This document shows positions 1 through 64,000 of a DNA stretch of 64,000 nucleotides, piece after piece (within the stretch, counting starts at the first letter, position 1; each line of letters opens with the position of its first letter). The stretch is from contig JAZDKJ010000006.1 in NCBI GenBank assembly GCA_043803105.1, positions 364,222 through 428,221 on the forward strand, read 5' to 3'. The notes beneath the pieces are model-generated. The model did not search any database. It was given only the letters and a program-made list of their open reading frames with translations, and was not told the origin of the DNA. This DNA comes from Candidatus Woesearchaeota archaeon. GTDB lineage: Archaea; Nanobdellota; Nanobdellia; Woesearchaeales; JAZDKJ01. Both the position numbers and the translations under genes were made by a program.

Positions 1-738
1 CTCAAGAACTGTCCTTAGGTTTGTTCCTGCAGTGATTATTATGAACTCCGCACCCCTTTTTACTGGAAGCACCTGCCTTATGCCTTTTACTCCCTTGATA
101 TATGCCTCCTTTACCTTCTCTTTTATCTTGTATACCTCGTTCAGGTTCTCGTTCTTTTTCTTGGCTTTGACAATTATTCCGTCTTTTGCAGCCTTGACTG
201 TTCCTTCCTTTAGGCTTTTCTCAAGTACTTTTGTGACCATGCCAAGGTTTAGTCCAAGAATCGACATTTTTTCCTTGCTAAGTTTCACTTCTATTGTTGA
301 TTCTATGACATTGATTAGGAACTCCGATGCTATGTCCTTTAATTTTGTCTCTTTAAGTGAAAGCGCCAGCTCTCTTATGTCCTTGCCCTTGTTGTATGGT
401 GGTTTCAGATAGACTTCCATCATCGGCGTATCAAGCTCTTTTCTTCCGTCGAGAATCTCAATTATTCTTGGCAGGCCCATTGTGACGTTCATCTCTGCAA
501 CTCCAGCAAAGTGGAAGGTGTTGAGTGTCATCTGGGTTCCAGGTTCTCCAATCGACTCAGCCGCAATGATGCCCACGCATTCTCCTGCGTGAATCTTGGA
601 CTGCTCGTACTCCTGGTAAGTGCGCTCCACAATTTTCTTGATCCGTGCCTCGCTTGCGCCTCGCGGCATTTTCTCTTCCAGTTCCTGCAATATCTTTGGT
701 GGAAGTTTTCCGACATATCTTTTTAGTATTGGGTTCAT
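1..738 (-). CDS. rpoA2: DNA-directed RNA polymerase subunit A'' (5' part of gene; continues beyond window start)
   Basis: Not in the ORF track because it runs off the edge. Hand translation from the ATG (complement of 736-738), 3 nt after the rpoA1 stop, stays open to position 1: [100 protein letters not shown]... This is the conserved start of archaeal RpoA''. Confidence 0.9.
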
Positions 739-740
739 TT

Positions 741-3380
741 TCAGGTGTTGTCTATTATGCTCTGGACGTTTAACTTACCTCCCTCTGATTTTGATACGTC
801 CATGCTGTCTTCTCCGTAAAGGAATTGTATGATCTTTCCTGAAGCATCCCGCACAGTGTTGTCATACTCCACCTTCAGGTCCTGCATCGCGTTTGCCAGC
901 CTTCTATAGAGGTATCCTGATTTTGGGGTCCTCAATGCTGTGTCCATGAGTGAATCCCTTCCGGTCATTGAGCCGAAGAAGAATTCTGCTGGGCTTAGCC
1001 CTTTCTTGAATCCATCCCTGATAAATCCGTGCGCGCTTGATCCCAGATCTCCTTTCTTGAAGTGGCTGATAGTCCTTCCCTGGTAGCCCTTGTCAATCCT
1101 CTTTCCCCTCATTGCCTGCTGGCCTACGCATGCTGCCATCTGGGCAAGGTTTAGGGGCGTACCGCGTGCTCCTGATTCTGCCATGATTATCGTGTGAGTT
1201 TTCTTGTCAGCGAATTCTGCCACTATCTCTCCTGTCCTGTTCCTGGTCTTGTTGAGTAGCTCCAATATCTTCAATTCAAGCGTCTCTTTGAGAGTCCTCC
1301 CTGGGAATGTCTCCAGTTTTCCGTCGCGATAGAGCGCAATCAATTGATTTACGTCCTCATCTGCCTTGTTGAGTTCTTGCTCTATCATCTGCCTTGCGTT
1401 CTCTGGCAGGTCAGTATCTGATATTGCAGTTGTGAATCCTCGCTTTGAAAGGACTGCTATTCCAAGCCTGAAGATGTTTTCAAGGATCTTTATTGTCTCA
1501 TAAGGTCCATACTTCTTATGGAATTTCCTGAGCAAGAGTCCTGATCCCTCGCCAAGATTGCTTCTGTCCATCACTCCCTTTGTTAGCTGCCCTTTGCGTA
1601 TCGTAACAACGTTGCTTCCATCCAGGTCTTTGGACTTTGATTTTCCGTCAAAATCGAAGTCATCCGGTAAGAGCACTGAGAACATCTCTTTTCCTGTCAC
1701 CTTTTGCCTGCTTGGTAGCTTCGAGAGGTCTGAGATGCCAATTGAAATCATTAGCTCAACCGCTTGCGTTCTTGGCATTTCCATGAATTTTGTGAGTAGA
1801 TAATTGCCTGAGATTGAGTCCTGGATGCAGCCTATCACAGATAGCCCGTATCTTGGGCTTATGAGCTGGGTCGGGACTGACATAAGTATCTCTGCCTCAG
1901 CCCTTGCTTCCTCTGTCTGAGGTATGTGGAGGTTCATTTCGTCTCCGTCAAAGTCTGCGTTGTATGGATGGCACACTGCTGGATTCAGCCTAAGCGTCTT
2001 TCCAGGCAAGACCCTGACTTGATGGCACATCATGCTCATCCTGTGCAGGCTTGGCTGCCTGTTGAATATTGCGACGTCCCCATCAAGAAGATGCCTTTCA
2101 ACAGAATAACCTGGCTGAAGTTCTTCCAGGCTTGCTTCTTTTGTCTCGTCTGTAATTTTCTTTTTCTTGCCGTCAGGCCTTATGATATAGTTTGCTCCAG
2201 GATATGTTCCGGGGCCCCTCTCTACAAATTTCTTGAGGTAGGCCATATTCCAAGAGTTTACGATTTCAGGCACTGTGAGTTTCATTGCTATTTCCTTTGG
2301 CACCCCGACCTCGCTTAAGTTTAGCATTGGGTCTGGGCTGATCACTGTCCTTGCGCAGAAGTTTGTTCTCTTTCCTGCAAGGTTATGTCGTATCCTTCCT
2401 TCCTTGCTCTTGATTCGCTCAGTGATTGTCTTGAGCGGCTGTCCGCTTCGATGCCTTGCCGGTGGCAATTGTGCTATGTTATTGTCAAAGAATGTGGTGA
2501 CATGGTATTGAAGCAGGTCCCATAGGTCCTCGATAATTATTTCTGGTGCTCCTGCATTTATGTTTTCGAACAGTCTCTGATTGATTCTGACAATGTCTCC
2601 CAATTTGTGTGTGAGATCGTCTTCAGAGCGCTCTCCAGACTCCAGAGTGATTGAGGGTCTCATCGTGACTGGTGGTATTGGCAGGAGTGTTAGCACCATC
2701 CATTCTGGTCTTACAGCCTTGGGATTTATTCCGAAAAGGTCAGCATCATCATCGGGAATCCTCTCCAATCTTGTCCTTACCTCTATCGGATTCAGCCTTC
2801 GCTCGTTTTCCATGAAGGTTGTTGGTTTCTCGAGCAAAACCTTGTGTTGTCGTGCCTTGCAATAAGGGCACTTGTTTGCTGTCTTTAGGCTGTTCACAAT
2901 TTCTTTGATGGCCTTTCTGCGTCCCTCTACGCCAGATTCCTTTTCCACTTTCGCGAGCTGGTCTTGGTAGTATTCAATCTTGTTTTTTGGGATAAGAACT
3001 CTTCCGCAATCCCTGCATGTGCACTTGAGGAGCGTTAGAATCACTCCCACAAACTTCACGTGCATTATCGGCCTTGCAAGTTCTATATAACCGAAGTGTC
3101 CTATGCACTCCTTTAATTTTGATCCGCATGTCTTGCACTTGAGTCCTGGATCAATGACTCCTAGCCTGATATCCATTAGCCCACCGTCAACAGGATAACC
3201 CTCCTTGTCATAAAGCTCAGGCGTGACTATCTTTGCCGAGGCCATCTGCTTTACCATCTTTGGGCTTAGCACTCCAAATACTATGCTGCTTACCTGCTTG
3301 TAAATATATTGCACAGGCTCTTCAGCTAGTTCCACGACCTCTTTTGTTAGTTCAGCTGCTGCTGGTGTTTCGTCTGCCAT
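741..3380 (-). CDS. rpoA1: DNA-directed RNA polymerase subunit A'
   Basis: 879-aa ORF with N-terminal zinc motifs (CKTCG..C..H, CTCRDCG) and the catalytic [13 protein letters not shown] motif. Sits in canonical rpoB-rpoA order. Confidence 0.97.
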
Positions 3381-3384
3381 TTTC

Positions 3385-5187
3385 TCAATATTTGTTTTTC
3401 AATACAAGTTTAGGGTAGATGCATAGTGACTTGAATTCGTCGAGCATCAATTTGAACGCATAGCTCAATTCGATATTGTTTATCTCCACATTCTCTCCGC
3501 AGACAGGGCAGTACTTCTTGTCCTTGTATGCGTCGTATATTGCAATTATTCCGCAGTTCTCGCAGACTGGTACGACTGTCTTGTCTGAGTCGAACCTTTC
3601 TTTGAGGAGTAATGATGCTCCGTGAGCCACAAAGGTGTCCTTTTCCATTTCTCCAAGCCTTAGGCCTCCCTCTTTTGCTCTTCCCTCTGTTGGCTGTCTT
3701 GTGAGCAGTTGTATTGGTCCCCTTGCTCTCGAGTGTATCTTGTTTGCAACCATGTGCCTTAGCTTGAGATAATACATGTTACCGATGAATATCTTTGCCT
3801 CGAACCTCTCTCCAGTCTCCCCATTGTACATGGTCTCTGTCCCATTCTCCCTGAAGCCAAGCCCGAGCAACTCCTTTCTTATGTCTGACTCTTTTTCTGA
3901 GCTGAATGTTGTTCCGTCTACGTATCTTCCTGCCAGTGCTGCAGTTTTTCCTGCCACTAGCTCAAGCAGGTGCGCTATTGTCATTCTGCTCGGTATTCCG
4001 TGCGGTGAGAATAATAGGTCTGGCACTATTCCTGATGCGCTGAATGGCATGTCAGCATGAGGCACGATTAGTCCGATTACCCCCTTCTGTCCATGTCTTG
4101 ATGTGAACTTGTCGCCTATCTCGGGTATTCTCTGGTCTCTTACCCTTACCTGCATGAGTTTGTTTCCCTCTTCGTTTTCTGTTATCAATACAAAGTCCAC
4201 TATTCCCTGCTCACCGTGCTTTAACGCCACTGAGCTCTCCCTTCTTGTGTTTGACGCTAAGCTATACTCATCCATGCCTGAGAGGAATCTTGGTGGGCTG
4301 GTCTTTCCTATGACAACGTCCTCTTCCTTGACTGGCGCTTCAGGGTATACTATTCCGTCAGGCTCAAGGAGCCTATAATCTCTCTCGCTCTTATAGCCCT
4401 TTACATCTTTGTTTGGTATGCAGACATCGTCCATTAGTCCGCCCGAATACCTGAGCTCTTCCGTTATTGATGGTCGATAATATGTGCTTCTTCCCATGCC
4501 CCTGTCTATCGATCCCTTGTTGATTATAATCGCGTCTTCCATGTTATAGCCCTTGTAGCTCATAACCGCAACAACAAGGTTTTGTCCTGCAGGGTGCTTG
4601 TCGTAGTCAGATATTTCGTGGATTATTGATTGCACGAGTGGCATCTGTGGTGTGTGCAGGAGGCTCACGTCCATGTCCATCCTTATGTCAAAGTTGGCAG
4701 CGTACAACCCTATTGCCTGCTTTTGGTTCTTGCTTCCCATGTTCAGCCTTGCTCCCTGGGTAAAGTTACCGAAGGGCACAAGCGCAACTGTTAGTCCGCA
4801 CATTGCCAAGGGTGTTATCTCCAGGTGGGTGTGTTCTGCTGTTACGTCCTCTGGCGTGAAGGCAACAAGGGTGTTCTCTTCCTCCATTGCATCCAGGTAT
4901 TCTATTACTCCTTGCTCTACAAGTTCCTTCCAGCCTATCTCCCCTTTCTGCAGCTGCTTGATGTGTTTTTCAGTTATGAGCGCTACTCCGTCCTTTACCA
5001 CGATTAGCGGCCTTCTTACCCTGCCCCTAAGGCTTTCTATTCTTACCTCGTCGATTTTGTCATTGTAGTATACGTTTACTGAGTCTGAGAGGACTCCCTT
5101 TCTTCTCTCTGCCTTTACCTGCTTTACAAAGTCCTCAGGATTATCGATTGTTCCCACATATTTGCCATTCAAAAAAACTTCGCTCAT
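3385..5187 (-). CDS. rpoB1: DNA-directed RNA polymerase subunit B' (C-terminal half of B)
   Basis: 600-aa ORF with GDKFTSRHGQKGV and LRLGEMEKD motifs and a C-terminal Zn ribbon (CENCG..CPVCG). Overlaps rpoB2 by 4 nt. Confidence 0.97.
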   Translation of the reverse strand: MSEVFLNGKYVGTIDNPEDFVKQVKAERRKGVLSDSVNVYYNDKIDEVRIESLRGRVRRPLIVVKDGVALITEKHIKQLQKGEIGWKELVEQGVIEYLDAMEEENTLVAFTPEDVTAEHTHLEITPLAMCGLTVALVPFGNFTQGARLNMGSKNQKQAIGLYAANFDIRMDMDVSLLHTPQMPLVQSIIHEISDYDKHPAGQNLVVAVMSYKGYNMEDAIIINKGSIDRGMGRSTYYRPSITEELRYSGGLMDDVCIPNKDVKGYKSERDYRLLEPDGIVYPEAPVKEEDVVIGKTSPPRFLSGMDEYSLASNTRRESSVALKHGEQGIVDFVLITENEEGNKLMQVRVRDQRIPEIGDKFTSRHGQKGVIGLIVPHADMPFSASGIVPDLLFSPHGIPSRMTIAHLLELVAGKTAALAGRYVDGTTFSSEKESDIRKELLGLGFRENGTETMYNGETGERFEAKIFIGNMYYLKLRHMVANKIHSRARGPIQLLTRQPTEGRAKEGGLRLGEMEKDTFVAHGASLLLKERFDSDKTVVPVCENCGIIAIYDAYKDKKYCPVCGENVEINNIELSYAFKLMLDEFKSLCIYPKLVLKNKY

Positions 5188-6671
5188 TTGATTACCTTCA
5201 GCCCCAAGCCTTTGAGTGCCTTGAGCACCTCTTCCTCGTTTGTGTCTGCCGAGACGCTTGCGAGTAGCGCAAGGTTCTTTCTTAACCCTATATTTGTTCC
5301 TTCAGGTGTCTCGATAGGGCATAGCCTTCCAAGGTGGGTGCTGTGCAGCTCCCTTGCCGCAAAGTTCTCCTGCGAGGCTGAGAGCGGGCTCACCACCCTT
5401 TGCAGGTGCGAGACTGTCTCCAGGAAGTTTAGCCTCTGAATTCTTTGGCTGATTCCCTTCCTGCCGCCTACCCAGGCTCCTGTTGCCATCGAGCTGTATA
5501 TCCTCTGGGTTAATAGCTTGTCCCTGATTATCACTTTGATGCTTGGGAATTTTCCCCTCTTTACTATTCTCTGGAAATTGTATAGTAGGTCTCCGATCAG
5601 CACTTTAAGGTTTACCCTGAATAGGTCTGCCAATAGGTCTCCTGAGCACTTGAGCCTCTTGTTCTTGTAGTGGTCCTTGTCGTCTTCCTCTACCTCTCCG
5701 TTTGACACAAGGATATATTTCTTGAGCATCTTGCAAAGGTTGTATGCTTTGTATATTCTCTCTTCTTTTTTCATTCCGATATGGGGCATCAGGTAGCGGT
5801 CAATTATCTCGGTTGTTCTTTCGATCCTGATTTCCTTTGCTTGTGTTATGCCTATCCTTTTTGCTATGAAGTCTAATGCGTCTTCACTCGTCTTTATATC
5901 TGCGAAGCTGTATAGGTTCACGACCACCTCATCGAATTGCCTCTCCTTGGATACTGACTTCATTATATCTTCATCGTTCAGGAGGCCAAGTGATTTTATG
6001 ACGATTATTAACGGAATTCTCTTAACTCTTGTAAAGGACAAATAGAAGATTCCATCCTTCATCTTTTCCAGTGTATGAGGTATCTTGTAATACCCATGCT
6101 CTGAGAATAGCTTGCCTGTGTATTCCGAAACCCCAATGTTTTGCTTCTCCACCAAAAGTTGGTTTGATGCGAGGTCTTCGACATCGATTAGTACCTTTTC
6201 TGTTCCGTTGATTATGAAATATCCTCCTGGGTCATCAGGGTCTTCACCCTTTTCTATAATCTCGTCCCTTGACATGTTGTGCAGGTGGCAAAACTTGCTC
6301 CTCAGCATGATTGGTATTGAGCCAACCTGGGTTACAAATGATTCTCTCTGCACATCATTGATATGGGCGCTTACCTCGATGAAGCATGGGCTTGCATAAG
6401 TTATCTTTCTTAGTCTTGCTTCAACAGGGTATATTGCCCTCCTTGAGCCGTCTGCTTCTGTTATCTCCGGCTTTGTGAGCCATATCTTGTCAAGCCTTAT
6501 CTTGAACTTGTCGACATTGCTTGGGATTATTGTGGGCTCTATATCTTTGTTTTCTTCTATAATCTTCTGCAGCTCGTGCTCTATAAAATAATTGTAGGAC
6601 TCTATGTCTGACTTTATGAGGGAATAGCTTTCAAAATATTTTTGTATCAGCAATTTTGCAGTGTTAACCAT
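5184..6671 (-). CDS. rpoB2: DNA-directed RNA polymerase subunit B'' (N-terminal half of B)
   Basis: 495-aa ORF ending in ...CPIETPEGTNIGLRKNLA, the conserved region just before the archaeal B''/B' split point. Confidence 0.95.
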   Translation of the reverse strand: MVNTAKLLIQKYFESYSLIKSDIESYNYFIEHELQKIIEENKDIEPTIIPSNVDKFKIRLDKIWLTKPEITEADGSRRAIYPVEARLRKITYASPCFIEVSAHINDVQRESFVTQVGSIPIMLRSKFCHLHNMSRDEIIEKGEDPDDPGGYFIINGTEKVLIDVEDLASNQLLVEKQNIGVSEYTGKLFSEHGYYKIPHTLEKMKDGIFYLSFTRVKRIPLIIVIKSLGLLNDEDIMKSVSKERQFDEVVVNLYSFADIKTSEDALDFIAKRIGITQAKEIRIERTTEIIDRYLMPHIGMKKEERIYKAYNLCKMLKKYILVSNGEVEEDDKDHYKNKRLKCSGDLLADLFRVNLKVLIGDLLYNFQRIVKRGKFPSIKVIIRDKLLTQRIYSSMATGAWVGGRKGISQRIQRLNFLETVSHLQRVVSPLSASQENFAARELHSTHLGRLCPIETPEGTNIGLRKNLALLASVSADTNEEEVLKALKGLGLKVIK

Positions 6672-6906
6672 TTATCGCACATCTGTAATAGTATGATTCT
6701 CCTGCAGTGCTGCTCTTTCGCGTTATCTTGACGACATCTCTCGGCTTTAGCTTTAGATCAATTACCGCAGGATCCTTGATAAGTAGTTTTGGTAGTTCGT
6801 TCTCAGTAATGTGGAAATGCTCGAGCAGCTGTTTTTTTTCAGCCTCGCTAAGTTTTTTATGCTTAGGCACAAGAATGTGTTTGCTTATGTTGAATGATGG
6901 CTTCAT
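6664..6906 (-). CDS. rpoH: DNA-directed RNA polymerase subunit H (Rpb5 homolog)
   Basis: The ORF-track ORF is 6664..6960, but its first 18 codons overlap the tRNA-Lys 3' exon. Start placed at MKPSFNISKHILVPKHKKLSEAEKKQLLEHF... (ATG = complement of 6904-6906). First gene of the rpoH-B-A operon. Confidence 0.85.
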   Translation of the reverse strand: MKPSFNISKHILVPKHKKLSEAEKKQLLEHFHITENELPKLLIKDPAVIDLKLKPRDVVKITRKSSTAGESYYYRCAING

Positions 6907-6917
6907 TTTAGATTGAA

Positions 6918-7044
6918 TGGGCCGGACGAGATTTTCTTTGTTTTTTTTTCCAAGTTGCATTCGAACTCGCGACCACCTGATTGCTTTGCAGCTTAAAAGT
7001 CAGGTGCTCTATTGCCCTTATACTCCAGGCTGAGCTACCGGCCC
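6918..7044 (-). tRNA. tRNA-Lys: tRNA-Lys(UUU), 127 nt, three introns (D-loop, anticodon loop, T-loop)
   Basis: Hand parse: GGGCCGG TA GCTC AGCCTGG[AGTATAAGGGCAA]TA GAGC A CCTGA CTTTTA[AGCTGCAAAGCA]A TCAGG TGGTC GCGAG TTCGAAT[GCAACTTGGAAAAAAAAACAAAGAAAAT] CTCGT CCGGCCC A. Exact splice points are ambiguous by 1-2 nt. Confidence 0.8.
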
Positions 7045-7059
7045 ATCGTGATTGAAAAA

Positions 7060-7225
7060 CGCCCTGGTCGGGACTTCCAACAACAGACATGCCGTATGAC
7101 ATTTTCAGCTGATTTGAACCCGAGTCGAAGCCTTTTTGCGGTAGCAAACAGTAATTCAACCCTCCCTCTGGTTGAAAAGCCACCTCGACAGGGCTTCATG
7201 ATAGGCCAGACTACACTACCAGGGC
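7060..7225 (-). tRNA. tRNA-Asp: tRNA-Asp(GUC), 166 nt, two introns (anticodon loop about 52 nt, T-loop 39 nt)
   Basis: Hand parse: GCCCTGG TA GTGT AGTCTGGCCTA TCAT G AAGCC CTGTCGA[GGTGGC...CCGCAAAAA region] GGCTT CGAC TCGGG TTCAAAT[CAGCTGAAAATGTCATACGGCATGTCTGTTGTTGGAAGT] CCCGA CCAGGGC G. Confidence 0.8.
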
Positions 7226-7432
7226 TTTGACCTAGTTAAGCCTAATTTAAGCTTTCTAGCCACCAAGCAGTCCACATAGGTCTTCTTAAGCGCATAGAAA
7301 GATTGAATTGGCATGGCCCACCTATCTTCACACCTGTTTATAAAGCTTGTGGTTTTTTCCTGACTTATTCAGGTCTGCTTGAACTTTTGCTTGATTACTT
7401 TCAAATGTTCTGCTCGAATTAAAGCGAGAATA

Positions 7433-7559
7433 TCCCCGAGGCCGGAGTCGAACCAGCAACCTTTCGGTAACGGCTGAGTGTTTTTCACATTCTGCACTGA
7501 GTGCAATATCAAAACACTATCCCTACAGCCGAACGCTCTAGCCATTGAGCTACTCGGGG
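7433..7559 (-). tRNA. tRNA-Tyr: tRNA-Tyr(GUA), 127 nt, one canonical 54-nt anticodon-loop intron
   Basis: Hand parse: CCCCGAG TA GCTC AATGGCTA GAGC G TTCGG CTGTAG[54-nt intron]A CCGAA AGGTT GCTGG TTCGACT CCGGC CTCGGGG A. The C1-G72 pair is the archaeal/eukaryal Tyr identity pair. Confidence 0.85.
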
Positions 7560-7636
7560 AAGCTTTTTTCCTTAGGAAAAAACCTTGGAAAATATGTTTT
7601 TGCCAAGGCAAAAACGCTGCCTTTAAGGCAGCTAAA

Positions 7637-7679
7637 GTTGCGAGCTGACTTTTCAGCTCAGCTATTGAGCTACTCAGGG
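7637..7679 (-). ncRNA. Truncated degenerate copy of the tRNA-Tyr 5' end (nt 1-24), ending within and continued by a conserved 23-nt hairpin
   Basis: CCCTGAGTAGCTCAATAGCTGAGC compared with the genuine CCCCGAGTAGCTCAATGGCTAGAGC (the D-loop GG is reduced to AG). The hairpin GAGCTGAAAAGTCAGCTCGCAAC (7659-7637) starts at the copy's last GAGC. The same hairpin occurs at 29650-29672 and 41291-41313. Confidence 0.6.
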
Positions 7680-7707
7680 ATAATTCAATGAATAACAAAC
7701 AAGGGTC

Positions 7708-7717
7708 TTTTTATAAA
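7708..7717 (-). promoter_or_regulatory. TATA box (TTTATAAAAA) 28 nt upstream of the truncated tRNA-Tyr copy
   Basis: Read directly on the minus strand. No comparable TATA lies between the truncated copy and the full tRNA-Tyr. Confidence 0.5.
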
Positions 7718-7777
7718 CATTTCTTATCTCTGTGTGTGCTTCTTTCTTCGGAACGACTCAGAATTTTGCTATTGCTA

Positions 7778-8137
7778 TTAGTGTACAATTCTCATTTTTC
7801 CAGCCATGACTAAATTGTGCTCAATCTCTAGCTTGTTGAATCTTTTTTCCATCGCTAGGATCTTATCGACTTTTTGCTCTGTTTGCTCTACACCGTTCTT
7901 TATCTTACCTAATTTGTATGCTCCCCCGAGAATCGAAATGCCTCCTCCAAGATATGGTATCATCTCTACCCACACTGGAGAGCGCACAATTCCAAAAACC
8001 TTAAGCAGCGCCCACAGGAGTATTGCCAGTGCTCCTATGACAATCAGGGAATCCCAGAGGTCAAAACTTGCGTTGAAGAGTTTTTTTAGCTTTTGAATTG
8101 TCCTCATGCTGGCAGCAATAATAAAAAGGTCGTTCAT
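7778..8137 (-). CDS. small membrane protein, hypothetical
   Basis: 119-aa ORF with two hydrophobic helices and a C-terminal coiled-coil-like tail. Last gene of the 13050-7778 minus-strand cluster. Confidence 0.5.
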   Translation of the reverse strand: MNDLFIIAASMRTIQKLKKLFNASFDLWDSLIVIGALAILLWALLKVFGIVRSPVWVEMIPYLGGGISILGGAYKLGKIKNGVEQTEQKVDKILAMEKRFNKLEIEHNLVMAGKMRIVH

Positions 8138-8204
8138 AAACTTTTGTCTTCGATAAATCCAGATTGTATGAATGAGCCGTAAATCTTCCGAAAGTCACAA
8201 CATC

Positions 8205-10154
8205 TTATTTCTGCGGTTCGCTCGATGTCCAGTCCTGCTTGCACATGTTGTCGATTGCAGAGTATGCAAAGCTGCCCAGAGTATAGTCGAGAAGTTTCCA
8301 TGTCAAATCTCCTGCCAGGGCCTTGTTTGCCTGCTGTTGGGCTTCCCTCTCTGCTATTGCTTTTTGCTCGGCAGGGTCATTGTATGCTCCTGCAGTCTTC
8401 GCACTCAACACACTGGCGTATACTATTCCATCCGTACCGAGCACTGTTTTTTCCCCACTTAGTGCTATCCTTTCAGACCTGATTGGCCCACCCTCATCAA
8501 ATGTGTACTCTGTAACCATGGCCCCTGCTTGTGCAATATAGGTGCTTGATATTGCTCGTGTTGGAGGTGGAAAACTTTGTGGTGTACACACAGTGGGAGG
8601 AAATCCCTGCTTGACATATGCACCGTAAGGATACTCACTGTTAGGTTCTTGGTATTGGTAGTCCTGTTGTGCAAAATAGACTTGGGTGAGTGTAGGATCC
8701 TGCGCAGCTTGGCTGGCGCTTATGTCTATGATATTTATATCCGGATATATTGTGCTTTTCCAGCAGTTGCAGTTTGTATTGAAATGGTAAGAACCTTCTG
8801 ATGCTATGCTTGATATCTTCCCGTTATACCCGTTTTGGGTTAGGTCAGTTTGGAGTGTAAGATAGCTCATCCCTGATTTTAGGAGAGGGGTGTTGCCCCC
8901 AGCCACAATATAGTAACTGTATTTACCTTCCTTGTCAGTTGCAGATTGGCTATCAATTTTGCTTATTATTATCTGCCCCTTGTTCCCGTCAAAAACAACC
9001 CCTGCCTTCACATCATCAACCGTAACTGAAGGTTTGACTACCTGTCCGTTCTTCGCTACCCCATCATACATTTTGTCTCCATTCTTGTCAACCAATCTGT
9101 AATTATAGGGCACGGGTCTTCCAGACAACCTGTTCTTTATGTCCTCAAAGTGCAGGTCAGTGCATGTTGGTTCATTAAAGCTCGTTGACATCCAGTTCCA
9201 TGACTCTGTTACCTGTGATATCATTCCAGGAATGTTGGTGAGCTCCATCAATTTCAATACGCATTTTGGTATGGCTGCCTGCTTGATGATTTCTCCCAGC
9301 TGGCTTGCAAGGTATTTTGCCAGGATTGACATAAGTATCTTAGCCACAGTCTTTAGTATAGAACCTTTCCAGTACATGCACAGCGCTTCATCTAGTTGTT
9401 TCTCGCATGCCTCTGTTGATATTCCTGCGGTGCACGCCTGTTCGATGCAGCAATTATACACCTGGTAGATTGTCTTGAGCTTTCTTATGTTAAATAGTAT
9501 TGCAACTGGGCACAGGCAGTAAGTTGCAGTGTAGATGTTCTCATAAGGATTCAGGTGGAAATCTCCGATAGCCAGGTTTCCGTACCCTCCGCCTGTTGTT
9601 GTCTTTCCAACTCCAACCGTGTTGCTCAGGCTTTCAGAGTTCTGTCCTAGCACCGGCACGTTCTTCACTATTCCTCCGCATCCAAACTTTCCTGTGCACC
9701 AGCCGCAGCTTACAAGACAGCACAATCCCTGCACTACCGGCAATTTGTACACGCTAGACCATGCCTTAAACACTTTTTGCATTGCTATGCAAAGTTTGGT
9801 GCCAGTGAGTAGTCCAAGCAGGCAGCAGTCCCCTGCCTCGTCTCCTGAGAACCCTATTAAGCTTGATATTGCCGATAGCACGATGTCTATGGCGCTCATT
9901 ACAGTGCATATCATGAGCATTATTGACGCTACGCTCTCAAGCGTTCCTATTACTCCATTGTCAAGCGAGTCAGCTATGCCTGAGCTTTTCTTGTGCTTCT
10001 CAATGCACTGCTGTCCAGCCTCAAGGTCTGTTGTGCCAGTTTCCTCTGTTGCCTTACCAGTAACTGGATTTACCTCTGCAAATGCGATTGAAGTGCAAAA
10101 TGGGATGCTGATTATGAGAAAGATTAGGATTTTGGCTACTTGCTGTTTTATCAT
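8205..10154 (-). CDS. Cys-rich secreted/membrane protein, hypothetical
   Basis: 649-aa ORF with an N-terminal signal peptide (ILIFLIISIPFCTSIAFA-EV). Several hydrophobic helices and clustered Cys (DCCLLG, GLCCLVSCGWCTGKFGCGG, YNCCIEQAC). I recognise no family. Confidence 0.6.
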   Translation of the reverse strand: MIKQQVAKILIFLIISIPFCTSIAFAEVNPVTGKATEETGTTDLEAGQQCIEKHKKSSGIADSLDNGVIGTLESVASIMLMICTVMSAIDIVLSAISSLIGFSGDEAGDCCLLGLLTGTKLCIAMQKVFKAWSSVYKLPVVQGLCCLVSCGWCTGKFGCGGIVKNVPVLGQNSESLSNTVGVGKTTTGGGYGNLAIGDFHLNPYENIYTATYCLCPVAILFNIRKLKTIYQVYNCCIEQACTAGISTEACEKQLDEALCMYWKGSILKTVAKILMSILAKYLASQLGEIIKQAAIPKCVLKLMELTNIPGMISQVTESWNWMSTSFNEPTCTDLHFEDIKNRLSGRPVPYNYRLVDKNGDKMYDGVAKNGQVVKPSVTVDDVKAGVVFDGNKGQIIISKIDSQSATDKEGKYSYYIVAGGNTPLLKSGMSYLTLQTDLTQNGYNGKISSIASEGSYHFNTNCNCWKSTIYPDINIIDISASQAAQDPTLTQVYFAQQDYQYQEPNSEYPYGAYVKQGFPPTVCTPQSFPPPTRAISSTYIAQAGAMVTEYTFDEGGPIRSERIALSGEKTVLGTDGIVYASVLSAKTAGAYNDPAEQKAIAEREAQQQANKALAGDLTWKLLDYTLGSFAYSAIDNMCKQDWTSSEPQK

Positions 10155-10156
10155 TT

Positions 10157-12328
10157 CTAACTTACCTCTGGCGCAACAAACTGTGAATAATCGTTAACTG
10201 TGTAATCTACCTGTTTTGTCTTGCCGTCGCAGTTATCATCGACAGTGATCTTTCCGCTTAGCCTGCTGCCATCAATGACTGTCTCAGTGATGCTGTTTAC
10301 CTCAAGGTTCTGGTCTGAGAGGAAATCCACCATGCAGTAGAATTTTATTTTGCTGCCCCTTAGGCTGGTTGCTTTCCATCCAAAGTTCCCGTTGCCAATT
10401 ATCCAAGGTCCTTCGTAGTTGGAATGCGTCAAGGGATTGTTGTCAAAGTCCACTGTCACTGTGTTGTCTCCTTCTTTATAGGTTGAGGGCTTTATGACCA
10501 CGTTGCCTTTGGCCAGCATTCCCACCCGATAGTTTCCGCTTCCTATTATCATGCTCTTCATTGTTGGGTATAGGACAGTAGGGTTTGCAGACGCCCCGTT
10601 TATTGATATTGTTATCTCGTCTTTTGGCCTTGGCTGGTAGCGTGTTTCCTGCAACATTTCTTCAGGTGTTTTTCCGCAGCTGCTTCGTAAATATCCATTT
10701 GTCAGATAATAGTTCTCCAGGAATTTTCTTGCAAGCACAAGCTCCACTTCAATGCTGTAATTCTTCAGTTTCTCCAGTTTGTATTCGCTTTTTACAGCAT
10801 CAACAATCGTGCTGTAACCTGCCTTCTGCAACTTAAGCTGGAGCCCTGCGCATTTCGGCAGCTTTAAGGAGGCTCTGCCGCTGGAGGCTGTCTCTCCTGC
10901 ATCGCATTCGTTGATTGTGTTGTTGCATTGGAATCTGACACCAACTCCAGGCAATAATCCTGTTTCATTCGTTGTGACTACACTAGCCTGCGTGCTTACG
11001 TTGTTGCAGTCAAAGACACTTTTCATGGTCTCGCTTCCGAAAAATGCTGTCAGGTTCACTTCGCTATATGGATTCTGTCCAGTGCACTGCCTGTTCTGGT
11101 TTCCGCACAGGAAGAGTTGCATCGGGAAATAAAACGAGAAGCCCTGTTTTTCCTGCACCAAATTACCAATAATCTTGGCAGAATCGCTGTCTGTGATTTT
11201 TATCACCACAGGATGTGTCAAGAAGTACTTGAACCTGTAATCATAAATGCAGAAGCTTGGGAGGAATGGTATGCTTGTCTGCGATTCCTTGTCCGGGCTA
11301 ATCACGTTGCCGCTTGTGGGTTTGATGTCAAATTTGTTATCTGATTGTGCAGGGTAACTGAATTCTACGCTTATTGAGCTAAGATTTTCGAAATAATTCC
11401 TGATAAAGCTGTCATAAACTCCCTGGACTGAAGCGTCGTTTGAAATCACTCTTTCAAACTTTGTTCCGGCCATCTTTAGGTATGGAAAATTTTTTGAAAG
11501 TATGCCTTCAAGATTTTCCTTGACTTCATCTTTCGTCCATGTTACGTATTTGCAATCTGTGCTTGAGTCAGAGAAGCTGAACGGCGGAAGGTCTTTTGCT
11601 CCCTTTTCTGCCCCGGTATAGCTGTACAGAGAAATCAGTGACTTTGCGTGGTCTTCAAGATAAGTGTCTGCAAACTCTCTTGTGACTAATTCCATAGCTA
11701 TCTCATGGATCAGCGCCAGGTTTACATCCACCTGATAATTGTAGTTGTCCACTTCATACTGTTTTTCGTTCTGTGTGATCTGGATTGGCCAGTGAAGATC
11801 AATTGTTGCCTGTTTGCCGAACCTCACTGTGGTGTTTATTGTTCCAGTCTTGATAACATAACTTTTTTTTCTGAAGACCTCAAAGTCCGTGCATCTCGGC
11901 AGGTTTTCTGTGATGTATCTAGCTAGCTCATTTTGCATGTAATCTGTTGAAGGTACAGAAATCGAATCTTCGGTGATCCAGTAAGGGACCTTGTTCTTTC
12001 CTGTGGCGTCAATAACCTGAATCATGCTCCCAGTTTTAACCACAGTCCTATCGCCGCTTATGCCTGTTGTTTGTAGCTCGGTAGGAATGTATATGAACCC
12101 CGCCTGAAGCCCAAGGATTTCTATTCCTGAATTTGCATAATCACTTAGACACTGTTCCACATATGTCTTAACCTGTTGAGCAGGCTCTGCAAGTTGTAAT
12201 GCCCTTACCTGTTCGACCTGGATTGGCTGCTCTGTTGTTCTTGCCCAGCTAAAGTAGAAGATTGCCGCAGCTATCAGCATGATTATTCCGATGATTATGA
12301 ATATGGTTATCTGTCCTCTTTTTTCCAT
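10157..12328 (-). CDS. large extracellular protein with class III (type IV pilin-like) signal peptide
   Basis: 723-aa ORF. The N-terminus MEKRGQITIFIIIGIIMLIAAAIFYF matches the archaeal prepilin pattern: basic residues, G-Q cleavage site, then a hydrophobic helix. The rest is unrecognised. Confidence 0.6.
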   Translation of the reverse strand: MEKRGQITIFIIIGIIMLIAAAIFYFSWARTTEQPIQVEQVRALQLAEPAQQVKTYVEQCLSDYANSGIEILGLQAGFIYIPTELQTTGISGDRTVVKTGSMIQVIDATGKNKVPYWITEDSISVPSTDYMQNELARYITENLPRCTDFEVFRKKSYVIKTGTINTTVRFGKQATIDLHWPIQITQNEKQYEVDNYNYQVDVNLALIHEIAMELVTREFADTYLEDHAKSLISLYSYTGAEKGAKDLPPFSFSDSSTDCKYVTWTKDEVKENLEGILSKNFPYLKMAGTKFERVISNDASVQGVYDSFIRNYFENLSSISVEFSYPAQSDNKFDIKPTSGNVISPDKESQTSIPFLPSFCIYDYRFKYFLTHPVVIKITDSDSAKIIGNLVQEKQGFSFYFPMQLFLCGNQNRQCTGQNPYSEVNLTAFFGSETMKSVFDCNNVSTQASVVTTNETGLLPGVGVRFQCNNTINECDAGETASSGRASLKLPKCAGLQLKLQKAGYSTIVDAVKSEYKLEKLKNYSIEVELVLARKFLENYYLTNGYLRSSCGKTPEEMLQETRYQPRPKDEITISINGASANPTVLYPTMKSMIIGSGNYRVGMLAKGNVVIKPSTYKEGDNTVTVDFDNNPLTHSNYEGPWIIGNGNFGWKATSLRGSKIKFYCMVDFLSDQNLEVNSITETVIDGSRLSGKITVDDNCDGKTKQVDYTVNDYSQFVAPEVS

Positions 12329-13050
12329 ATGAACCTCTCTGTGTAATGAGCATAATAGTTTCGTGCCCAGCTGATTAGTGGCAGTGCTATCATAACCATC
12401 ACTAACAGCTTGAAGAACTGGTCTAATCTAGGGAGCACAAGAAATCGCAATATCACAACCATGAATCCTATCACCGCGTAGGGAACCACAAATTTATGGA
12501 ACCTGCATCCAGTCCAGAAAAGCGCCTTGATGGATTTTTTTATGCTCCGCGTTCTGGCATAAGAGAAAAGTATAATGGTGTTGAAGTGCAATGTAGCCAT
12601 CCCAATGATGACAAACAGGACATTATTATTCAGTTTGATTATTGAAAACAAGGCAATTACGATTGCGACACATAACAGGCCATAGTTGAGCAACGCCATT
12701 TGCCAGAAGTCTTTCAAGGAAAATCTCGTGCCAACCAGCCTGCTCCATATAATCCCTTTGAAGAGGCTAAACTCCGCTATTGCTGCCACAAAGAACAATC
12801 CTATCAAAATGAACAGCGTCGAAAGAAAACCTGCCAGCATATGTAACTGTTCCTGCGCATGGGCTGGGTCAATTGCTGCATTTAGGTTTACCGGCGTGGT
12901 TGCCCTGACTGTCAATGCCCACACAAGAAAGGTGCAGAATAGCGTAGCATAGAAAAGCAGGTCATAGCCATAGGCCACTAGAATCTTCTTGACTTCAAGA
13001 CTTTGCAGAAGAACCTTAAGTTCCTGCTTAAAATACCCTCTTTCAGTCAC
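12307..13050 (-). CDS. polytopic membrane protein, hypothetical
   Basis: 247-aa ORF with about 6 hydrophobic helices. Overlaps the next gene by 22 nt. Confidence 0.55.
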   Translation of the reverse strand: MTERGYFKQELKVLLQSLEVKKILVAYGYDLLFYATLFCTFLVWALTVRATTPVNLNAAIDPAHAQEQLHMLAGFLSTLFILIGLFFVAAIAEFSLFKGIIWSRLVGTRFSLKDFWQMALLNYGLLCVAIVIALFSIIKLNNNVLFVIIGMATLHFNTIILFSYARTRSIKKSIKALFWTGCRFHKFVVPYAVIGFMVVILRFLVLPRLDQFFKLLVMVMIALPLISWARNYYAHYTERFIWKKEDR

Positions 13051-13076
13051 AGATCTTTCTCAGACTGCAGCCCTAT

Positions 13077-13784
13077 TTATATCTTTTTATGGATGTCCTT
13101 TACCTTGCCGAAATCCAATATTTCTCCATCAGAGACCACATAGGCCTCAAAGTCCCGGATTTTATTGTATGGTCCTAACAAATCATCGCTTGTGATGTCA
13201 GTTCCGTAGCTGGCTGAGCTGAATGATGGCATCACTATCAAGTCTGCCTTGCCATATTTTCCCTTCAGAAAACACTTGTAAGTCTCTGCCCTGGCCCCTT
13301 CCCTGATGGTTATTGCAGGATGCATATGCCCGATTATTATTGTCTTTGCTTTCTTTGGAATCTTCTGCTCGACATGCCCATGCATGAGAAAGACATCATC
13401 TATCATTATGTTGTCCACTATCCGTACATTCTTTTTCTTTGCTATTGGTTCGAGTATGATGTCATGGTTGCCCTTGATTAGCGTGACTTTTGCTGACTTG
13501 CTTAAAAGATCAAGCACCTTCATTGTCTCTCTCCATTCCTGGCTAGACACCTCTCCAAATTCGTGCTTGACGTCGCCATTTATGATGATATGTTCTGGTT
13601 TTGTTTTTGCCATTATCTTTTCGAGTTGTTTCAATAATTCGCGGAGCTGAAACCTAGGTATGAAGAAGCCCTGCTTGTTCAATGCCTCCTCAAAGCCAAT
13701 GTGCAGGTCAGAAATGACCAGTGTCTTACATTTCTTAAGGTGCAAGGCAAGGTCGATTATCTCGATTCCAGGATGTATTTCCAT
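13077..13784 (-). CDS. metallophosphoesterase (archaeal SbcD-related/calcineurin-like)
   Basis: 235-aa ORF with the motifs ISDLHIG, INGDVKHEF, GNHD and MHGH. Confidence 0.8.
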   Translation of the reverse strand: MEIHPGIEIIDLALHLKKCKTLVISDLHIGFEEALNKQGFFIPRFQLRELLKQLEKIMAKTKPEHIIINGDVKHEFGEVSSQEWRETMKVLDLLSKSAKVTLIKGNHDIILEPIAKKKNVRIVDNIMIDDVFLMHGHVEQKIPKKAKTIIIGHMHPAITIREGARAETYKCFLKGKYGKADLIVMPSFSSASYGTDITSDDLLGPYNKIRDFEAYVVSDGEILDFGKVKDIHKKI

Positions 13785-13824
13785 GAGCTGTGCAAAACCA
13801 GGTGGCTATAAAAGCTTTAGTAAA

Positions 13825-13833
13825 AAATATAAA
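13825..13833 (+). promoter_or_regulatory. TATA box (AAATATAAA) 22 nt upstream of the MazG-like ATG
   Basis: Read directly. The spacing fits a leaderless start at 13856. Confidence 0.4.
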
Positions 13834-13855
13834 CCCTGATTGCCCGCCTTGTATT

Positions 13856-14212
13856 ATGAGAGAAACACAGGAGATAATAAAGAAATTCAATGATGAGCGG
13901 GCTTGGAGCACCCCACACAGCATCAAGGACCTGATGCTTAACATGAACGAGGAGATCGGCGAGTTCTGGACCTTGATAAAATAGGTTGACATCCCAACTC
14001 AGCAGAGGCTCATAAAAGAGAACAAAGCTGAGGTCGAGAATTTTGTTGGTGACATGATTTATCTCATCCTCAAGATAGCCTATCTTTGCGAAATAGATTC
14101 CAAAAAGGCCATTGATGATGTAATGCAGGAATATGAGATGCGCTTCCCAAAGGAGCAGACTAAGGGCAGGCACGGCAACAAGCTTGCAGGCGGCATCGAC
14201 CTTAAAGAATAA
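13856..14212 (+). pseudogene. MazG-like NTP pyrophosphohydrolase interrupted by one in-frame TAG (13982-13984)
   Basis: MRETQEIIKKFNDERAWSTPHSIKDLMLNMNEEIGEFWTLIK-TAG-VDIPTQQRLIKENKAEVENFVGDMIYLILKIAYLCEIDSKKAIDDVMQEYEMRFPKEQTKG... is one continuous frame. Both halves carry the EExGE and ExxD helices of the MazG fold. The total of 118 codons is the normal family size. Confidence 0.7.
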
Positions 14213-14214
14213 AT

Positions 14215-14346
14215 TTATTCCAGCACAAAGCCGCACTTCTTGCAGAACAATTCATCATTTTCAAAGACTACGCTGTCGCTTCCGCACTCAGGGCAGGTCT
14301 TCTCCTTGTCCTCGTTCTTCAAGTCATTAAGTGAGTGCTCATTCAT
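14215..14346 (-). CDS. stand-alone TFIIB/TFB-type zinc-ribbon protein (43 aa)
   Basis: Below the ORF-track size cutoff. Hand translation: MNEHSLNDLKNEDKEKTCPECGSDSVVFENDELFCKKCGFVLE. The start overlaps the upstream gene's stop (ATGA). Confidence 0.55.
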   Translation of the reverse strand: MNEHSLNDLKNEDKEKTCPECGSDSVVFENDELFCKKCGFVLE

Positions 14347-14516
14347 TGCTCTTCCTCTTCAAGCATTTTTTTAACCCTTCGTGCCTTTTCTTCGACTTTT
14401 TCCAGGAGCTCAAGGTCGCTGAAATTCTCTTTTGCACAGCTGTCGCAATAATAGTCAGAAGTGTCCTTTATCTGGAACTGGGCATCGGTGCCGCAGATGA
14501 TGCATTTCTTGGGCAT
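14343..14516 (-). CDS. small zinc-ribbon protein, hypothetical
   Basis: The ORF-track ORF is 14343..14612. The likely start is MPKKCIICGTDAQFQIKDTSDYYCDSCAKEN... at 14516, 22 nt downstream of a CTTTTTAAGC TATA box. Two CxxC pairs. Confidence 0.55.
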   Translation of the reverse strand: MPKKCIICGTDAQFQIKDTSDYYCDSCAKENFSDLELLEKVEEKARRVKKMLEEEEQ

Positions 14517-14586
14517 GAGATTCTTACAATGTTTGTGCTGCTTAAAAAGGTTTTGGTTTTGCTTTTGCGGTTTTAAGTCGACAGAA

Positions 14587-14862
14587 TCATTCAAGCCCAA
14601 AGGATTCGACAAACTCTGTGATCAGTTTGTACTTGTTCAGGTATTCGTATCCCTTTTCGGTTAGCGAGTAGGTTCTTCCGTCCTTTGTGGTGTGCTGTAC
14701 CATGAATCCTTTTCCCATGAGTTCAGTCAGGTACTCGTCCATCATGACATGGGAAAGGTTTGATTTGTAGAGTATGTGTGTGGGCTTTATTCTGCCGTCT
14801 CTCTCCCTTATGGCATTCAGGATGTCATGTATTACCTGAAGCCTGTCCCGCTTCTTGCTCAT
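14587..14862 (-). CDS. winged-helix DNA-binding protein
   Basis: 91-aa ORF: DRLQVIHDILNAI...KPTHILYKSNLSHVMMDEYLTELMGKGFMV...GRTYSLTEKG, a typical archaeal wHTH. Confidence 0.65.
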   Translation of the reverse strand: MSKKRDRLQVIHDILNAIRERDGRIKPTHILYKSNLSHVMMDEYLTELMGKGFMVQHTTKDGRTYSLTEKGYEYLNKYKLITEFVESFGLE

Positions 14863-15521
14863 TTTTTTACAATCAAAATAAGATCTATAAGTATCAAGAT
14901 ATATGCTATCATCTCAAGGCCGTGCGCGATGAAGTAAAAAACTGCGTGGTTGACCGAGAAAATAAAGTGTATGCTTCCAAACAGGAGGAATGTAAACGCA
15001 ACAAATACCATCAAGGTTTTTCCTTGCTTGTTTCCAAGAAAATTCATAAGGTAGTGTGATGTCACAAATATCAGAAGTATGCTTGAAATGATGTAGTATG
15101 CATACAGTTTGTTTGCACTGAGCAGAAGCGCAAAAAGGGAGAGCAGGAACACCAAATACCAGAGCTTCGGGCCTCTTGTTTTGAATGACATGTAGACAAG
15201 AGTGACAAGCGCTGTTATGAACAGTAGGATATGCGTGTAAATGCCCACAAAATTGAGAATTGCAACATTGTTCAGCTGTATGAGCCTTGAGATGCCTTCG
15301 TTTAGCTCGGTCATGACTGCGTAATTCATTGCAGATTGCACAAAATACGCAATTGAAAACAGCAAGAACGCTATTCCAAAAAGCCTGGATTGTTTTTGGT
15401 CGGAAAGCTTGTACACCTTAAAGGCAAAGATACTTACTGCCATGGTGATGATAGCAAAAGTGAACTGCAGCGCAACATCGTAACCAAGAAACCAGGCCGG
15501 TATTAGGTAAATATGAGGCAT
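14859..15521 (-). CDS. polytopic membrane protein, hypothetical
   Basis: 220-aa ORF with about 7 hydrophobic helices. 4-nt overlap with the wHTH gene. Confidence 0.55.
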   Translation of the reverse strand: MPHIYLIPAWFLGYDVALQFTFAIITMAVSIFAFKVYKLSDQKQSRLFGIAFLLFSIAYFVQSAMNYAVMTELNEGISRLIQLNNVAILNFVGIYTHILLFITALVTLVYMSFKTRGPKLWYLVFLLSLFALLLSANKLYAYYIISSILLIFVTSHYLMNFLGNKQGKTLMVFVAFTFLLFGSIHFIFSVNHAVFYFIAHGLEMIAYILILIDLILIVKK

Positions 15522-15658
15522 TTATCCTTGATAAACAGTCTGCCTTTTTTAAGGTTTATGGAACATTCTTTCAGAATAATCTTCAGTATAACTCTTTAAC
15601 AACGAATAAATAAAAGCCTTTGCTATTGATTTCTAACAGCTAAATGGAGGTGGGTGTA

Positions 15659-15778
15659 ATGAAAACCCGTCAAGACTATACGCATGAATTGAAGGCCAAG
15701 GAGGCAAGGATATCTGCATATGAGCCTGACTACATCAGGACAATTTATGACTTTGACTTTGAGGAGGTGCAAGCATGA
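15659..15778 (+). CDS. micro-ORF (39 aa), hypothetical
   Basis: GGAGGTG SD 6 nt upstream. MKTRQDYTHELKAKEARISAYEPDYIRTIYDFDFEEVQA. The stop overlaps the next ATG. Confidence 0.4.
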   Translation: MKTRQDYTHELKAKEARISAYEPDYIRTIYDFDFEEVQA

Positions 15779-15894
15779 GGGTCGAGGATTATGAGTTCCT
15801 GCTTGTGGGCGACATATACCATTGGCAGCTGGATGGGCAGGGCCGCATTATGATTATGGAGAACGTCAGCCAAAAGCCTGCTACGTCTTATTAA
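15775..15894 (+). CDS. micro-ORF (39 aa), hypothetical
   Basis: GAGGAGGTG SD upstream. MRVEDYEFLLVGDIYHWQLDGQGRIMIMENVSQKPATSY. Confidence 0.4.
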   Translation: MRVEDYEFLLVGDIYHWQLDGQGRIMIMENVSQKPATSY

Positions 15895-15964
15895 AATTTT
15901 ATTTTTATTGTTCAAACAAAGGCTTATCTATTTGATAAGGTCAAATTGTAGTTGAGGTGAAAAT

Positions 15965-16195
15965 ATGCCTATGATGTATGATTATGGTTACGGCCATGGA
16001 TGGGGATCCTTCGGAGCCTTTTGGATGATAGTCTTTTGGGCTGCATTGATTTGGTTTATTGTCTGGCTCGTAAGGAGGAGCGATTGGCACTCGATGCGCG
16101 GCACAGAATCCTTAGAGATTGTAAGGCAAAGATACGCAAAAGGAGATATAACCAAGAAGCAGTTTGATGAGATGAAAAAGGACCTTAATGGTTAA
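15965..16195 (+). CDS. SHOCT-domain small membrane protein
   Basis: 76-aa ORF with a Trp-rich TM helix followed by LEIVRQRYAKGDITKKQFDEMKKDL (SHOCT motif). GAGGTGA SD. Confidence 0.7.
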   Translation: MPMMYDYGYGHGWGSFGAFWMIVFWAALIWFIVWLVRRSDWHSMRGTESLEIVRQRYAKGDITKKQFDEMKKDLNG

Positions 16196-19049
16196 TTCTT
16201 TGCTTGACCAGTTCTGATAACTCTTTCGGCCATTTTTCAATCTCAGATTTTTTCTTTCTTAAGAATTCAATAAATCCATCTTTAACTTCCCTTCCTTCTA
16301 TCATTTCTGCCAATTGTTCCTTCTCTGTTATTGAAAGCCCCTCGATGTTCCATGCTTGCATCTTAAGGCTGTCGATTTTGTCTTCTTTTTCTGCCTCAAG
16401 TTTTTCTTCCTGCTCTATCCAAAGCTCTTCATAGCTCTTGATTTTGTTCTCTGGCTGCTTCTTTCCCTGTTTCAAAGATATTTTTGCCAGTACCATCTCG
16501 TGCATTCTTTTCAGGAACTCCATCCTGTCCTCGATTTTCAACAGGTCTGTGTAGCCCTGCACTATGAGGTTGAAGGCGAACGGGCTTGGCACTGTTGTTG
16601 CGTATTGCTGGATCTTTATCTTGCCATCTTCGATTTGCTTTAGCACAATGCTTGCGCTTTTTTCGTCCATCAGGTCTTCAAGCACCTCTCTTCGTGCCTC
16701 TTCGAGTATCGGAAATCTTGGGTTTATCCTCCTTACAGCGCTTATAAGTATTGTGGATGATACTTGCTGTCTCCCCACCCTTTGCGTCCTTCCCTTATAT
16801 TGCCTTAGTATCATTAATGCCCTTGTTGCGCAGTGCCTAAACCTTCTTTTCAGTACCTCGCTCGTTTCTATTGCGTTTCTTAACACCAGGTCCAGCTTTT
16901 CTGATTTCAATAGCTCAAAGGCCTTCATCACATTGACCTTCTGATTGGTCATCAGGTAGAATCCATTGTCGTTGATTCCTACTGAAACATCCCTGTGGCT
17001 AACCCTTGATACTGCAAATCCTACCGCCCTTGATAGTGCGTCGTTTACCCTTCTCCCAAACAGGCTGTGCAGCAGGTAGTATGTTTGCTTGCCGTCGTTG
17101 TAGGTTTCCATGATTATTGACTTGTCTGTTGGTATTTCCAGGTACTCTGCCTGTTCTTTGAAATAATTGTATAATGCTTTCGCTGCTTTGCTGTCCACGT
17201 AAAGGTACTGGTTGATGAAGCCCATAACCTCTTCCTCGTTCTGCCTGGCTGAAAATTTCTCTTTGATTAATCTCCTGAATCTGCCTATTTCTAAAGCAAG
17301 GTCAAAGCTTAATGGCAGCATCTCTGAGAACCATGATGGTATTGTTGGCGGCCTATACACTGATGTTCTCACGTACGCAACCATGCCCTTTGCGTACAGG
17401 AACTCATATTTTTCCCCTCCCAAGACAAATACGTCTCCCTTTTTTAGCCTTTCAAGGAAAGCCTCGTCTATCTGTCCTATTGCCTGCTCACCTATCTTCA
17501 CTGTTATGTACATCTCGTCTGGTATCGTTCCTATGTTTGTCATGTAGATTACCCTGCCGAGCCTTCCTTTTTTCCCTATCATATTGCTTTCAGGGTCATA
17601 CCATATCTTTGCGTAGATGTGCCTGTCTTCGAGCGATGTGAACTTTCCCGCAAGGTATTGGAGTATATCGATGTAGTCCTTTCTTTGCAGGTCTTTGAAC
17701 GGGTAGCTCTGCTTGATTATTTTGAAAAGCTCGTCAACATTCCATTTCTGCTCTAAGGCAAAACCATCTATCTGCTGTGCAAGCACGTCAAGGCAGTTTG
17801 TTGGCAGGTGTATCTTGTCAATCTTTTTCTCTATTGCGCACTTTAGCAATACTGAGCATTCCACCAGGTCGTCCCTGTCAAGCACTATTATCCTTGCCTT
17901 GACCTTGTCGTGCAGTTTGTGTCCTGACCTTCCTGCTCTCTGAAGAAATCTTGCTACTGACTTTGGCGAGCCAAGGCAGATTACAAGGTCTATGTATCCT
18001 ATGTCTATGCCAAGCTCCAGGGAGGTGCTTGACACAATGACCTTGAGCTCTCCATTTCTTAGTCTGGTTTCTATGTCATGCCTGAGTGTTTTCGACAATG
18101 ACCCATGGTGCGCTCCTATGTTTGAGGTGTACTTTTGCGGCCACCTGTCCTTGAGATGGTCGATTACTCTCTCTGTTGCCGACCTTGTGTTTGTAAATAT
18201 GAGTGTTGTCCTATGGCTTTGCACCAGGTTGTCTATGAGCTCATACATTTTCTGGTGCATTACGCTGTGAGGCGTGCTTATCAGGTCTTCAACTGGTGAC
18301 ATTACTTTCAGGTCCATTTCCTTTAGGAATTGCACGTCTGCTATTTTGCAGTCTCTTGGTTTATCATCCTTGAAGCCTACCAGGAACAATGCAATCTCTT
18401 CTAATGGTGCGATTGTTGCGGAGAGGCCTATCCTTGTCATGTGCGGAGATAAGTAGTCAAGCCTTTCCAAAGACAATGATAAATGAACACCCCTCTTGTT
18501 CTCCGCTAACGCATGTATTTCGTCTACTACACACCACTCCACTGCCTTGAGGTGGTCCCTAAACTTAGGTGAGGTCAGCATGATGGCAAGGCTTTCAGGT
18601 GTTGTGATCAATATGTGCGGCGGCTTCCTTAGCATCTTTTGCTTTTCCGCTGTCGTTGTGTCTCCTGTCCTGACCCCTACTCTTATCCCAAGCTTTTTTC
18701 CTGCAGCCTCTTCCATTTCTTTCAAAGGTTCCACAAGGTTGTGCTGGATGTCGTTTCCGAGTGCCTTTAGCGGGCTCACGTAAACGCAGTAGATTTTATC
18801 CTGCAAAATTTCCTTTTGGGAGGAGTCTATTAGCTCGTTCAGAATCGATAGAAATGCTGTAAGTGTCTTTGTCGCTCCTGTCGGAGCGCTGACTAGGATG
18901 TTTGCCCTGGAGTGTATCTCCATCACCCCAAAGAGCTGCGGCAGTGAGAACTTCTCGAATTTCTTGAAGAACCATTCCTTAACGATTGGATTGAGGATTT
19001 GTTTCAGTTCTTCTTCAGTATTGGCTTTAACCTTATGCTCTATCATCAA
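16185..19049 (-). CDS. lhr: Lhr-type DEAD/DEAH-box ATP-dependent helicase
   Basis: 954-aa ORF with SAPTGATKT (Walker A), VVDEIH, SSTSLELGIDIG and QRAGRSGH, plus the long C-terminal Lhr-associated region. Confidence 0.85.
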   Translation of the reverse strand: MMIEHKVKANTEEELKQILNPIVKEWFFKKFEKFSLPQLFGVMEIHSRANILVSAPTGATKTLTAFLSILNELIDSSQKEILQDKIYCVYVSPLKALGNDIQHNLVEPLKEMEEAAGKKLGIRVGVRTGDTTTAEKQKMLRKPPHILITTPESLAIMLTSPKFRDHLKAVEWCVVDEIHALAENKRGVHLSLSLERLDYLSPHMTRIGLSATIAPLEEIALFLVGFKDDKPRDCKIADVQFLKEMDLKVMSPVEDLISTPHSVMHQKMYELIDNLVQSHRTTLIFTNTRSATERVIDHLKDRWPQKYTSNIGAHHGSLSKTLRHDIETRLRNGELKVIVSSTSLELGIDIGYIDLVICLGSPKSVARFLQRAGRSGHKLHDKVKARIIVLDRDDLVECSVLLKCAIEKKIDKIHLPTNCLDVLAQQIDGFALEQKWNVDELFKIIKQSYPFKDLQRKDYIDILQYLAGKFTSLEDRHIYAKIWYDPESNMIGKKGRLGRVIYMTNIGTIPDEMYITVKIGEQAIGQIDEAFLERLKKGDVFVLGGEKYEFLYAKGMVAYVRTSVYRPPTIPSWFSEMLPLSFDLALEIGRFRRLIKEKFSARQNEEEVMGFINQYLYVDSKAAKALYNYFKEQAEYLEIPTDKSIIMETYNDGKQTYYLLHSLFGRRVNDALSRAVGFAVSRVSHRDVSVGINDNGFYLMTNQKVNVMKAFELLKSEKLDLVLRNAIETSEVLKRRFRHCATRALMILRQYKGRTQRVGRQQVSSTILISAVRRINPRFPILEEARREVLEDLMDEKSASIVLKQIEDGKIKIQQYATTVPSPFAFNLIVQGYTDLLKIEDRMEFLKRMHEMVLAKISLKQGKKQPENKIKSYEELWIEQEEKLEAEKEDKIDSLKMQAWNIEGLSITEKEQLAEMIEGREVKDGFIEFLRKKKSEIEKWPKELSELVKQRINH

Positions 19050-19158
19050 ATACTCAAGAAATTCTGTTGTTTAAAAAGGTTGGTTTCAATTGGTAATCCA
19101 CAAACTGACTCAAAGTTATGAAAACTTATATATACTGATCATTTGATATAACAAAACC

Positions 19159-19410
19159 ATGAAGAAGGCAATAATCATTTCAATAATGCTGTTGGTAATG
19201 CTGGTTGCCGGATGCAAAGAAAAAACATTAGAAACTGGACCTGAAACACCTTGCACAACTGACAATGACTGCTGGTGTAGGTCTTATACCGGCCTAGGTT
19301 TTATAGCAGGGAAGGGTCCAAGCAGATGTTGCACAGAAGAACTACAAGAAAATATGAACCAAAAAATCTGTCCTGCTGTCAACAAATGCAAGCGATGTTT
19401 ATATCAATAA
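19159..19410 (+). CDS. small Cys-rich lipoprotein, hypothetical
   Basis: 83-aa ORF with a lipobox-like LVAGC and 8 further Cys. Confidence 0.5.
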   Translation: MKKAIIISIMLLVMLVAGCKEKTLETGPETPCTTDNDCWCRSYTGLGFIAGKGPSRCCTEELQENMNQKICPAVNKCKRCLYQ

Positions 19411-19429
19411 TGCTCCTTGGCATCACTTT

Positions 19430-20392
19430 TCACACCAACTCACTTTGCAGTATATTTAACAGATACCCAGTAAAGATTATTGCCAGAGTTGTTATTCCAA
19501 AAAATATTCCTATCAATTTTAGATTCATAGCCCTTCTAAGCATGATTGCTTCAGGCAGGCTTAAGGCAGCTACCGCCATCATGAAAGCCAATGCAGTCCC
19601 CAAAGGGATTCCTTTTTGGAAGAGCACCACTGCAATCGGGACGATTGCTGCACAGCTGCCATACATTGGAACTCCTATCAACGTGGCTATTGGTACTGAA
19701 AAAATGCCTCCCTTGCTTATCAATCCTTGAATCAATTCAGAAGGCACATAGTTGTGGATTGCCGCTCCGACCCCTACTCCAACCAGCACCCATATCCATA
19801 ATTTCTTGGCAATTGATACGGATTCATTGAACCCGAATTGCACTCTTTTTTTGATAGAATCATAATTAATTTCTTTGATATGTTTAGAGTTTGTAGATAT
19901 AAGATCTTTAACAAGATGTTTGTCCAATTTCATGCCGCCAAGTATTAATCCGGATACAACTCCTATCAGAATGCCGCTTAATACATATGCCATAGTGATT
20001 TTCCATCCAAAGAACCCGAGCATTAGGACTACCAAATATTCGTTTATCAGTGGGGAAGTTATTAAGAAGGAAAAAGTCACTCCTAAAGGGATTCCTGCCT
20101 CAAGAAAACTTATGAAAATGGGAATTGAAGAGCATGAACAGAAAGGTGTTATAGCCCCAAACAATGAAGCCAGTACGTTTCCGATGCCTTTTTTCTTTCC
20201 GCTTAGCCATTGCTTGACTTTATTTTGGGGAATGTATGTTCTGATGAAGCCTATTGCAAGGATCATGAAGAACAGAAGGAAGAGTATTTTGATAGAATCA
20301 TAAACAAAATAATTAATGGATTGGATCAGCCTTGAAGAAGAATCAAGTCCTAAAAGGTTGTACAGGATCCAATCAACAATCACTTGCAGCAT
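19430..20392 (-). CDS. permease (COG0701-type predicted permease)
   Basis: 320-aa polytopic ORF with a conserved [14 protein letters not shown] motif. Lies downstream of the ArsR regulator. Confidence 0.7.
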
Positions 20393-20493
20393 GAGTCATC
20401 GCAGCAGCATTTTTTCTCTTTGGATTTCTTTTTGAGTTTCTTGTCCATTTTATCAATAATTTTTCCAATAAAATTCTTCTTCTTTTCGGTCAT
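20380..20493 (-). CDS. Lys- and Cys-rich micro-protein (37 aa)
   Basis: Below the ORF-track cutoff. [37 protein letters not shown]. Its end overlaps the permease start by 13 nt. Confidence 0.4.
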
Positions 20494-20502
20494 GTTTATC
20501 AC

Positions 20503-20790
20503 CTAGCATACAGTTTTCGTGGTTTTATTCTTGCCAATTCCCAGCAATTTGCAGATAGAGTATACCCTCTTGTCCTTAATTGAGTAGAAAATATTCCTGC
20601 CTTTTCTTCTGGATTTCAGGATATTTTCTTTTTCCAGGTCATTCAAGTGTGTTGAGACTGTTGATTGCGCTCTCCCTGTAACCGAAATAAACTCGCATGA
20701 GCACACTTCGCCCTTAAGGAGATGCCTTATTATCTTGAGTTTTGTCTCATCACCCAAGATTCTCAAGAATACAGCACTTTCCTTTAGCAT
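20503..20790 (-). CDS. ArsR/SmtB-family transcriptional regulator
   Basis: The ORF-track ORF is 20503..20838. The start is likely MLKESAVFLRILGDETKLKIIRHLLKGEVCSCEF...STVSTHLNDLEKENIL at 20790, just downstream of TTTATATA (20810-20817). Confidence 0.8.
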   Translation of the reverse strand: MLKESAVFLRILGDETKLKIIRHLLKGEVCSCEFISVTGRAQSTVSTHLNDLEKENILKSRRKGRNIFYSIKDKRVYSICKLLGIGKNKTTKTVC

Positions 20791-20939
20791 AAATATCGAT
20801 AAATGTAGATATATAAATAATTTTCGGATGGACAGCACTTATGTTCCCTCTCAGGTTCCTTTTATAAACTGAAGTCGCCCCGAATGTAAGAACGGACAGA
20901 ACAATAATCTTTATATATCACTTTAGAGTTACTATTGGA

Positions 20940-21191
20940 ATGCAGCACCAAGTTAACGTGTTTTATGATCCGAAAACAATGGATATAGGTTTGTTGCAGA
21001 AGTTTTACTCAGCGTACGGTCTCGCTTCCCCGTCAGAAGACGCGTTAAGATTTCCTCTGTTTCGCCGCAACGGCGATGGATTGGAAACAGCCCTGGCAAA
21101 ATATGAGTTCTTGACAAAGGCTCAAGCTATGGAATTGATAAGTGCTGTTAGTGATTTCAAGAATATCCAAACAGAGATGTCTGACCTTTAG
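20940..21191 (+). CDS. hypothetical protein
   Basis: 83-aa ORF with no recognised motif. Confidence 0.35.
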   Translation: MQHQVNVFYDPKTMDIGLLQKFYSAYGLASPSEDALRFPLFRRNGDGLETALAKYEFLTKAQAMELISAVSDFKNIQTEMSDL

Positions 21192-21272
21192 TGCTTCACC
21201 TAATTTTATATTGTAATTCTTCACCAATTTCTCATATAACTGTCTCTTGTATGAGCTTTATAGAATTCCAAC

Positions 21273-21818
21273 TTATTTCTTCCTTACCTTTTCCGGATTC
21301 AACTTCTTGTATCCCATCCATATAAGTATTGCCAGAGTCAAGCCTAAAATTATGACCCTGAGATAGTTTGAGGCATTGCTCCAGTACCTTATGATGCCAT
21401 ATATTATTGATATTACTCCTCCACCCATCAGCCCTGAGGAAACGCTCTCAAGCTTGAGGATAAATCCTCCTAAGGCCACTGCTATTAACCCTAATATTGT
21501 TGCTGCAATGAATACATTTTTTGTATAGCCTTTGTCTGCATCCTCGTATTGTTTTTGACATTTTGAATACATGTCGCAAAAACCCTGTGGGCACTCAATT
21601 ACTCCAGGTTCGCACTTCTGCTTACTTGGATATGGGTTCCAAACCCCTCCTGTTGCATTGCAGGCTGCCTCAGTCATTGTTGGTGGTGTTGCAACATTCT
21701 TGCAATAGTCATTATATTCTGGTCCTGGTTTGACAGCATGAATTGAGAATCCTACGAAAAGCGCAAGCACGATCGCTATCGCGACCCCAAGGATTGTTTG
21801 CTTGACTTTGGATACCAT
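21273..21818 (-). CDS. membrane protein with Cys-rich extracellular segment, hypothetical
   Basis: 181-aa ORF with an N-terminal TM helix, a Cys-rich middle and 3 C-terminal TM helices. Confidence 0.5.
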   Translation of the reverse strand: MVSKVKQTILGVAIAIVLALFVGFSIHAVKPGPEYNDYCKNVATPPTMTEAACNATGGVWNPYPSKQKCEPGVIECPQGFCDMYSKCQKQYEDADKGYTKNVFIAATILGLIAVALGGFILKLESVSSGLMGGGVISIIYGIIRYWSNASNYLRVIILGLTLAILIWMGYKKLNPEKVRKK

Positions 21819-21907
21819 ACATCTGCCTAAGGTTGCCTATTATTTAAATTTATTGATTTGAGGCAGTTATGTAGGTAATCAAAGAATCTTGTTTCCATGA
21901 ATTGCCC

Positions 21908-22654
21908 CTACCTTTTAGTCCTGTAAAAACATGCGTGGTCAAAATCCCCTGGCACGATCTTTGCTGTATGGTCAGTAGCCACTTGAAGAAAAAACATCTT
22001 CCTGAATGCGTCTGAATGACTGCCTTTTTCATTGTGTCTGCCGATTCTGACAGACCATTCCTGTTTGTTATCTTCATATTTGTGGTACAGCTGGTCAAGT
22101 TTTTCCATATAATGCAAGAATACTTGCTTAATCTCTTGACCGTTTTTGAAAGCCTTGAAGTCTTCTCTTGGGCGTATATCCCTTACCAGGTAGCGTCCTC
22201 CTTCAGTAAGGTTGGGCATGATCATAAAGGTTCCGTGAGTGCTCGGGTACCATTGGGCTTTACCCTCTTTGTTCTTTAAGCACCCAGAAATTGCGGGTAT
22301 ATCAAACCCAAATTCTTGATATAGGAAGGTCATCATATCGTGCTGCTTTGGCGTATAGTTCGGCGACAAGTGCATCACATAATATTTCTTGAACTTGAAA
22401 TGGTTGGCCGCTTTCGCCACCCAGCGATCATCAAGCTTGATAACCAACTGTCCCTCACCGCGATTTAAGTATCGCCTTGAGTCAGTGCGGAGGTAGAACT
22501 CATCGCTTAGAAAGTCTTCAATGAGGTCAGTTGTGTCGCACCCGCATGCCGCGCACCATTCTGCATGAAACTTTCTTCTGGCAGCAACTATTTCTTCAGT
22601 CCTGTTCTGCGCTATTATCTCTTCGAGTTTTCCTATTTGTTCTGTAAAGGGCAT
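21908..22654 (-). CDS. hypothetical protein
   Basis: 248-aa ORF with coding-like composition. No family recognised. Confidence 0.5.
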   Translation of the reverse strand: MPFTEQIGKLEEIIAQNRTEEIVAARRKFHAEWCAACGCDTTDLIEDFLSDEFYLRTDSRRYLNRGEGQLVIKLDDRWVAKAANHFKFKKYYVMHLSPNYTPKQHDMMTFLYQEFGFDIPAISGCLKNKEGKAQWYPSTHGTFMIMPNLTEGGRYLVRDIRPREDFKAFKNGQEIKQVFLHYMEKLDQLYHKYEDNKQEWSVRIGRHNEKGSHSDAFRKMFFLQVATDHTAKIVPGDFDHACFYRTKR

Positions 22655-22736
22655 TAGTAGGTGCAGTTGCTTCTGGATTCTTAAGATTAATGGCTGCTAG
22701 CGCCTCACTCCTGATCCATCTGAAAGGATTAAATAC

Positions 22737-23132
22737 TTGGAAAACAATCTGTGCCCTGTGAAACCATTCATTATCATCTTACTGATTATATTCTTGCCCA
22801 TTCTGGCCTGCTCTCAACAGCAAGGCATCATTCAAGGTAAGGTTAGCATCGGCCCTTTGTGCCCTGTTGAGAGAAATCCTCCTGACCCAAATTGTCAGCC
22901 TACTCTTGAGACCTTTCGCAATTGGCCTATTGGGGTTTATTCAGAAAACACAAAGGTAGGTGATATCATGCCTGATTCAAGCGGTACATACACTCTTGAT
23001 TTGAACCCTGGTGTCTACACAGTCAAGCTTGAGCTAAACCAGGGCATAGGTCGCAACCTGCCGATGGAAATTGTTGTGAAATCTGGCGAGACAACATCCC
23101 TTGATGTGAATATCGATACTGGCATCAGATGA
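22737..23132 (+). CDS. small secreted protein/lipoprotein, hypothetical
   Basis: 131-aa ORF with a signal/lipobox (LPILACSQQ) and a beta-rich body. Confidence 0.5.
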   Translation: MENNLCPVKPFIIILLIIFLPILACSQQQGIIQGKVSIGPLCPVERNPPDPNCQPTLETFRNWPIGVYSENTKVGDIMPDSSGTYTLDLNPGVYTVKLELNQGIGRNLPMEIVVKSGETTSLDVNIDTGIR

Positions 23133-23193
23133 ATTTACACTATTTCTTTTCCATATGGAAAACTATTTAAATGCCCGACCCTGACCAAACCAC

Positions 23194-23511
23194 ATGCCCC
23201 GAGGTCGTCCTGTTTATAGTGAAGTCCGCCAGAACATGGTTGAGATTCTTGCAGCCCTAAAAAAAGGGTGCGGTTATGACATCTATAGAGTGTACCGCAA
23301 TATCTATCCCAAGATTACTCTGCGCCTTGTTTACTACCATTTGAAGAAGGGCGTTGTTCTGGGTGAGTTCAAGGTCCACACTGTTGTATCTGAAAAGGGT
23401 GATTACAGCTGGGGTCCAGAAGCTCAGAAGATTTATTATTCGCTTGGGGAAAAAGCCACTCCTAAAGGAGATCCCAGAGTGACCAAATATATAGACAGAA
23501 AAACAAAGTAA
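23194..23511 (+). CDS. winged-helix DNA-binding protein
   Basis: 105-aa ORF: VEILAALKKGCGYDIYRVYRNIYPKITLRLVYYHLKKGVVLGEF. Confidence 0.55.
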   Translation: MPRGRPVYSEVRQNMVEILAALKKGCGYDIYRVYRNIYPKITLRLVYYHLKKGVVLGEFKVHTVVSEKGDYSWGPEAQKIYYSLGEKATPKGDPRVTKYIDRKTK

Positions 23512-23778
23512 CTATCTTTTCTTTGCGCTTAAAGAGGTTAGCTTATGCACAACCTGTTTCAGGCTCTCTATGTCCTTTCTCACTTCAACCAAGTCAAAGA
23601 ACTTGATGTATTTCAGGTAAGGAAGGAGCATTAAGACAAAGATTAAGCTGACCATGAAGAATGCGAACTTGTCTGTCTTCAGTGGCATAACATCAAATAC
23701 GTGAAGGATCATCAGAACATAAAGCGTGAAAACGAGCAAGATAAACGGCAGCGGGTTCTTGGCTATCTTGTCTTCCAT
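23512..23778 (-). CDS. small membrane protein, hypothetical
   Basis: 88-aa ORF with 2 TM helices. Confidence 0.4.
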   Translation of the reverse strand: MEDKIAKNPLPFILLVFTLYVLMILHVFDVMPLKTDKFAFFMVSLIFVLMLLPYLKYIKFFDLVEVRKDIESLKQVVHKLTSLSAKKR

Positions 23779-23813
23779 GGTATTGCCCCCTCTTTGGAAC
23801 TTTATAATTGTTT

Positions 23814-24050
23814 CTATTTGTGCATCCCTTCAATCATTTTCTTCTCAAGAAATCTTGACATGTTGATGTTCTTCTCTGTGCAATACGCCTTGAACCTTCT
23901 AAGTACATTCTCGTCAATCGTTATATTGAGCCTCTTCCTCCTGTAAAGTTTTGGAAGTTTTTTGGTTCTCTCATACTCCAGGAGACTCTCAAATACTTCG
24001 GGATATTTGCGTATTATTTCCAGTCCTTTTGCTACTTCCCGTTTTCCCAT
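23814..24050 (-). CDS. ribbon-helix-helix (CopG-like) protein
   Basis: 78-aa ORF. The C-terminal KRLNITIDENVLRRFKAYCTEKNINMSRFLEKKM is a typical RHH. Confidence 0.55.
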   Translation of the reverse strand: MGKREVAKGLEIIRKYPEVFESLLEYERTKKLPKLYRRKRLNITIDENVLRRFKAYCTEKNINMSRFLEKKMIEGMHK

Positions 24051-24106
24051 TTGACTGTTGGCTTCATACGTACATATACGTATAAATATTTAAGCCTTAT
24101 GATTTA

Positions 24107-24790
24107 TTATTTAATCCGCTTAAAGAACCCAAAGAGCGCAAAAGCCTCTCTTTTGGTTAGGAAGCTCTTATTAAGAATTCGTTTCCATACCTTTCTCTGT
24201 GTTTCCTTTTTTTCTTTTGTAGGGAATTTCATCTTGCCGAGCACCTTGTCCACAAGCTTTAGCAGCAAGTCCTTTTCTTTCTTTGTTGCCAGCACAAATT
24301 TTTCTTCAGTCTGCTTTTCTGATTCCGCCCTTCTTAGTTCATAAAGCAATATTGCCACTGCGTGGCTTATGTTTAGTGTCGGATGCTTAGAGGCAGTTGG
24401 TATGTGCACAATGAAATCACAGTCCTGCACTTCTTTGTTTGTCAGCCCTATTCCTTCTCTCCCGAACAGTAGCGCAATCCTTGTCTTGCGCGGAATTACG
24501 CTTGCGAGTTGTCTCGGTGTTATCGGGCTCCTTGGAAGGTTGTAGTCAGTACCCAATCGTGCAGTTGTTCCAATGATATAGTCATATTCCTTCAGAAGTC
24601 TCTTTTTCCCAATAATTGCGTTAGCCAATATCCTGTTTCCGAACTTTGAGCGCGCAATCGCCTCAGAACTTTTGATGTCGCACTTTGGGTCAATCAGAAC
24701 AAGTCTTCCATATCTAAAATTGTGTAAAACCCTTGCTATCGCTCCAACATTGCCTGCGTTCTCCGGCTGCATAAGCACAATGTCTATCAT
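24107..24790 (-). CDS. SpoU/TrmH-family RNA 2'-O-methyltransferase (TrmJ-like)
   Basis: The ORF-track ORF is 24107..24898. The start is likely MIDIVLMQPENAGNVGAIARVLHNF... at 24790. Also contains LLFGREGIGL and NISHAVAILLYE motifs. Confidence 0.8.
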   Translation of the reverse strand: MIDIVLMQPENAGNVGAIARVLHNFRYGRLVLIDPKCDIKSSEAIARSKFGNRILANAIIGKKRLLKEYDYIIGTTARLGTDYNLPRSPITPRQLASVIPRKTRIALLFGREGIGLTNKEVQDCDFIVHIPTASKHPTLNISHAVAILLYELRRAESEKQTEEKFVLATKKEKDLLLKLVDKVLGKMKFPTKEKKETQRKVWKRILNKSFLTKREAFALFGFFKRIK

Positions 24791-24828
24791 GCTAACAATG
24801 GATTGTATGGCGAATTTAAAGCTTTTTG

Positions 24829-26013
24829 TTATCTTGTGAATCCAAAGAAGACATTGACTAAGATAAGCGTAATGAAAAATGCGCTGATAAGCATCCAATA
24901 GAATCTTGCCTTTTTCTGGTCGAAGTATTTCTCAAGGGTTGTGAGCATCATTCTGCCTCCATCCACCGGTCCTAAAGGCAGCAGGTTGAACAGCCCTATT
25001 CCAACACTTAGAAGGTAAAGCCAATAAAGTAATCCTAGCAACCAGACTATTGCCTCAGGTAGGAACCCCCCTATAGAGTTCTGCACTCCTGGCTTCAGTA
25101 TGCTGTTCTGTCGGACGAATATCCCGAGGTATGGGGCGCTAAGGTTTGATGGGTTTGCTGCCAAGATCATATCATATCCTGTTTTATTGGTTGTGATATG
25201 CAGGTTCTCACCAGGTGTTTTCATCTTGAGTGCCTGCACAAAGCTTTCAATATCTGTGATGGAGTTATTATCAAGTCCTGTAACTATCTCCCCTGGCTTT
25301 ATCCCTGATGTCTCTGCAGGGAATTTGGCTGTTGAGTTGATGAAGCCAGTTACCTGAACCCCGTTGTATTGGTATAATGCCCCAGTTATCGGACCGGCAA
25401 ACGCGAAAAGCAGCAACAGCGCAATTGCCCCTAGTATAATGTTCGAAAATGGGCCTGCTGCAAAGACCGATAGTTGCTGCTTGACTTTTCTTTTTGACAC
25501 CTCTTTTTCATCTGGCTCAACAAAGGCCGCTGGTAGTATAGGAATAATAATTCCGAGAAATGCGATTCCGCTGGATTTTATCTTCATCTTGTATGCCCTG
25601 GCGATTAGCCCATGTGAGAATTCGTGCACTGCTGCGATGATCATGATTGAGATAATCCAGTAAAAGAACGGCACATAAAATGTTCCCGGTACCTTTACAG
25701 GAAGCACGAGCTGTACCCCAGGCAATGCGGTTGGGTTGGTCAGAAGTTTTACCAGGTTTTGCACCAGCGCAAACGCTATAAGTGCCATCCCAAGAAAACC
25801 GATAAAAATGCCTGCTGTTGCAAGCCATTTCAGCAGTTTTGGCAACCTGGATGCCCAGCTGTCCATTGCTTTTAAGCCTACTTTGGAACGGTACATCAGC
25901 ACGTACAGCACTGGGAAGAAGATTTTCTGCAACCTTAGCCTGTCTCTCCTTGCGTACAAGAAAACTCCCAAAAGAACAACAAAGAGAATGGCACTTGTTG
26001 TCTGGAAATCCAT
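24829..26013 (-). CDS. site-2 protease (M50 family) with PDZ domain
   Basis: 394-aa polytopic ORF with HEFSHG and FNLLPLGPVDGG motifs. Confidence 0.85.
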   Translation of the reverse strand: MDFQTTSAILFVVLLGVFLYARRDRLRLQKIFFPVLYVLMYRSKVGLKAMDSWASRLPKLLKWLATAGIFIGFLGMALIAFALVQNLVKLLTNPTALPGVQLVLPVKVPGTFYVPFFYWIISIMIIAAVHEFSHGLIARAYKMKIKSSGIAFLGIIIPILPAAFVEPDEKEVSKRKVKQQLSVFAAGPFSNIILGAIALLLLFAFAGPITGALYQYNGVQVTGFINSTAKFPAETSGIKPGEIVTGLDNNSITDIESFVQALKMKTPGENLHITTNKTGYDMILAANPSNLSAPYLGIFVRQNSILKPGVQNSIGGFLPEAIVWLLGLLYWLYLLSVGIGLFNLLPLGPVDGGRMMLTTLEKYFDQKKARFYWMLISAFFITLILVNVFFGFTR

Positions 26014-26015
26014 TT

Positions 26016-26177
26016 TTACTTCTTTCTAACAGGCCTAAGTGCTTTGCTCCCGCACTTTCTGCAGCTGATCCTTTTTTGGATCACTGCCATTGAAGGTGCT
26101 TTCACAACAGTCTTGCACTTTCTGCAGACAAAATGATTTTTGAACATTCGCGCTTCTGCTTCTGGGAATTTAACCAT
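26016..26177 (-). CDS. rpl40e: 50S ribosomal protein L40e
   Basis: Below the ORF-track cutoff. MVKFPEAEARMFKNHFVCRKCKTVVKAPSMAVIQKRISCRKCGSKALRPVRKK. Confidence 0.85.
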   Translation of the reverse strand: MVKFPEAEARMFKNHFVCRKCKTVVKAPSMAVIQKRISCRKCGSKALRPVRKK

Positions 26178-26186
26178 TTCTCACAC

Positions 26187-26588
26187 CTAATCAGGTTTAA
26201 TCTGTTTCATTATCTTGTCATTCAGCACTACCCAATACAAGATAATTTTTCCTTCCTTTAATTCTGCTTTCAATTCATCTGGAATCTTTAGGTCAAAGGT
26301 CTCGTATGTCTGGCTGTCCATCACGTTTGCCATTTCTCCGGTTATTGATAGCACTTGTGCGTCTCTTTTCTCGATTATGGGGACTTCCACAGTGTCGTGT
26401 CCTGGCATGACCACTTCCCTTTTCTTGTCATCGATCATGCCTATGCCCACAATCCTGACCTTTGCGTGTCCGTGCTTTCCAGGTCTTGATATTTGTAGGT
26501 CACTTACAACGCAAGCTGCTCCGTCCATTACTAGGTAGCTTCCTTTCTTGAGGGTACCTGCACTTGCGTTTTTTGTCTCTCCCATCAA
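26187..26588 (-). CDS. eif5a: translation initiation factor 5A (aIF5A)
   Basis: 133-aa ORF with the hypusination loop SRPGKHGHAK. Confidence 0.93.
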   Translation of the reverse strand: MMGETKNASAGTLKKGSYLVMDGAACVVSDLQISRPGKHGHAKVRIVGIGMIDDKKREVVMPGHDTVEVPIIEKRDAQVLSITGEMANVMDSQTYETFDLKIPDELKAELKEGKIILYWVVLNDKIMKQIKPD

Positions 26589-26672
26589 ATCACCGTGATT
26601 ATCAGAGACTATAGGCTATTTATAAAGGTTATGGTGGCATGCTGCCTTAGACAATTAGTTTTTTAAGGCGCA

Positions 26673-27659
26673 TTGTATTTGCAGCTGGGTATGGATGCGT
26701 CAAACGAATACTATGCTTTTGTTATCACTTCATGCCGTGGCAATCGCCTCAAGGAGTTTTGCCTGACACCTGCGAAGCGCCTTGTCACCTCACGCGTTTG
26801 TGTCAAAGCAAGCTTGGTTGACTACCAACATAAGCTTGCAGCTCGAGCTGTCTATAATTATAGGGTCGGAGATTCTGTTCTTGTACCGAGTGCAAGCATA
26901 GACAGTTTGACTGACGTTGTCAGCGAGTCCTGGGATGAATTCGTTGTGAATCTTGGGCCATGTTTGAAAAAGGGTGACCATGTCCAGGCGCCAGGGCATA
27001 AAACTTCTCGTGGTTACCATCAGAGCAATTCAGACATAAAGTCAGTTTTTCACACCTCGGTTTCGTTTGGTGGCCTTGATTTGTACTGCAGTCTTTTGCT
27101 CAAGAATACAAAGATTACAGAGGTCATCGAGACTAGGCAGCCCTTCGATTGCCGAGTTAAGAAAGTGGCTAAGTCAAAGAACATCGAGCACGGCACAGTT
27201 GTTGTTGCAGAGCCTGTTGACGAGAACCTCAAATACAAGGGCAATGAAGTTTTTGTCGCGAATATGGGAGGTTTTTTCGTGCGTGATGGCAAGGCTTATA
27301 ATGGCTTGGCGGAATCGCTGACTCCTACCTTTTTGCATATGAAATACCCTGCCCTTGAAAGAGTCAACACTTATGTTCTTGTTGATAAAGAAGATGACTC
27401 CGCATTCCATGCGGCAAAAGGGGTCTATATTCTTGAGAATTGTGGGGTCACAGTGCTCAAGGAAAATTTAAACGATGAGGAACTGAGATATTTTTTGCAT
27501 TTTTTGCAGGAGATGTTTACCTTGCACAAAGGAAGGGATCATCCGTTTGTTGTGGTGCGTAACTGTCCAGCATACAAGGAGCCTGAACATCTCTTGGAGC
27601 ATTTTGGTTTTGATGCAGTGCGGCTGAGCCCGACCAAGTATTCTGATGTGTTCTATTAG
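26673..27659 (+). CDS. hypothetical protein
   Basis: 328-aa ORF. The true start may be the ATG at 26691 (MDASNEYY). No family recognised. Confidence 0.5.
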   Translation: MYLQLGMDASNEYYAFVITSCRGNRLKEFCLTPAKRLVTSRVCVKASLVDYQHKLAARAVYNYRVGDSVLVPSASIDSLTDVVSESWDEFVVNLGPCLKKGDHVQAPGHKTSRGYHQSNSDIKSVFHTSVSFGGLDLYCSLLLKNTKITEVIETRQPFDCRVKKVAKSKNIEHGTVVVAEPVDENLKYKGNEVFVANMGGFFVRDGKAYNGLAESLTPTFLHMKYPALERVNTYVLVDKEDDSAFHAAKGVYILENCGVTVLKENLNDEELRYFLHFLQEMFTLHKGRDHPFVVVRNCPAYKEPEHLLEHFGFDAVRLSPTKYSDVFY

Positions 27660-27717
27660 CCAGTCAATTTGATGACTGGCTGCAGTGTATCGAATCCTGG
27701 GTTAAATTGTTGAATAA

Positions 27718-28371
27718 TCAACCGAAGAAATCTATAATGCTCTTGCGTGTTATCCTTCTTATCTTCCTTTCTATCTCCTCAGCATTTTCAAATTCCTTTT
27801 CCTTTTCCTTGAAAACCCTTGAGTGATAGAGGTTGCTCTTGGTGTTTGCCTTGTATTGCAGCTTCTTATGCAATAGTTCGTGATACATTACATAATCAAT
27901 TGCATCATCCCCGACCTTTCTCAGTATAGGACTTATGCTTATAGTGTTTGTGTGAAAGTTATAGCTACCCAATGTTCTCCTTGAGCCTTTTCCGAACAAG
28001 AGATTTGGTGCCTCCATCAATCCATAGAAATACTTTTTGTTAACCCGAAAGAAAGAATCAACCAATATTGGGTCCATCCGTGTTGCCGGAACCACTGTTC
28101 CAAGGTTTTTGATAAAGTGGTGATACAAGTCGATGTTAGTGCTTTTTGCAGGCTTTTTGAAAACCTTCACGAGCAGGCTCTGTACCAACCCTATCTGGAT
28201 GTCTTCGCTCACAGTCTTCCATTTCGAGCTCAATTGCATACTCAAGCTGCTTCTAGAAAATCTTACCCTTGCATTGTACGCCTTAAGCCGTCCGTATTCA
28301 AGCTTTGTTTCATAACCGGCAAGCTCTTTGTGATAGAGTCCTGAAAATGCTGCTTTGATTAGGTCGCTCAT
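27718..28371 (-). CDS. DUF45/YgjP-like metal-dependent hydrolase
   Basis: 217-aa ORF with a C-terminal IDYVMYHELLH (HExxH) followed by HSRVF, as in the family. Confidence 0.6.
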   Translation of the reverse strand: MSDLIKAAFSGLYHKELAGYETKLEYGRLKAYNARVRFSRSSLSMQLSSKWKTVSEDIQIGLVQSLLVKVFKKPAKSTNIDLYHHFIKNLGTVVPATRMDPILVDSFFRVNKKYFYGLMEAPNLLFGKGSRRTLGSYNFHTNTISISPILRKVGDDAIDYVMYHELLHKKLQYKANTKSNLYHSRVFKEKEKEFENAEEIERKIRRITRKSIIDFFG

Positions 28372-29468
28372 CCCTGCAATTCATACCTTAGGATTGCTGC
28401 CACTTTGCCAAGGTCTCGCAATTGTACCCCTTCTCTTGTCTCTGTGGAGATTATCTTTACTTCGCTTCCCATCTCCTGCGCCTTTTTGTCTAGTTCTGTC
28501 ACAGTGTTCTCGTCAAGCGCGTCTGACACAAGTAGTGTGTTTACCATCCCTATCTCCAGGGCATGGCGTACTTCCTTTAGCCCATAGGCGACCATTCCTT
28601 GCTTTGTTGCTAGTAATTCAAAGAACCTTGCCATTATCTTTTTCTCGTCAGCTATTTCCTCATTTGCTAGCACATCCTGGCTTTTGTCAAGAAGTTCCTG
28701 AAGCCCGAAATCCCCAGTATAGGATAAGTCCTTTATAGCGATTATCTTTTTCTTCACCTCGTTTGTGATAAAATCTCCGTCAACAAACTCATATTTTGTT
28801 GGCCCAGGCCCTCCCACAAGTATTCCCTTTATTTCGCTCTTCCCAAGGAATGCGTCTTTTGCCATCTCCCCAATCTTTTGGTAGAATTCCTTCGCTGAAT
28901 CCTCCCTTATCCTCATGAATCTTGCTGCTGATTGCCCTCCTGCCCTTGTCTTTCCAGGAACGTTTGATTTGGCAGAAGCGATTGGTATTATGCTTTTTCC
29001 TTTGAGCATTGCCACATCTCCATCGCGCCTATCCAAGACTATCATACCGAAAGCGTCCTTGATATCAGTCATGTCCCTCAGCAAGTCAAGCACGAATTCC
29101 TTGTCGCACCTGTAAATCCTTGTTTTAAGCGGCTCTGGGGGCTCAATGCTCCACACCCTGAAATCTTGCCCTCCCTCCCGTTCTGATACGTTTCCGGAAA
29201 AAACCGCCAATCCATCGGGAGGTGTTCTCTTGAAAAGCTTAAGGTGCTGTATCATTTTTTCCAGCGCATCCTGCACATTCTTGCGTGTTGCTGAAGACTT
29301 TATGTTTGACGCAGTGCCCTGCTCCTGAGAAAGATGGTTTATTATCTTGTTCAAGTCATAGTCTGCTGGCACGTAAACGCTCACAAGCTCAGTGTGCCTA
29401 CCCTTGTATTTTTCCAGTTCCTTCACAAACTTCTGAAGGTCATATCTTTGTTTTGCAGTTAATGTCAT
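28368..29468 (-). CDS. prf1: peptide chain release factor aRF1
   Basis: 366-aa ORF with TASNIKS and GGQSAARF motifs. Confidence 0.93.
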   Translation of the reverse strand: MTLTAKQRYDLQKFVKELEKYKGRHTELVSVYVPADYDLNKIINHLSQEQGTASNIKSSATRKNVQDALEKMIQHLKLFKRTPPDGLAVFSGNVSEREGGQDFRVWSIEPPEPLKTRIYRCDKEFVLDLLRDMTDIKDAFGMIVLDRRDGDVAMLKGKSIIPIASAKSNVPGKTRAGGQSAARFMRIREDSAKEFYQKIGEMAKDAFLGKSEIKGILVGGPGPTKYEFVDGDFITNEVKKKIIAIKDLSYTGDFGLQELLDKSQDVLANEEIADEKKIMARFFELLATKQGMVAYGLKEVRHALEIGMVNTLLVSDALDENTVTELDKKAQEMGSEVKIISTETREGVQLRDLGKVAAILRYELQG

Positions 29469-29572
29469 GATTCAAACTAACTTATCAGGGTATTTAAAAA
29501 TTGTGTTGTGTTCATGCCTGCAAAAAGCTGCCTTGCCAGTCAGATTGACAGGCTCAGGCAAAAAGCATTAAC

Positions 29573-29580
29573 TTTATAAA
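29573..29580 (+). promoter_or_regulatory. TATA box (TTTATAAA) upstream of the tRNA-Pro locus
   Basis: Read directly. Lies 57 nt before the truncated copy at 29638. Confidence 0.4.
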
Positions 29581-29637
29581 TCACTGGTCGGCTCTGTACA
29601 ATAATCAAGGAGCAGTACACTTGACCTTACAATCATT

Positions 29638-29672
29638 GGGGCTGCGGGGGAGCTGCGAAGTCAGCTCGCACC
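29638..29672 (+). ncRNA. Truncated degenerate copy of the tRNA-Pro 5' end plus conserved 23-nt hairpin
   Basis: GGGGCTGCGGGGG compared with the genuine GGGGCTGTGGGGT (U8 replaced by C). The hairpin is GAGCTGCGAAGTCAGCTCGCACC (29650-29672). The leader ACAATCATT matches ACAATCAAT before the real tRNA. Confidence 0.6.
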
Positions 29673-29710
29673 TTCGTGGGACATAAAGTCCCCCTGACAT
29701 CACAATCAAT

Positions 29711-29827
29711 GGGGCTGTGGGGTAGCTTGGTCTAGCCTATCTGGTTTGGGGCAATGCAAAAAACCAGATGACCCCGGTTCGAAAGTTTTATAAAAGGCTG
29801 ATTAACTCGAAAATCCGGGCAGCCCCA
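29711..29827 (+). tRNA. tRNA-Pro: tRNA-Pro(UGG), 117 nt, two introns (12-nt anticodon loop, 30-nt T-loop)
   Basis: Hand parse: GGGGCTG TG GGGT AGCTTGGTCTA GCCT A TCTGG TTTGGG[12 nt] CCAGA TGAC CCCGG TTCGAAA[GTTTTATAAAAGGCTGATTAACTCGAAAAT] CCGGG CAGCCCC A. The mature length is 75 nt. Confidence 0.85.
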
Positions 29828-29905
29828 CTCATGTTCGTGGTTGGTCTTCCCAATGGGAAGACGCACCCTTTAGGGTGCCGATGCAGTCAACAGGCATTTC
29901 TGTTG

Positions 29906-29921
29906 ATCCGGGCCGCCCCCA
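29906..29921 (+). other. Degenerate duplicate of the tRNA-Pro 3' end
   Basis: ATCCGGGCCGCCCCCA compared with the genuine ATCCGGGCAGCCCCA (29813-29827). Preceded by three hairpins (29828-29905). Confidence 0.45.
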
Positions 29922-29977
29922 CTCAGTTTTGTTGGCTAAAAACATGGGAAAACGCTGCACAAAGGGCAATTCGCAAA

Positions 29978-30286
29978 ATGGGAGAAAAACAATTCGGTTC
30001 AATCAAGAGGTTTGGAGCAAGGTACGGTCGTACTGTCAAACATAACCTCGCAAAGATAGAGGAAGGATTAAGGAATTTCCAGAAGTGCCCGTACTGTTTT
30101 GCAGTCAAGGTCAAGAGAGTATCTTCTGGAGTGTGGCATTGCCGCAAGTGCGATGCCAAGTTTACAGGCAAGGCATATATTGTTTCAGGCAAGCTAAAAC
30201 CTATTGTCCTTGCAAAACCTATCGAGGAAGTTGATGAGGAGATGTCTTTAGGGAAAAAGAAGGAAAAGGTTTCTGAGGAAGAATGA
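29978..30286 (+). CDS. rpl37ae: 50S ribosomal protein L37Ae (L43e)
   Basis: Internal Met of the ORF-track ORF 29768..30286: MGEKQFGSIKRFGARYGRTVKHNLAKIEE...CPYC...CRKC. The longer ORF overlaps the tRNA. Confidence 0.9.
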   Translation: MGEKQFGSIKRFGARYGRTVKHNLAKIEEGLRNFQKCPYCFAVKVKRVSSGVWHCRKCDAKFTGKAYIVSGKLKPIVLAKPIEEVDEEMSLGKKKEKVSEEE

Positions 30287-30420
30287 CAAAATACAAGTGT
30301 TTTAATTGCAATAAAAGGGTGAGCGAGGAGTATGTAGGCAAAAGGGTTAGATGCCCTTATTGCGGAAGCAAGATGCTGTTTAAGCCTCGCAGCGTGCTGA
30401 CCAAGGTCAAAGCCCGATAA
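30283..30420 (+). CDS. rpoP: DNA-directed RNA polymerase subunit P (Rpb12 homolog)
   Basis: Below the ORF-track cutoff. MTKYKCFNCNKRVSEEYVGKRVRCPYCGSKMLFKPRSVLTKVKAR. ATGA overlap with rpl37ae, which is the conserved gene order. Confidence 0.85.
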   Translation: MTKYKCFNCNKRVSEEYVGKRVRCPYCGSKMLFKPRSVLTKVKAR

Positions 30421-30767
30421 TGAAAATTGACAAGGATGTTGAGCAGAAGATTAAGCGCCTTCAGCTCTATGAACAAAACATGCAGGCGCTTGCTTCACAA
30501 AAGCAGCAGTTCCAAAACCAGCTTGTTGAGATTGAATCAGCATTGGCTGAGCTGGAAACCGCAGAAGTCTCGTACAAAATCATAGCAAATATCATGGTGA
30601 AGTCAGAGAAGCCCGCATTGAAGGCTGAGCTGGAGCAGAAAAAGGAGATGCTCGAGCTTCACATCAAGACCCTGGACAAACAAGAGTCCAGCATTCGCGA
30701 CAAGTCAAAGCAGATTCAGCAGGAAGTTCTAGGCACGATCAAAAATGAAGAAGACAAACCCAAGTGA
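30420..30767 (+). CDS. pfdB: prefoldin beta subunit
   Basis: 115-aa coiled-coil ORF in the conserved context after rpl37ae-rpoP. Confidence 0.8.
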   Translation: MKIDKDVEQKIKRLQLYEQNMQALASQKQQFQNQLVEIESALAELETAEVSYKIIANIMVKSEKPALKAELEQKKEMLELHIKTLDKQESSIRDKSKQIQQEVLGTIKNEEDKPK

Positions 30768-30999
30768 TCTGGAGCTCATTTTCTTAGCACTCCAAGAGTT
30801 GATTGATGATACAACTGTTCCCAGGAACGTTAAGTCAAAGGTTGAGGCAGTGCAAAAGATTTTGAAGGAAGAATGCGGGCTGTCCACCCGAGTAAACAAG
30901 GCCTTGAACGAGCTGGAGGAGATTGCTAACGACACGAACATGCAGGCTTACACAAGAACCCAGCTCTGGAATGTTGTCAGCCTTCTTGAAAAGCTTTAG
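30745..30999 (+). CDS. UPF0147-family protein
   Basis: 84-aa ORF (IDDTTVPRNVK...ANDTNMQAYTRTQLWNVVS). Usual neighbour of pfdB in archaea. Confidence 0.7.
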   Translation: MKKTNPSDLELIFLALQELIDDTTVPRNVKSKVEAVQKILKEECGLSTRVNKALNELEEIANDTNMQAYTRTQLWNVVSLLEKL

Positions 31000-31531
31000 A
31001 TAATGTAGCGTTCGGAACATAAATCTTATCTCCAGTTTCTGTTTCTATGAGTGTCTCTGTCATTCCTATGTGCTCAAGCCTTCCGTGCAATCCCTTGAGC
31101 CTTAGCCTTTTGCCTTTGGCTGGATATTTCTTCTTGAGTTTAAACCCTGCTACCAGGTTTGGAAAAAAACTTCTTAGTCCAAGGAATGTTGAGATGATTA
31201 AGATTATCAGGAGTGCTGAGGCGCTCAAGAACAATACCGGCCTTGTCAGGCCTAACTGGTTTAATGCTGCTATGATTGCAATGAAGTAAATGGTTAAGGT
31301 GCACAATGTTCCTATGAGAGCATCTGGCGCCACCTTCAGGTGCATTTTCTTCGACAATGTTTTCAGCTCTGCCTCTTTGAGTATCCTTTGTACAAGCCTT
31401 CCCACCACCTTGCCTACTATGATGCCTATAAGTATTATGAGCACAGCAAGGACCATTCGTGCTAAAATGCCCGAGAATATTCTTGTGACCCATGGAAACT
31501 GGGTTATTGCAAGGAGTTCAGCTTCTGCCAT
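30977..31531 (-). CDS. small mechanosensitive-channel-like membrane protein
   Basis: 184-aa ORF with 3 TM helices and a C-terminal beta domain (GRLEHIGMTETLIETETGDKIYVPNATL). Confidence 0.5.
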   Translation of the reverse strand: MAEAELLAITQFPWVTRIFSGILARMVLAVLIILIGIIVGKVVGRLVQRILKEAELKTLSKKMHLKVAPDALIGTLCTLTIYFIAIIAALNQLGLTRPVLFLSASALLIILIISTFLGLRSFFPNLVAGFKLKKKYPAKGKRLRLKGLHGRLEHIGMTETLIETETGDKIYVPNATLSKAFQEG

Positions 31532-31613
31532 GCCTGTTCAAAGCATTTCAAGATTATTTAAAACTTGTGTTGAGACCAAAACATTTTAATTCTTCGCTGT
31601 TAAACTGTGGCTA

Positions 31614-32708
31614 ATGGATGAAATCTCCAGGAATATCCTGCCTCAGAAGATAAAGGAGTTGGAAGACGAGCTCGCCAAGACCAAGTACAACAAGCGAACA
31701 CAGCATGCCATTGGGCTCCTCAAGGCAAAGATTGCCTTATTGAAGGAGAAGCATGAGCAAAAGTCAAAGAAGGGCGGCCCACTCTATGGCTTTGCTGTAA
31801 AGAAGACTGGCGACGCTACCGTAGTTTTTTTCGGCTATCCCTCTGTCGGCAAAAGCACTCTTCTCAATAGGTTGACAAACGCAAAGTCAGCTGTTGCAGG
31901 TTATGCCTTTACCACAGTATCAGTCATTCCAGGATTGATGGATTACAACAACACCAAGATCCAGCTTCTTGACATCCCGGGCATTATTGCTGGCGCTGCC
32001 ACAGGTTCTGGCCGCGGTAGGGAAGTTCTTGCCATTGTCAGGAATGCTGACCTTCTTGTCATTATTGTTGAAGCACTTCACACTGAGCAAATCAATATAC
32101 TAAAGGATGAGTTGTACAGGTCAGGCGTACGGATAAATCAAAAACCTCCTCAAGTGAAGATTACTAATACCATGCAAGGTGGTATAGTGGTGGATTCTAC
32201 AATCAAGCTCTCAAAGCTAGGTCGTGATACAATAAGGGATATATTGAGGGAATTCAGGATAATGAACGGACATGTGCTCATAAGGGAGGACATCTCTACT
32301 GACCAGTTGATTGATGTGCTTACAGCCAATTGCAAATATCTTCCCTGCATCGTTGTGGCAAACAAGAGCGACCTTCTCAGTCAAAAGCAGCACATCAAGG
32401 GTTGCGACCTCATGATTTCTGCAAAGCATGACCCTAGTCTGGAAGAGCTGCGCAAGCTGATTTTTCTAAGACTCGAACTTATTCGCGTTTTCTGCAAAGA
32501 GGCTGGCAAGCCTGCAGATATGCAGGTTCCGCTGATTCTGAAGAAAGGCAGCAATGTTGAGGATGTTTGCCTCAAGCTTCACAGGGATTTTGTGCCCAGG
32601 TTCAAGATTGCCAAGGTCTGGGGGAAGAGCGCTAAGTTCCCTGGCCAGCAGCTTGGTATAAATCATGTTGTGCAAGATATGGACATAGTTGAGCTTCATC
32701 TGCACTAG
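31614..32708 (+). CDS. DRG/Obg-family GTPase with TGS domain
   Basis: 364-aa ORF with GYPSVGKSTLLN, DIPGII and NKSD motifs, plus a C-terminal TGS-like segment. Confidence 0.88.
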   Translation: MDEISRNILPQKIKELEDELAKTKYNKRTQHAIGLLKAKIALLKEKHEQKSKKGGPLYGFAVKKTGDATVVFFGYPSVGKSTLLNRLTNAKSAVAGYAFTTVSVIPGLMDYNNTKIQLLDIPGIIAGAATGSGRGREVLAIVRNADLLVIIVEALHTEQINILKDELYRSGVRINQKPPQVKITNTMQGGIVVDSTIKLSKLGRDTIRDILREFRIMNGHVLIREDISTDQLIDVLTANCKYLPCIVVANKSDLLSQKQHIKGCDLMISAKHDPSLEELRKLIFLRLELIRVFCKEAGKPADMQVPLILKKGSNVEDVCLKLHRDFVPRFKIAKVWGKSAKFPGQQLGINHVVQDMDIVELHLH

Positions 32709-32738
32709 CTTTAAATACATCCTGCAAACTGCAAAGAC

Positions 32739-34040
32739 TTGATGAAACCAATAACCATAATTGCATTATTGTGCCTTTTCCTTGTTGCCTGCTCCGTCCA
32801 ACAGCCTGTACAATCTCCTACAGCCAAGGACCTTGGAGAAAGGCAAGTTAAGACCACCATTCCTGATAAGCAAACTATTCCCGAAAAGCAGACCATCGTT
32901 GCCCTTCCAAACACAAATTTCTCTCTTAGGCAAATTGAGTCTTTGATTTACTCTCTCTCAGCCGTGGACTATGAGTTCAGCCAAGACCTTACTGATGAGC
33001 CAATCGTTTCAGAACTAAGAAAAAAACAGCAATTCCTCGCAATGTCCGAAAATACAAACAAGTTTTTTGTTGTCCAACAGCTCAAGCAAGGCAAGCTACA
33101 GACACTCTCAGATTTCTATAACTTCGAGAAGAGTCCGGATTGGCAGCTTTGGCGTTATTATATTAATGAGACAAAGTGGCACTGGGCTTACAAGCCACTC
33201 AGCCAGAAAGAACTTGCTAGGTTGCTTCCAGGTTATTCCTATTTGTCTTATACTGCTCCCGACTCTGATTGGATTGATGTGGATATTTTCGAGCAGCCGG
33301 TCATGACAAGCCTTGGCCCGATCCTGGAGTACAGGATGTTCTTGACAAAGTATAACCAGTTTGGTTTTGCCCAGGATGAGTGGCAGCCTGCAGTGATTTT
33401 ATATAAGGTTCCGTGCTCAGAATCAACAGTCTTTTACCTGAGGCCAAAAAGAGGCCTTGACTTTGGTTATGCTGTGCAGCTTAACCAGAAAAAGTCTGAT
33501 TATCTTCACAACTGGGACAGGGAAATCTTAAAAAAACAGCCATTGATGATAAATTATAGTGAATCAATAATGCGTGCCTGCGGCTTAAACAGATCATCCT
33601 TCACCTCCGCAAATCCATCAACTTATGAGGACCATTTTAGTTTGGTAGTGAACAACAAGGTCTATTTCAAGAAGTTGTTCAATTTTTCAATGGATGCTAG
33701 GGTCTCGCTCAGGGAAAAGCCGCCTTATGATGCTTATCACATTGAAGACCTCAATCTGAGTTTTGTCTATTCAGACAAGTTCATGAGGATCACCGATTAT
33801 CATGTGAGCGTGAAGATTTTGATCAATGATTCAGGATGGATTAAGGACTATGCTGAGTACCAGATTGTTGGTGACCCTGTTCCTTTCGGTAGGCAGGTCC
33901 AGAGGAATTTCAGTGTCTTCAAGGACATCACTTTTGGCCCTAACGCAACCATTATACTGATTCCCTATCTTGGCACAGTGGACACTTTTGAGGCATGGCG
34001 CTATTATATTGGTGAGCCTATAGCCAGGAAGATAAGCTGA
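32739..34040 (+). CDS. lipoprotein, hypothetical
   Basis: 433-aa ORF with a signal/lipobox LFLVACS. Confidence 0.55.
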   Translation: MMKPITIIALLCLFLVACSVQQPVQSPTAKDLGERQVKTTIPDKQTIPEKQTIVALPNTNFSLRQIESLIYSLSAVDYEFSQDLTDEPIVSELRKKQQFLAMSENTNKFFVVQQLKQGKLQTLSDFYNFEKSPDWQLWRYYINETKWHWAYKPLSQKELARLLPGYSYLSYTAPDSDWIDVDIFEQPVMTSLGPILEYRMFLTKYNQFGFAQDEWQPAVILYKVPCSESTVFYLRPKRGLDFGYAVQLNQKKSDYLHNWDREILKKQPLMINYSESIMRACGLNRSSFTSANPSTYEDHFSLVVNNKVYFKKLFNFSMDARVSLREKPPYDAYHIEDLNLSFVYSDKFMRITDYHVSVKILINDSGWIKDYAEYQIVGDPVPFGRQVQRNFSVFKDITFGPNATIILIPYLGTVDTFEAWRYYIGEPIARKIS

Positions 34041-34088
34041 CGAAAGCATTAAATACGAACCAAGAAACAAGGTTCAAAGGTGAGATTT

Positions 34089-34316
34089 ATGGCAAAGAAG
34101 AATGAATCAAGCAATGACGAGCAAATCGGTTTTCACAAGGGTGCCCTTTCCACACTCGCAAAGGAGCGTGAGGAGATGGCAAAGATTCTGTCCATTGTCG
34201 AGCAGCTTATGCAGATGCACGTCAAGGCTCTAAAGGAACTTGGTGTTGACCTTGCTGCCCAGGCAAAGGAGTTTGAGGCAAAGCAGAAATCCAAGAAGAT
34301 TGATGATATGTTATGA
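34089..34316 (+). CDS. small coiled-coil protein, hypothetical
   Basis: The ORF-track ORF starts at 34080. The ATG at 34089 (MAKKNESS) has an AGGTGA SD 6 nt upstream. Confidence 0.45.
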   Translation: MAKKNESSNDEQIGFHKGALSTLAKEREEMAKILSIVEQLMQMHVKALKELGVDLAAQAKEFEAKQKSKKIDDML

Positions 34317-34702
34317 AGGTTTCTTTTTCTGCTTTTGGCCATCCCAACATCACTGCAACCCACAAGACCACTTTAGAGATAACAAGCGATTCTGAAGTCT
34401 CAGCTTCAGGAACGTGCATTATCGGAGTTAGGGCAAAGATTCCTGACCTGAGATGTTTTCTTGACAAGCCCTCGATTATCATATTGCTCAAGGTAGCTGG
34501 ACTGGAGGACAAGATAAGATGTGTGCCGAACCCCTCGTTTCAAAGTGATAAAGAGCTGGTTGTTAGGATGGGAGAATTCAAGTCACCAAGGACATTTGGG
34601 TTAAGGGCTGACAAGGCTTCAAGACACATTGACCGGAGGATTGCGCAATTGCTCAAGGATAGTTCAATGCGCCTTCAAATTGAGGTGACTGATGAGGCGT
34701 AA
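34313..34702 (+). CDS. DUF371-domain protein
   Basis: 129-aa ORF: FGHPNITATHKTTLEIT...GTCIIGV. Confidence 0.7.
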   Translation: MKVSFSAFGHPNITATHKTTLEITSDSEVSASGTCIIGVRAKIPDLRCFLDKPSIIILLKVAGLEDKIRCVPNPSFQSDKELVVRMGEFKSPRTFGLRADKASRHIDRRIAQLLKDSSMRLQIEVTDEA

Positions 34703-35150
34703 GCAGCTCAGTAAGGCAGAGATAAAGGAGTTCGCAGATAAGCTCTGTGCCCTATACCCTGGTTATCAGCTTTCAAAAAAAGACCAGGTCGAGTTGGTTG
34801 ACGAGAAGATCATTCTTATCAACAGGCAATCCTCTTTCTTCCTGCGTGAAGGCGTTCCTGTTCCAACTCTCAGGCTGCTTTTGAAGAATCAATTTCTTAA
34901 GACCTTAGTGGTTGATATGGGCGCTGTTGGGTTTGTTGCCGAAGGCGCTGATGTGATGCGGCCAGGAATAGTTGGTTTCGACAATGACATAACTGAAGGC
35001 GAGTTTGTTGCAGTCGTTGACTTGCAGAACCGAAAACCGCTTGCTGTTTGCCAGGCTGTTATGTCCTCAGAACAATTGAAGTCGACCGGCTCGGGCAAGT
35101 CGTGCAAGAACCTGCATCATGTAGGGGATGAGATCTGGTCCGTTACTTGA
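34692..35150 (+). CDS. PUA-domain RNA-binding protein (MCT-1/Tma20-like)
   Basis: 152-aa ORF with a pre-PUA plus PUA layout (GADVMRPGIV...GEFVAVVD). Confidence 0.7.
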   Translation: MRRKQLSKAEIKEFADKLCALYPGYQLSKKDQVELVDEKIILINRQSSFFLREGVPVPTLRLLLKNQFLKTLVVDMGAVGFVAEGADVMRPGIVGFDNDITEGEFVAVVDLQNRKPLAVCQAVMSSEQLKSTGSGKSCKNLHHVGDEIWSVT

Positions 35151-35586
35151 TGCGTCTTGTCTTTGGCACATAGTTCAATATCCTTCCCTGTCTTGCGCTT
35201 CCGCAGCCAAGATAATGTTCCTTATGTTTCACGATCACAAATCCGTCCTGGCATTCCTTTTCTAAGTCAAAGCCTTTCAGCCAGCTCATTTCTTCCTGTT
35301 CATTCACTTCAACAATATTTTTTGTTGCGCCTGGGCCTATGATTTGGCTTCCTTCCATTGACAGCCTAAGCCTTTCGTGTGTTATCTCTCCGAAATAAAG
35401 CCCTACAGAATTGATTCGTAGCGCCTTTAGCTCTATCAACCCAAAATCCCGAGTGGTTAGGAAAATCCTTGACTTGTTGTTCATCAGGAATACGTACTCA
35501 AGTTTTGCCTTGAATCCCCATTGGTCTTCAAGGAGCACAGCTATCTTCTTTATTTCATGGGTGTTTAATATACTAAGGTTGTCCAT
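35143..35586 (-). CDS. NIP7-like (UPF0113) PUA-domain protein
   Basis: 147-aa ORF with a C-terminal PUA-like GFVIVKHKEHYLGCG. Confidence 0.55.
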   Translation of the reverse strand: MDNLSILNTHEIKKIAVLLEDQWGFKAKLEYVFLMNNKSRIFLTTRDFGLIELKALRINSVGLYFGEITHERLRLSMEGSQIIGPGATKNIVEVNEQEEMSWLKGFDLEKECQDGFVIVKHKEHYLGCGSARQGRILNYVPKTRRIK

Positions 35587-35590
35587 AATT

Positions 35591-35791
35591 CTATGAGTTT
35601 AGCATTCCATCCATTGTGTCATGTACAACTTCCTTGAAAGTCCTGTACTCGTTAGGGTCTATAGCCTTCTGATAGAGCGCTTCAAGCACAGCACAACCCA
35701 CAGACATCCCATATTTAATGCTACCTGCTTCAGGAAGCGCTGCCAGCACAGCCACTGAGTTCACTATTGCTGCTTCAAGGTTTACATCCAT
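35591..35791 (-). CDS. hypothetical protein
   Basis: 66-aa ORF, co-directional and adjacent to the NIP7-like gene. Confidence 0.35.
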   Translation of the reverse strand: MDVNLEAAIVNSVAVLAALPEAGSIKYGMSVGCAVLEALYQKAIDPNEYRTFKEVVHDTMDGMLNS

Positions 35792-35877
35792 ACAAACCTT
35801 TCTCTCAGTGTGATATTTAAATATTTAGTTTCATTCAAACATAAAAGCTTAAATATCCATTTTAACAGTATATCCTT

Positions 35878-36495
35878 ATGAAGAAGCTGGTTGCCTTTGC
35901 CTTTCTCCTTGTCCTTTTGGCCTGCGTTGTGAAAGCTGCAGGAATCTCAGTCACTTATGCCTATATCGAGCTGAACGTGACTAATGAGCCTCCGAGCATT
36001 GTCTCTCTATCTGTTGGAGACCCTGTGGTGTACGAGGACTCGGAAATTGTCTGCAACGCCACGGCTTTAGACAGGGAAAATAATGATATCAATTATCATT
36101 ATTCTTGGTCTATAAACAATCAGCCTGTTGCAGAAACCGGCCGCGTGTTTCATACCGGAGCGTTAAAGCCAGGCGATTCTGTGAGTTGCATTGCTGTTCC
36201 TTTTGACATGTTTGCAAACGGCACTTCTGCTGTTGCCTCAACAACAATCCAAGACATGCCTGTCGCAGTGAGGGCAGTTAAGCAAGGTCTCTCCCTTGTT
36301 GGAGTTGACGCAAAAGCACAAGCAATCTCTGGAGCTACACAAAGAGGCCTGCTCGCCACAACCGGTTTTGTTGCTGGACAGGTTTCTTCAAGCACTGCCG
36401 GCTCTGTTGGTTTGCTCCTTGCCATTGTTGCTTTTCTTGTTTTCCTGAACCTTAACCTTGCCCTAAGGTTGAAAAAGAAGCTTTCTCGGGGTTAG
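35878..36495 (+). CDS. secreted protein with C-terminal membrane anchor, hypothetical
   Basis: 205-aa ORF with a signal peptide, a C-terminal TM helix and a basic tail. Confidence 0.5.
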   Translation: MKKLVAFAFLLVLLACVVKAAGISVTYAYIELNVTNEPPSIVSLSVGDPVVYEDSEIVCNATALDRENNDINYHYSWSINNQPVAETGRVFHTGALKPGDSVSCIAVPFDMFANGTSAVASTTIQDMPVAVRAVKQGLSLVGVDAKAQAISGATQRGLLATTGFVAGQVSSSTAGSVGLLLAIVAFLVFLNLNLALRLKKKLSRG

Positions 36496-36526
36496 CTTTA
36501 TAACAACAAGCGCACTGCCAAGATTC

Positions 36527-36874
36527 ATGGGTATCGATAATATTGCAAACGAGATTATGAAATCACACTTTACAGTTATTGACCTTGGCAAGGAAACTGA
36601 TATCTCAAAACTCTGGGAAACACTTCTTATCATAGCTGCTTCTAAAAAACCTGTTTATATCCTCAAAGAAGCAGGCTTTGAAGGAGCAATTCCAGGCGGC
36701 TTGCTTATCAAGCGCATGATTACCTATGAGGGTCCCGAAGACTCGGCATCACATAAAGAAGCTAGCAGGCAGCTCGAGTCATGGGCAAGGATAGAGACCA
36801 ATGCAGAACCTATCAGGGAATTGTTTGACCATTTCCCTGCATGCCTGTTGCACAAAAAGCTTATATACCATTAG
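36527..36874 (+). CDS. hypothetical protein
   Basis: 115-aa ORF. Confidence 0.4.
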   Translation: MGIDNIANEIMKSHFTVIDLGKETDISKLWETLLIIAASKKPVYILKEAGFEGAIPGGLLIKRMITYEGPEDSASHKEASRQLESWARIETNAEPIRELFDHFPACLLHKKLIYH

Positions 36875-36889
36875 GCTTTTTGTTCTGCC

Positions 36890-37201
36890 ATGGCGATTTC
36901 TTACAAGCAAAGATGCATGCGGTGCAAAAAGAATATGGTCATGGTGACTTCAAGGACTTTTTTCCCAGTCTGTTACGATTGTGAAAAGAATGATTTGCAT
37001 GGTCTGGTCAAGAACCCTAAGATGAAAAAGCTCTTTAATATTCCAGAATCCTTCTATGTAGAGAATACTTTCCTGCGCTCAATAAAGATCAATTACCTGA
37101 AGTTTGGCAGCCTCTCAGAAAAGCAGATTGCAAGCTTCAAGAAGACTGTGGAAGAGTTAAAGAAAAAACCCGTAAGCCTCATACCCCCCAGACAGGGTTA
37201 G
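36890..37201 (+). CDS. zinc-ribbon protein, hypothetical
   Basis: 103-aa ORF with CMRC...CYDC. Confidence 0.45.
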   Translation: MAISYKQRCMRCKKNMVMVTSRTFFPVCYDCEKNDLHGLVKNPKMKKLFNIPESFYVENTFLRSIKINYLKFGSLSEKQIASFKKTVEELKKKPVSLIPPRQG

Positions 37202-38942
37202 ATTTTCTCATTATTATGGCTATCTCTTTCAAGACCTCAGTCTCTTCACGGCCAAGAAGCTTCCTGTACTCCTTTAGTTTTCGGAAATCATCCTCAGGCA
37301 CCGAGCTGTAAAGTGTGTCTCCTTCTTTTATCTGTCTTCCAACAGTGAGGTGCTCAAGGCTCACCGCAACCTGCTTTCCCCGCTCAGCTTTCTCAAGGTT
37401 TTCCTGCTCTGCTTGTATGCTTTTTATCCTGCTAATCTCCTTGCCTTGCGCGTTCATTACAGGCATTCCTGTTCTTATTGTCCCTGCCTCCACCTCTACT
37501 CCTACTACTGCAGGATTGTTTTGCCTGAAAACATAGCCTTTCATGAGTTTGAATTTTGCCGGCCTGACCACCTTGTCCAGTTCTCCCAGCTCTTGTTTCT
37601 TTGACATCTCCTGTTTCCATGCCTCAAGGTCTTCCAGCAGTTTATAGATTATGTCGTGGACTATCACCTTCACATGGTCCAGGCACAACCCTGATTCGTC
37701 CTTGACATTGAACCCGAGCACCACTGCCATCAGCGGATCTTTTTCATAGTTGCTTTCCGCTTCCATAAGGTCTTTTCTCGTTATCGGCCCAACCCCTGCC
37801 TTTCTTATCTCGACTCCGCCGTCCTTCAGGAGCTTGACCATAGCCTCCATGCTGCCAAGCGTGTCTGCCTTTACTATTATTCCTTCCTTGTTTGTTTCAA
37901 TTAGTGCCTCGCTTATCTCGCGCATTATTTCTCTGCTGGTTTTCTCCAGGTTCTGCTGGCTTGTTGCCCTGATTGGCATTCCTGCTATCGCTGTCTCAAT
38001 GTCCGGTGCAGCAATCTTTACCCCTGTCGCTGCAACTGCTTTTCTGACCTTTGTGTATTTTGCCTTTTTGTCTCGCATCTCTTCAAGTGGCAATGGTTCA
38101 AGAAGAGCCTTAACTTTTGTTATGATGGGTTTCTCTATGCCCCCAATTACTATGATATCATTTACCTTGAGGATCCCATCGTATATGATCACATCGATTG
38201 TTGTACCAAAACCACGTTCCTCCTTCACCTCGAGGATTGTTCCCTTGGCTGGTCCGCTTGCATCAATTTTTAGGTTGGTTTCAAGGTATCTTTGAGCTAG
38301 GCCTGTTAGCATTACGAGGAGTTCTGGTATGCCCTCTCCTGTTTTTGCAGATACTGGGACGATGATTATTTGTTTTGTAAAGTCCTCTACTCTGTCATAT
38401 CTTTCAGAATTAAGGCCGAGCTTGCTTAATTCTCCCAGTATCTGATAGACTCTCTTGTCAAGCTGCTCTTGCACTGAACTGCTCTGCTTGCTTATGTTCT
38501 CCAGCAAATGCTCTGCCTTATGCTGCCAGCCTGCAATTAAGTCTATCTTGTTCGCAGCGACAATAAATGGTGTCTTGCTATGCTTGAGTATCTCTATTGC
38601 CTCGACTGTCTGTGGCTTGAATCCCTCGTTGACATCGATAACCACAATTGCGATGTCAGCTAGGCTGCCTCCTCTCTTTCTTAGGCTTGTGAATGCAGCA
38701 TGCCCTGGAGTGTCAATGAAAAGAAGGCCTGGTATCGTGAATTTTGTGTTGAGCGCTTCCAGCAATGGGCCGCATATCTTCTTTATGACTTCAAGCGGTA
38801 TTATTGAAGCGCCTATTGCCTGTGTTATCCTTCCCGCTTCTGTCTCAACTATGGCAGTGCCCCTGATCTTGTCTAGCAGGCTTGATTTTCCATGGTCCAC
38901 ATGCCCAAGCACTGTGCATATTGGGCTTCTTATCTCTGGCAT
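37179..38942 (-). CDS. infB: translation initiation factor aIF5B
   Basis: 587-aa ORF with GHVDHGKSSLLD, DTPGH and NKID motifs. A TATA box (CTTTAAATAC) lies about 22 nt upstream. Confidence 0.95.
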   Translation of the reverse strand: MPEIRSPICTVLGHVDHGKSSLLDKIRGTAIVETEAGRITQAIGASIIPLEVIKKICGPLLEALNTKFTIPGLLFIDTPGHAAFTSLRKRGGSLADIAIVVIDVNEGFKPQTVEAIEILKHSKTPFIVAANKIDLIAGWQHKAEHLLENISKQSSSVQEQLDKRVYQILGELSKLGLNSERYDRVEDFTKQIIIVPVSAKTGEGIPELLVMLTGLAQRYLETNLKIDASGPAKGTILEVKEERGFGTTIDVIIYDGILKVNDIIVIGGIEKPIITKVKALLEPLPLEEMRDKKAKYTKVRKAVAATGVKIAAPDIETAIAGMPIRATSQQNLEKTSREIMREISEALIETNKEGIIVKADTLGSMEAMVKLLKDGGVEIRKAGVGPITRKDLMEAESNYEKDPLMAVVLGFNVKDESGLCLDHVKVIVHDIIYKLLEDLEAWKQEMSKKQELGELDKVVRPAKFKLMKGYVFRQNNPAVVGVEVEAGTIRTGMPVMNAQGKEISRIKSIQAEQENLEKAERGKQVAVSLEHLTVGRQIKEGDTLYSSVPEDDFRKLKEYRKLLGREETEVLKEIAIIMRKSNPVWGV

Positions 38943-39088
38943 ATTCTCTGCATATTTTGGGCTGTATTTAAAGGTTTTCAGGATACAAGGAAAGTTAGGA
39001 TTTCATGTCCTTTTGTAATTTCTTCAGAAGGCAATCCACACCTTGTAATATATTATCTTCTTGAGGTTTTCAATATCGATAAATTTTG

Positions 39089-39242
39089 CGCCCGGTCAGG
39101 GATTTTCACTTGATGAGATTTGAACTGTCAGAAATTCACTGAATTTCTGAGCATGCTCGGAAACATAGTTTCCGACACCTGGAGACCTGTGATGGTCAAT
39201 TGCTTTTCAGGCAACCGCGATACCCGATTACGCTAGCCCGGC
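39089..39242 (-). tRNA. tRNA-Phe: tRNA-Phe(GAA)-like, multi-intron, imperfect acceptor stem
   Basis: GCCGGGC TA GCGT AATCGGGTA TCGC G GTTGC CTGAAAA GCAAT TGAC...[hairpin-rich insert]...G TTCAAAT[CTCATCAAGTGAAAAT] CCCTG ACCGGGC G. The acceptor pairs only 5/7 and the T-stem 5' strand needs a further intron. Confidence 0.4.
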
Positions 39243-39360
39243 CTCGCACATTTCTAAATTGACCTGAACCTTAATATGTTCAATTGAGAATTTTCCGTAA
39301 GTTCTGCGACAAAACCGAGCAAAATCTTATATACCAGAATGCTTACAAACTTTATGACCT

Positions 39361-39389
39361 GCGATTTAATTACCTGATTACGCGAGCCC
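39361..39389 (-). other. Partial duplicate of the tRNA-Phe-like acceptor 3' end plus D arm
   Basis: GGGCTCGCGTAATCAGGTA[ATTAAA]TCGC compared with GGGCTAGCGTAATCGGGTATCGC (17 of the first 19 nt identical). A TATATAAAAA box abuts it at 39390-39399. Confidence 0.5.
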
Positions 39390-39452
39390 TTTTTATATAG
39401 TATTTTCTGTAGATTTGACCAATGGCTCAAGTAGCCTTGGCCAGAAATAAAA

Positions 39453-39654
39453 TGGGGCTGCTGGGATTTCCATGCTTCTAGGACGGTCTTTTGGCATCAG
39501 CCAAAAGCCTTTTCCCAGGTTTTTGCATATTGCAAAAAGCTGTTTGGACCCAGATTAGGAGGTTTTCCGCTGAAAACCTTAGGTCAAATGCCCCGAACCT
39601 CCAGTGATAGTTTCTCGAAGAGTTTCTCTCTTCTCCAAGTTACACTACAGCCCC
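39453..39654 (-). tRNA. tRNA-Pro: tRNA-Pro(CGG), 202 nt, three introns (D-loop 25 nt, anticodon loop 28 nt, T-loop about 76 nt)
   Basis: GGGGCTG TA GTGT AACTTGG[AGAAGAGAGAAACTCTTCGAGAAAC]TA TCAC T GGAGG TTCGGG[28 nt] CCTCC TAAT CTGGG TCCAAAC[AGCTTTTTGC...GCATGGAAAT] CCCAG CAGCCCC A. Confidence 0.7.
39635..39654 (-). repeat. 20-nt perfect direct repeat, copy 1 (first 20 nt of tRNA-Pro(CGG))
   Basis: GGGGCTGTAGTGTAACTTGG, identical to 41164-41183. The flanking bases differ on both sides. Confidence 0.9.
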
Positions 39655-39809
39655 ATAGGTTGAACTGGAAAGCCACACTGTTGTATGACCTTCCTATAAC
39701 TGCTAAACAGCAGGGTGTTAAAAAGGTTGCGATGGAACGTAACGATGTGATATATTAGAATTTTATGTGCCTCTTACCCTTCAGCAATGTGCAGATTCTG
39801 CTAATTAAA

Positions 39810-39821
39810 TTTATATATAAA
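39810..39821 (+). promoter_or_regulatory. TATA box (TTTATATATAAA) upstream of tyrS
   Basis: Read directly. Ends 34 nt before the ATG at 39856. Confidence 0.45.
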
Positions 39822-39855
39822 GAACTGTTTTATTGTTGCAATCGCTTGCATCACT

Positions 39856-40989
39856 ATGGATAACAGAGCAAAATTTGAACTTATAACGAGAAATTTAGAA
39901 GAAGTACTAACACCTGCAGATTTAATGAAACTCATTGAAAATGATGAGCCTTTAAAGCATTATATTGGTTTTGAAATAAGTGGTAAGGTGCATCTTGGAA
40001 CTGGACTTATGTGTATGTCCAAAATTAAAGACTTCATGGATGCAGGTGCGGATGTTTCTGTGTTTCTTGCTGACTGGCATAGTTGGATTAATGATAAACT
40101 TGGTGGAGACAGAGAAGTTATCAAAAAAATTGCCGTCGGATATTTCAAAGAAGCGATGAAGGCTAGCCTTCTTTGTCTTGGTGGTAATCCTGAAAAAATA
40201 AGATTTGTACTTGGTACAGAACTTTATCACAATAATGACGATTATTGGGCAACCATGATTGATGTAAGTAAAAATACGACTCTAGGCAGGATGACTCGGA
40301 GCATTACAATCCTTGGAAGAAAAGAAGGGGAGGGAGTTGATTTTGCAAAATTGATCTATCCTGCAATGCAGGTTTCAGATATTTTTGTTCAGAAATTGAA
40401 CATACCTCATGCAGGAATTGATCAAAGGAAAGCGCAAGTTATTGCAAGAGAAGTTGCTTTAAAAATGAAAGTAAGTCAAATTACTGATAAAGAGGGTAAT
40501 AAAATTAAACCCGTTGCCCTGCATCATCATCTGTTACTAGGTCTTGGCAAACCCCCGGTATGGCCTGTTCCTCAAGATAAATTACAGGATTTATGGTCAT
40601 CAATGAAGATGAGCAAGTCCAAGCCGGACACTTGTGTTTTTGTTCACGATAGTCCTGATGAAATTAAAAGAAAGATTGCAAAGGCATTCTGCCCTGAAGG
40701 TGAAACTGTGTTCAATCCAGTACTTGATTGGGCTAAATATTTATTGTTCAGAGAGACGACTGATGAACTTATAGTAAAAAGGCCTGAAAAATTCGGTGGA
40801 ACTGTTATATATACAACTTACGAAAAACTTGAAAAAGATTTTGCAGACAAAAAAGTTCATCCAATGGACCTTAAAGATTCAGTTGCTGAAAGTTTAATTA
40901 AACTACTTGAACCTGCAAGAATCCATTTTGAAAAACCTGAAATCAAAAAGACGTTGGATCAGCTTAACAAGCTCATAACCACAAGGTGA
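39856..40989 (+). CDS. tyrS: tyrosyl-tRNA synthetase (archaeal type)
   Basis: 377-aa ORF, recalled as collinear with M. jannaschii TyrRS: IGFEISGKVHLGT, LADWHSWIN, IYPAMQVSD, KMSKS, RPEKFGG and HPMDLK. Markedly more A+T-rich than its neighbours. Confidence 0.9.
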   Translation: MDNRAKFELITRNLEEVLTPADLMKLIENDEPLKHYIGFEISGKVHLGTGLMCMSKIKDFMDAGADVSVFLADWHSWINDKLGGDREVIKKIAVGYFKEAMKASLLCLGGNPEKIRFVLGTELYHNNDDYWATMIDVSKNTTLGRMTRSITILGRKEGEGVDFAKLIYPAMQVSDIFVQKLNIPHAGIDQRKAQVIAREVALKMKVSQITDKEGNKIKPVALHHHLLLGLGKPPVWPVPQDKLQDLWSSMKMSKSKPDTCVFVHDSPDEIKRKIAKAFCPEGETVFNPVLDWAKYLLFRETTDELIVKRPEKFGGTVIYTTYEKLEKDFADKKVHPMDLKDSVAESLIKLLEPARIHFEKPEIKKTLDQLNKLITTR

Positions 40990-41074
40990 TTTTATTCCTT
41001 TTTGTATGTTTATTCTAGATAGTTAATATTAGAATACAAAATTTCAGGATTAGCCTAAAATGTTTTATGCTTCT

Positions 41075-41183
41075 TTTCGAATTCCGGTCGGACGCATTCT
41101 GGTTTCATCCTCAAGCGTAAGTGATAGTTGCTTCAGGCAACCGAGCGAACTGGTTGGCGCTGGCCAAGTTACACTACAGCCCC
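41075..41183 (-). pseudogene. Truncated tRNA: Pro-like body, anticodon GAG, no 3' acceptor strand nearby
   Basis: GGGGCTG TA GTGT AACTTGG[37-nt insert ending AAGCAAC]TA TCAC T TACGC TTGAGG[12 nt] GCGTC CGAC CGGAA TTCGAAA... No CAGCCCC follows before the tyrS stop. Confidence 0.5.
41164..41183 (-). repeat. 20-nt perfect direct repeat, copy 2
   Basis: GGGGCTGTAGTGTAACTTGG, identical to 39635-39654. Confidence 0.9.
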
Positions 41184-41290
41184 GTTGATTGTTATTGTTT
41201 CGCGAAGCTCACAAGAAACCTGATAGTTTCTTGGGAGTCCCAAAAAACTTCAAGTTTTTTGTGACGAAAGGCGACTGAAAGGAGTGTAAA

Positions 41291-41330
41291 GGTGCCAGCT
41301 GACTTCTCAGCTGAGTAGCACTACAGCCCC
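41291..41330 (-). ncRNA. Truncated tRNA 5' copy (GGGGCTGTAGTG...) plus conserved 23-nt hairpin
   Basis: GGGGCTGTAGTGCTACTCAGCTGAGAAGTCAGCTGGCACC. The hairpin CAGCTGAGAAGTCAGCTGGCACC (41313-41291) carries a compensatory C1/G18 change relative to the other two copies. Confidence 0.6.
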
Positions 41331-41358
41331 AATTACTCAAACCAATTCGGTCGATTGC

Positions 41359-41366
41359 TTAAAAAA
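41359..41366 (-). promoter_or_regulatory. TATA-like box (TTTTTTAA) 28 nt upstream of the truncated copy
   Basis: Read directly. The spacing is the same 28 nt seen at the tRNA-Tyr locus. Confidence 0.4.
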
Positions 41367-41374
41367 TTTGTGCT

Positions 41375-41920
41375 TTGCCAAGCTTTTTAAGGGTTTTAGA
41401 TACTCCGTCCTGCATGGAGAGGGCACCACAGCAAAAACCTAGCCGTGAGTTGTTGATAGAAAAATTCCTCCAGGACAACCAGTTTAATCTCGAAGATGTG
41501 ATATCCAAGGACGAGATTTTCCAAAGCGCGAATGACCTTGCTTCAGCTATATACAAGAAGAGACCATCATACATAACCTTCAAGGATTATAATTTAGGTA
41601 TAACAAGCAGGTTTCCACAGACACCAGAATTTGAGGTCATGATGCTTTACCAGGTCCACGAGACTGCTTTGAAGTTCAAGCAGCAAGGATACAACGAACT
41701 TAGCTGGAACCAGCTTAAATCAGCATACCTAAAAGTCCACTTACAATCAAGGCATGACGCTGCTGGACGCCATGCCAGGTACAACTCACATTTTCCAAAA
41801 GCCCCAAAAGAGTTTGTTAGAGGCAAACATCCTGTGCACAGCATGCTGCTTACCTTGGACAGCATGGCTGTAGATATACTCCTCCATTATGCCACTTTGC
41901 GAATATACAAGAAAAGATAG
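41375..41920 (+). CDS. hypothetical protein
   Basis: 181-aa ORF. The true start may be the ATG at 41414 (MERAPQQ). Confidence 0.45.
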   Translation: MPSFLRVLDTPSCMERAPQQKPSRELLIEKFLQDNQFNLEDVISKDEIFQSANDLASAIYKKRPSYITFKDYNLGITSRFPQTPEFEVMMLYQVHETALKFKQQGYNELSWNQLKSAYLKVHLQSRHDAAGRHARYNSHFPKAPKEFVRGKHPVHSMLLTLDSMAVDILLHYATLRIYKKR

Positions 41921-41926
41921 AAAATA

Positions 41927-42529
41927 TTGGTCTGGCAGAAAATATTAAATAGTTGCGTTTCAGGTTCATTGTTTATGGACAAGCTGGAACAGGCAGGTTT
42001 CTTCCAGGCAGCGCTTATCAATCTATTGCTTGGAAACTTTATACTTGGCGGGCTTCTGGCGTCGATTTTCTTTCTTTTCTTTGAAGCTATTATTGTGCAA
42101 TTTATTTGTATAGCATTAGTTGGCTTATACAGTGGTTGGCTGACAATCTCTGTGATGGCCGGCTTTGAAATGAACTCAAGCCAAAAAGTCCTTGCAGGAG
42201 CGCTTTGCCCTATTCCTGTTGTTTGCCTGTTATTTGTCGAGCAATTCATTTTCAGCAGGCTTGGAGCACAGCTTCAGATGCTTGGAGCCCCTGTGCAGAG
42301 CACTGCTGCATCAATTTCGAATATTTTTGGCCATCCCTCTCTGCAGGTCACCATTATCTTCATTTCTGTCTACTATCTTGCATTCAATTTCTTTGCGATA
42401 CGGGAGATTGACCGAGCAAAACAATTCAGTTCTTTAGGTTGGTACTCATTCGGCTTGATTTTGTTGACATTGATTGTTCTATTAGCAAGGTTCCTGGCTG
42501 CATCAGTCACCGGTGCCAAAGTGTCCTGA
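41927..42529 (+). CDS. polytopic membrane protein, hypothetical
   Basis: 200-aa ORF with about 5 TM helices. Confidence 0.5.
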   Translation: MVWQKILNSCVSGSLFMDKLEQAGFFQAALINLLLGNFILGGLLASIFFLFFEAIIVQFICIALVGLYSGWLTISVMAGFEMNSSQKVLAGALCPIPVVCLLFVEQFIFSRLGAQLQMLGAPVQSTAASISNIFGHPSLQVTIIFISVYYLAFNFFAIREIDRAKQFSSLGWYSFGLILLTLIVLLARFLAASVTGAKVS

Positions 42530-42569
42530 TTTGGCAACTTTTATATATTGAAGTTTGTGATAATGTGTT

Positions 42570-43121
42570 GTGCCAAGAAAAAAGAGGGTTGTTCAGCATA
42601 ATGTGCTTGAGTACCTATACATGATGATATTTATTGCCTCTGTTGCGCTGGTGGTATTTATCCTTTTTTCTGGAGGTCTTAGAGCAAAGTCAGAGGAGCT
42701 TCGCAGGCTTAAGGTGATTGATGATTTCAAGACCTCGCTTAACCTTGAGAGGCAGGCTTGCGGTTATAAGTGCGACACAGCCTGGTCTTCTGGCTGCGAA
42801 GAAGATTCTGTTGCCCAGTTCTGTTTAATTTCAGTAGAGCTCGATGTTGAGCACAATGGAAAGTTTGACTACAGTGAAAATATTATCCCGGGAACAGGCG
42901 TTTGCGAAGACAAGGTCTTTTGCTCCCAGCTTGTCAGTTGCGATTGTGTCCAAGGGATGAGAGAATGCATTGATTTCCTGTGCCATTACTGGAAGGAGAG
43001 AGACATGGACGGTTCCAAGGCATTGAACATGAACCTTGTTCCTGGCTCATGCGATTACCTTAACGAGCCTTTGCATTGGTACAATCAATTGAGAACCTCT
43101 GAAGGCTTGGCCTGCAGTTAA
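42570..43121 (+). CDS. membrane-anchored Cys-rich protein, hypothetical
   Basis: 183-aa ORF with an N-terminal TM helix followed by a Cys-rich ectodomain. Confidence 0.5.
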   Translation: MPRKKRVVQHNVLEYLYMMIFIASVALVVFILFSGGLRAKSEELRRLKVIDDFKTSLNLERQACGYKCDTAWSSGCEEDSVAQFCLISVELDVEHNGKFDYSENIIPGTGVCEDKVFCSQLVSCDCVQGMRECIDFLCHYWKERDMDGSKALNMNLVPGSCDYLNEPLHWYNQLRTSEGLACS

Positions 43122-43456
43122 CGCTTCTGTTCCCTTAAGAGCCGCACAGTGTCCCTTAGTGCTGCAGTAAGTTCGTCTTTTCCACTGGATTTATCGAACA
43201 CAACTGACTCTCTCATCTCTCTGATGATATCATTTCTTGCTGCCCTGATGGCATTTACTGCTTCTCCCTGCTGCCCTGTCTGCTGGAGTATGTTCGTAAC
43301 CTTCTCTTCAAAATCCTTCAGCGCCTTGAAGATGTAGCTGTGCTGGCTATGTATCAGCTGGTGAGTGCTATTTAGGTCAAGCTTGTCTATCTTGTGGTGC
43401 AATGCCTCTATGCTTCTAGAGAGGTTTGCGATTTGTTCCTCAACCGCTAATGGCAT
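43118..43456 (-). CDS. coiled-coil protein, hypothetical
   Basis: 112-aa ORF. Confidence 0.4.
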   Translation of the reverse strand: MPLAVEEQIANLSRSIEALHHKIDKLDLNSTHQLIHSQHSYIFKALKDFEEKVTNILQQTGQQGEAVNAIRAARNDIIREMRESVVFDKSSGKDELTAALRDTVRLLREQKR

Positions 43457-43503
43457 GTGCGCTCCTCCTGTTTGCGCTTATATAAACTTTTGTAATCACT
43501 TCT

Positions 43504-44031
43504 CTAAGGTATTCTTCTCAATTGCCTGACAAGGTAATTTTGCGAGTCATCAGGCAGCTTATGTCTTGCCTCTTCCTGCACAATTGGCTTTGCCTCTTCT
43601 TTTTTGGCGAACGGATTCTCTGCCAAGGGCTTGAGGATAAGTTCTACAGTTGACATTTCCTCTTCGCTTAGCTGTTTCGTCTTCCACTCAAGGTTAAGGC
43701 CGTCGTTCTCCATCCTTGGTATTATCTGGATCGTGAAATGTGCGTACATTTGTCCAGCAGCAACTCCATTGTTGACAAGGATATTTGTGCCGTGCATGCC
43801 CAGGCTTTCGAACACTGAGGTTGATATCTTGTTTGCCATAACAAAGAGTTTTTCGAGCTCGTCGTCCGGCACCTGTTCGAGTATTGTATAATGCTTTTTC
43901 GGGAAGAGAAGTACCTGGCCTGGAGTGCTCGGTTTGTCATGGAGCACCGCCTTCATCATGTCATCTTCATAGACAGTGAATTCTGCCCTGCCCAAGGCAA
44001 GGTTGCATATTGTACAATCTTCTTTGTTCAT
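43504..44031 (-). CDS. HIT-family protein with degenerate histidine triad
   Basis: 175-aa ORF with an N-terminal CTIC. The triad position reads AHFTIQIIPR instead of HxHxHxx. Confidence 0.7.
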   Translation of the reverse strand: MNKEDCTICNLALGRAEFTVYEDDMMKAVLHDKPSTPGQVLLFPKKHYTILEQVPDDELEKLFVMANKISTSVFESLGMHGTNILVNNGVAAGQMYAHFTIQIIPRMENDGLNLEWKTKQLSEEEMSTVELILKPLAENPFAKKEEAKPIVQEEARHKLPDDSQNYLVRQLRRIP

Positions 44032-44657
44032 TTGAATAGTCTGCTTATTGAGTCAAGGTCTGTTTGCCCGGCATCTGTTTTAGCAGGTTTTTCTGCAGGT
44101 TTTTTCTCTTCTACATGGCTCGTTTCTCTTTTTGCAGGCAGTTCCTCAGTTACCATATCCTTCACTCCCAAGATTTCATAGAGCCGCTTCTTTATCCTTT
44201 TCTGCACTTCATGCATGTCGTTTGCAGTCATCTGCTTTGCGGGAAGCTTGAACTCGATTCCATCGTCTGCCATTCTCGGTATGACATGCATCATGAAGTG
44301 CTGCGCCTTCTGGCCTGCCACTAATCCGTTGGCAATAAATACTGTGGTTCCTCCTGCCTTAAGGCCTTTCAAGATTGCGTTTGACAATCCCTTGGCTACT
44401 CTGGAGAGTTTTCCAGTAGTCTTGTCTGGGATCAAGGGCATTATTGCGTAATGCTCGTTTGGTAATAGCAAGATGTGTCCAGGATTTGCAGGATTGATGT
44501 CAAGGACTGCAGTGCAGTCATCGTCTGAGAAAAGCTTTCTTGATTGTACCTTGCTGGAAATTATTTGGCAGAAAATGCATTGCTTTTTTTGGAACTCCTT
44601 GAGCTCTTCTGGAGACATGTTCTTGATTTTTTCCTCATACTCCTGCTGCGGGTCCAT
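44028..44657 (-). CDS. HIT-family protein with partial histidine triad
   Basis: Internal start MDPQQEYEEK... (44657) of the ORF-track ORF 44028..45026. Contains CIFC and a triad position reading QHFMMHVIPR. Acidic/Lys-rich C-terminal tail. Confidence 0.7.
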   Translation of the reverse strand: MDPQQEYEEKIKNMSPEELKEFQKKQCIFCQIISSKVQSRKLFSDDDCTAVLDINPANPGHILLLPNEHYAIMPLIPDKTTGKLSRVAKGLSNAILKGLKAGGTTVFIANGLVAGQKAQHFMMHVIPRMADDGIEFKLPAKQMTANDMHEVQKRIKKRLYEILGVKDMVTEELPAKRETSHVEEKKPAEKPAKTDAGQTDLDSISRLFK

Positions 44658-44712
44658 TATTCTTTTGTCTTCCGAAGAAACTATAAAAATGTTTCCAGAA
44701 AGAATTAAATAG

Positions 44713-45504
44713 GTGGATTCCGATTTTCGGGTTATGGTTGAAATAAAGCTTGACCTGCGAAAATCGGTTGAAGAGAACGCTGGGCTACATTTTGAGAAAG
44801 CGAAAAAGCTAAAGAAAAAACTTGTTGGTGCAAAGGCAACAGTTGAGCGCGTCAGAAAAGAGCTTGATAGGTTTGAGAAAAAGGAGCTGGCTGCTGTTGA
44901 GCTGCCTAAGGTCGACAGGAGAAAACAATGGTTCGAAAAGTTCCGCTGGTTCTTGAGTTCAGAGGGTTTTCTTGTGGTTGGCGGCCGCGACGCAACTACC
45001 AACGAAATAATAATCAAGAAGCACACGGAGCCTGAAGACCTTGTTTTTCATACTGACATGTCAGGCTCTCCTTTTTTCGTTGTTAAGGCTGATGGAAAAC
45101 AACCTGGTGTCCAGACCTTAAGGGAGGCTGCAGACGCCACTTTTTCTTTTAGTCGCAGCTCAAAGACAGGTATGACCACTTCTCCTGTTTTTTACGTTAC
45201 GCCTGCTCAGGTCTCAAGGACTCCTAATCCTGGTGAGTCATTGCCTAAAGGCGCTTTCATCATTCGTGGCAAGACCAATTACATAGAAAACAAGTTTAAT
45301 GTTGCTGTCGGTATCTATAAGGGAGCTGTTATGGCTGGCCCGCTTGAAGCAGTGCAGAAGCATTGCGAAAAATATCTCCAATTGATTCCTGGGGAAAAAA
45401 AGCCTTCTGACATTGCAAAGATGGTTAGGAAGCTTATTGGTGGAGAGCTTGATGAGATAATTAGGGCTCTCCCCAGTGGCAACTGTGACCTGAAGAAACC
45501 TTAA
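44713..45504 (+). CDS. NFACT-R (DUF814) domain protein, short form
   Basis: 263-aa ORF with FEKFRWFLSSEGFLVVGGRDATTNEIIIKKH...DLVFHTDMSGSPFFVV. The start may be the ATG at 44734. Confidence 0.7.
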   Translation: MDSDFRVMVEIKLDLRKSVEENAGLHFEKAKKLKKKLVGAKATVERVRKELDRFEKKELAAVELPKVDRRKQWFEKFRWFLSSEGFLVVGGRDATTNEIIIKKHTEPEDLVFHTDMSGSPFFVVKADGKQPGVQTLREAADATFSFSRSSKTGMTTSPVFYVTPAQVSRTPNPGESLPKGAFIIRGKTNYIENKFNVAVGIYKGAVMAGPLEAVQKHCEKYLQLIPGEKKPSDIAKMVRKLIGGELDEIIRALPSGNCDLKKP

Positions 45505-46063
45505 CACTATCTCCTTTTCTTGCAATATAATGGTAGTTCACATAGAGTTCAACGTTCGTTGCATTCACACCGAGGCCGTTGTGCACCATGATTAATCCAC
45601 TCTTCTCGATTTCTCGCCTTAACGTTCTTGCTTGCCCAAGGTAGGAGGGAATATCAATTGCAAGCTTTAAGAGTCTTCCCCTTTCTCTGAATTCTCTCAT
45701 TGGTCTCATTGGAACGTCTCCGACAAGGTAGCCTCCCGGTTTCAGCACTCGTGCTGTCTCTGTAAAAAGCATGTTCCTGTCATGAACCAGGTCTGCAAGA
45801 TATCCCTGAACCACAACGTCGATGCACTCATCCCTAAAGGGGAGGCGCAGCGCATCTCCTGCAACCGCATCCTTTACAAGCAGTGGTTTTTGCTCTCTGT
45901 AGCAAAGGTCGAGTGCGATAGTCTGTCCTGATGAAGCCAAGTGAAGCGAGCTGTCCAAGGCAAAATATCCAGCTCCAAGGTCAAGCATGCTCTTTGATTC
46001 TAGTTCAGGCACAAATGCCAGAAGCGTCCTGTGGTCATACAAAATCATGCCATGTTGTTCCAT
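45461..46063 (-). CDS. class I SAM-dependent methyltransferase
   Basis: 200-aa ORF with LDLGAG and VLKPGGYLV motifs. Confidence 0.7.
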   Translation of the reverse strand: MEQHGMILYDHRTLLAFVPELESKSMLDLGAGYFALDSSLHLASSGQTIALDLCYREQKPLLVKDAVAGDALRLPFRDECIDVVVQGYLADLVHDRNMLFTETARVLKPGGYLVGDVPMRPMREFRERGRLLKLAIDIPSYLGQARTLRREIEKSGLIMVHNGLGVNATNVELYVNYHYIARKGDSVKVSSGHSCHWGEP

Positions 46064-46206
46064 ATATCACTTTTAAAGCTTGCTGCTGACATCTCGTGCC
46101 AGAGCAATATCATATATCAAAATGTTACTATTCCAGAATAGAAATGCTTTAATAAGGGGCGTCTAAGGTTCTTTGCAGGGTGTTTAGAGAAAAGCGAGGT
46201 GTCTAG

Positions 46207-47511
46207 ATGAAAGTCCTTATTGTAGGTTCAGGAGGTCGGGAGCATGCTCTGGCCTGGAAAATAGCCAAAAGTCCGCTGGTTTCTAAGGTATATTGTGCTC
46301 CAGGTAATGACGGAATTTTGCAGACGCCAAAGGCAGATTGTTTCTCAGAAATCAAGGCAACAGATATTGAAGGCCTTGTTTCCCTGGCGAAAAAGAAAGG
46401 TGTTGATTTCACTCTTTTTGGTCCTGAAGATTCTTTGGTCAACGGCGCCTATGACAGGTTCAGGAAAGAAGGCCGTCTTGCTTTAGGCCCTGATAGCTGG
46501 GGAGCTGATATTGAAGGCAGCAAAGCCTGGACAAAGGACTTGATGCAAAACTATGGTATACCTACTGCCTTTGGCCAGTCAACCTCAAGGATTTCACAAG
46601 CTAAGGATATTGCCAAGGAATTTGTGCAGCATTATGGTGGTGTAGTTGTCAAGGCAGATGGGCCTTGTGGCGGAAAGGGAGTTTTTGTATGCAGAACCTT
46701 GCTTGAAGCCATTTTAGCCATAGACCGGATTATGGTCAAGCGAGTCTTTGGCCCTGCTGGAAAGCGAGTTGTCTTGGAAGAACTGCTTGTTGGCGAGGAA
46801 GCATCATTCATGGCATTGGTAAACAGCGTCGAAGATTATATCTTGCCTTTTGCTTCATCGCAAGACCATAAGAGGCGTGATGATGGAGATAAAGGCCCAA
46901 TGACCGGCGGCATGGGTGCTTATTCGCCTGCGCCTGTAGTAACACCTGTAATTCATAAAATGATAATGAAAGACACCTTGTACCAGACTATGCGCGCTAT
47001 GGCTCAGGAAGGCAGGCCTTATGTTGGGGTCATGTATGCTGGCCTAATGATAGTTAAAGGAAAACCAAAGGTGCTGGAATTCAACTGCCGCTTCGGAGAC
47101 CCAGAGATCCAGCCAATACTAATGAGGATGAAACCTGACATTATGCCTTTGCTCATTGGCTGTGCAGAAGGCAACCTCAGAAAACAGACGGTTGAATGGT
47201 ACGACGACGCTGCGGTCTGCGTAGTTATGGCCTCAAAAGGTTATCCTGAATCAGAGCAATTGAGAGGCCAGCAGATTCACGGCCTTGAGGATGTTACACA
47301 CATGGAAAATGTCTATGCCTTCCATGCAGGCACTGCTTACAAGAATGGTGTTTGGACTAATAAGGGTGGCCGTGTCTTAGGTGTAACTGGCAGAGCGCCC
47401 ACCATAAAGGAGGCACAAGACCTTGCCTATGAAGCAGCCAAAATGATTACATTCAATGGTGCTCATTATCGCACTGACATAGGCAATAAAGCAATCCAGA
47501 AAACAGTCTAG
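46207..47511 (+). CDS. purD: phosphoribosylamine-glycine ligase
   Basis: 434-aa ORF: MKVLIVGSGGREHALAWK...NCRFGDPE. Confidence 0.93.
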   Translation: MKVLIVGSGGREHALAWKIAKSPLVSKVYCAPGNDGILQTPKADCFSEIKATDIEGLVSLAKKKGVDFTLFGPEDSLVNGAYDRFRKEGRLALGPDSWGADIEGSKAWTKDLMQNYGIPTAFGQSTSRISQAKDIAKEFVQHYGGVVVKADGPCGGKGVFVCRTLLEAILAIDRIMVKRVFGPAGKRVVLEELLVGEEASFMALVNSVEDYILPFASSQDHKRRDDGDKGPMTGGMGAYSPAPVVTPVIHKMIMKDTLYQTMRAMAQEGRPYVGVMYAGLMIVKGKPKVLEFNCRFGDPEIQPILMRMKPDIMPLLIGCAEGNLRKQTVEWYDDAAVCVVMASKGYPESEQLRGQQIHGLEDVTHMENVYAFHAGTAYKNGVWTNKGGRVLGVTGRAPTIKEAQDLAYEAAKMITFNGAHYRTDIGNKAIQKTV

Positions 47512-47550
47512 TATTGCGAATAACAGAAAAGCAAGTTAGAGGTATCTCAA

Positions 47551-48504
47551 GTGTCTGATAAACTGTTGCTGATTGGTATGGGTTCGCCTAGTGATTTGAA
47601 GCATTTTGAAAAGCCTTATGCAAGCCTTGACGGCACCATCCCGGAATATCTCTTAAAAAAGGGTGTGAGACTATATTTGAGCCCTGGCACAGGAAAGCCT
47701 CTTGTTACCTCAATACATCGCACCACTGATACAGCAATGAAATTTGCAGATTCTCTTGATAGCTTGGTTGCTATAGAAGGAAGAAATGACAGGTTTGTTG
47801 CCTTATTGTTTGGCGGGCTTGCTTTTCATCTTGGTGGGGCTTTTGCTGGAAAGAATCCTGCAATACCGACGATTGTAGCTGCGATGGATGAGCATGCCTT
47901 CATGAGCGCCTATGCTATGCCTAAAGGAACTCCGGTTGGATTGGTTGGAGTCAACCAGCTTGACAAGGCTGTGATGATGGCAACTAAGATTCTTGACTAT
48001 AACGATTCTAACCGAGCATGGATCATACACCATCATTTCACCAATCCTCCATCGACTGATAGGGAGCATCTCGTAAAGTCTTCATATGATGCTGCCACTC
48101 AGCTTCTGCAAAAGTGCAATGTTTTGTCTTGGGCAGTTGAATTTATTTTTGTCGCGCAGAAGAAATATAAAGGTGTTTCATTAAGCCTGCCAGCGCTGCC
48201 ACAAACCGCAATAGAAATGGACAAGAGGTTAATTTTGGGTTCTGTTTCGTTTGTCAATCCTGCTGCGTTAAGTCCTTGCACCACAGGTCAGTATCAGACC
48301 CTCATGGATGTTGCTGGTCAGCTCAAGAACTCTTTGCTGGTCCATGACCCTTACAACGCAGCCCTTTTTACAATCCAGGTTATCGCAAACAAGTATCCAG
48401 ACTTACGTCTTGGGCTTGACAGGATAAAGGAAGAATCGAGGCTGCCGACTGCGAAGGGTGGGTATTCTCAGTTTTTGCCAATAAAAAAGGATGATTTCAA
48501 GTGA
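47551..48504 (+). CDS. purE: PurE-like (AIR carboxylase/mutase fold) protein, double length
   Basis: 317-aa ORF with a GTG start after an SD. Contains IGMGSPSD, TSIHRTTD, GGLAFHLGG and AMPKGTPVG, which are collinear with E. coli PurE motifs as recalled. The C-terminal half resembles a second, weaker PurE-like repeat. Confidence 0.6.
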   Translation: MSDKLLLIGMGSPSDLKHFEKPYASLDGTIPEYLLKKGVRLYLSPGTGKPLVTSIHRTTDTAMKFADSLDSLVAIEGRNDRFVALLFGGLAFHLGGAFAGKNPAIPTIVAAMDEHAFMSAYAMPKGTPVGLVGVNQLDKAVMMATKILDYNDSNRAWIIHHHFTNPPSTDREHLVKSSYDAATQLLQKCNVLSWAVEFIFVAQKKYKGVSLSLPALPQTAIEMDKRLILGSVSFVNPAALSPCTTGQYQTLMDVAGQLKNSLLVHDPYNAALFTIQVIANKYPDLRLGLDRIKEESRLPTAKGGYSQFLPIKKDDFK

Positions 48505-48515
48505 GGTGAAATAAC

Positions 48516-49796
48516 GTGGGCAGTACAAAAGATTTGGTTACTACAGGAAAGCTTGGTGAGCAATGGTATGCGCCTCCAACCGCTGTCAAGTTTGGTTATG
48601 GACCAATGCAGGTAAAAGGAACCTTCTCTGTGGCAGACTTAAAGAAGCTTATTCCTGAGTCTATCATAAAAAACAAGGCAGAAGCCCTTGCCATGCAGCA
48701 GGCAGCATTTGCAGAGTATCTGCAATATAATCACCCTGAGATCCCAAATTCCTATTATGGTATATTGGACAAAGATTTCAAACGTACTGACGTTCAGCAC
48801 TTGTTGTCTAAGGGAGAAACATCGAGCATCGTAGTCATGAAGCTTGCCCACACGCCAGATAGCTTTTGCGAAGGTAACCTTGATAAATATCGGGCTGCCC
48901 TGCAATCAGGAGAATTACAGTGCGGCGTTGCAGACGTGGAGTCAATCTTCAGGCTGGGCTTTCCGCTCGGCAGCTCGACTTTCGAGGATATTTTCAAGGC
49001 TGTCAGGTTAGGAGAAAAGTACGAGCATTTAGCCACTTACAATGAGACTGCGGCCGAACTCGACAAAATCAGGGCTATGGTTTCCGAGCAAGGTCTTGAC
49101 ATCTTCGAAGGTTTGGAGGAATTGCTTCAAAAAAAAGGCCTGGGCACCACTATTCCGAATCCAGGATTTGTCCTCAAGCATTTTGTTTATGATACAACCA
49201 CAAAATTCGTGAGTTACGGCGACCTTAAGATATCTGAGGAAGATGCTGAGAAACTTAGCGGCCTAAGCCATGAGAGTTATCAGCTCTGGAAGAATGACAT
49301 GTTCCCGAAGATTGCTGCTGCGCAGATAAAATTTTGCATGGAAAGGAACATATTCAATATTGATGGCAAGAGTGAAATCGTGGCATACCATCGCATGCCA
49401 GTTGTTGCCGACTTCCAATGCACTGTTGACGAAAACAGGGAAATGATAGTTGTGGCGGTTGACGGGGTTGAATGGCTGATTCCCAGCAATAAGGAAATAC
49501 AGCGGGCGATTTTCAGAAAAGAGGGAGTTTATGCAGCAAAGGCTGAGGCTTTAAGGCGGTCAGTAAAAGACAAAGGAGTCTTTGACCATTGGAAGGAGTA
49601 TTTTCCGGCTGTCATCAAGGAGCGAAAGATTGATTTGGTGGGTGTTACAGAATTCTCGTGTGATTTGATGGCAAATGCAATCATGGAAGTTGCCAACCGG
49701 ACTCTCGGCCATAGGGTGTTTGATGCAAAGCCGCTTGACTCGTGGGTTAGAGACTTTGTTCCTTATGCTAGTAAGTTACAAAGGCAAGGTGATTAA
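48516..49796 (+). CDS. purC: SAICAR-synthetase-like protein (divergent, long)
   Basis: 426-aa ORF with an N-terminal GSTKDL...FSVADL and a later IDGKSEIV...VADFQCTVDENR that resemble PurC motifs. Operon context. Confidence 0.5.
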   Translation: MGSTKDLVTTGKLGEQWYAPPTAVKFGYGPMQVKGTFSVADLKKLIPESIIKNKAEALAMQQAAFAEYLQYNHPEIPNSYYGILDKDFKRTDVQHLLSKGETSSIVVMKLAHTPDSFCEGNLDKYRAALQSGELQCGVADVESIFRLGFPLGSSTFEDIFKAVRLGEKYEHLATYNETAAELDKIRAMVSEQGLDIFEGLEELLQKKGLGTTIPNPGFVLKHFVYDTTTKFVSYGDLKISEEDAEKLSGLSHESYQLWKNDMFPKIAAAQIKFCMERNIFNIDGKSEIVAYHRMPVVADFQCTVDENREMIVVAVDGVEWLIPSNKEIQRAIFRKEGVYAAKAEALRRSVKDKGVFDHWKEYFPAVIKERKIDLVGVTEFSCDLMANAIMEVANRTLGHRVFDAKPLDSWVRDFVPYASKLQRQGD

Positions 49797-49798
49797 GA

Positions 49799-51751
49799 AT
49801 GGGGCATGTTTTGTTCGGTCGTTATCCAAGCAAGGAGATGAAGGAAATCATCGGTCCTCAACCCAAGGATTACAGGACGCTTTGCTCTCCTGATATGGAA
49901 AATATTTTCTCCAAGGAGTCAAAACATAATGGTTGGGATGACGTTTGGTATGCCCATATGAAAGCACAAAAAGAAACAGGCCTGCCAATACCGCAGGAGC
50001 ATTTGGATGCCTTCCAAGTTATTCTACACAAGATTAATTATCAACGCATGGATGAGATTGAACGAATCCTGAAGCATGATGTTGATTCTGGCAGGAAGCA
50101 TCGTGCTGAAGAATTGGAGAAGGTGTTGGAAGGCTCTTCCGCATGGCTGCATGCTGGTGCAACTAGCTGCACGGTCACAGATAATCAGGAGCTTACTGCA
50201 ATGTATAACGGCTTGCAGCTCTTGGCAGACAAAGGATACAATCTCCTTAACAAGCTTGAGCGTTTTGATTCTGGTCTGATTGTTAACCAGCACAAGTCAG
50301 ATCTAGAATATGCCTTGAATATATTAGACAGCAGGATCAACAACTTCAAGATAAGAGGTGCAAAAGGCACCACAGGCACCCAGGCAAGCTATCTCGAGCT
50401 GTTTGATGGCAATGCAGAAAAGGTCAGCGCTTTCGAACAAGCCTTCATCCAAAGACTTGGGTTTGGTAGGGCATTCACGATAACCGGTCAGACCTATCCA
50501 CGGATTGCGGATTACCAGCTCGTATCAACCTTGGGCGTGCTTGCGACTGCGCTTTCAAACATTGCAGAGTACTCAGTCAGCTTTTCCGAAGAATTAGCTC
50601 ATCCTTTGTCTGATGTGAAGAGCTTTGCAAAAAGCGCTGCGCACATGGCATCCAAGCAGTGGTTGGAGCGAACACTAGATGACTCTGCCCAGAGACGGAT
50701 TATCATCGAAGATTCCTTCAAGGCAGTTGAGTATGTTCTGGATAGGCTGAACTCTGCAGAAATTAACCCGATAGAGATAAGGGACCCTGACTTTCAGCTA
50801 AGCCAGCCATTGTCAGAAACGCTTGAAGGCACTACAGGCAAGGCTCTTGAGCTGTTGCGTGACAAGACTGTGAATACAATTTTCAGAATTCACACATTTG
50901 CAGAGAAGTTCAAGGACCAGCCTTGCATGGCATACACTCATTATCAGGTTGCCCAGCCTACAACTGTAGGCAAGCGGCTTGACCTTTGGGCCTATAATTA
51001 TGTTTTGGCACTTCAGGACATTGAAGACTTTTTGGAGTCTGACAAGAACCTTGAAGTAAGCCAGAATATTGTTGAATATCGCATCGCCACACTGTTAACA
51101 CAGATTGCGGTTGCTGCCCATAAGCAAGCCGCAGATGTCAGGTTGTGCCAGCATGACGGGATAATGACTGAGCCTTTTGCAATTGGCCAAAAAGGTTCAA
51201 GTGCTATGCCTCATAAGCGCAATCCTATGAAGAATGAGCGCATCTGTTCTCTATCTACAGAGTTGATTCAGTATGCTGATTCCAATAATGCCAACCCTTA
51301 TAGCTTTTTGCTAGCTGACTCAGTCTTGAATCTTGCAATGGCTGTTTTTGTTGAGGATACTCCTAAACAAAAGGGCTTTACTGTTAACCCAGAGGTTATT
51401 GCAAAGAATTTCAGGGAATTTCTGCCATATATCTGCCTAGAGCAACTGGTTAACAAAGTGCTCAAGACAGGAAAATACAAGCGCGAGGAGCTGTATGACA
51501 TCGCTTACAATTGCTCAATACAGGCCCGAACCAATGTCGAGGTACACGGCAAGGCAAACAACACGCTTGAATTAGTGTGCGAATACCCTCAATTTGGGCT
51601 CACTCCAGAAATGATTCCTGCGATGCTTGATCCTATGCTCTATATCGGTCTAGCGTCAAAACAGGTAGAATTGTTTGGAAGGGTGCATGTGGACCCCTTG
51701 AAAGAGAAGTACAAATCTGTTCAGGCGTTAGAGTCTGACGTGAAAGTTTAA
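49799..51751 (+). CDS. purB: adenylosuccinate lyase (long form)
   Basis: 650-aa ORF with an N-terminal RYPSKEM and the fumarate-lyase signature GSSAMPHKRNP. Confidence 0.8.
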   Translation: MGHVLFGRYPSKEMKEIIGPQPKDYRTLCSPDMENIFSKESKHNGWDDVWYAHMKAQKETGLPIPQEHLDAFQVILHKINYQRMDEIERILKHDVDSGRKHRAEELEKVLEGSSAWLHAGATSCTVTDNQELTAMYNGLQLLADKGYNLLNKLERFDSGLIVNQHKSDLEYALNILDSRINNFKIRGAKGTTGTQASYLELFDGNAEKVSAFEQAFIQRLGFGRAFTITGQTYPRIADYQLVSTLGVLATALSNIAEYSVSFSEELAHPLSDVKSFAKSAAHMASKQWLERTLDDSAQRRIIIEDSFKAVEYVLDRLNSAEINPIEIRDPDFQLSQPLSETLEGTTGKALELLRDKTVNTIFRIHTFAEKFKDQPCMAYTHYQVAQPTTVGKRLDLWAYNYVLALQDIEDFLESDKNLEVSQNIVEYRIATLLTQIAVAAHKQAADVRLCQHDGIMTEPFAIGQKGSSAMPHKRNPMKNERICSLSTELIQYADSNNANPYSFLLADSVLNLAMAVFVEDTPKQKGFTVNPEVIAKNFREFLPYICLEQLVNKVLKTGKYKREELYDIAYNCSIQARTNVEVHGKANNTLELVCEYPQFGLTPEMIPAMLDPMLYIGLASKQVELFGRVHVDPLKEKYKSVQALESDVKV

Positions 51752-53220
51752 TGCGACCACTAAAAAACGAGCCTTCAAGGAGCTTGAAGGAGTACAGGCT
51801 TCTTACAGGCAGGACTACTGCTAAGACTGTTATGTCTTCTGTCAATCTCAGGACAAGACTCTGCACGAGTCCTAATGGCAAGGACTTTCTCTATCTGAAC
51901 ATTCCATTGATGAGCGCAGCAATGCAGGCTGTTTCAGGAACAAGGTTATCTGTTGCGCTTGCACAGTTTGGAGGCATTTCTGTTTTGCCGTGCTCTATTC
52001 CGGTTCAGGAGCAGGTTGCAATAATCAAGGAAGTGAAGCGCTTCAAGGCAGGCTTCCAGGAGGATGTGACAACCTTTTCCAAGGATGACCTGATTGCCGA
52101 TGCTGTTAAGGTAATGAGTACAAAAGGCTATCACACTTTTCCCATAACAGAAAATGGGAGATCGCACGGGAGGCTCCTTGGCATATTATCAGACAGGAAT
52201 TTTGACCCCAAAGAGCACGTAAAGAATAAGATCGAGAAACACATGGTGAAGAATGTTGTGACAGCAAGGGAGGGCATTTCATTGCCTGATGCAAACAAGG
52301 TGATGATAAAATACGGCAGGAGCATACTACCTATTGTTGACTCAAGGAAAAACCTACGATACGTTGTCTTCAAGAAAGACCTGGAAAAGCACAGGAACTT
52401 TCCTGATGAGCTCGTCGACCATAACAAGCGCTATATGATCGCTGCAGCAGTCTCGACCTTGCCTAGTGACCACTCAAGGATTGATGCCCTGATTAAGGCA
52501 GGAGTTGATGCCTTGATCATTGATTCCTCCGATGGTTTTTCTGATTTCCAAATTGAGACCTTGAGCTATATCCGTAATAAAACAAGGAAGATTCCGGTGA
52601 TTGGGGGAAATATAATCACTAAAGAAGGCTTTTTTCACTTGGCTGAAGCTGGTTTTGATGCAGTTAAGGTCGGAATGGGAATTGGTTCTGGCTGCACGAC
52701 ACAAGAGCAGAAAGGTGTTGGTCGAGGCCAGGCTTCTGCCTTGATTGATGTCTGCGCTGCTCGCGACGAGTTTTATTCAAACACCAACAGATATCTTCCA
52801 ATAATTTCTGATGGCAGCATTTCAAATCCTGGCCAGATTGTAATTGCCTTGGCTCTAGGCGCAGATTCTGTCATGATGGGTCGGTTCTTTGCCCAATTCT
52901 CCGAGTCTGAAGGCGGTGTGAGGAATCATCCTCAATACGGTCCATTGAAAGAATTCTGGATGGAAGCCTCTGCCAGGGCGAGGAGTTATGGCCGCTATGA
53001 AACCAAGCCAGAATTCTTTTTTGAGGAAGGTGTCGAAGGCTATGTTCCGCACATTGGATCAATCTATGATAATCTCGGCCAGACTTTGATCAAGATAAAG
53101 TCTGCCTTGTCCAATGCTGGCTGCAAGAATATAGATGAATTGCACAAGACTGCAGTGCTTGAATTGCAATCAATAGCATCATTGCAGGATGCTGCAGTGC
53201 ATGATATTATAACTAAGTGA
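51751..53220 (+). CDS. guaB: IMP dehydrogenase (with CBS pair)
   Basis: 489-aa ORF with IDSSDG, GIGSGCTTQ and ISDGSI motifs, plus a CBS insert. Confidence 0.85.
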   Translation: MRPLKNEPSRSLKEYRLLTGRTTAKTVMSSVNLRTRLCTSPNGKDFLYLNIPLMSAAMQAVSGTRLSVALAQFGGISVLPCSIPVQEQVAIIKEVKRFKAGFQEDVTTFSKDDLIADAVKVMSTKGYHTFPITENGRSHGRLLGILSDRNFDPKEHVKNKIEKHMVKNVVTAREGISLPDANKVMIKYGRSILPIVDSRKNLRYVVFKKDLEKHRNFPDELVDHNKRYMIAAAVSTLPSDHSRIDALIKAGVDALIIDSSDGFSDFQIETLSYIRNKTRKIPVIGGNIITKEGFFHLAEAGFDAVKVGMGIGSGCTTQEQKGVGRGQASALIDVCAARDEFYSNTNRYLPIISDGSISNPGQIVIALALGADSVMMGRFFAQFSESEGGVRNHPQYGPLKEFWMEASARARSYGRYETKPEFFFEEGVEGYVPHIGSIYDNLGQTLIKIKSALSNAGCKNIDELHKTAVLELQSIASLQDAAVHDIITK

Positions 53221-53230
53221 GGTGTCATAA

Positions 53231-54643
53231 ATGGGTTTTTCAGAATTGGTGTCAGGTAAGCAGACAATTGCTATTGTTTGCAATCAATGGGGTGATTCAG
53301 GCAAGGGAAAGTTTGTCCACTTGTTTAGCGAGTGGGCTGACATTATCGCACGTGGTACTGGAGGTCCGAATGCAGGTCATACTGTTGTAATAAACGACAA
53401 GACATACATCTTCCACACGATCCCTTCTGGAATTTTGTATGACTGCGCTGGAAAGACTAATGTGATGGGACCTGGAATGGTTATTGATTTGAAAGGCCTT
53501 GGTGAAGAGTTGGACACGCTTGACAAAGAGCGTGCCTCATATAATCACTTGGTTATCAGCAATGCAGCAAATGTGATTTTGCCCCAGCACAAGATTCGAG
53601 ATGGTGCTGCTTTCGCATCCATGGCCAAAGGGTCTGTTGGTTCAACCGGCCGAGGCATCGGCCCTTGCTATGCTGATGCGACTGCCAGAACAGGAATTAC
53701 CTTAGCAGATCTGTTTGACAAAGATATATTGGCAAAGAAATTGAGGGAAAACCTCAAGAACTATCCTGATTTGGTTGACAAGCTAGACGTGGACGAGATT
53801 ATTGAAGAGCAGCTCAAACATTTTGAAAGAATAAGACCTTTTGTCCGCGAAACGCATTATCTTATGAACGAGTCCCTTGCTGCAGGAAAGAAGATCCTCC
53901 TGGAAGGTGCACAGGGATTATTGCTGAGCATAATGTTTGGTACCACACGATATCAGACCAGCTCTGATTGCTCTATTATCGGAACAGCTCAAGGTGTAGG
54001 CCTGAATCCAGCAGTCGTTGACTTAACTCTTGGGATAGTCAAGGCACCTTATATGACTCGTGTTGGCAACGGCCCATTCCCTACTGAGTTTGGAGGAGTA
54101 CTGGCTGAAGAGTATTGTGCAGATGTGAGCCACAACAAGAAGGTTGAACTGGCAAATTACAATCTTGAAGCGCTTCTACGCTCTCCACGCGAGTTCGACC
54201 AGGGGTTATATGCGAGAATTAAAGGAAATGAGTATGGGGCCACCACTGGCCGTCCAAGGAGAACCGGATGGATTGACTTGGTTGCCCTTCGCTATGCTGC
54301 CATGATTAACAAGAGCGCAAAGGCGAAAAGGGCTGATGTTATCATAACAAAGCCCGATGTGATGGATGAGTTTGACAAGATAAAATTATGTGTTGGCTAC
54401 ACCCTTGGGGGTGTGATCACCACCAGGTTCCCGCACCGTTCTGAACTGCTTGAACAATGTGCACCTATTTACGTAACCATGGACGGGTGGAAGACCCCAA
54501 TAAGCGACTTCAGGGATTACAATGAAATAAAGAGGAAAGCGCCAAACCTTGCCAACATTCTGTTCTTCATTGAAGAATATGCTGGTGTTAATATCAGGAG
54601 CGTATCTGTTGGCGCTGATAATGACCAAACAATCTTTAGGTGA
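53231..54643 (+). CDS. purA: adenylosuccinate synthetase
   Basis: 470-aa ORF with QWGDSGKGKF, GPNAGHT, TGRGIGPCY and GATTGRPRR motifs. Confidence 0.92.
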   Translation: MGFSELVSGKQTIAIVCNQWGDSGKGKFVHLFSEWADIIARGTGGPNAGHTVVINDKTYIFHTIPSGILYDCAGKTNVMGPGMVIDLKGLGEELDTLDKERASYNHLVISNAANVILPQHKIRDGAAFASMAKGSVGSTGRGIGPCYADATARTGITLADLFDKDILAKKLRENLKNYPDLVDKLDVDEIIEEQLKHFERIRPFVRETHYLMNESLAAGKKILLEGAQGLLLSIMFGTTRYQTSSDCSIIGTAQGVGLNPAVVDLTLGIVKAPYMTRVGNGPFPTEFGGVLAEEYCADVSHNKKVELANYNLEALLRSPREFDQGLYARIKGNEYGATTGRPRRTGWIDLVALRYAAMINKSAKAKRADVIITKPDVMDEFDKIKLCVGYTLGGVITTRFPHRSELLEQCAPIYVTMDGWKTPISDFRDYNEIKRKAPNLANILFFIEEYAGVNIRSVSVGADNDQTIFR

Positions 54644-54652
54644 GGTGTAAAA

Positions 54653-55426
54653 ATGCAAAAAACTTTAATGGATGTTTTAAAAGATTTTCCCTATCTAGGG
54701 AGGTTTGTTCTTATAGGCGTTGACCTCACAGATACATTTAATTTTATAGCCTGTGGCATCCAGGGTCGAAGCCCGCCAAGTAGAGAAAGGTATTATGAAG
54801 AAAGCACTGACAGGAAGACTCTCTCTGTAAAACCTCTTGCGTATGACAAGATGGTCCGTGAATTCCAGGGAGGCAACCTTAGCGCCAATCCAGAACTTCT
54901 GTTATACAATGTGATAAAAGCTCACCTGACCGGCGTTGCAGTCAGCAACGGAAAACAGACTGATTCGATTGCTGACCTTATACAACCTGGCCAAAAGCCA
55001 AAATCCATTCTTGAAAGAGGCTTATCCAATTGGAGTTATGAATCTGATCCTCCAAATAACACTCCAAGAGTTAACGGGGTGGTGAATGATAATCAGGCAT
55101 GCTTGGCAATTCTGAAAAAGGACAAGGATGGATCACGATTGCCACTATATTTTAACGTCCCGATGACAAGAGGCAGAGGCATGTTACTCCCAACTTATAC
55201 AGGGGTTAATATGAATCCTCTTCCTTCGTTTCAAGGCGAGCCTCTGGAATTGGAGCTCACTGCCACAACCCCAACTGAGATGGTGCTTATGCTTTATGGT
55301 GCCTTAGTGCCACAGTCAGGAGATGATTTACGCGTTGCTGTCGGAGCAATGTTCCAGAACAGGATGGACTTTTCCACAATGCTCTACAGCAAGAGCCGTT
55401 ACGAAAAACCAGTCGAGGTGAAATAA
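54653..55426 (+). CDS. purO: IMP cyclohydrolase, archaeal PurO type
   Basis: 257-aa ORF with YLGRFVLIG...GRSPPSR...AVSNGKQTD...TPR, collinear with PurO as recalled. Confidence 0.7.
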   Translation: MQKTLMDVLKDFPYLGRFVLIGVDLTDTFNFIACGIQGRSPPSRERYYEESTDRKTLSVKPLAYDKMVREFQGGNLSANPELLLYNVIKAHLTGVAVSNGKQTDSIADLIQPGQKPKSILERGLSNWSYESDPPNNTPRVNGVVNDNQACLAILKKDKDGSRLPLYFNVPMTRGRGMLLPTYTGVNMNPLPSFQGEPLELELTATTPTEMVLMLYGALVPQSGDDLRVAVGAMFQNRMDFSTMLYSKSRYEKPVEVK

Positions 55427-55427
55427 G

Positions 55428-56891
55428 ATGGCAGCAATGCGAGAAGAGAAGCAGAAGTATTTCAACAGGATGCAGGATAATTTCCCGCAAGCACTCCTGG
55501 TTGGCTTCGCTGATTTGGATGCATCCAAAATACTGGCTGTCAACGTCTCACACCTCAACCAACATGGAGAAACCATAGAGACGACTCTCCAGCCATTAGC
55601 CTACCGCAAAGTGACTTGGACTCTTCCTAATGCAAAAGGTGAGTTGGAAGAGATGGGTTTGCGTTACGGAGACAATCCTGACCAAAAATCTGCTATGTTC
55701 AAATTAGTGGGAGGAAATCTTGCTCTTGCAGCCTGTAAGTTTGTTGGAGCAAATAACGGGCTTGTAAGTGCAATAACTGAGGCTGACATGATCCAAGCAG
55801 GTAAGCATCCAGGTAAAACAAACCTTACTGATGTGGATTCCGCGCTGAATATACTTAGGTATTTGGGTGAAAAACCGGCATGCGCTATAATGAAGCACAA
55901 CAATCCCTCCGGCTTAGCCTATGGAGGTTCTTCTGAAGTGACAGGTGCTGCCTTCGGGTCTGACGTCTCCGAAGCATACAGGAAGGCAAATGATGCTGAC
56001 AGGATAGCTGCTTTTGGTGGGGCTGCTGTTTTCAATAAGCCCATAGATACAGTCACAGCAGAAATGATTAATCGCAATTACCTGGAGGTGGTCTGTGCCC
56101 CGGACTTTGAAAGAGGTGCTGTTGAAATCCTTAAGGGTAGGAAGAACTTGAGAATAATTCGCTTGGACAATATCAATCGCCTAGAGAATTATTCAACCAC
56201 CCAGATTATTGATTTTAAGGCATTGATGGATGGTGGGTTCATAGTCCAGGAGTCCCAGGTGAATAAGGTTCGTTCATTGGCAGACCTGAAAAGAGCCAGT
56301 CACAAAGGTTATCAGACAGAACGGTGGCCCCCAGACCCCAACGAAGTTAGGGACATGATTTTTGGTGTGGCAGTAGAGTGTGGGGTTACATCAAACTCTG
56401 TCCTTTACGTTAAGGACGAAACAACAGTATCTGTTGGGACAGGTCAGCAGGACAGGCTTGATGTTACAGTCTATGCCATAGCTAAAGCGTATAGAAAGCG
56501 CCGTGACAGGGAATGTTTCAAAGAGTTTGGTATTCCCTATCCAGCGCTTGAAACAATGATATTTCACAAAGAGCAAGGCATAGACAGGGATTATGGAAGC
56601 ACTGCGGTCAATAACGCTAACCTGAACGGAGTTGGTATGCTAAGAGAGTGGAAAAAAGAGATAGATGCAAGAGTCAACAGTATACATGGTGGATTGATTG
56701 GCGCGACAAAGGTTTCAGACGCTTTCTTCCCTGAGCCTGACGCCATCGATTACTCGCTTATGGAATTCATTTCCGCAGTTGTGCATCCCGAAGGTTCGGA
56801 TAAGGATTGGGCTACCATTGATGCCTGCAATAAGGCTAAGCCGAGGCCAGTTATTGTGGCGCATACAACTCAGAGATTGTTCAAGCACTGA
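55428..56891 (+). CDS. purH: AICAR transformylase (PurH AICARFT domain only)
   Basis: 487-aa ORF with LRYGDNPDQ, MKHNNPSG and AAFGGAAVFN motifs. Confidence 0.85.
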   Translation: MAAMREEKQKYFNRMQDNFPQALLVGFADLDASKILAVNVSHLNQHGETIETTLQPLAYRKVTWTLPNAKGELEEMGLRYGDNPDQKSAMFKLVGGNLALAACKFVGANNGLVSAITEADMIQAGKHPGKTNLTDVDSALNILRYLGEKPACAIMKHNNPSGLAYGGSSEVTGAAFGSDVSEAYRKANDADRIAAFGGAAVFNKPIDTVTAEMINRNYLEVVCAPDFERGAVEILKGRKNLRIIRLDNINRLENYSTTQIIDFKALMDGGFIVQESQVNKVRSLADLKRASHKGYQTERWPPDPNEVRDMIFGVAVECGVTSNSVLYVKDETTVSVGTGQQDRLDVTVYAIAKAYRKRRDRECFKEFGIPYPALETMIFHKEQGIDRDYGSTAVNNANLNGVGMLREWKKEIDARVNSIHGGLIGATKVSDAFFPEPDAIDYSLMEFISAVVHPEGSDKDWATIDACNKAKPRPVIVAHTTQRLFKH

Positions 56892-56893
56892 GA

Positions 56894-57850
56894 ATGTTAA
56901 ACAACAAAACCCTCGAGTCAGCCCTGTCAATACTTGGCTCTCTTGGTCCAGGACCTGCCTGCCTTATCTATAATGATGGCATGCTCTCGAGTGCTGCATG
57001 CAGCATTTCTGCTGCTGACGCTTTCGAGAAGGCTCGTGATAGTTGCTGGACAGGAACCATTGCAGGCTCTGCATTCTTCAACAGGCCTCTGTGCTTGGAC
57101 ACAGCTAAAATGATTGAAGAGACTGATCTTCTTCAGGTGTACGCTCCTTCATTTGATGATAAGGCAGTGAAGGTTTTAGAGAAGAAGACGATGGTTCCAA
57201 TAAACCTCAATAAAGCGCCAAACACAATTCAACTAATTTGCTTGAATAAGCGGAATAGTCAGTTGCGCACTTCTTTTTCTGCTCAGCAAAATGATTTGTA
57301 CTTGGCCATTGCGTGCATGCAAGATACGCCATCCCGTGCCCTGGTATTAGCCAAGGAAAGCAAGACTGCCGCGATTGTTGCGTCTGAAACACTGGAGGAT
57401 TGTGCTTTGCTTGCGTTGAGGGACGCAGGGAGAAACTATAAGAACATGATTTGTTACAATGATTACCATCTCTCCTATGACTTTCTTGAAAGCAGCATCT
57501 CCTGCGTCGCCCTCAGAGTGATTACAGAGCCAGAGGCAATTGCCAAAATTGAGGATATACAAGCAAGGAGTAAGATCATTGGTGGTGCTGTTAAGGTAGA
57601 AAAGCTTAGTGTAATGGACACCATAAACAAGCTTGCCAATCAAGACAGGTCGGGTCTTAATTACGCTGTTGCAGTCACCAAATGCGAATTTGACATGGCC
57701 ACCCTTAGCTTTCTTGCTGACAAAGGCATAATTGCTGTGGCACAGCCAAGCCATAATCCTGAGATTGAAAAAGGATGCCGTAAATTAGACCTTACTTTGT
57801 TGCTCTATCACATTAATGAAAAGCCAAAATGCTGCGAGGTGCGAATATGA
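56894..57850 (+). CDS. AICARFT-like paralog lacking the KHxNPxG motif
   Basis: 318-aa ORF. AADAFEKARDSCWTGTIAGSAFFNRPLCLDTAKMIEE...VYAPSFDDKAVKVLEKK aligns with the PurH core, but the position of the KH.NP motif reads IYNDGML. Confidence 0.6.
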   Translation: MLNNKTLESALSILGSLGPGPACLIYNDGMLSSAACSISAADAFEKARDSCWTGTIAGSAFFNRPLCLDTAKMIEETDLLQVYAPSFDDKAVKVLEKKTMVPINLNKAPNTIQLICLNKRNSQLRTSFSAQQNDLYLAIACMQDTPSRALVLAKESKTAAIVASETLEDCALLALRDAGRNYKNMICYNDYHLSYDFLESSISCVALRVITEPEAIAKIEDIQARSKIIGGAVKVEKLSVMDTINKLANQDRSGLNYAVAVTKCEFDMATLSFLADKGIIAVAQPSHNPEIEKGCRKLDLTLLLYHINEKPKCCEVRI

Positions 57851-58884
57851 ATGATAAAAAAGAATTTATGACTTACAAAGGTTCAGGTGTGGATGTTGAA
57901 AAAGGTGAGGCTGTTGCAAAAAATCTGGAGGAAGAATTGGGCTCGACTCTTAACGACCATGTGGTTCCAGGAAAGTCTGGATTCAAGAGGTTTTGGAGGG
58001 ACGAAAATCATACTTATGTTGCAGGTGCTGACGGTGTTGGAACAAAGCTCAAGGTTGGATTCTTGCTAAAAAAGATTGACACTGTAGGCATAGACCTGGT
58101 TGCAATGTGCATTAACGATATTGTCAGGGTGGGTGCAGAGCCAATGTTCTTTCTTGATTATCTTGCTACCGGTAAATTGGATGAAGGTGACCATCTTAAG
58201 ATTGTCAGTGGAATCGTAGAAGGCTGCAGGCGTGCAGGGGTTCCTTTGCTGGGAGGCGAGACTGCTGAACTGCCAGGGTTCTACTCGCCTAAAGAATTTG
58301 ATCTTGCAGGTTTTGCAGTTGGCAGAGCGAAACACCAAGATCTGATTGACGGCACCAATATAAAGGTTGGGGCTGCGCTTTTAGGCATTGAGTCATCAGG
58401 CCTGCACAGCAATGGCTACTCTTTGGCGAGAAAGGTGCTTATGGAAAAGCTAGGCCTTGGAATGTTTGATTATGTGGCCAAGCTTAGGTGCACAGTTGGA
58501 CAAGAGCTGATAAGGTCAACCATCATCTACTCCAAGCCAGTTCTTGATCTACTGAGTCACTTTCCTGGCCAGGTTCAGGGAATGGCTCATGTTAGTGGAG
58601 GAGGTATGCCAAACAAGGTTCCAAAATGTTTTCCTGAAGGCTGCGGCGCAGTCATAAATGAGGGCAGCTGGCCTGTGCATCAGATTTTCTCGTACATTGC
58701 AGAGAACGGCCCAGTTGCACCTGAGGAAATGAGAAGGACCTTCAACATGGGTATTGGTATGGTTATGGTAATAAACGACAAGGGTGTGGTGCCAGAGATA
58801 TCTTCGCTTTTGTTGGAAAGCCACAAACTCAAGAGTTATGACATAGGCAACATTGTTGCTGGCAGAGGATTGCAGTATATCTAG
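57847..58884 (+). CDS. purM: phosphoribosylformylglycinamidine cyclo-ligase (AIR synthetase)
   Basis: ATG at 57847 after a GAGGTG SD, with an ATGA overlap with the previous gene. Contains YKGSGVDV, DGVGTKL and GGETAE motifs. Confidence 0.92.
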   Translation: MNDKKEFMTYKGSGVDVEKGEAVAKNLEEELGSTLNDHVVPGKSGFKRFWRDENHTYVAGADGVGTKLKVGFLLKKIDTVGIDLVAMCINDIVRVGAEPMFFLDYLATGKLDEGDHLKIVSGIVEGCRRAGVPLLGGETAELPGFYSPKEFDLAGFAVGRAKHQDLIDGTNIKVGAALLGIESSGLHSNGYSLARKVLMEKLGLGMFDYVAKLRCTVGQELIRSTIIYSKPVLDLLSHFPGQVQGMAHVSGGGMPNKVPKCFPEGCGAVINEGSWPVHQIFSYIAENGPVAPEEMRRTFNMGIGMVMVINDKGVVPEISSLLLESHKLKSYDIGNIVAGRGLQYI

Positions 58885-58905
58885 CACCAAACCTTTTTAA
58901 AGCAA

Positions 58906-59913
58906 GTGCCTTATCGGGCTTTTATGTTCTTAGACAGATTGGGCAAGGTTGAGCACTCCAAGTTCTATGTAGAGCTTGCTATAAGGCACGCTAATGCGCG
59001 ATGCAAGCTCTTGAAGCAGAAACTGCCTGTCAAGGAACGCCTGCTAAGGGAGAAAAAGGTTGGCTCTTACAGGCTGCAGATGATTGACAAGTATTTGGGA
59101 GCAGAGCTTAACAGGCTCATAGCCTGCTTTCCAGACTTTGAGTCTATTCCTGTCTTCTACCTTGAGCTTGTCAAGCTCACAACAGATTATGAGGCGACAA
59201 CGTCAGCATTAAAAAAGCTTGATTGGCTGAGAAGAAGCACGCGCTCATTGGCTAAGGCATATATTGACAGGATTTCAAAACGTAATGACATTAAATTTAT
59301 TCTCTCCAGCGAGAAAGCATTTTATGGCAGGCTTTTCGGCTTAGCAAGGAAGGTCGACCCTAGCTTAGAAGTCCTTGAGACGGTTAGGAAGGTCATGAGA
59401 GAATACCCTGTTGTAAAGACCTCGTTGTTCACTGTTGCTATTGCAGGCTTTCCAAATGTCGGCAAGACCACTCTGCTTTTCAAGCTGACAGGTTCACAGC
59501 CAGAGATAAAGAACTATGCCTTCACAACAAAAGGCATCAACACTGCTTACATGTCTTTTGAGTCAAGGAAGGTTCAGCTTCTTGACACCCCCGGCACTTT
59601 GGACAGGATTGAGAAGATGAACAATCTTGAAAAACAGTCTTTCCTTGCAATACAGCATCTTGCAAACTGCATAGTCTATGTTTTTGATGTTACAGAATCT
59701 TATCCTCTTGATGACCAGATAAAGCTTTACCTCAGGTTAAAGGAGCTTGACAAGCCGATGATTGTGTATGCCTCAAAGACTGACATTTCCAAGGATAACC
59801 TTGCACTGCTTTCAGATTATGAGCCGATCACTGACTTACAGATTCTTCAGGAAAAGTTGAAATCCTTGGCAGAAAAATCCGATATTCTGCCACCGCCATC
59901 TTCAGATTCTTAG
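58906..59913 (+). CDS. NOG1-type GTPase
   Basis: 335-aa ORF with an N-terminal NOG1-like helical domain, followed by GFPNVGKTTLL, DTPG and SKTD motifs. Confidence 0.8.
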   Translation: MPYRAFMFLDRLGKVEHSKFYVELAIRHANARCKLLKQKLPVKERLLREKKVGSYRLQMIDKYLGAELNRLIACFPDFESIPVFYLELVKLTTDYEATTSALKKLDWLRRSTRSLAKAYIDRISKRNDIKFILSSEKAFYGRLFGLARKVDPSLEVLETVRKVMREYPVVKTSLFTVAIAGFPNVGKTTLLFKLTGSQPEIKNYAFTTKGINTAYMSFESRKVQLLDTPGTLDRIEKMNNLEKQSFLAIQHLANCIVYVFDVTESYPLDDQIKLYLRLKELDKPMIVYASKTDISKDNLALLSDYEPITDLQILQEKLKSLAEKSDILPPPSSDS

Positions 59914-60966
59914 CCTCTCATCATCAATGTATATGGTTGGATTTCTGAAGACCTGGTCAAGGTGCGTGCTAGAATACACGCTTCCTCCGAACCATTCGTT
60001 GCTTCCTATGGCTATATGAGCAGTGCCTAATGTTTTCTCATTAATTAGGTTTGGCCCCATTATCTTTGCGTTTGGGTTTATGCCTATGCCAAGCTCCCCT
60101 ATCCTTCTTGTTCCTGCAGGATTTTTCTTTTCTGCAGCACAAAGTGTTTTTTCAAGAAGCTCTGCCTCTTCCCCGCCTTTGATGCTTGTTATCTCTCCCC
60201 TGCTCACGTCCAGCACTATCGGTTCTCTGACAAGGATTGTCTGGTCTTTGATCTTTGCGGAGCCGTCGATTACAACTCGCCCGTCAACTCCCTTTCCGTT
60301 TGGTGCTATGTAAACCTCTCCTGCAGGGATGTTCCCTCCCGATCTCGGCTCATCATAGTTTGCAGTATTGGCTACAGCATATTTCCTGCTTATGTCTATC
60401 GTCACGTCAGTTCCTGCAGGGCTTGTTACCCTTACTGTGTTCCCGTTGTCAAGCTTCTGCTTGATCAATGAGGCCCTCCTCTGCATTTCGCCGTAGTCAA
60501 CATCTATCGCTGCCACCAGGGCGCCAAACTGTTTTGTTGTCAGTTCCTGCAAGCTCACTGTTGTTGCGAATTTATGTGCCTGAGACTTAGCATATCTCCT
60601 GAAGCTTTTGCCCAGCACTTTGGCGCTGCTCAACTTGCCGCTAATCGCTATGGCAAGTGCATTGCACTCATTGAACTCTGACAATGCCTTTACAAGAGGA
60701 TCATCCTCTGTTGAGTGGATCTTTTTGGGCTCCTGTACAACAAGGCTGTACTTTAGCCCTAGTCTTTTTGCTGCCAGGAGATAGCATCCGGTCATGATGG
60801 CAGATGCTCGCCTGTCTTCATAGCCATAGTCTCCGATTATCAGGAGGTACTCCTTCCTTAGCCCAAGTGATTTTGTAAGAAGGGATTCAAATACAGGATA
60901 GTGCCGTTCTGCAACATGAAATAGGCTGTTTTCCTTTAGCCACTGCACAAATTCTTGGGGTGTCAT
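59902..60966 (-). CDS. M29-family aminopeptidase (aminopeptidase T-like)
   Basis: The ORF-track ORF runs to 61026. The start is likely MTPQEF at 60966, 26 nt downstream of TATAAAAA (60993-61000). C-terminal GTAHIAIGSN...STHLD. Confidence 0.75.
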   Translation of the reverse strand: MTPQEFVQWLKENSLFHVAERHYPVFESLLTKSLGLRKEYLLIIGDYGYEDRRASAIMTGCYLLAAKRLGLKYSLVVQEPKKIHSTEDDPLVKALSEFNECNALAIAISGKLSSAKVLGKSFRRYAKSQAHKFATTVSLQELTTKQFGALVAAIDVDYGEMQRRASLIKQKLDNGNTVRVTSPAGTDVTIDISRKYAVANTANYDEPRSGGNIPAGEVYIAPNGKGVDGRVVIDGSAKIKDQTILVREPIVLDVSRGEITSIKGGEEAELLEKTLCAAEKKNPAGTRRIGELGIGINPNAKIMGPNLINEKTLGTAHIAIGSNEWFGGSVYSSTHLDQVFRNPTIYIDDERLRI

Positions 60967-61045
60967 CTCTCTGCCTTTGTTCTGTGAGGGGGTTTTTATA
61001 CTTTTTCCCAAAATTACAGTACACAACGTGCCCCGATTACAAAGG

Positions 61046-61053
61046 TTTTTAAA
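61046..61053 (+). promoter_or_regulatory. TATA box (TTTTTAAA) 22 nt upstream of the rpl21e ATG
   Basis: Read directly. Leaderless spacing. Confidence 0.45.
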
Positions 61054-61075
61054 GACTCACAAATTTTTTTAACCT

Positions 61076-61366
61076 ATGACCAAGCGCATAGGCAAGGGCC
61101 GAAAAGGCACCAGGCACATCTACAGGAAAAAGCCTGCTTTGCGTGGAAAGGTTCCTATAAGAAAGTTCATGCAGAAATTTGCTGTAGGAGACAAAGTGAT
61201 GCTAAAGCTCGATCCTTTCTACCAGAAAGGTGTTTATTTCCCAAGGGTTCATTGTAAGGTCGGTGTAGTCAAAGGCAGCACAGGCAGGTGCTATCGAGTG
61301 GAGATTTCTGACAGGAAAAAACAAAAGATTTTTATTGTCAATCCAGTTCATCTGAAGAAGGTGTAA
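61076..61366 (+). CDS. rpl21e: 50S ribosomal protein L21e
   Basis: 96-aa ORF: GKGRKGTRHIYRKK...GDKV...GRCYRVEI. Confidence 0.92.
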   Translation: MTKRIGKGRKGTRHIYRKKPALRGKVPIRKFMQKFAVGDKVMLKLDPFYQKGVYFPRVHCKVGVVKGSTGRCYRVEISDRKKQKIFIVNPVHLKKV

Positions 61367-61368
61367 TT

Positions 61369-61719
61369 TTGGCAAGACTTGAAGTTTTCAGCGAAACTCC
61401 CATATCGTATTCTGTGCTAGCTTCTGAACTTAAGAGGATAAAGAAGCGCGACAAGGAATTGAGTTTTCGCGCCCTGAAGACTGAGGAATACCTTCAGCAA
61501 ATCATTGTTCTTGAAGAGGATAAGGCCAAGGAGTTATTGGAAAAGCTTAACAAGCTAAATGTCCCAAGGCTTAAGGAAAACCACATGATAAAGCTCATTG
61601 ACCTCCTGCCGACCTCACCCGAAGAGGTTAAGCTTATTCTCCAGGGATATACCATCACAGTCAATCAAGATAATCTGAAGAAGATTTCAAAGACATTTGA
61701 AGAGTTTATGGCCAAGTGA
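61369..61719 (+). CDS. rpoF: RNA polymerase subunit F (Rpb4 homolog)
   Basis: 116-aa ORF with a TTG start. Conserved rpl21e-rpoF-DUF655 gene order. Confidence 0.75.
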   Translation: MARLEVFSETPISYSVLASELKRIKKRDKELSFRALKTEEYLQQIIVLEEDKAKELLEKLNKLNVPRLKENHMIKLIDLLPTSPEEVKLILQGYTITVNQDNLKKISKTFEEFMAK

Positions 61720-61808
61720 ATACTGCCATAAGGGGTTTTCTTGCTAGCTTTTAGCATAAGGTTTATATAGTCAGCCGGTTGTGATTCCTTGCAATTAGGG
61801 GGATTGTA

Positions 61809-62372
61809 ATGGAAAAGCAGACGATTAGAGAAGAGACAGCTGTAGTGTTAGACTCCCTGCCGAACGGCTATCCCTTTGACACGCGCCCCAGCCACATCAA
61901 GACCCCTATAGTCCAGGCGCTTGGCAAGACTCATTTTTCCCTGCTCGAGCTTGTGCCCAAGAAGGGTGTTTCTATCAAGCCTAATGAGGATATTTACATC
62001 GGTGAGGGCAAGAGGGATAAGATACATCATATCCTCGGAAAGCTTCCATTTTCCAAGCTAACAAGTACCGCAAAGTCTGAGCTCGAGTTTGTTGTTGCAG
62101 ACATAGTCGCGAAGGATGAGCAGCATTTCGTTGACTTCTTTAATACTGCTCAGCCCCTAACAATGAGGATGCACCAGCTTGAGCTTCTGCCAGGTGTGGG
62201 GAAGAAGCACATGTGGGAGATCCTGGCAAAGCGGGACGAGTTGAAGTTCGCAAGCTTTGACGACATCAAGTATAGGGTAAAGCTGATGCCTGACCCAAAG
62301 AAGACAATCGTCAAAAGGATTATCATAGAAATTGAAGGCTCGGAAAAGCATCATATTTTCATAGACTCATAA
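61809..62372 (+). CDS. DUF655-family RNA-binding protein
   Basis: 187-aa ORF: AVVLDSLPNGYP...HHILGKL...LELLPGVGKKHMWEIL. Confidence 0.8.
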   Translation: MEKQTIREETAVVLDSLPNGYPFDTRPSHIKTPIVQALGKTHFSLLELVPKKGVSIKPNEDIYIGEGKRDKIHHILGKLPFSKLTSTAKSELEFVVADIVAKDEQHFVDFFNTAQPLTMRMHQLELLPGVGKKHMWEILAKRDELKFASFDDIKYRVKLMPDPKKTIVKRIIIEIEGSEKHHIFIDS

Positions 62373-62387
62373 AAAAAGAGGTGCAGT

Positions 62388-62777
62388 ATGGCAAATGAGA
62401 GTGTTGACGACTTGGAAGTTCCGCTCTTCCCACGTCCATCTGATAATATACCAAAACCTGGATTCTTTACAAAGCTTTTCAACAGACGCAAGACTGCAGA
62501 GCCTCAGCCAGAGCTGGCTGTGCCATCAGTAGTACCTCCTCAAGAGGAATCTAAAGCGCTTGAGGTAGTGCTCCCGCAGATTAAGATGCTTGAGATCAAC
62601 AGTCAGGCGTTGAAAAAAGAGGCAAAAAAGAAAGCTAAAAAGCAGGAGATAAAACCTCCGCTTGATGCAAAACAAGCTGCACTCCAGACCAAGATTAAGT
62701 CTTTTGATGAGGAGCTTTCCAGTATAAACACTGATATTGCAAAGCTTAACGATGAGCTGACAAAGACTAAGGTTTAA
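62388..62777 (+). CDS. coiled-coil protein, hypothetical
   Basis: 129-aa ORF with a GAGGTG SD. Confidence 0.45.
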   Translation: MANESVDDLEVPLFPRPSDNIPKPGFFTKLFNRRKTAEPQPELAVPSVVPPQEESKALEVVLPQIKMLEINSQALKKEAKKKAKKQEIKPPLDAKQAALQTKIKSFDEELSSINTDIAKLNDELTKTKV

Positions 62778-62841
62778 GGAAATAATATTGCATTATTGTA
62801 CCTTCACGATAAATTTCTTCTGCAATATCTGCATAAATCAA

Positions 62842-63465
62842 TTATGAGAACAGTAGCCCTTTAAGGGCTCTGACAGTGCTTGCCTCAAAATCAGCCTTCA
62901 CATTGTCAAACCTGTCCCACTTTGCAAGGACTGACTTAATCCTAAGCGTTTTGCAGGCAGTCACATCTTCTCTGCTATTGCCAATATAGCAGGTTGGCTT
63001 GCCGTATCTCGCAGTAAAACGCCTTAACAGGACTAGTTTTGAAGGTTTCTCGTGGAGTGGCTGCAGAAATACTATATCAAATAAGGCTCCAGATGCTTTC
63101 AACAAAGGTTTGACAACATCTTCTGGGGAAGTGGTCACTAAGGCTGTTCTGTATTTTTTCCTTAAGGTTTTCAGGAGTTGGGTCATATCCTTGACCAAAA
63201 TGTCATGTTCTTGTGCTTTGCCCAGGAGAATCAGCTGGTAAAGGTTCCTTGCAAGCTTGACAAGGACTACCTTGTCTTGAATTCCAGTATATCTCTTTGT
63301 TATTGTAATTACTGATCCCATAAAATCTTTTTTCCCTGCAAGCCTAACTACCTTAGGGTCTTTGAGGAGTATTGACATTATCCTGTACCAATCCTTGTGC
63401 GCCTCTTCGCTAATCGCCGACTTTATCGTTGTGCCGTCAAAGTCAAATGCTATTATTGGTTTCAT
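62842..63465 (-). CDS. HAD-superfamily hydrolase
   Basis: 207-aa ORF with an N-terminal FDFDGT, then VTTS and IGNSREDV. Confidence 0.75.
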   Translation of the reverse strand: MKPIIAFDFDGTTIKSAISEEAHKDWYRIMSILLKDPKVVRLAGKKDFMGSVITITKRYTGIQDKVVLVKLARNLYQLILLGKAQEHDILVKDMTQLLKTLRKKYRTALVTTSPEDVVKPLLKASGALFDIVFLQPLHEKPSKLVLLRRFTARYGKPTCYIGNSREDVTACKTLRIKSVLAKWDRFDNVKADFEASTVRALKGLLFS

Positions 63466-63842
63466 TGCTTCTTTGCTTTTTTCTTTTTTGGCTGTTCCTC
63501 TTGTGCCGGTTGCTCGATGCTTGTCTCATCTGCTTTTTGGTCTTTTTTTTCATGTTCTTTTTCAAGCTCTTCCACATAGTTCACCTGCAGCTGTGTAATC
63601 GCACCTGACAGCAGGCTTTCTTCTGCCCTTGAAAGGTTTCCCCTGGTCTTTTTCTGCAGCATTACAAGAACATCTATTGTCTGTTTTGCAGCAGCAAGAT
63701 TTTTTTCCTGTTTTCCCGTTATTGGATTGGCGATCTTTCCAAGAAGCATCCATGTGCTTCCTTGAAGCCCCATTACCAGCTGCATGAATTCTGATTCAAA
63801 ATTTTCATCCATCTTATCACCCCGGGATGATGGTCTTTGCAT
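63462..63842 (-). CDS. DUF1844-domain protein
   Basis: 126-aa ORF: FMQLVMGLQGSTWMLLGKIANPITGK...AKQTIDVLVMLQKKTRGNL. Confidence 0.7.
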   Translation of the reverse strand: MQRPSSRGDKMDENFESEFMQLVMGLQGSTWMLLGKIANPITGKQEKNLAAAKQTIDVLVMLQKKTRGNLSRAEESLLSGAITQLQVNYVEELEKEHEKKDQKADETSIEQPAQEEQPKKKKAKKQ

Positions 63843-63935
63843 TCATATTTAAGATTTGTTGCAAAAGTCAAGTTTTATAAACCATTCAAGAAACCTTGAC
63901 CTCGCTGAGTCATACTGGCTCGGGAGGTAACACCT

Positions 63936-64000
63936 ATGGCTGAATTCAAGCTTGTTTTGTCAACAAAGGATGGCAAGAGCCACCAACGTGATGTTAAAGA
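63936..64000 (+). CDS. rps6e: 30S ribosomal protein S6e (first 21 codons; continues past window end)
   Basis: A GGAGGT SD, then MAEFKLVLSTKDGKSHQRDVK..., the typical S6e N-terminus. Confidence 0.7.
   Translation, partial: MAEFKLVLSTKDGKSHQRDVK

Follow-up and report, generated by a model that had tools for sequence, protein, structure and literature searches.

The question raised by this locus is whether a tRNA gene that lacks its 3' acceptor strand is a dead remnant or the 5' part of a tRNA that is completed in trans. The locus lies in a 64,000-nucleotide stretch of DNA, here called the window, from the metagenome-assembled genome (MAG) of a woesearchaeote, a DPANN archaeon whose tRNA genes carry up to three bulge-helix-bulge (BHB) introns. 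The minus strand from 41183 to 41076 encodes tRNA positions 1-59 of a tRNA-Pro-type gene, referred to below as the orphan. We assign a probability of about 0.78 to the reading that the orphan is a truncated relic of a cis-encoded, three-intron tRNA-Pro(GGG) gene of this Woesearchaeota archaeon. The features of the locus and its surroundings are listed here, with a slash marking intron positions and predicted splice sites.

41184 to 41330, minus strand: upstream copy of element E (E3), starting with a copy of tRNA positions 1-12.
41313 to 41291, minus strand: core of E3, CAGCTGAGAAGTCAGCTGGCACC, followed by a tail or spacer up to the 5' end of the orphan.
41164 to 41183, minus strand: orphan exon 1 (tRNA positions 1-19), with the acceptor 5' strand GGGGCTG, U8 and A9 (TA), the D-stem 5' strand GTGT and the D-loop AACTTGG.
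41128 to 41163, minus strand: orphan D-loop intron of 36 nt, with H(a) ACTT and bulge GG/C, H(b) AAGC and bulge AA/C, and an interior hairpin pairing CAG..CAACC with GGTTG..CTG; the geometry is BHB-like.
41109 to 41127, minus strand: orphan exon 2, with C20, TATCAC (D-stem 3' strand), T26, TACGC and the loop TTGAGG.
41112 to 41110, minus strand: orphan anticodon GAG, followed by G37 at 41109.
41097 to 41108, minus strand: canonical 37/38 intron of the orphan, 12 nt, ATGAAACCAGAA, with H(b) CCAG and second bulge AA/T.
41076 to 41096, minus strand: orphan exon 3, with T38, GCGTC, the variable loop CGAC, CGGAA and TTCGAA (T-loop, positions 54-59).
40990 to 41075, minus strand: 86 nt, AT-rich (about 25% GC), where the T-loop intron and the 3' exon would be expected.
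39856 to 40989, plus strand: tyrS (tyrosine--tRNA ligase, PF00579), convergent with the orphan and located between it and tRNA-Pro(CGG).
39453 to 39654, minus strand: intact tRNA-Pro(CGG) gene with three introns.
About 39242 to 39090, minus strand: Phe(GAA)-like tRNA gene.
29711 to 29827, plus strand: tRNA-Pro(UGG) gene.
7559 to 7433, minus strand: tRNA-Tyr gene, the sole tRNA of the window seen by standard tools.
Near 7000, minus strand: tRNA-Lys(UUU) gene.

The window thus holds at least five tRNA genes in 64 kb, and one of them (Tyr) is detected by ARAGORN and Rfam; the others are missed by these standard finders because of their introns in the D-loop, at 37/38 and at 59/60, which include non-canonical positions. 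A splice rule was derived from Pro(UGG) and Pro(CGG): behind one strand of an exon helix h come H(a), 4 nt long, and a bulge NN/N, and at the 3' end of the intron come a 4-nt H(b) that pairs with H(a), a bulge AA/N and the other strand of h. The introns of Pro(UGG) at 37/38 (TTTG GG/G with CAAA AA/A) and 59/60 (TTCG AA/A with CGAA AA/T) conform to this rule, as do those of Pro(CGG) in the D-loop (ACTT GG/A with GAGA AA/C), at 37/38 (TTCG GG/G with CGGA AA/A) and at 59/60 (TCCA AA/C with TGGA AA/T). When spliced accordingly, both genes passed ARAGORN, one as tRNA-Pro(tgg) and the other as tRNA-Pro(cgg).

The intron architecture of the orphan agrees with that of these two genes. In its D-loop intron, ACTT and AAGC form three pairs, with bulges GG/C and AA/C at the predicted splice sites, and the arrangement is that of the D-loop intron of Pro(CGG), whose splice sites were validated by ARAGORN. 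In the anticodon arm, the helix (T)ACGC with GCGT(C) encloses TTGAGG and the 12-nt insert, after which T38 follows; here TTGA and CCAG form three pairs, one of them G·U, plus A35·C, and the predicted bulges are GG/A and AA/T. The T-loop, TTCG AA/A, has the form of the 5' half of a 59/60 BHB, as in Pro(UGG), Pro(CGG) and the loci L043, L050 and L051. After splicing, the orphan exons fit the columns of an alignment of 20 tRNA-Pro sequences through the D-arm and the anticodon arm, and together with an invented 3' exon they give a cloverleaf that ARAGORN accepts.

An earlier note, made from the sequence alone, had described a Pro-type body with the anticodon GAG and G37, a Leu-type anticodon in a gene without the long variable arm. 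This description was confirmed: the variable region consists of the 4-nt CGAC, and the long variable arm of archaeal tRNA-Leu is absent. The first 20 nt of the orphan (GGGGCTGTAGTGTAACTTGG, 41183-41164) are identical to the first 20 nt of Pro(CGG) (39654-39635; 20/20, BLAST E=1e-5), and TATCACT (41126-41120) is common to the two genes, as the note had also claimed. This match is limited to positions 1-26, and the D-loop intron, the anticodon arm and the T-stem differ. The 12-nt insert of the anticodon loop likewise has the reported length in common with the inserts of Pro(UGG) (GCAATGCAAAAA) and of tRNA-Lys(UUU) near 7004 on the minus strand (AGCTGCAAAGCA). Among the elements of tRNA-Pro identity, G1, G36 and G37 are present, A35 replaces G35, and positions 72 and 73 are absent. 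Furthermore, the anticodon stem contains a U27·C43 mismatch (TACGC versus GCGTC).

The 3' part of the gene was sought in the adjoining DNA and across the window. No strand complementary to GGGGCTG was found downstream of the orphan, and none in the window was credible. The T-arm keeps CGGAA and TTCGAA (positions 49-59) without a 3' strand, in agreement with the earlier observation that neither a T-stem 3' strand nor CAGCCCC follows CGGAA-TTCGAA(A); on the minus strand from the orphan to 39460, the only CAGCCCC sites are those of Pro(CGG) itself. Beyond the T-loop, the minus-strand trailer begins with AAGAAGCAUAAAAC and contains a hairpin, ATTTTAGG-CTAAT-CCTGAAAT, at 41061-41041, followed by TTTT at 41040-41037. 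To judge from its sequence, this arrangement looks like a terminator that could act on either strand, on the orphan as well as on the convergent tyrS. The stretch ..CCTGAAATTTTGTATTC, which lies within the hairpin, agrees with a decayed H'-bulge-3' exon at about 7 of 14 positions, a level indistinguishable from AT-rich chance.

Software gave no better cloverleaf; finding one had been named as a possible refutation. The locus was called neither by ARAGORN, with or without introns, nor by Rfam RF00005 even at E<=10; taken alone this silence is a weak test, since intact multi-intron tRNA genes of the window were also missed. An enumerator of relaxed-BHB splicing recovered both of its controls, Pro(UGG) and Pro(CGG), and returned 0 tRNAs among 400,001 variants of 41195-40940. 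The free-energy fold of the orphan locus was no different from that of shuffles (z = -0.37). When a 3' exon acting in trans was sought at all window positions on both strands (255,920 constructs), two loci passed ARAGORN, and neither was credible: the candidate at +18697 lacks a complementary leader, carries U73 and contains a G·U pair in its acceptor stem, and the one at -29651 is the antisense of another 5' fragment. A permissive scan for T-stem and acceptor partners, with G·U allowed, gave ~270 matches, a number equal to that from shuffles and uninformative. No compatible 3' exon for the orphan was found within the 64 kb.

The origin of the anticodon was analyzed by comparison with other tRNA-Pro genes. 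A metagenome scan with the 20-nt orphan exon returned 40 loci, and the alignment comprised the orphan exons, 18 unique intronless relatives and the two Pro genes of the window (20 other tRNA-Pro sequences). Two positions of the orphan differ from the >=90% consensus. One is A35, where G35 is found in at least 90% of the 20 other sequences, and the other is a variable-loop position that is also off consensus in the window's own Pro(UGG). The replacement of G53 by A was considered as a further defect and rejected, as A53 is paired with U61 in three relatives, so that CGGAA is by itself no defect.

The 37/38 intron end, written ..AACCAGAA/T or ..AAACCAGAA/T, carries CCAG AA/T. The CCAG is complementary to U32-U33-G34-G35 and would form 4 of 4 pairs with UUGG, versus the A35·C mismatch with the present UUGA. 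The same intron end is found in the tRNA-Pro(GGG) genes of relatives, namely L050 and L052 (..AACCAGAG/T) and L054 (..AACCAATG/T), and the T-stem begins with CGGAG in L050, L052 and L076, near the CGGAA of the orphan, and with CGGGG in L054. An intron end that is complementary to UUGG and shared with the Pro(GGG) genes of relatives suggests that the orphan is a former tRNA-Pro(GGG) with the change G35A, and it bears out the earlier remark that GAG is one transition away from GGG. The apparently functional genes of L043 and L049 likewise have a single mismatch in the central helix of the BHB; the A35·C argument is therefore supportive of GGG ancestry, not decisive. No tRNA-Pro(GGG) is present in the window, as had been stated, and CCU and CCC make up 302 of the 659 Pro codons (46%) in the window ORFs. 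Since CCY codons are common and Pro(GGG) is missing from the 64 kb, they must have another reader, either a Pro(GGG) encoded elsewhere or Pro(UGG) by extended wobble.

The note had also likened the D-loop insert to the Phe-like gene and had offered a recombinant pseudogene as one explanation. The 12-nt exact match between the two (CGGTTGCCTGAA) has E=0.57 and is equaled by several random 12-13-mers in the window. In L047, the D-loop intron of the Pro(CGG) gene is closed by the same hairpin as in the orphan (GGTTGCC..GCAAC/TATCAC), and a related D-loop intron (ACAGCGC..GGAGCAAC/TATCAC) is found in the Pro(CGG) of L051. By its sequence, the D-loop intron of the orphan is homologous to these introns, and the occurrence of the hairpin in two relatives marks it as a feature of the intron family and not a piece of tRNA-Phe. 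Hence the pseudogene part of the explanation stands as the best fit, whereas the Pro/Phe recombinant was rejected.

A further clue to the history of the orphan lies immediately upstream, in E3. Its tRNA copy, the 12-mer GGGGCTGTAGTG at 41330-41319, extends to about position 17 with 2 mismatches, and the 12-mer occurs three times in the window (0.14 expected). The arrangement of tRNA copy and E core also precedes tRNA-Tyr (core at 7659-7637) and Pro(UGG) (core at 29650-29672), which gives 3 matches where 0 were expected. Among 185,579 GTDB representative genomes, a scan with the E core found 36 loci, mostly in Woesearchaeota and Nanoarchaeota MAGs. In 15 of the 27 non-redundant loci, the sequence next to the head of the core (12 to 45 nt or more) is found again 22-170 nt further downstream (controls, 1 of 60). 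The duplicated targets are mostly tRNA gene ends and come in two orientations: in one, the tRNA is copied from its 5' end as far as the D-loop, and in the other the copy is a reverse complement that covers the 3' end as far as the T-arm. Without exception, the broken fragment adjoins the core and the intact gene is on the tail side.

The core and tail of E3 are 82.5% identical over 40 nt to a copy of E that L051 carries within the T-loop intron of its Pro(CGG) gene; of the relatives, L051 is the closest to the window's Pro(CGG) locus (85% over 143 nt). In L051, the E core stands at the very start of a 91-nt T-loop intron (59/60), the spliced gene is a good tRNA-Pro(CGG), and 800 nt upstream there is a Pro 5' fragment of 18 nt that has a TATA box of its own. 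These results point to E as a conserved and apparently undescribed hairpin element that is associated, in many DPANN genomes, with tRNA gene ends duplicated over long stretches. Other identities for E, a hammerhead or other ribozyme, a C/D or H/ACA sRNA or an IS200/605 end, were rejected, with no Rfam match and no literature match to the sequence; Pfam gave no match for the L051 ORF or for the ORFs beside E3. In L033, E apparently lies within a D-loop intron, a placement that is plausible and for which the splicing script gave no proof. Taken together, the E loci and L051 indicate that tRNA genes of this lineage have been hit repeatedly by small elements that leave terminal fragments behind and may sit within introns, which recalls the integration-and-recombination model for Caldiarchaeum (PMC3293823).

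On the reading we favor, the truncated relic, the orphan would once have been an intact three-intron Pro(GGG) gene, of which positions 1-59 and the D-loop and 37/38 introns are left. Three defects would separate it from that gene: the change of G35 to A, which turned the anticodon into GAG; the U27·C43 mismatch in the anticodon stem; and the loss, beyond the 59/60 intron position, of T60, the T-stem 3' strand, the acceptor 3' strand and the discriminator. The duplicate of the 5' end in E3 suggests that the orphan was whole when E3 came, as duplicates beside E accompany a second copy of the target downstream, mostly an intact tRNA gene, in those 15 of 27 loci. The 3' exon was probably lost by rearrangement or deletion with a breakpoint in or at the T-loop intron, and probably after the arrival of E3; relatives carry repeated E elements at this same 59/60 position. 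Lacking the 3' acceptor strand, the orphan could not form a cloverleaf, be CCA-tailed or be charged, and it would be idle in translation. If it is still transcribed, this would be from the promoter region upstream of E3, and the RNA would end at the hairpin and T-run shared with tyrS. In favor of this reading, the position of the orphan is not conserved: the tyrS protein is 100% identical to a Candidatus Woesearchaeota MAG protein, the next best tyrS being 72% identical, and in the relatives at 72% identity no tRNA adjoins tyrS and there is no conserved synteny. Counter to decay, the 108 nt of the 5' part look well kept, with the 5' exon 20/20 identical to that of Pro(CGG), and the two BHB introns are intact apart from A35·C. 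This is unlike uniform neutral decay, although a recent truncation, or upkeep of the 5' end by gene conversion with Pro(CGG), could account for it. The many CCY codons in a window without Pro(GGG) also count against the relic.

A different origin, in which the gene was never complete at this site, is unlikely. Here a mobile element or cassette would have integrated into, or overwritten, a Pro gene and left the orphan behind as a piece of a tRNA 5' end (an att-type direct repeat or a displaced copy); the gene restored in the process would be Pro(CGG), 1.4 kb downstream, following the model for tRNA-Thr-F of Caldiarchaeum in the literature (PMC3293823). A repeat of 20 nt (plus 7 nt) is shared by the orphan and Pro(CGG), tRNA-end fragments beside small elements are common in these lineages, and L051 offers a parallel: a 5' fragment upstream of a full tRNA-Pro with an identical 5' exon, in which the 18-nt fragment with its TATA box is followed by about 800 nt with an ORF (the one lacking a Pfam match) and then by Pro(CGG). 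However, the orphan and Pro(CGG) match over positions 1-26 only, and the DNA between them consists of the housekeeping gene tyrS, with no integrase or mobile element. The E3 duplicate upstream of the orphan moreover implies that the orphan itself was a target gene.

The other possibility raised in the note, that the orphan supplies positions 1-59 of a split tRNA as its 5' piece, we consider quite improbable. In that case a separate RNA carrying T60, UUCCG, CAGCCCC and A73 would pair with the trailer, form a BHB at 59/60 and be joined in trans by endonuclease and ligase, as in Nanoarchaeum equitans. The host is a DPANN archaeon, and the first split tRNAs came from this group; its tRNAs have non-canonical introns that include 59/60, so its endonuclease evidently handles that site. 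The break falls exactly at the 59/60 splice position with H(a) TTCG and the bulge AA/A intact, the 5' exons and two introns look functional, and Pro(GGG) is absent from the window despite the common CCY codons. Against these points, no partner was found in the 64 kb, and the trailer, about 25% GC, is a self-folding hairpin followed by a T-run and not a stable GC-rich pairing segment; the split halves of N. equitans pair through a GC-rich segment of 12-14 nt.

The anticodon raises a further difficulty for a split tRNA, in addition to the U27·C43 mismatch. By established identity rules, G35, together with G36, is required for recognition by ProRS, and A35 would be incompatible with Pro identity; the 4-nt variable loop in turn would rule out Leu identity, as archaeal tRNA-Leu has a long variable arm. 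With A35 and this variable loop, an orphan completed in trans would therefore remain uncharged or would mistranslate CUY. The fuller version of this reading, a live 5' piece split at 59/60 through a recombining, repeated E-type element in the T-loop intron, with the missing 14 nt supplied in trans by a 3' exon from another place in the genome, is if anything still harder to credit. A mis-join of the MAG contig inside a tRNA gene is the least probable explanation and can hardly be entertained: E-type repeats do occur at contig ends in another MAG, but no repeated sequence marks the break (the shared 20-mer lies 100 nt away, on the upstream side), the DNA at the junction makes a sensible bidirectional terminator for tyrS, and A35 and U27·C43 are independent defects.

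Compared with known systems, the truncated orphan resembles the archaeal tRNA gene fragments exemplified by tRNA-Thr-F of Caldiarchaeum subterraneum (Sugahara et al. 2012, PMC3293823). Like those, it is the 5' portion of a tRNA without a 3' part, upstream of an intact paralogue with the same 5' end, and it comes from a lineage whose tRNA genes, as there, gain introns and are disrupted by inserted DNA. It differs in being long (positions 1-59), in having two introns and in deriving from a different isoacceptor than the downstream gene, with tyrS and no recombinase or mobile element in between.

Split tRNA genes, such as those of Nanoarchaeum equitans, the tri-split genes of Caldivirga maquilingensis and those of Staphylothermus, are similar in that a free-standing 5' piece ends at a BHB intron position, and Nanoarchaeum is, like the present host, a DPANN archaeon. 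In contrast to them, the orphan has no 3' partner in the 64 kb, its trailer is not GC-rich and complementary, and its anticodon is mismatched to the identity of its body. Splits of tRNA genes are known at about 25/26, 29/30 and 37/38, and none at 59/60 is known to have been reported. The closest likeness in intron content is to the multiple-intron tRNA genes of Thermoproteales and ARMAN/Micrarchaeota, archaea with epsilon2 or (alpha-beta)2 endonucleases. In common with these genes, the orphan has introns in the D-loop and at 37/38 and an intron position at 59/60, shows relaxed BHB motifs and is missed by standard finders, but the 3' half of its third intron and the last exon are absent, so that it cannot be completed in cis.

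These findings bear on the annotation of this group of archaea, for which 'missing tRNAs' have been listed from tRNAscan-SE counts (Nanobdellota; bioRxiv 10.64898/2026.05.13.725050). Multi-intron genes of the kind found in the window may partly account for these gaps. By itself, the orphan is most likely one more dead tRNA gene fragment. Its break exactly at an intron position represents the intermediate that is postulated by models of tRNA disruption and of the origin of split tRNAs; should a split at 59/60 prove true, it would be at a position for which we know of no report. The presence of E near the orphan may provide a handle on how tRNA introns and tRNA fragments spread in archaea.

A hairpin element, E, was found in the window and in many Woesearchaeota and Nanoarchaeota MAGs (loci L001-L036, retrieved with the E core, and L051, retrieved with a 20-nt Pro exon). 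Its near-invariant core, [C/G]AGCTGAAAAGTCAGCT[G/C]GCACCTT, forms a 7-bp stem with a closing pair that covaries between C-G and G-C. The tail hairpin that comes after the core is variable. The core copies in the window were as follows:

41291-41313, minus strand, copy of the E core
29650-29672, plus strand, copy of the E core
7637-7659, minus strand, copy of the E core

The sequence abutting the head of E (12-45+ nt) recurred 22-170 nt downstream at 15 of 27 loci, compared with 1 of 60 controls, and the duplicated targets were mostly tRNA gene ends. Furthermore, E was located within a tRNA intron. In L051, splicing and ARAGORN showed that the 59|60 T-loop intron (L051:1985-2075) of a tRNA-Pro(CGG) gene has the core directly past its 5' splice site, and at L033:4088-4150 it apparently lies within the D-loop intron of a tRNA-Glu, with the duplicate absent. 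In the groundwater Woesearchaeota MAG JACQXV01 (loci L001, L002, L005, L006, L010, L017, L019, L022, L024, L027, L029, and L032), the core is embedded in a MITE-like, ~250-nt repeat that has inverted ends (TTTGTTTAGC..GCAGCGTCGCCAC / ..GGCGACGCTGCTAAACAAA). This repeat occurs about a dozen times, in many cases at the end of a contig. E belongs to no Rfam family, gave 0 matches in the viral contigs searched, and had no match in the literature searched. E seems to be a small element, either mobile or related to introns, that has not been described before.

The layout of L051 was compared with that of the orphan, the incomplete tRNA-Pro gene of the window. An 18-nt tRNA-Pro 5' fragment (L051:1088-1105), with a TTTAAATA box ~27 nt upstream, is followed on the opposite strand by an ORF of 159 aa (L051:1201-1680), which had no Pfam match, and then by the intact Pro(CGG) gene. 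This order of fragment, ORF, and Pro(CGG) is a small-scale counterpart of the orphan-tyrS-Pro(CGG) order in the window.

Partial self-copies were also observed on either side of tRNA-Pro(UGG) (window 29638-29925, plus strand). The upstream side carries GGGGCTGCGGGG and E2, the copy of E at this gene. The downstream side carries a stretch of hairpins of ~80 nt, in which ..GGGTGCC together with a hairpin corresponds to an E-like unit in reverse. Beyond this stretch lies ATCCGGGCCGCCCCCACTCA, where the T-stem 3' strand, acceptor strand, and trailer of tRNA-Pro(UGG) recur in decayed form.

In other genomes, one or two units of ~50 nt were observed after complete tRNA genes, namely tRNA-Pro in L040/L048, L071, and L075 and another tRNA in L020. 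In each unit, a hairpin interrupts a T-arm-like stem, and the terminal segment copies the 3' acceptor strand (..CGCAGCCCCA in the tRNA-Pro loci). Several units share the motif GCGAATGG. Compensatory changes distinguish the stem of the L075 unit from the real T-stem (CGGAG/CTCCG versus CGGGC/GUCCG).

The T-loop of tRNA-Pro(CGG) (39453-39654, minus strand) reads UCCAAAU after a BHB-consistent splice and thus has C at position 55, where U (pseudouridine) is near-universal in tRNAs. The same TCCAAA was found in a relative (L047). The cluster also contains a further gene:

~39090-39242, minus strand, tRNA-Phe(GAA)-like gene (Rfam, 22 bits)

This gene has a good 5' half and a clear 59|60 intron (TTCA AA|T .. 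TGAA AA|T CCCTG), the T-stem region has further interruptions, and just 5 of the 7 bases in the 5' strand GCCGGGC find a partner in the 3' acceptor strand ACCGGGC. This may be the second tRNA gene of the cluster that is defective or processed in an unusual way.

Across the whole window, ARAGORN and Rfam saw only one of at least five tRNA genes, and the others were missed because of D-loop and T-loop introns. Counts of tRNA genes obtained with standard tools for Woesearchaeota and other Nanobdellota are probably too low.

Follow-up and report, generated by a model that had tools for sequence, protein, structure and literature searches.

How did the first nucleotides of a tRNA gene come to stand, at positions 41184-41366 of the window (the whole analysed stretch, 64,000 nt long), together with a TATA-like box, a hairpin and a second copy of themselves? 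The original prediction implied that this arrangement was a conserved leader or processing module linked to tRNA genes. The parts of the locus, its immediate downstream neighbour included, were as follows:

41366-41359, minus strand: TATA-like box TTTTTTAA, separated by 28 nt from the start of the stub
41330-41314, minus strand: stub (X'), exact for tRNA positions 1-12 and degenerate to about position 17, ending in the D-loop where the element starts
41330-41319, minus strand: the 12-mer of the stub, GGGGCTGTAGTG
41313-41296, minus strand: hairpin CAGCTGAGAAGTCAGCTG (CAGCUG AGAAGU CAGCUG), with a 6-bp stem and a 6-nt loop
41295-41289, minus strand: GCACCTT directly 3' of the hairpin, the two together (hairpin plus GCACCUU, 41313-41289) forming the invariant head of the element
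41288-41184, minus strand: variable body and tail of the element, 105 nt, structured, as judged from the fold, the coordinates and a subfamily comparison
41284-41270, minus strand: CTCCTTTCAGTCGCC, common to the element in locus L106 according to the subfamily comparison
41264-41209, minus strand: long imperfect hairpin, including a T6 run (41247-41242)
41260-41242, minus strand: hairpin segment AAAAAACTTGAAGTTTTTT
41219-41197, minus strand: GTTTC...GAAAC stem
41193-41184, minus strand: end of the element tail, AACAATCAAC
41183-41172, minus strand: second copy of GGGGCTGTAGTG, at the start of the downstream tRNA copy (X)
41183 to about 41090, minus strand: copy X with the rest of the gene, Pro-type and putatively regenerated, as read from the sequence

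The box and the 12-mer placed 28 nt beyond it were both found on the minus strand where they had been predicted, and the stub proved to be a copy of the 5' end of a Pro-type tRNA, its 12-mer being identical to the one at 39654-39643. Three sites of the window carry this 12-mer exactly (41330-41319, 41183-41172 and 39654-39643), against about 0.008 expected by chance per 128 kb by our own estimate. The stub and the second copy form a 17-nt repeat with 88% identity, placed 147 nt apart, and the element between them measures about 130 nt (41313-41184). The spacer behind the hairpin did hold the further hairpin and the GTTTC...GAAAC stem attributed to it (41260-41242 and 41219-41197), and its ACAATCAAY stretch matched the leader of tRNA-Pro(UGG), as proposed, at 41193-41184. 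The claim that a leader precedes the next GGGGCTG start was only partly upheld: AACAATCAAC and the second GGGGCTGTAGTG were present, but the start is not that of an intact tRNA, since it has no 3' exon. The spacing of the box, thought to be the same as at the tRNA-Tyr locus, differed slightly, the distance to the tRNA +1 being 29-30 nt for tRNA-Tyr and not exactly 28. In unoccupied orthologous tRNA-Pro promoters the distance from TATA to +1 was 23-29 nt, so that the 28 nt observed here are a normal spacing for a promoter. From its position, the box at 41366-41359 probably once served the struck tRNA gene as its promoter, and it would now drive the stub and the element.

The hairpin pattern matched the window three times, compared with 0.33 expected matches, and none of 100 shuffled sequences reached three. 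A covariance model made from 47 family members hit exactly three sites in the window, with scores of 40.7 to 44.1 bits, whereas the next best site scored 8.5 bits; the head at 41289-41313 received 44.0 bits (E 3e-9). This covariance-model check, which had been suggested beforehand, supported the claim that the module recurs three times, and the folding energy of the 147-nt stretch (-56.1 kcal/mol, z = -6.96) supported the claim that it is structured. The two sister copies and a divergent relative were located as follows:

7560-7717, minus strand: sister copy upstream of an intact tRNA-Tyr (7559-7433), with TATA at 7717-7708, a tRNA-Tyr stub at 7679-7659, the hairpin at 7659-7642 and the body reaching 7560
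29628-29710, plus strand: sister copy upstream of an intact tRNA-Pro(UGG) that starts at 29711, with a tRNA-Pro(UGG) stub and 9 nt of leader at 29628-29650, the hairpin at 29650-29667 and the body reaching 29700
29832-29925, minus strand: divergent member of the family, antisense to tRNA-Pro(UGG) and lying at its 3' end

The hairpin of the divergent member (CAACAG AAAUGC CUGUUG, 29905-29888) contains two compensated pairs and is followed by GGCACC, and the member lies between two copies of ATCCGGGC(A/C)GCCCC(C)ACTCA. Stubs have decayed to 88-90% identity with the intact copies, and the tRNA-Tyr stub is substituted at a conserved tRNA position (G18 to A at 7663). A search of Rfam (4227 models) at the gathering score, at E <= 10 across 40500-42000 and at E <= 1 across the whole window returned no family for the module, the sole match above the gathering score in the window being tRNA-Tyr. 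ARAGORN made zero tRNA calls on the whole window, because all of its tRNAs bear introns.

To describe the family beyond the window, the hairpin pattern was scanned against one genome per species, which gave 95 loci, and against metagenomes, which gave 33. About 60 of the matches came from Woesearchaeota, Nanoarchaeota or similarly labelled MAGs and had a conserved context, while the bacterial matches lay in unrelated sequence, without the conserved GCACC context. The family thus recovered consists of non-coding elements of 60-190 nt, headed by the hairpin and GCACCUU, which occupy some 60 loci in Woesearchaeota and related MAGs. The head is composed of a 6-7-bp hairpin with the loop NNAAGU followed by GCACCUU; in the archaeal matches the subfamily comparison showed that the second hairpin behind GCACC(TT) is of several kinds, and the variable hairpin or hairpins give way to a ragged, A/T-rich tail. 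The compensatory C1/G18 pair noted in the original prediction was borne out, as the outermost pair covaries among the 47 copies (C-G in 32, G-C in 11, A-U in three and U-A in one) and is unpaired in none. Variant copies that fall outside the search pattern showed one to three compensated pairs, for example GGCUG/CAGCC in L042 and GCACUG/CAGUGC in L014. Covariation of the outer pair and compensation at further pairs indicate that the hairpin structure is under selection, as RNA or as single-stranded DNA. Tails attached to the same core were mutually unrelated and 4-100 nt long, and no systematic signal of carried-over target sequence was detected in them.

The surroundings of the element fell into three classes. 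In the first, which comprises at least 24 independent loci, the three window copies among them, the element (hairpin, GCACC, further hairpins and ragged tail) is preceded by X' and followed by X together with the intact rest of the gene. The two form a direct repeat of 11-60 nt: sequence from the 70 nt that precede the hairpin returns 40-215 nt beyond it. In all cases the intact gene borders the tail, and the dead stub adjoins the hairpin. At 41184-41366 the direct repeats of the tRNA end are present, but the copy that should be complete has lost its 3' end.

A strict orientation rule governs this class. A junction in the D-loop goes with a tRNA that reads in the direction of the element, X then being the tRNA 5' end (positions 1 to about 18), as in the three window copies, L033, L039, L043 and L116. 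A junction in the T-loop or further 3' goes with an antisense tRNA, X then covering positions ~59-76 plus a few nucleotides, often including a T-run (L032, L047, L065, L068, L085, L086, L097-L100, L103, L106, L107, L112 and L122). Independent tRNA calls confirmed the sense arrangement with 5' duplication in L043, L033, L039 and the tRNA-Tyr of the window, and the antisense arrangement with 3' duplication in L065 (Leu), L100 (Ser), L103, L107 (His) and L032. Most repeats ended 0-4 nt past the end of the mature tRNA; the exceptions reached 9, 22 and 30 nt. Duplications were also detected at sites other than tRNAs, namely protein-gene ends and intergenic DNA (L006, L013, L042, L030 and L004).

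In the second class (seven loci) the element forms the 5' part of a genuine sense intron, located in the T-loop in L078, L113, L121/L123, L125 and L127 and in the D-loop in L076 and L102. In-silico deletion of the segment containing the element restored ARAGORN tRNA calls in L078, L113, L125 and L127, and L127 displays a canonical bulge-helix-bulge motif with 5-bp flanking helices, the inner helix of which uses the 5' strand of the hairpin. In the third class the head abuts the tRNA 5' end in antisense (L060, L105 and L110), or lies inside a repeat of about 240 nt with terminal inverted repeats that is present in about 20 copies in MAG JACQXV01.

Near-identical cores (...GCACCTTCGTGGGTTTCCTCGCTTCGCTCGTCAAGCCCACTTA) were found in a tRNA-Leu (L068), in another tRNA (L086) and at the 3' ends of protein genes (L030 and L004), and neither the targets nor the repeats and tails were related among these loci. 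Both L033 and L106 have different elements arranged in tandem at the same tRNA, and a single tRNA-Leu locus, recognised by its neighbouring gene, holds different subfamilies in L065, L068, L097, L106 and L122. The cores in unrelated targets, the tandem elements and the repeat of about 20 copies speak for recent mobility of the family.

Empty sites were available for one of the sister copies. The locus composed of aRF1, tRNA-Pro(UGG) and L37Ae is orthologous in L135 and L137, where aRF1 is 77% and 76% identical, respectively. In both, TATA is followed after 23-29 nt by GGGGCTGTGGGGTAGC..., with the 5' stub and the element absent, and the L37Ae start codon lies 6-20 nt past the tRNA 3' end, the 3' insert and the second copy of the 3' end being absent as well; tRNA-Pro(UGG) and both of its intron positions are conserved. 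As L135 and L137 have the locus without stub and element, the sister copy (29638-29710) is a lineage-specific insertion. A conserved tRNA-linked module is contradicted by this absence next to unchanged tRNA and intron positions, an outcome that the original prediction had itself set as its refutation. Since copies also occur in antisense at tRNA 3' ends, in introns, at the ends of protein genes and in the repeat of about 20 copies, the module is not a gene-specific leader and behaves as a mobile insertion with target duplication. For the 41184-41366 locus itself no empty site was obtained, the TyrRS homologues being at most 72% identical and the synteny around TyrRS lost.

We therefore consider it likely that 41184-41366 is the remnant of a small non-coding mobile element that inserted into the D-loop of a Pro-type tRNA. 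We infer that the insertion itself, through a presumed enzyme and in a staggered or target-primed, one-ended reaction, makes the duplication. Insertion would be polar, with the hairpin end joining within the target, mostly in the D-loop or T-loop of a tRNA, and the tail end being joined untidily. The target segment on the hairpin side would be duplicated over 11-60 nt, so that a complete gene end is rebuilt beside the tail, and only duplications reaching past the nearest gene end would leave an intact tRNA. Both the strict orientation rule and the ending of the repeats 0-4 nt beyond the mature tRNA would then arise because selection keeps the duplications that reach the gene end. An alternative route to survival of the gene would be splicing, in which a sense element with pairable ends becomes a bulge-helix-bulge intron. 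At 41184-41366 the stub would have retained the original TATA, the rebuilt copy would need read-through of a structured leader of about 150 nt with a T6 run, and it would since have decayed to a 3'-truncated pseudogene. We know of no described prokaryotic transposition mechanism that makes variable target duplications of 11-60 nt.

More tentatively, and with rather less confidence than doubt, the hairpin-GCACC elements as a whole may be active mobile DNA of Woesearchaeota that uses a mechanism so far undescribed in prokaryotes, polar and one-ended, with a long variable target duplication and possibly target-primed. One and the same family would then make bulge-helix-bulge introns if spliced, and fragments or duplicates of tRNA gene ends if not.

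The serious rival, which we nevertheless regard as unlikely, is a miniature integrative element of the att type. Such an element would carry its own copy of a tRNA end (attP) and enter by site-specific or homologous recombination with a crossover in the D- or T-loop, the hairpin serving as a recombinase-binding site; proviruses and plasmids leave a partial tRNA at one of their borders in this way. The repeats have lengths typical of att identity blocks and run from a stem-loop to just past the gene end, tandem arrays of different elements occupy one tRNA (L033 and L106), and the 3' ends of protein genes are restored too (L030 and L004). The ACAATCAAY just 5' of copy X (41193-41184) also fits, as it resembles the leader of the paralogous tRNA-Pro(UGG) gene and not the local leader, which counts against our preferred reading inasmuch as local duplication alone does not predict it. 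Archaeal precedents exist: a 44-bp repeat flanks PYG1 (PMC9897764), and in Caldiarchaeum subterraneum an insert of 1,868 bp (1.9 kb) with a putative recombinase, affecting one tRNA, supplies positions 1-27 of tRNA-Thr (Sugahara et al. 2012, PMC3293823). The att repeats that border integrated viruses, plasmids and genomic islands, for which PMC9897764 cites Williams 2002 and Reiter 1989, resemble those described here in being 11-60 nt tRNA-end repeats with one copy in an intact tRNA, a junction in a stem-loop and tandem arrays; those systems measure 9-120 kb and have an integrase and a fixed attP (PMC9897764), and neither such a gene nor such a size was found here. All repeat partners lay within 215 nt, without any kilobase-sized element between the stub and the intact copy, and no integrase is encoded. 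The same core accompanies unrelated repeats and tails, whereas attP should be fixed; duplications occur at arbitrary intergenic sites (L006, L013 and L042); and a new essential target would still need a simultaneous duplication. Because the same core has different repeats and intergenic insertions are duplicated as well, duplication at insertion is favoured over an att segment borne by the element. A search of viral contigs gave one irrelevant match, and the candidate reading of the element as a viral att region was dropped, as no sign of it was seen in those contigs.

An independent small RNA is quite improbable. It would be about 85 nt long, with a tRNA-derived 5' tag, the hairpin as scaffold and the next hairpin, terminate at the T6 run (41247-41242) and act in trans, for instance as a guide or decoy related to tRNA genes or their invaders. 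A promoter-like box stands at the right distance, two of the three window copies have T-runs behind hairpins, and both the strong conservation of the head and the high degree of structure in the region speak for it. Such an RNA may perhaps be made from sense copies, but it leaves the antisense majority unexplained: most family members are antisense to the tRNA and lack a promoter upstream, the stubs decay (88-90% identity), the module is absent at orthologous loci and Rfam gave zero family matches.

In the next reading the stub would serve as a genuine first exon or as one part of a split tRNA, so that the splicing endonuclease would remove the element and the second copy, or a missing 3' piece encoded elsewhere would be trans-spliced. 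Copy X begins with a Pro-type 5' part and a D-loop intron placed as in the tRNA-Pro(CGG) gene at 39654; its anticodon loop is UUGAGGA, its T arm is aberrant, and then comes the beginning of a T-loop intron similar to the one in tRNA-Pro(UGG). No 3' strand of a T-stem or acceptor was found between copy X and the TyrRS stop codon at 40989, nor a spare ...CAGCCCCA partner within the window. After in-silico removal of the D-loop intron ARAGORN made no tRNA call on copy X, the same procedure recovering tRNA-Pro at 29711-29827, and Rfam gave no tRNA match at copy X even at E <= 10. As its 3' exon is missing, copy X is read as a 3'-truncated pseudogene, the 5' piece of a split tRNA being the less likely possibility.

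The missing 3' exon and the fact that this organism splices D-loop and T-loop introns are in keeping with an exon or split tRNA, and a relaxed scan gave one in-register candidate, with cuts after ...GGGGCUGUAG in both copies, a 147-nt "intron", 2-nt bulges and flanking helices of 2 and 3 bp. We still find this reading hardly credible. The canonical bulge-helix-bulge (helix, 3-nt bulge, 4-bp helix, 3-nt bulge, helix) that would join stub and second copy was absent at the three window loci, which yielded only weak relaxed candidates, and the same scan did detect a perfect motif in L127. The stub and the copy are identical and not complementary, and stubs are substituted at conserved tRNA positions, such as G18 at 7663. 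The stretch 41184-41330 does not interrupt a mature tRNA, as a complete 5' end follows the element. The stub repeats sequence found 147 nt downstream, and a split-tRNA partner for the truncated copy is absent within the window. For want of a canonical motif, splicing of the stub to the body was likewise rejected.

A conserved 5' leader or processing module needed by the tRNA genes of this organism is very improbable. Three tRNA loci in one window do carry it downstream of TATA-like boxes, but it is absent at the orthologous tRNA-Pro(UGG) loci with the tRNA unchanged, the tRNA-Pro(CGG) gene at 39654 lacks it, and the same head stands in antisense, in introns and beside protein genes. Several further candidates were discarded, namely hammerhead, twister or pistol ribozymes, C/D boxes and K-turns (conserved cores absent and Rfam empty), repeats of diversity-generating retroelements (differences not adenine-specific), CRISPR-like repeats (on their anatomy) and reverse-transcribed copies of mature tRNAs (no CCA, and duplications that include 3' trailers).

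Regarding the decay of copy X under the preferred reading, that of an inserted mobile element, the tail at 41184-41366 lacks a TATA box at about -30 of copy X, while ATATTTTC sits 28 nt upstream of tRNA-Tyr within the tail of the copy at 7560-7717. T6 runs such as that at 41247-41242 are expected to hinder read-through, from what is generally known of archaeal termination. Together, the T6 run and the TATA-less tail would fit the decay of copy X.

We read the event as being of a kind already known, a mobile element disrupting a tRNA gene, of which this family is a new instance. The Caldiarchaeum subterraneum case (PMC3293823) is similar in its layout, a 5' tRNA fragment with the old upstream region, an insert and a complete tRNA, and in that the event is tied to the gain of a non-canonical intron; it differs in that the present elements are 60-190 nt long and non-coding, affect many tRNAs and some protein genes, and have a core that lies beside unrelated repeats.

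Like the intron families of Thermoproteales tRNAs, the present family has related sequences at different positions of different tRNAs, including the D-loop and the T-loop (59/60), and a bulge-helix-bulge in its intron form. Transposition of introns, the non-canonical ones, was reportedly proposed for those tRNAs by Fujishima and co-workers in 2010. In contrast to tRNA intron families, the present one also occurs outside tRNAs and flanked by duplicated gene ends, and the 41184-41366 copy is no intron; to our knowledge, a duplication-flanked form outside tRNAs has not been described for intron families.

Found three times in the window and at about 60 loci in archaea, the elements are short, non-coding, multi-copy and structured, as are MITEs, which depend on an enzyme encoded elsewhere. 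Unlike MITEs, the duplication-flanked copies lack terminal inverted repeats, which were seen only in the composite repeat of one MAG, and they have a ragged tail and long, variable duplications of 11-60 nt in place of the short ones of fixed length. Hairpin elements derived from IS200/IS605 have sub-terminal hairpins at both ends and make no duplication, unlike the elements described here, which have target duplications and two dissimilar ends. A precise end opposite a ragged one and target duplications of variable length are features shared with target-primed retroposition of the SINE/LINE type in eukaryotes, an analogy of pattern only; the window holds no reverse transcriptase for a SINE-like route, and we know of no target-primed system of this type in archaea. 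The hairpin sequence gave no match among 8 million papers, the literature on tRNA introns, DPANN archaea and mobile elements offering general precedents only.

The family was thus seen in three different states: inserted, the gene being rescued by a duplicated end; forming an intron that is spliced from a D-loop or T-loop; and missing at orthologous empty sites. The origin of non-canonical introns, fragments and split forms of archaeal tRNAs has been argued mostly from static patterns, and the three states of one family make a mobile-element origin of archaeal tRNA introns directly testable. Its intronic relatives inside tRNAs mean that the element bears on how archaeal tRNA genes become interrupted, and, if the proposed origin is true, the hairpin-GCACC family would illustrate, in the present day, the way in which introns and gene fragments of tRNAs originate in archaea. 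The copy at 41184-41366 is a single, decayed example. Stubs shift promoters about 150 nt away from their tRNAs and may drive the formation of pseudogenes, as at this locus. Since stubs and tRNAs with several introns defeat tRNA finders (in the window, zero calls by ARAGORN and one match in Rfam), the tRNA sets of DPANN archaea are probably mis-annotated.

Folding asymmetry between the strands was contradictory, the sense strand folding better at 41184-41366 and the antisense strand in 40 of 57 family sequences, which are not independent of each other. The neighbouring ORF at 41375-41920 had no homologue apart from itself, and none of the 49 ORFs of the window corresponded to a transposase, an integrase or a reverse transcriptase. 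The window itself, the TyrRS and aRF1 of which are 100% identical to proteins of a Candidatus Woesearchaeota MAG, is archaeal core chromosome, carrying genes for RNA polymerase subunits, aRF1, L37Ae, aIF5B, TyrRS and purine biosynthesis.

Two further Pro-type tRNA sequences were located on the minus strand of the window:

39453-39654, minus strand: tRNA-Pro(CGG), with three introns (D-loop, position 37/38 and T-loop)
41090-41183, minus strand: copy of a Pro-type tRNA gene that carries an intron in the D-loop, an atypical T arm and the first part of an intron in the T-loop

The tRNA-Pro(CGG) gene was detected neither by ARAGORN, which made no tRNA call in the whole window, nor by Rfam. The anticodon loop of the 41090-41183 copy reads UUGAGGA, with GAG in place of the expected GGG, and its 3' exon is absent. 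A tRNA-Pro(GGG) pseudogene is the probable reading of this copy, and the 5' piece of a split tRNA a less likely one.

The T-loop intron of tRNA-Pro(UGG) was conserved between the window and the orthologous locus L135 (L135:1790-1900). At the second orthologous locus, L137 (1700-1880), its place is taken by an intron similar to the one in the T-loop of the window tRNA-Pro(CGG) (39470-39560), with the sequence CAGCTTTTT...AAAAACCTGGGAAAAGG. Introns have thus turned over at one single position. A divergent member of the element family was also observed in antisense at the tRNA-Pro(UGG) 3' end (29832-29925), with a copy of that 3' end on each side of it. Together with the element at its 5' end, the gene has elements on either side, both of which were missing from L135 and L137.

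The motif ACAATCA(A/T)Y was repeated directly 5' of tRNA starts or of stubs (displaced duplicates of tRNA gene ends), as well as at the tail end of an element in L106:

29629-29637, 29702-29710 and 41184-41193: window sites
L106, about 905-915: element tail end
L134:1-40: site in another locus

This motif could mark the right end of one element subfamily, or else be a native tRNA-Pro leader. At 7578-7614 and 41242-41247 (minus strand), runs of five to six T residues followed hairpins; they separate the displaced promoters from the tRNA copies. In the tail of the element copy at tRNA-Tyr, ATATTTTC was found 28 nt upstream of the tRNA-Tyr +1, and could represent a replacement promoter.

No Pfam family was assigned to the four consecutive ORFs at 41375-43456, the first of which (41375-41920) matched only itself among 5.8 billion proteins; they may form a block specific to this lineage, next to the tRNA stub. 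A sub-threshold match to the C/D-box RNA model SNORD29 at 11905-11968 (plus strand) scored 31.4 bits (E 0.031) against a gathering score of 48, and may reflect either an archaeal C/D sRNA or chance.

The hairpin-GCACC head was internal to a repeat of about 240 nt with ends GTATTTGTTTAGC...GCTAAACAAATAC, present in about 20 copies in one groundwater Woesearchaeota MAG (JACQXV01; loci L001, L007, L009, L016, L038, L041, L052, L066, L069, L073 and others), and contig ends fell within this repeat in many cases. In the relative L136 (L136:1-855; aRF1 78% identical), the surroundings of aRF1 that hold tRNA-Pro and L37Ae have been replaced, and on this side a gene for a DDE transposase (DUF772/DDE_Tnp_1_6) lies roughly 1.1 kb upstream of aRF1.

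Follow-up and report, generated by a model that had tools for sequence, protein, structure and literature searches.

A tightly packed purine-synthesis operon with enlarged PurE, PurC and PurB enzymes in a Woesearchaeota genome

The window analysed here, a 64-kb stretch of DNA, comes from a MAG of Candidatus Woesearchaeota, a small-genome DPANN archaeon. Ten plus-strand genes lie between positions 46207 and 58884, in the order purD, purE-like, purC-like, purB, guaB, purA, purO, purH, a purH paralog and purM. As first called, their products are 434, 317, 426, 650, 489, 470, 257, 487, 318 and 351 aa long, and the successive junctions measure 39, 11, 2, −1, 10, 9, 1, 2 and −22 nt. The open reading frames of the initial annotation, with their positions, strand and lengths, were borne out, and its gene names proved correct overall, on the basis of HMM profiles and, for the PurC-like product, of structure. 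The region is a real, tightly packed, co-directional purine-synthesis operon. PurC, PurB and the product of the ninth gene are 100% identical to the Woesearchaeota MAG proteins V1837_04305, MFH0978497.1 and V1837_04335 at NCBI, encoded on a 542,637-bp contig. Archaeal markers elsewhere in the window comprise a split RpoB, RpoA′, aIF5B, a NOG1-type GTPase and DUF655. The window also holds a tRNA that was matched by Rfam and missed by ARAGORN.

An exact GAGGTG stands 5–7 nt upstream of purD, the purC-like gene, purA, purO and purH, and likewise of purM if this gene starts at 57847, giving six of the ten operon genes. Near matches precede the purE-like gene (AGAGGTA) and purB (AAGGTGA), and inspection of the sequence upstream of guaB and of the purH-like gene gave no Shine–Dalgarno match. 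The hexamer occurs only 20 times on the plus strand of the whole 64 kb, six of these occurrences preceding operon genes, and its enrichment there is real; the earlier claim that almost every gene carries this motif was right about the signal and overstated its coverage. The purM start first called, 57829, probably lies 18 nt upstream of the true one, judging from the GAGGTG at 57836–57841, which is separated by 5 nt from an ATG at 57847, and from the ATGA overlap of this ATG with the upstream stop codon.

Taken together, the operon would encode steps 2 and 5–10 of the pathway and the two IMP branch enzymes. The first gene, purD (46207–47511; 434 aa), specifies the GAR synthetase of step 2 (TIGR00877, 473.9 bits against a cutoff of 288), with GARS_N, GARS_A and GARS_C all present and GAGGTG 5 nt before its ATG; PurD would supply GAR, and PurM, the AIR synthetase of step 5 (57847–58884, 345 aa after the revision of its start; TIGR00878, 346 bits, cutoff 236), would yield AIR. 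Carboxylation of AIR would fall to a double-length protein resembling PurE–PurE′, with no PurK in the window, after which a long SAICAR synthetase, followed by adenylosuccinate lyase, would take CAIR on to AICAR. A folate-type AICAR formyltransferase (AICARFT) and the archaeal PurO would then lead from AICAR to IMP. The former, encoded by purH (55428–56891; 487 aa; GAGGTG site), is of the AICARFT-only type, ‘PurH1’ of Brown et al. 2011 (PMC3261824): it scores 183 bits with PF01808, matches the 390-position AICARFT-only profile NF005492 over residues 74–487, behind a 73-aa N-terminal extension, and has the KHNNPSG motif. The IMP cyclohydrolase PurO (54653–55426; 257 aa; GAGGTG site) reaches 98.3 bits with PF07826 (cutoff 28.1) and 55 bits with TIGR01922 (cutoff 158). 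From IMP, GuaB would act toward GMP, and PurA with PurB toward AMP. The guaB product (51751–53220; 489 aa), whose gene begins on the last nucleotide of the purB stop codon, is an IMP dehydrogenase with a CBS pair (PF00478, 290 bits, plus CBS; NF005493, 469 bits, cutoff 585), and purA (53231–54643; 470 aa; GAGGTG site) encodes adenylosuccinate synthetase (PF00709, 430 bits; NF002223, 403.4 bits, cutoff 402). PurO, GuaB, PurE (42 against 150 bits) and PurB (217 against 326) score below their NCBIfam equivalog cutoffs, and their activities are thus putative, assigned by sequence.

Three enzymes are much longer than their E. coli counterparts, whose sizes had been quoted correctly (PurE, 169 aa in 1qcz; PurC, 237 aa in 2gqr; PurB, 456 positions in the PRK09285 profile). 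The largest, PurB (49799–51751; 650 aa), matches TIGR00928 at 217 bits in five separate stretches, and its alignment with human ADSL is non-collinear: residues 28–154, 182–249 and 282–318 correspond to ADSL 24–146, 195–262 and 323–359, and residues 349–409, 427–490 and 525–646 then return to ADSL 130–190, 252–315 and 363–483. The chain divides into D1 (about 1–120), D2A (about 123–319), a linker (320–344), D2B (345–516) and D3 (about 531–650), and the additional 160–200 aa repeat the central helical domain of the protein itself. All 23 long homologs, of 608–698 aa from Woese-, Aenigmat- and Nanoarchaeota, share this pattern, three of them (P0103, P0109 and P0114) matching large stretches of the canonical profile twice. 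In the AlphaFold2 (AF2) model, which is confident along the whole length, the long helices form two groups of five. When it is fitted as a rigid body onto a canonical monomer, only 305 residues superpose, at 2.1 Å, and the Foldseek global TM score is 0.33.

With domains and active site laid out as described for ADSL (PMC6301967), each catalytic motif of PurB is kept in one copy only, the losses being complementary. D2A retains the substrate-binding motifs GTTGTQAS, QTYPR and WLERxLDDSxxRR, and D2B the catalytic histidine hairpin (H381) and the GSSAMPxKxNP loop (S467); H93, T122, S123, Q231, R291, S296, R299 and R300 are invariant in the first half, and T380, H381, S467, K473, N475, E480 and R481 in the second. 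Similarity between D2A and D2B is no longer detectable (hhalign E = 0.02). PurB carries the central five-helix domain as a tandem duplication, from the two copies of which complementary elements have been shed. This complementary loss, read together with the monomer prediction, suggests that one chain would mimic two protomers, and that two chains would then stand in for the usual tetramer, with two complete active sites instead of four. Compared with the eukaryote-type enzyme of the fumarase/aspartase superfamily (human ADSL, about 480 aa; PDB 2J91/5NX8), the window protein has the central helical domain twice per chain and this complementary loss of catalytic loops. Our full-text literature search found no report of such a duplicated architecture, which, as far as that search showed, is undescribed.

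The PurE-like protein (47551–48504; 317 aa) matches AIRC (47.5 bits, cutoff 30) over residues 8–154 only. It consists of a PurE core (about 1–156), some 110 aa of divergent sequence and a C-terminal helix of PurE type (268–296), as PurEs in the PDB align to residues 52–160 and their C-terminal helix to residues 268–296. The family is rare, with only 24 representative clusters among 1.84 billion, mostly of 290–336 aa. The C-terminal half has no similarity to the N-terminal half of the same protein. Alignment with two-AIRC-domain proteins (L001 PurE343 and P0243) nevertheless places it at the position of the degenerate second domain of PurE–PurE′ proteins, and the extension would be such a domain. 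In Methanobacteria, PurE–PurE′ complements both purE and purK (PMC3261824). Like the proteins of M. thermautotrophicus and M. smithii, the window protein is double length, lacks a purK nearby and has a class-I-like N-terminal PurE domain with SxHRT (its histidine, H56, is conserved) and HL motifs, a likeness drawn through the relatives’ two-domain proteins; unlike in them, its second half is unrecognizable as a PurE domain except for the C-terminal helix. In the relative L001, the two-domain form adjoins PurK.

The PurC-like protein (48516–49796; 426 aa; MFH0978496.1 at NCBI), encoded between purE and purB, has no Pfam match and scores only 29.9 bits with NF010564, and its identity comes from structure. 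The AF2 model (pLDDT 94.8) retrieves SAICAR synthetases or PAICS as all of the top 38 PDB matches (TM on target about 0.4–0.76), indicating a predicted SAICAR-synthetase fold with helical additions. It shares this fold with the long yeast and mycobacterial enzymes (1OBD, 6YX3), differing from them in its sequence (about 12% identity) and in some 130–190 extra, mostly helical residues. We found 98 homologs, the full-length ones of about 402–453 aa; the family numbers about 100 proteins and spans DPANN archaea and CPR bacteria.

Could the long proteins be artefacts of assembly or gene calling, such as fused neighbours, frameshifts or wrong starts? The doubtful purM start and the GTG start codons of both the PurE-like and PurC-like genes would fit. 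However, the NCBI annotation has the same 426-, 650- and 318-aa products, the PurB and PurC models are confident throughout, and 23 long PurB and about 98 long PurC proteins occur at full coverage in independent assemblies (NCBI, JGI, ENA, Logan); these conserved full-length homologs effectively refute the idea.

The ninth gene (56894–57850; 318 aa; PF01808, 30.9 bits; no Shine–Dalgarno match) encodes a shortened AICARFT paralog, 26% identical to AICARFT residues 136–378 (E = 6e-12). Where the AICARFT has KH, it has a gap and Y, and it thus lacks the Lys-His pair listed by Brown et al. among the AICAR-contacting residues (PMC3261824). Among 5.8 billion proteins its sole match is itself (V1837_04335). 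It is an orphan local duplicate, probably catalytically dead to judge from its sequence, and its product is possibly a partner subunit.

The initial annotation had correctly reported that purF, purN/purT and purL/Q/S are absent: neither these genes nor purK occur in the 64-kb window, according to tblastn with the relatives’ PurL, PurQ, PurN and PurK and to Pfam scans of essentially all open reading frames of at least 150 aa outside the larger called genes. Its suggestion that extra domains or paralogs supply these steps non-canonically is very improbable. A new GAR formyltransferase of AICARFT fold would be one such case: some archaea have had no enzyme assigned to this step so far (PMC3261824), and the intact 318-codon frame of gene 9 between purH and purM, despite its divergence, implies some selection. 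The additions, however, are accounted for otherwise, in PurB by its own copied domain, in PurE by the degenerate second domain and in PurC by helical decoration of a fold matched only by SAICAR synthetases, and gene 9 has neither homologs nor the Lys-His pair. Moreover, eight relatives with long PurC and/or long PurE have PurL and PurQ in their clusters, three of them together with a PurN-type formyltransferase, so the extensions are no substitute for steps 3 and 4. One of these three clusters, that of L024, also contains FolD and a 5-formyl-THF cyclo-ligase.

With the extensions not supplying these steps, the genes for steps 1, 3 and 4 (PurF, PurN or PurT, PurL/PurQ) are most likely ordinary ones located elsewhere in the genome, by analogy with the relatives. 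Near-complete purine pathways have been reported for some Woesearchaeota (PMC8421398). Alternatively, these steps may be truly absent and AIR, AICAR or ribosides be taken, for example, from a host or the environment, leaving purD and purM as relics or repurposed. Such uptake would be expected of a host-dependent DPANN archaeon, and complete purine pathways are often missing in DPANN genomes (PMC6349945; PMC8421398). In three relatives, the trio of long PurE, PurC and long PurB has no other pur gene within 10 kb, suggesting that partial modules can persist, and no PurF was recognized in the neighbourhoods of about 25 relatives. We nevertheless consider a partial pathway unlikely. Both purD and purM are intact, above their equivalog cutoffs and translationally coupled in the operon, and would be of no use without steps 3 and 4; neither is known to act except in de novo synthesis, an argument for the presence of these steps in this organism. 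Close relatives have PurL, PurQ and PurN, and the 64-kb window is only a small part of a contig that measures at least 542 kb. To the reading as a whole, canonical chemistry by remodelled enzymes with the missing steps encoded elsewhere, we assign a probability of about 0.72. Our verdict is that the pathway is ordinary and that the excess length of its enlarged enzymes reflects lineage-specific duplication or expansion, not added catalytic domains.

The enzyme set is that of the archaeal purine operons with PurH1 and PurO (Brown et al. 2011, PMC3261824), in which an AICARFT domain free of an IMP cyclohydrolase domain likewise serves with archaeal PurO for the last two steps; PurK, missing from the window, is also missing from many archaeal genomes. 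What differs here is the DPANN host, the packing of nine or ten genes into one operon, the long variants of PurE, PurC and PurB alike, and the additional, probably dead AICARFT paralog.

The ten plus-strand genes from purD to purM form a real operon that encodes an ordinary pathway. All ten reading frames were recovered by the ORF check with the coordinates and lengths claimed in the initial annotation, and the tight junctions described there measure 39, 11, 2, −1, 10, 9, 1, 2 and −22 nt. The statement that a GAGGTG SD sequence precedes almost every gene was too strong, although the translational coupling behind it is real. The exact motif, of which the plus strand of the window contains only 20 copies, stands before six of the ten genes, and lies 5–7 nt 5′ of purD, the purC-like gene, purA, purO and purH. 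Near-GAGGTG sequences precede the purE-like gene and purB, and neither an exact nor a near version was found upstream of guaB and the purH-like gene. Moving the purM start from 57829 to 57847 brings GAGGTG to 57836–57841 and lets the ATG overlap the upstream TGA stop (ATGA), and this downstream start is the more likely of the two.

HMM scans assigned PurD (TIGR00877, 474 bits), GuaB (IMPDH, 290 bits, together with a CBS pair), PurA (NF002223, 403 bits), PurO (PF07826, 98 bits), PurM (TIGR00878, 346 bits) and, as gene 8, an AICAR-formyltransferase-only PurH (PF01808, 183 bits; the AICARFT-only model NF005492 spans residues 74–487). PurO, at 257 aa, is longer than the 199-position NCBIfam profiles. 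The PurE-like, PurC-like, PurB and PurH-like proteins are also identifiable by HMM, but through weak or fragmented matches. None of the first three reaches the NCBIfam cutoffs tested; their NCBI names are 'lyase family protein' or 'hypothetical protein'. The PurC-like (V1837_04305), PurB (MFH0978497.1) and PurH-like (V1837_04335) proteins are matched at 100% identity by NCBI entries from a Candidatus Woesearchaeota archaeon MAG, on a contig of 542,637 bp. Elsewhere the window carries the archaeal markers split RpoB, RpoA′, aIF5B, a NOG1-type GTPase, DUF655 and aRF1. An Rfam scan detected neither a riboswitch nor any other regulatory RNA close to the operon, and a scan for bacterial-type promoters and terminators was uninformative, the host being an archaeon.

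The reported lack of purF, purN/T and purL/Q/S holds within the 64-kb window. PurL, PurQ, PurN and PurK of relatives, used as tblastn queries, had no match there, and Pfam scans of essentially all window ORFs of at least 150 aa outside larger called genes returned no purF, purN/T, purL/Q/S or purK. Downstream of the RNA polymerase genes, two adjacent minus-strand ORFs (8205–10154, 649 aa, and 10157–12328, 723 aa) have no Pfam match at E = 0.5. A PurL hidden in these large unannotated frames was considered and rejected, as Pfam gives no significant signal for them, AIRS included, and tblastn with the PurL of relatives does not match them.

We consider it probable (roughly 0.75) that steps 1, 3 and 4 are encoded elsewhere in the genome. 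The genomic neighbourhoods of long PurC were compared across relatives, and canonical PurL (~1000–1125 aa) and PurQ are present in eight of these loci (L002, L011, L012, L013, L015, L024, L025 and L026), PurN-type formyltransferases in L012, L024 and L025, and long PurE-like genes (293–345 aa) within the PurL/PurQ clusters of L011, L013, L024 and L025. Among relatives with a complete chromosome, the closest (L024; OY970338.1, 1.84 Mb; PurC identity 61%) has the order PurL–PurQ–PurN–long PurE–PurA–PurC–PurB, then AICARFT, 5-formyl-THF cyclo-ligase and FolD; across the clade, gene order is highly fluid. Since long PurC and long PurE co-occur with ordinary step-3 and step-4 enzymes, the long forms cannot replace those enzymes, and the earlier suggestion that extra domains or paralogs supply the missing steps is not supported. 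A non-canonical replacement of these steps is, in our view, very unlikely.

For step 1, no PurF was seen in any relative's neighbourhood examined; a motif hunt in their loci for an N-terminal Cys and a PRPP loop yielded just a GlmS and one 716-aa ORF (L018). The main rival reading is that the steps are truly absent and an intermediate is taken up, which we regard as unlikely. In two relatives' loci (L029 and L030), the trio long PurE–PurC–long PurB has no other pur genes within 10 kb, and a third (L004) has just PurC paired with long PurB. Possibly the trio is a unit that can be kept whether or not the rest of the pathway is there. In L029 and L030 the pur genes are followed by SRP54, which in L001 is found ~5 kb downstream. 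More sweeping is the proposal that PurF, PurN/T and PurL/Q are absent from the organism and that steps 1, 3 and 4 are bypassed or carried out by unrecognisable proteins; the candidates would then include the orphan AICARFT paralog with its conserved frame, working on GAR, or an intermediate that is imported and enters at AIR by way of the long PurE–PurC–long PurB trio, which is widely conserved in DPANN archaea. We think this highly improbable.

DPANN archaea are mostly believed to rely on hosts for their nucleotides. The compact, nearly complete operon places this Woesearchaeote among the more self-sufficient of them, in line with existing reports on some subgroups. Near-complete purine pathways have been described in some Woesearchaeota subgroups (PMC8421398), and the general DPANN pattern is one of purine pathway loss (PMC6349945). 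A conserved 483-aa protein adjoins PurL/PurQ/PurB in relatives (L002, 14849–16300; also L011, L014, L018, L020 and L026). It has no significant Pfam match but gives weak signals for AIRS (E = 8e-4) and AIRS_C (E = 5e-3), and is probably a long PurM that has diverged strongly.

The PurC-like protein (426 aa) has no Pfam match, although some members of its family carry a precomputed match to PF01259, and it reaches up to 29.9 bits in weak matches to NCBIfam PRK13959. Because no PDB sequence was matched even with the family profile, a structure was needed. Searched with Foldseek, the AlphaFold (AF2) model (pLDDT 94.8) found nothing in the PDB but SAICAR synthetase/PAICS, to which all of the best 38 matches belong (probability 1.00, TM on target ≤0.76, ~12% identity). 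The predicted structure has the SAICAR-synthetase fold, and its extra length is mostly helical. Full-length members among the 98 homologs measure ~402–453 aa. The long family is also present in CPR bacteria (Berkelbacteria and Saccharibacteria; L019, L021, L022, L023 and L028) at ~40% identity, which suggests that the gene moved between ultrasmall archaea and bacteria.

In the PurE-like protein (317 aa), an AIRC domain occupies residues 8–154 (47.5 bits against a Pfam gathering cutoff of 30), and the score against TIGR01162 (42.2 bits) is below the cutoff of 149.6. It contains GSPSD at residues 11–15 and SIHRT at 54–58, which we take to be the PurE GSxSD loop and the S-A-H-R-T loop with the catalytic His, respectively. 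Throughout the family alignment the GSPSD, SxHRT and P-rich loops are conserved, with G11, S12 and S54 invariant and H56 nearly so. The family is small: when 1.84 billion representatives were searched exhaustively, only 24 clusters came up, mostly of 290–336 aa. A 672-aa homolog (P0227) fuses a PurE-like part (AIRC, residues 5–164) to a SAICAR synthetase (SAICAR_synt, residues 362–612), a Rosetta-stone link that supports the PurE assignment. Two aligned members, the PurE343 of L001 and the homolog P0243, have two AIRC domains each; the window protein has one AIRC match and a PurE-like C-terminal helix; PDB PurEs align to residues 52–160 and residues 268–296 match the C-terminal helix of PurE. 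In Methanobacteria, where purK is absent, a double-length PurE–PurE′ complements both purE and purK (PMC3261824). The window protein appears, from these alignments, to fit the PurE–PurE′ type, but with a strongly degenerate second half.

The feature that deserves most attention is the duplicated-domain adenylosuccinate lyase, a structural point more original than the operon itself. The 650-aa PurB does not align collinearly with human ADSL: residues 28–154, 182–249 and 282–318 correspond to ADSL 24–146, 195–262 and 323–359 in a first pass, and residues 349–409, 427–490 and 525–646 to ADSL 130–190, 252–315 and 363–483 in a second. The database search returned 23 full-length homologs of 608–698 aa (Woese-, Aenigmat- and Nanoarchaeota); canonical ~476-aa enzymes ranked below them and cover only half of the query. 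Every long member shows the two-pass pattern with the canonical ADSL profile, large stretches of which are matched twice in P0103, P0109 and P0114; the HMM matches are non-collinear in all of them, and PurB thus lacks the collinear layout of three domains with only one in the centre. The long family therefore goes back to a tandem duplication that copied the central domain. Because the alignment is split, PurB reaches only 217 bits, in five stretches, against the TIGR00928 cutoff of 326. A scan of GTDB genomes with PurB found no match, so neither the MAG nor its close kin serve as species representatives in GTDB.

The catalytic elements are divided between the two central-domain copies, D2A (~123–319) and D2B (345–516). 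The signature loop GSSAMPxKxNP, to which the catalytic Ser belongs, is present as GSSAMPHKRNP at residues 466–476, in which G466, S467, M470, K473, N475 and P476 are invariant across the 23 sequences, and the invariant T380–H381 aligns with the human THFQPAQ motif (the T-H-x-Q-x-A-Q-P hairpin, whose catalytic His is His159 in the human enzyme). D2B contains the invariant T380/H381, G466–S467...K473–N475–P476, E480 and R481 and lacks the GTTGTQAS excursion; D2A has neither the His hairpin nor the signature loop, and the invariant residues of D1 (the N-terminal domain, ~1–120) and D2A are H93, T122/S123, Q231, R291, S296 and R299/R300. The AF2 model contains ten long helices in its centre, and only 305 of its residues superpose on a canonical monomer. 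In ADSL, domains contributed by different protomers together form the active site, where His159 and Ser289/290 serve as acid and base (PMC6301967). One long chain would accordingly mimic two protomers, and a dimer of such chains a tetramer with two complete sites. We give this model-based reading, a single-chain pseudo-dimer building a two-site pseudo-tetramer, an even chance; it is a less radical and better supported novelty than absent or bypassed steps. If true, it would be a natural passage from a homo-oligomer to a fused pseudo-hetero-oligomer through duplication and complementary loss, and would bear on enzyme evolution and on how annotation pipelines score such proteins. Comparisons with hhalign found no significant similarity between D2A and D2B, or between the N and C halves of the PurE-like protein, so that support for duplication comes instead from canonical profiles and two-domain relatives.

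The lineage repeatedly duplicates oligomeric purine enzymes with degeneration of one copy (PurB, PurE and AICARFT), and PurB is the clearest case of catalytic elements split between two copies of one domain in a single chain. The AICARFT case concerns separate genes. Gene 8 retains the Lys-His pair (KHxNP) as KHNNPSG, the pair being among the AICAR-contacting residues listed in PMC3261824. Its 73-aa N-terminal extension (55428–55646) has no family match. Gene 9 (56894–57850, 318 aa) is a truncated local duplicate, with 26% identity to residues 136–378 of gene 8 (E = 6e-12) and a marginal PF01808 score of 30.9 bits against a cutoff of 25; in a search of 5.8 billion proteins it found only itself. 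The Lys-His pair is missing, a gap and a Tyr standing where gene 8 has KH, and the product is probably non-catalytic. That its reading frame has stayed intact suggests that it still has some role, which may be that of a partner subunit.

Other features of the window merit brief mention. A tRNA on the minus strand (7433–7559; Rfam 54.6 bits) was missed by ARAGORN and spans 127 nt; an intron, as archaeal tRNAs commonly have, is presumably present. Three successive plus-strand ORFs at 41375–43121 (181, 200 and 183 aa) have no Pfam match and may be tandem paralogs. Just upstream of purD lie two overlapping HIT-domain genes on the minus strand (43504–45026; 175 and 332 aa) and a methyltransferase gene (45461–46063) on the strand opposite to purD. 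Because HIT proteins act on nucleotide derivatives, a functional link of the HIT genes to the purine operon is conceivable.
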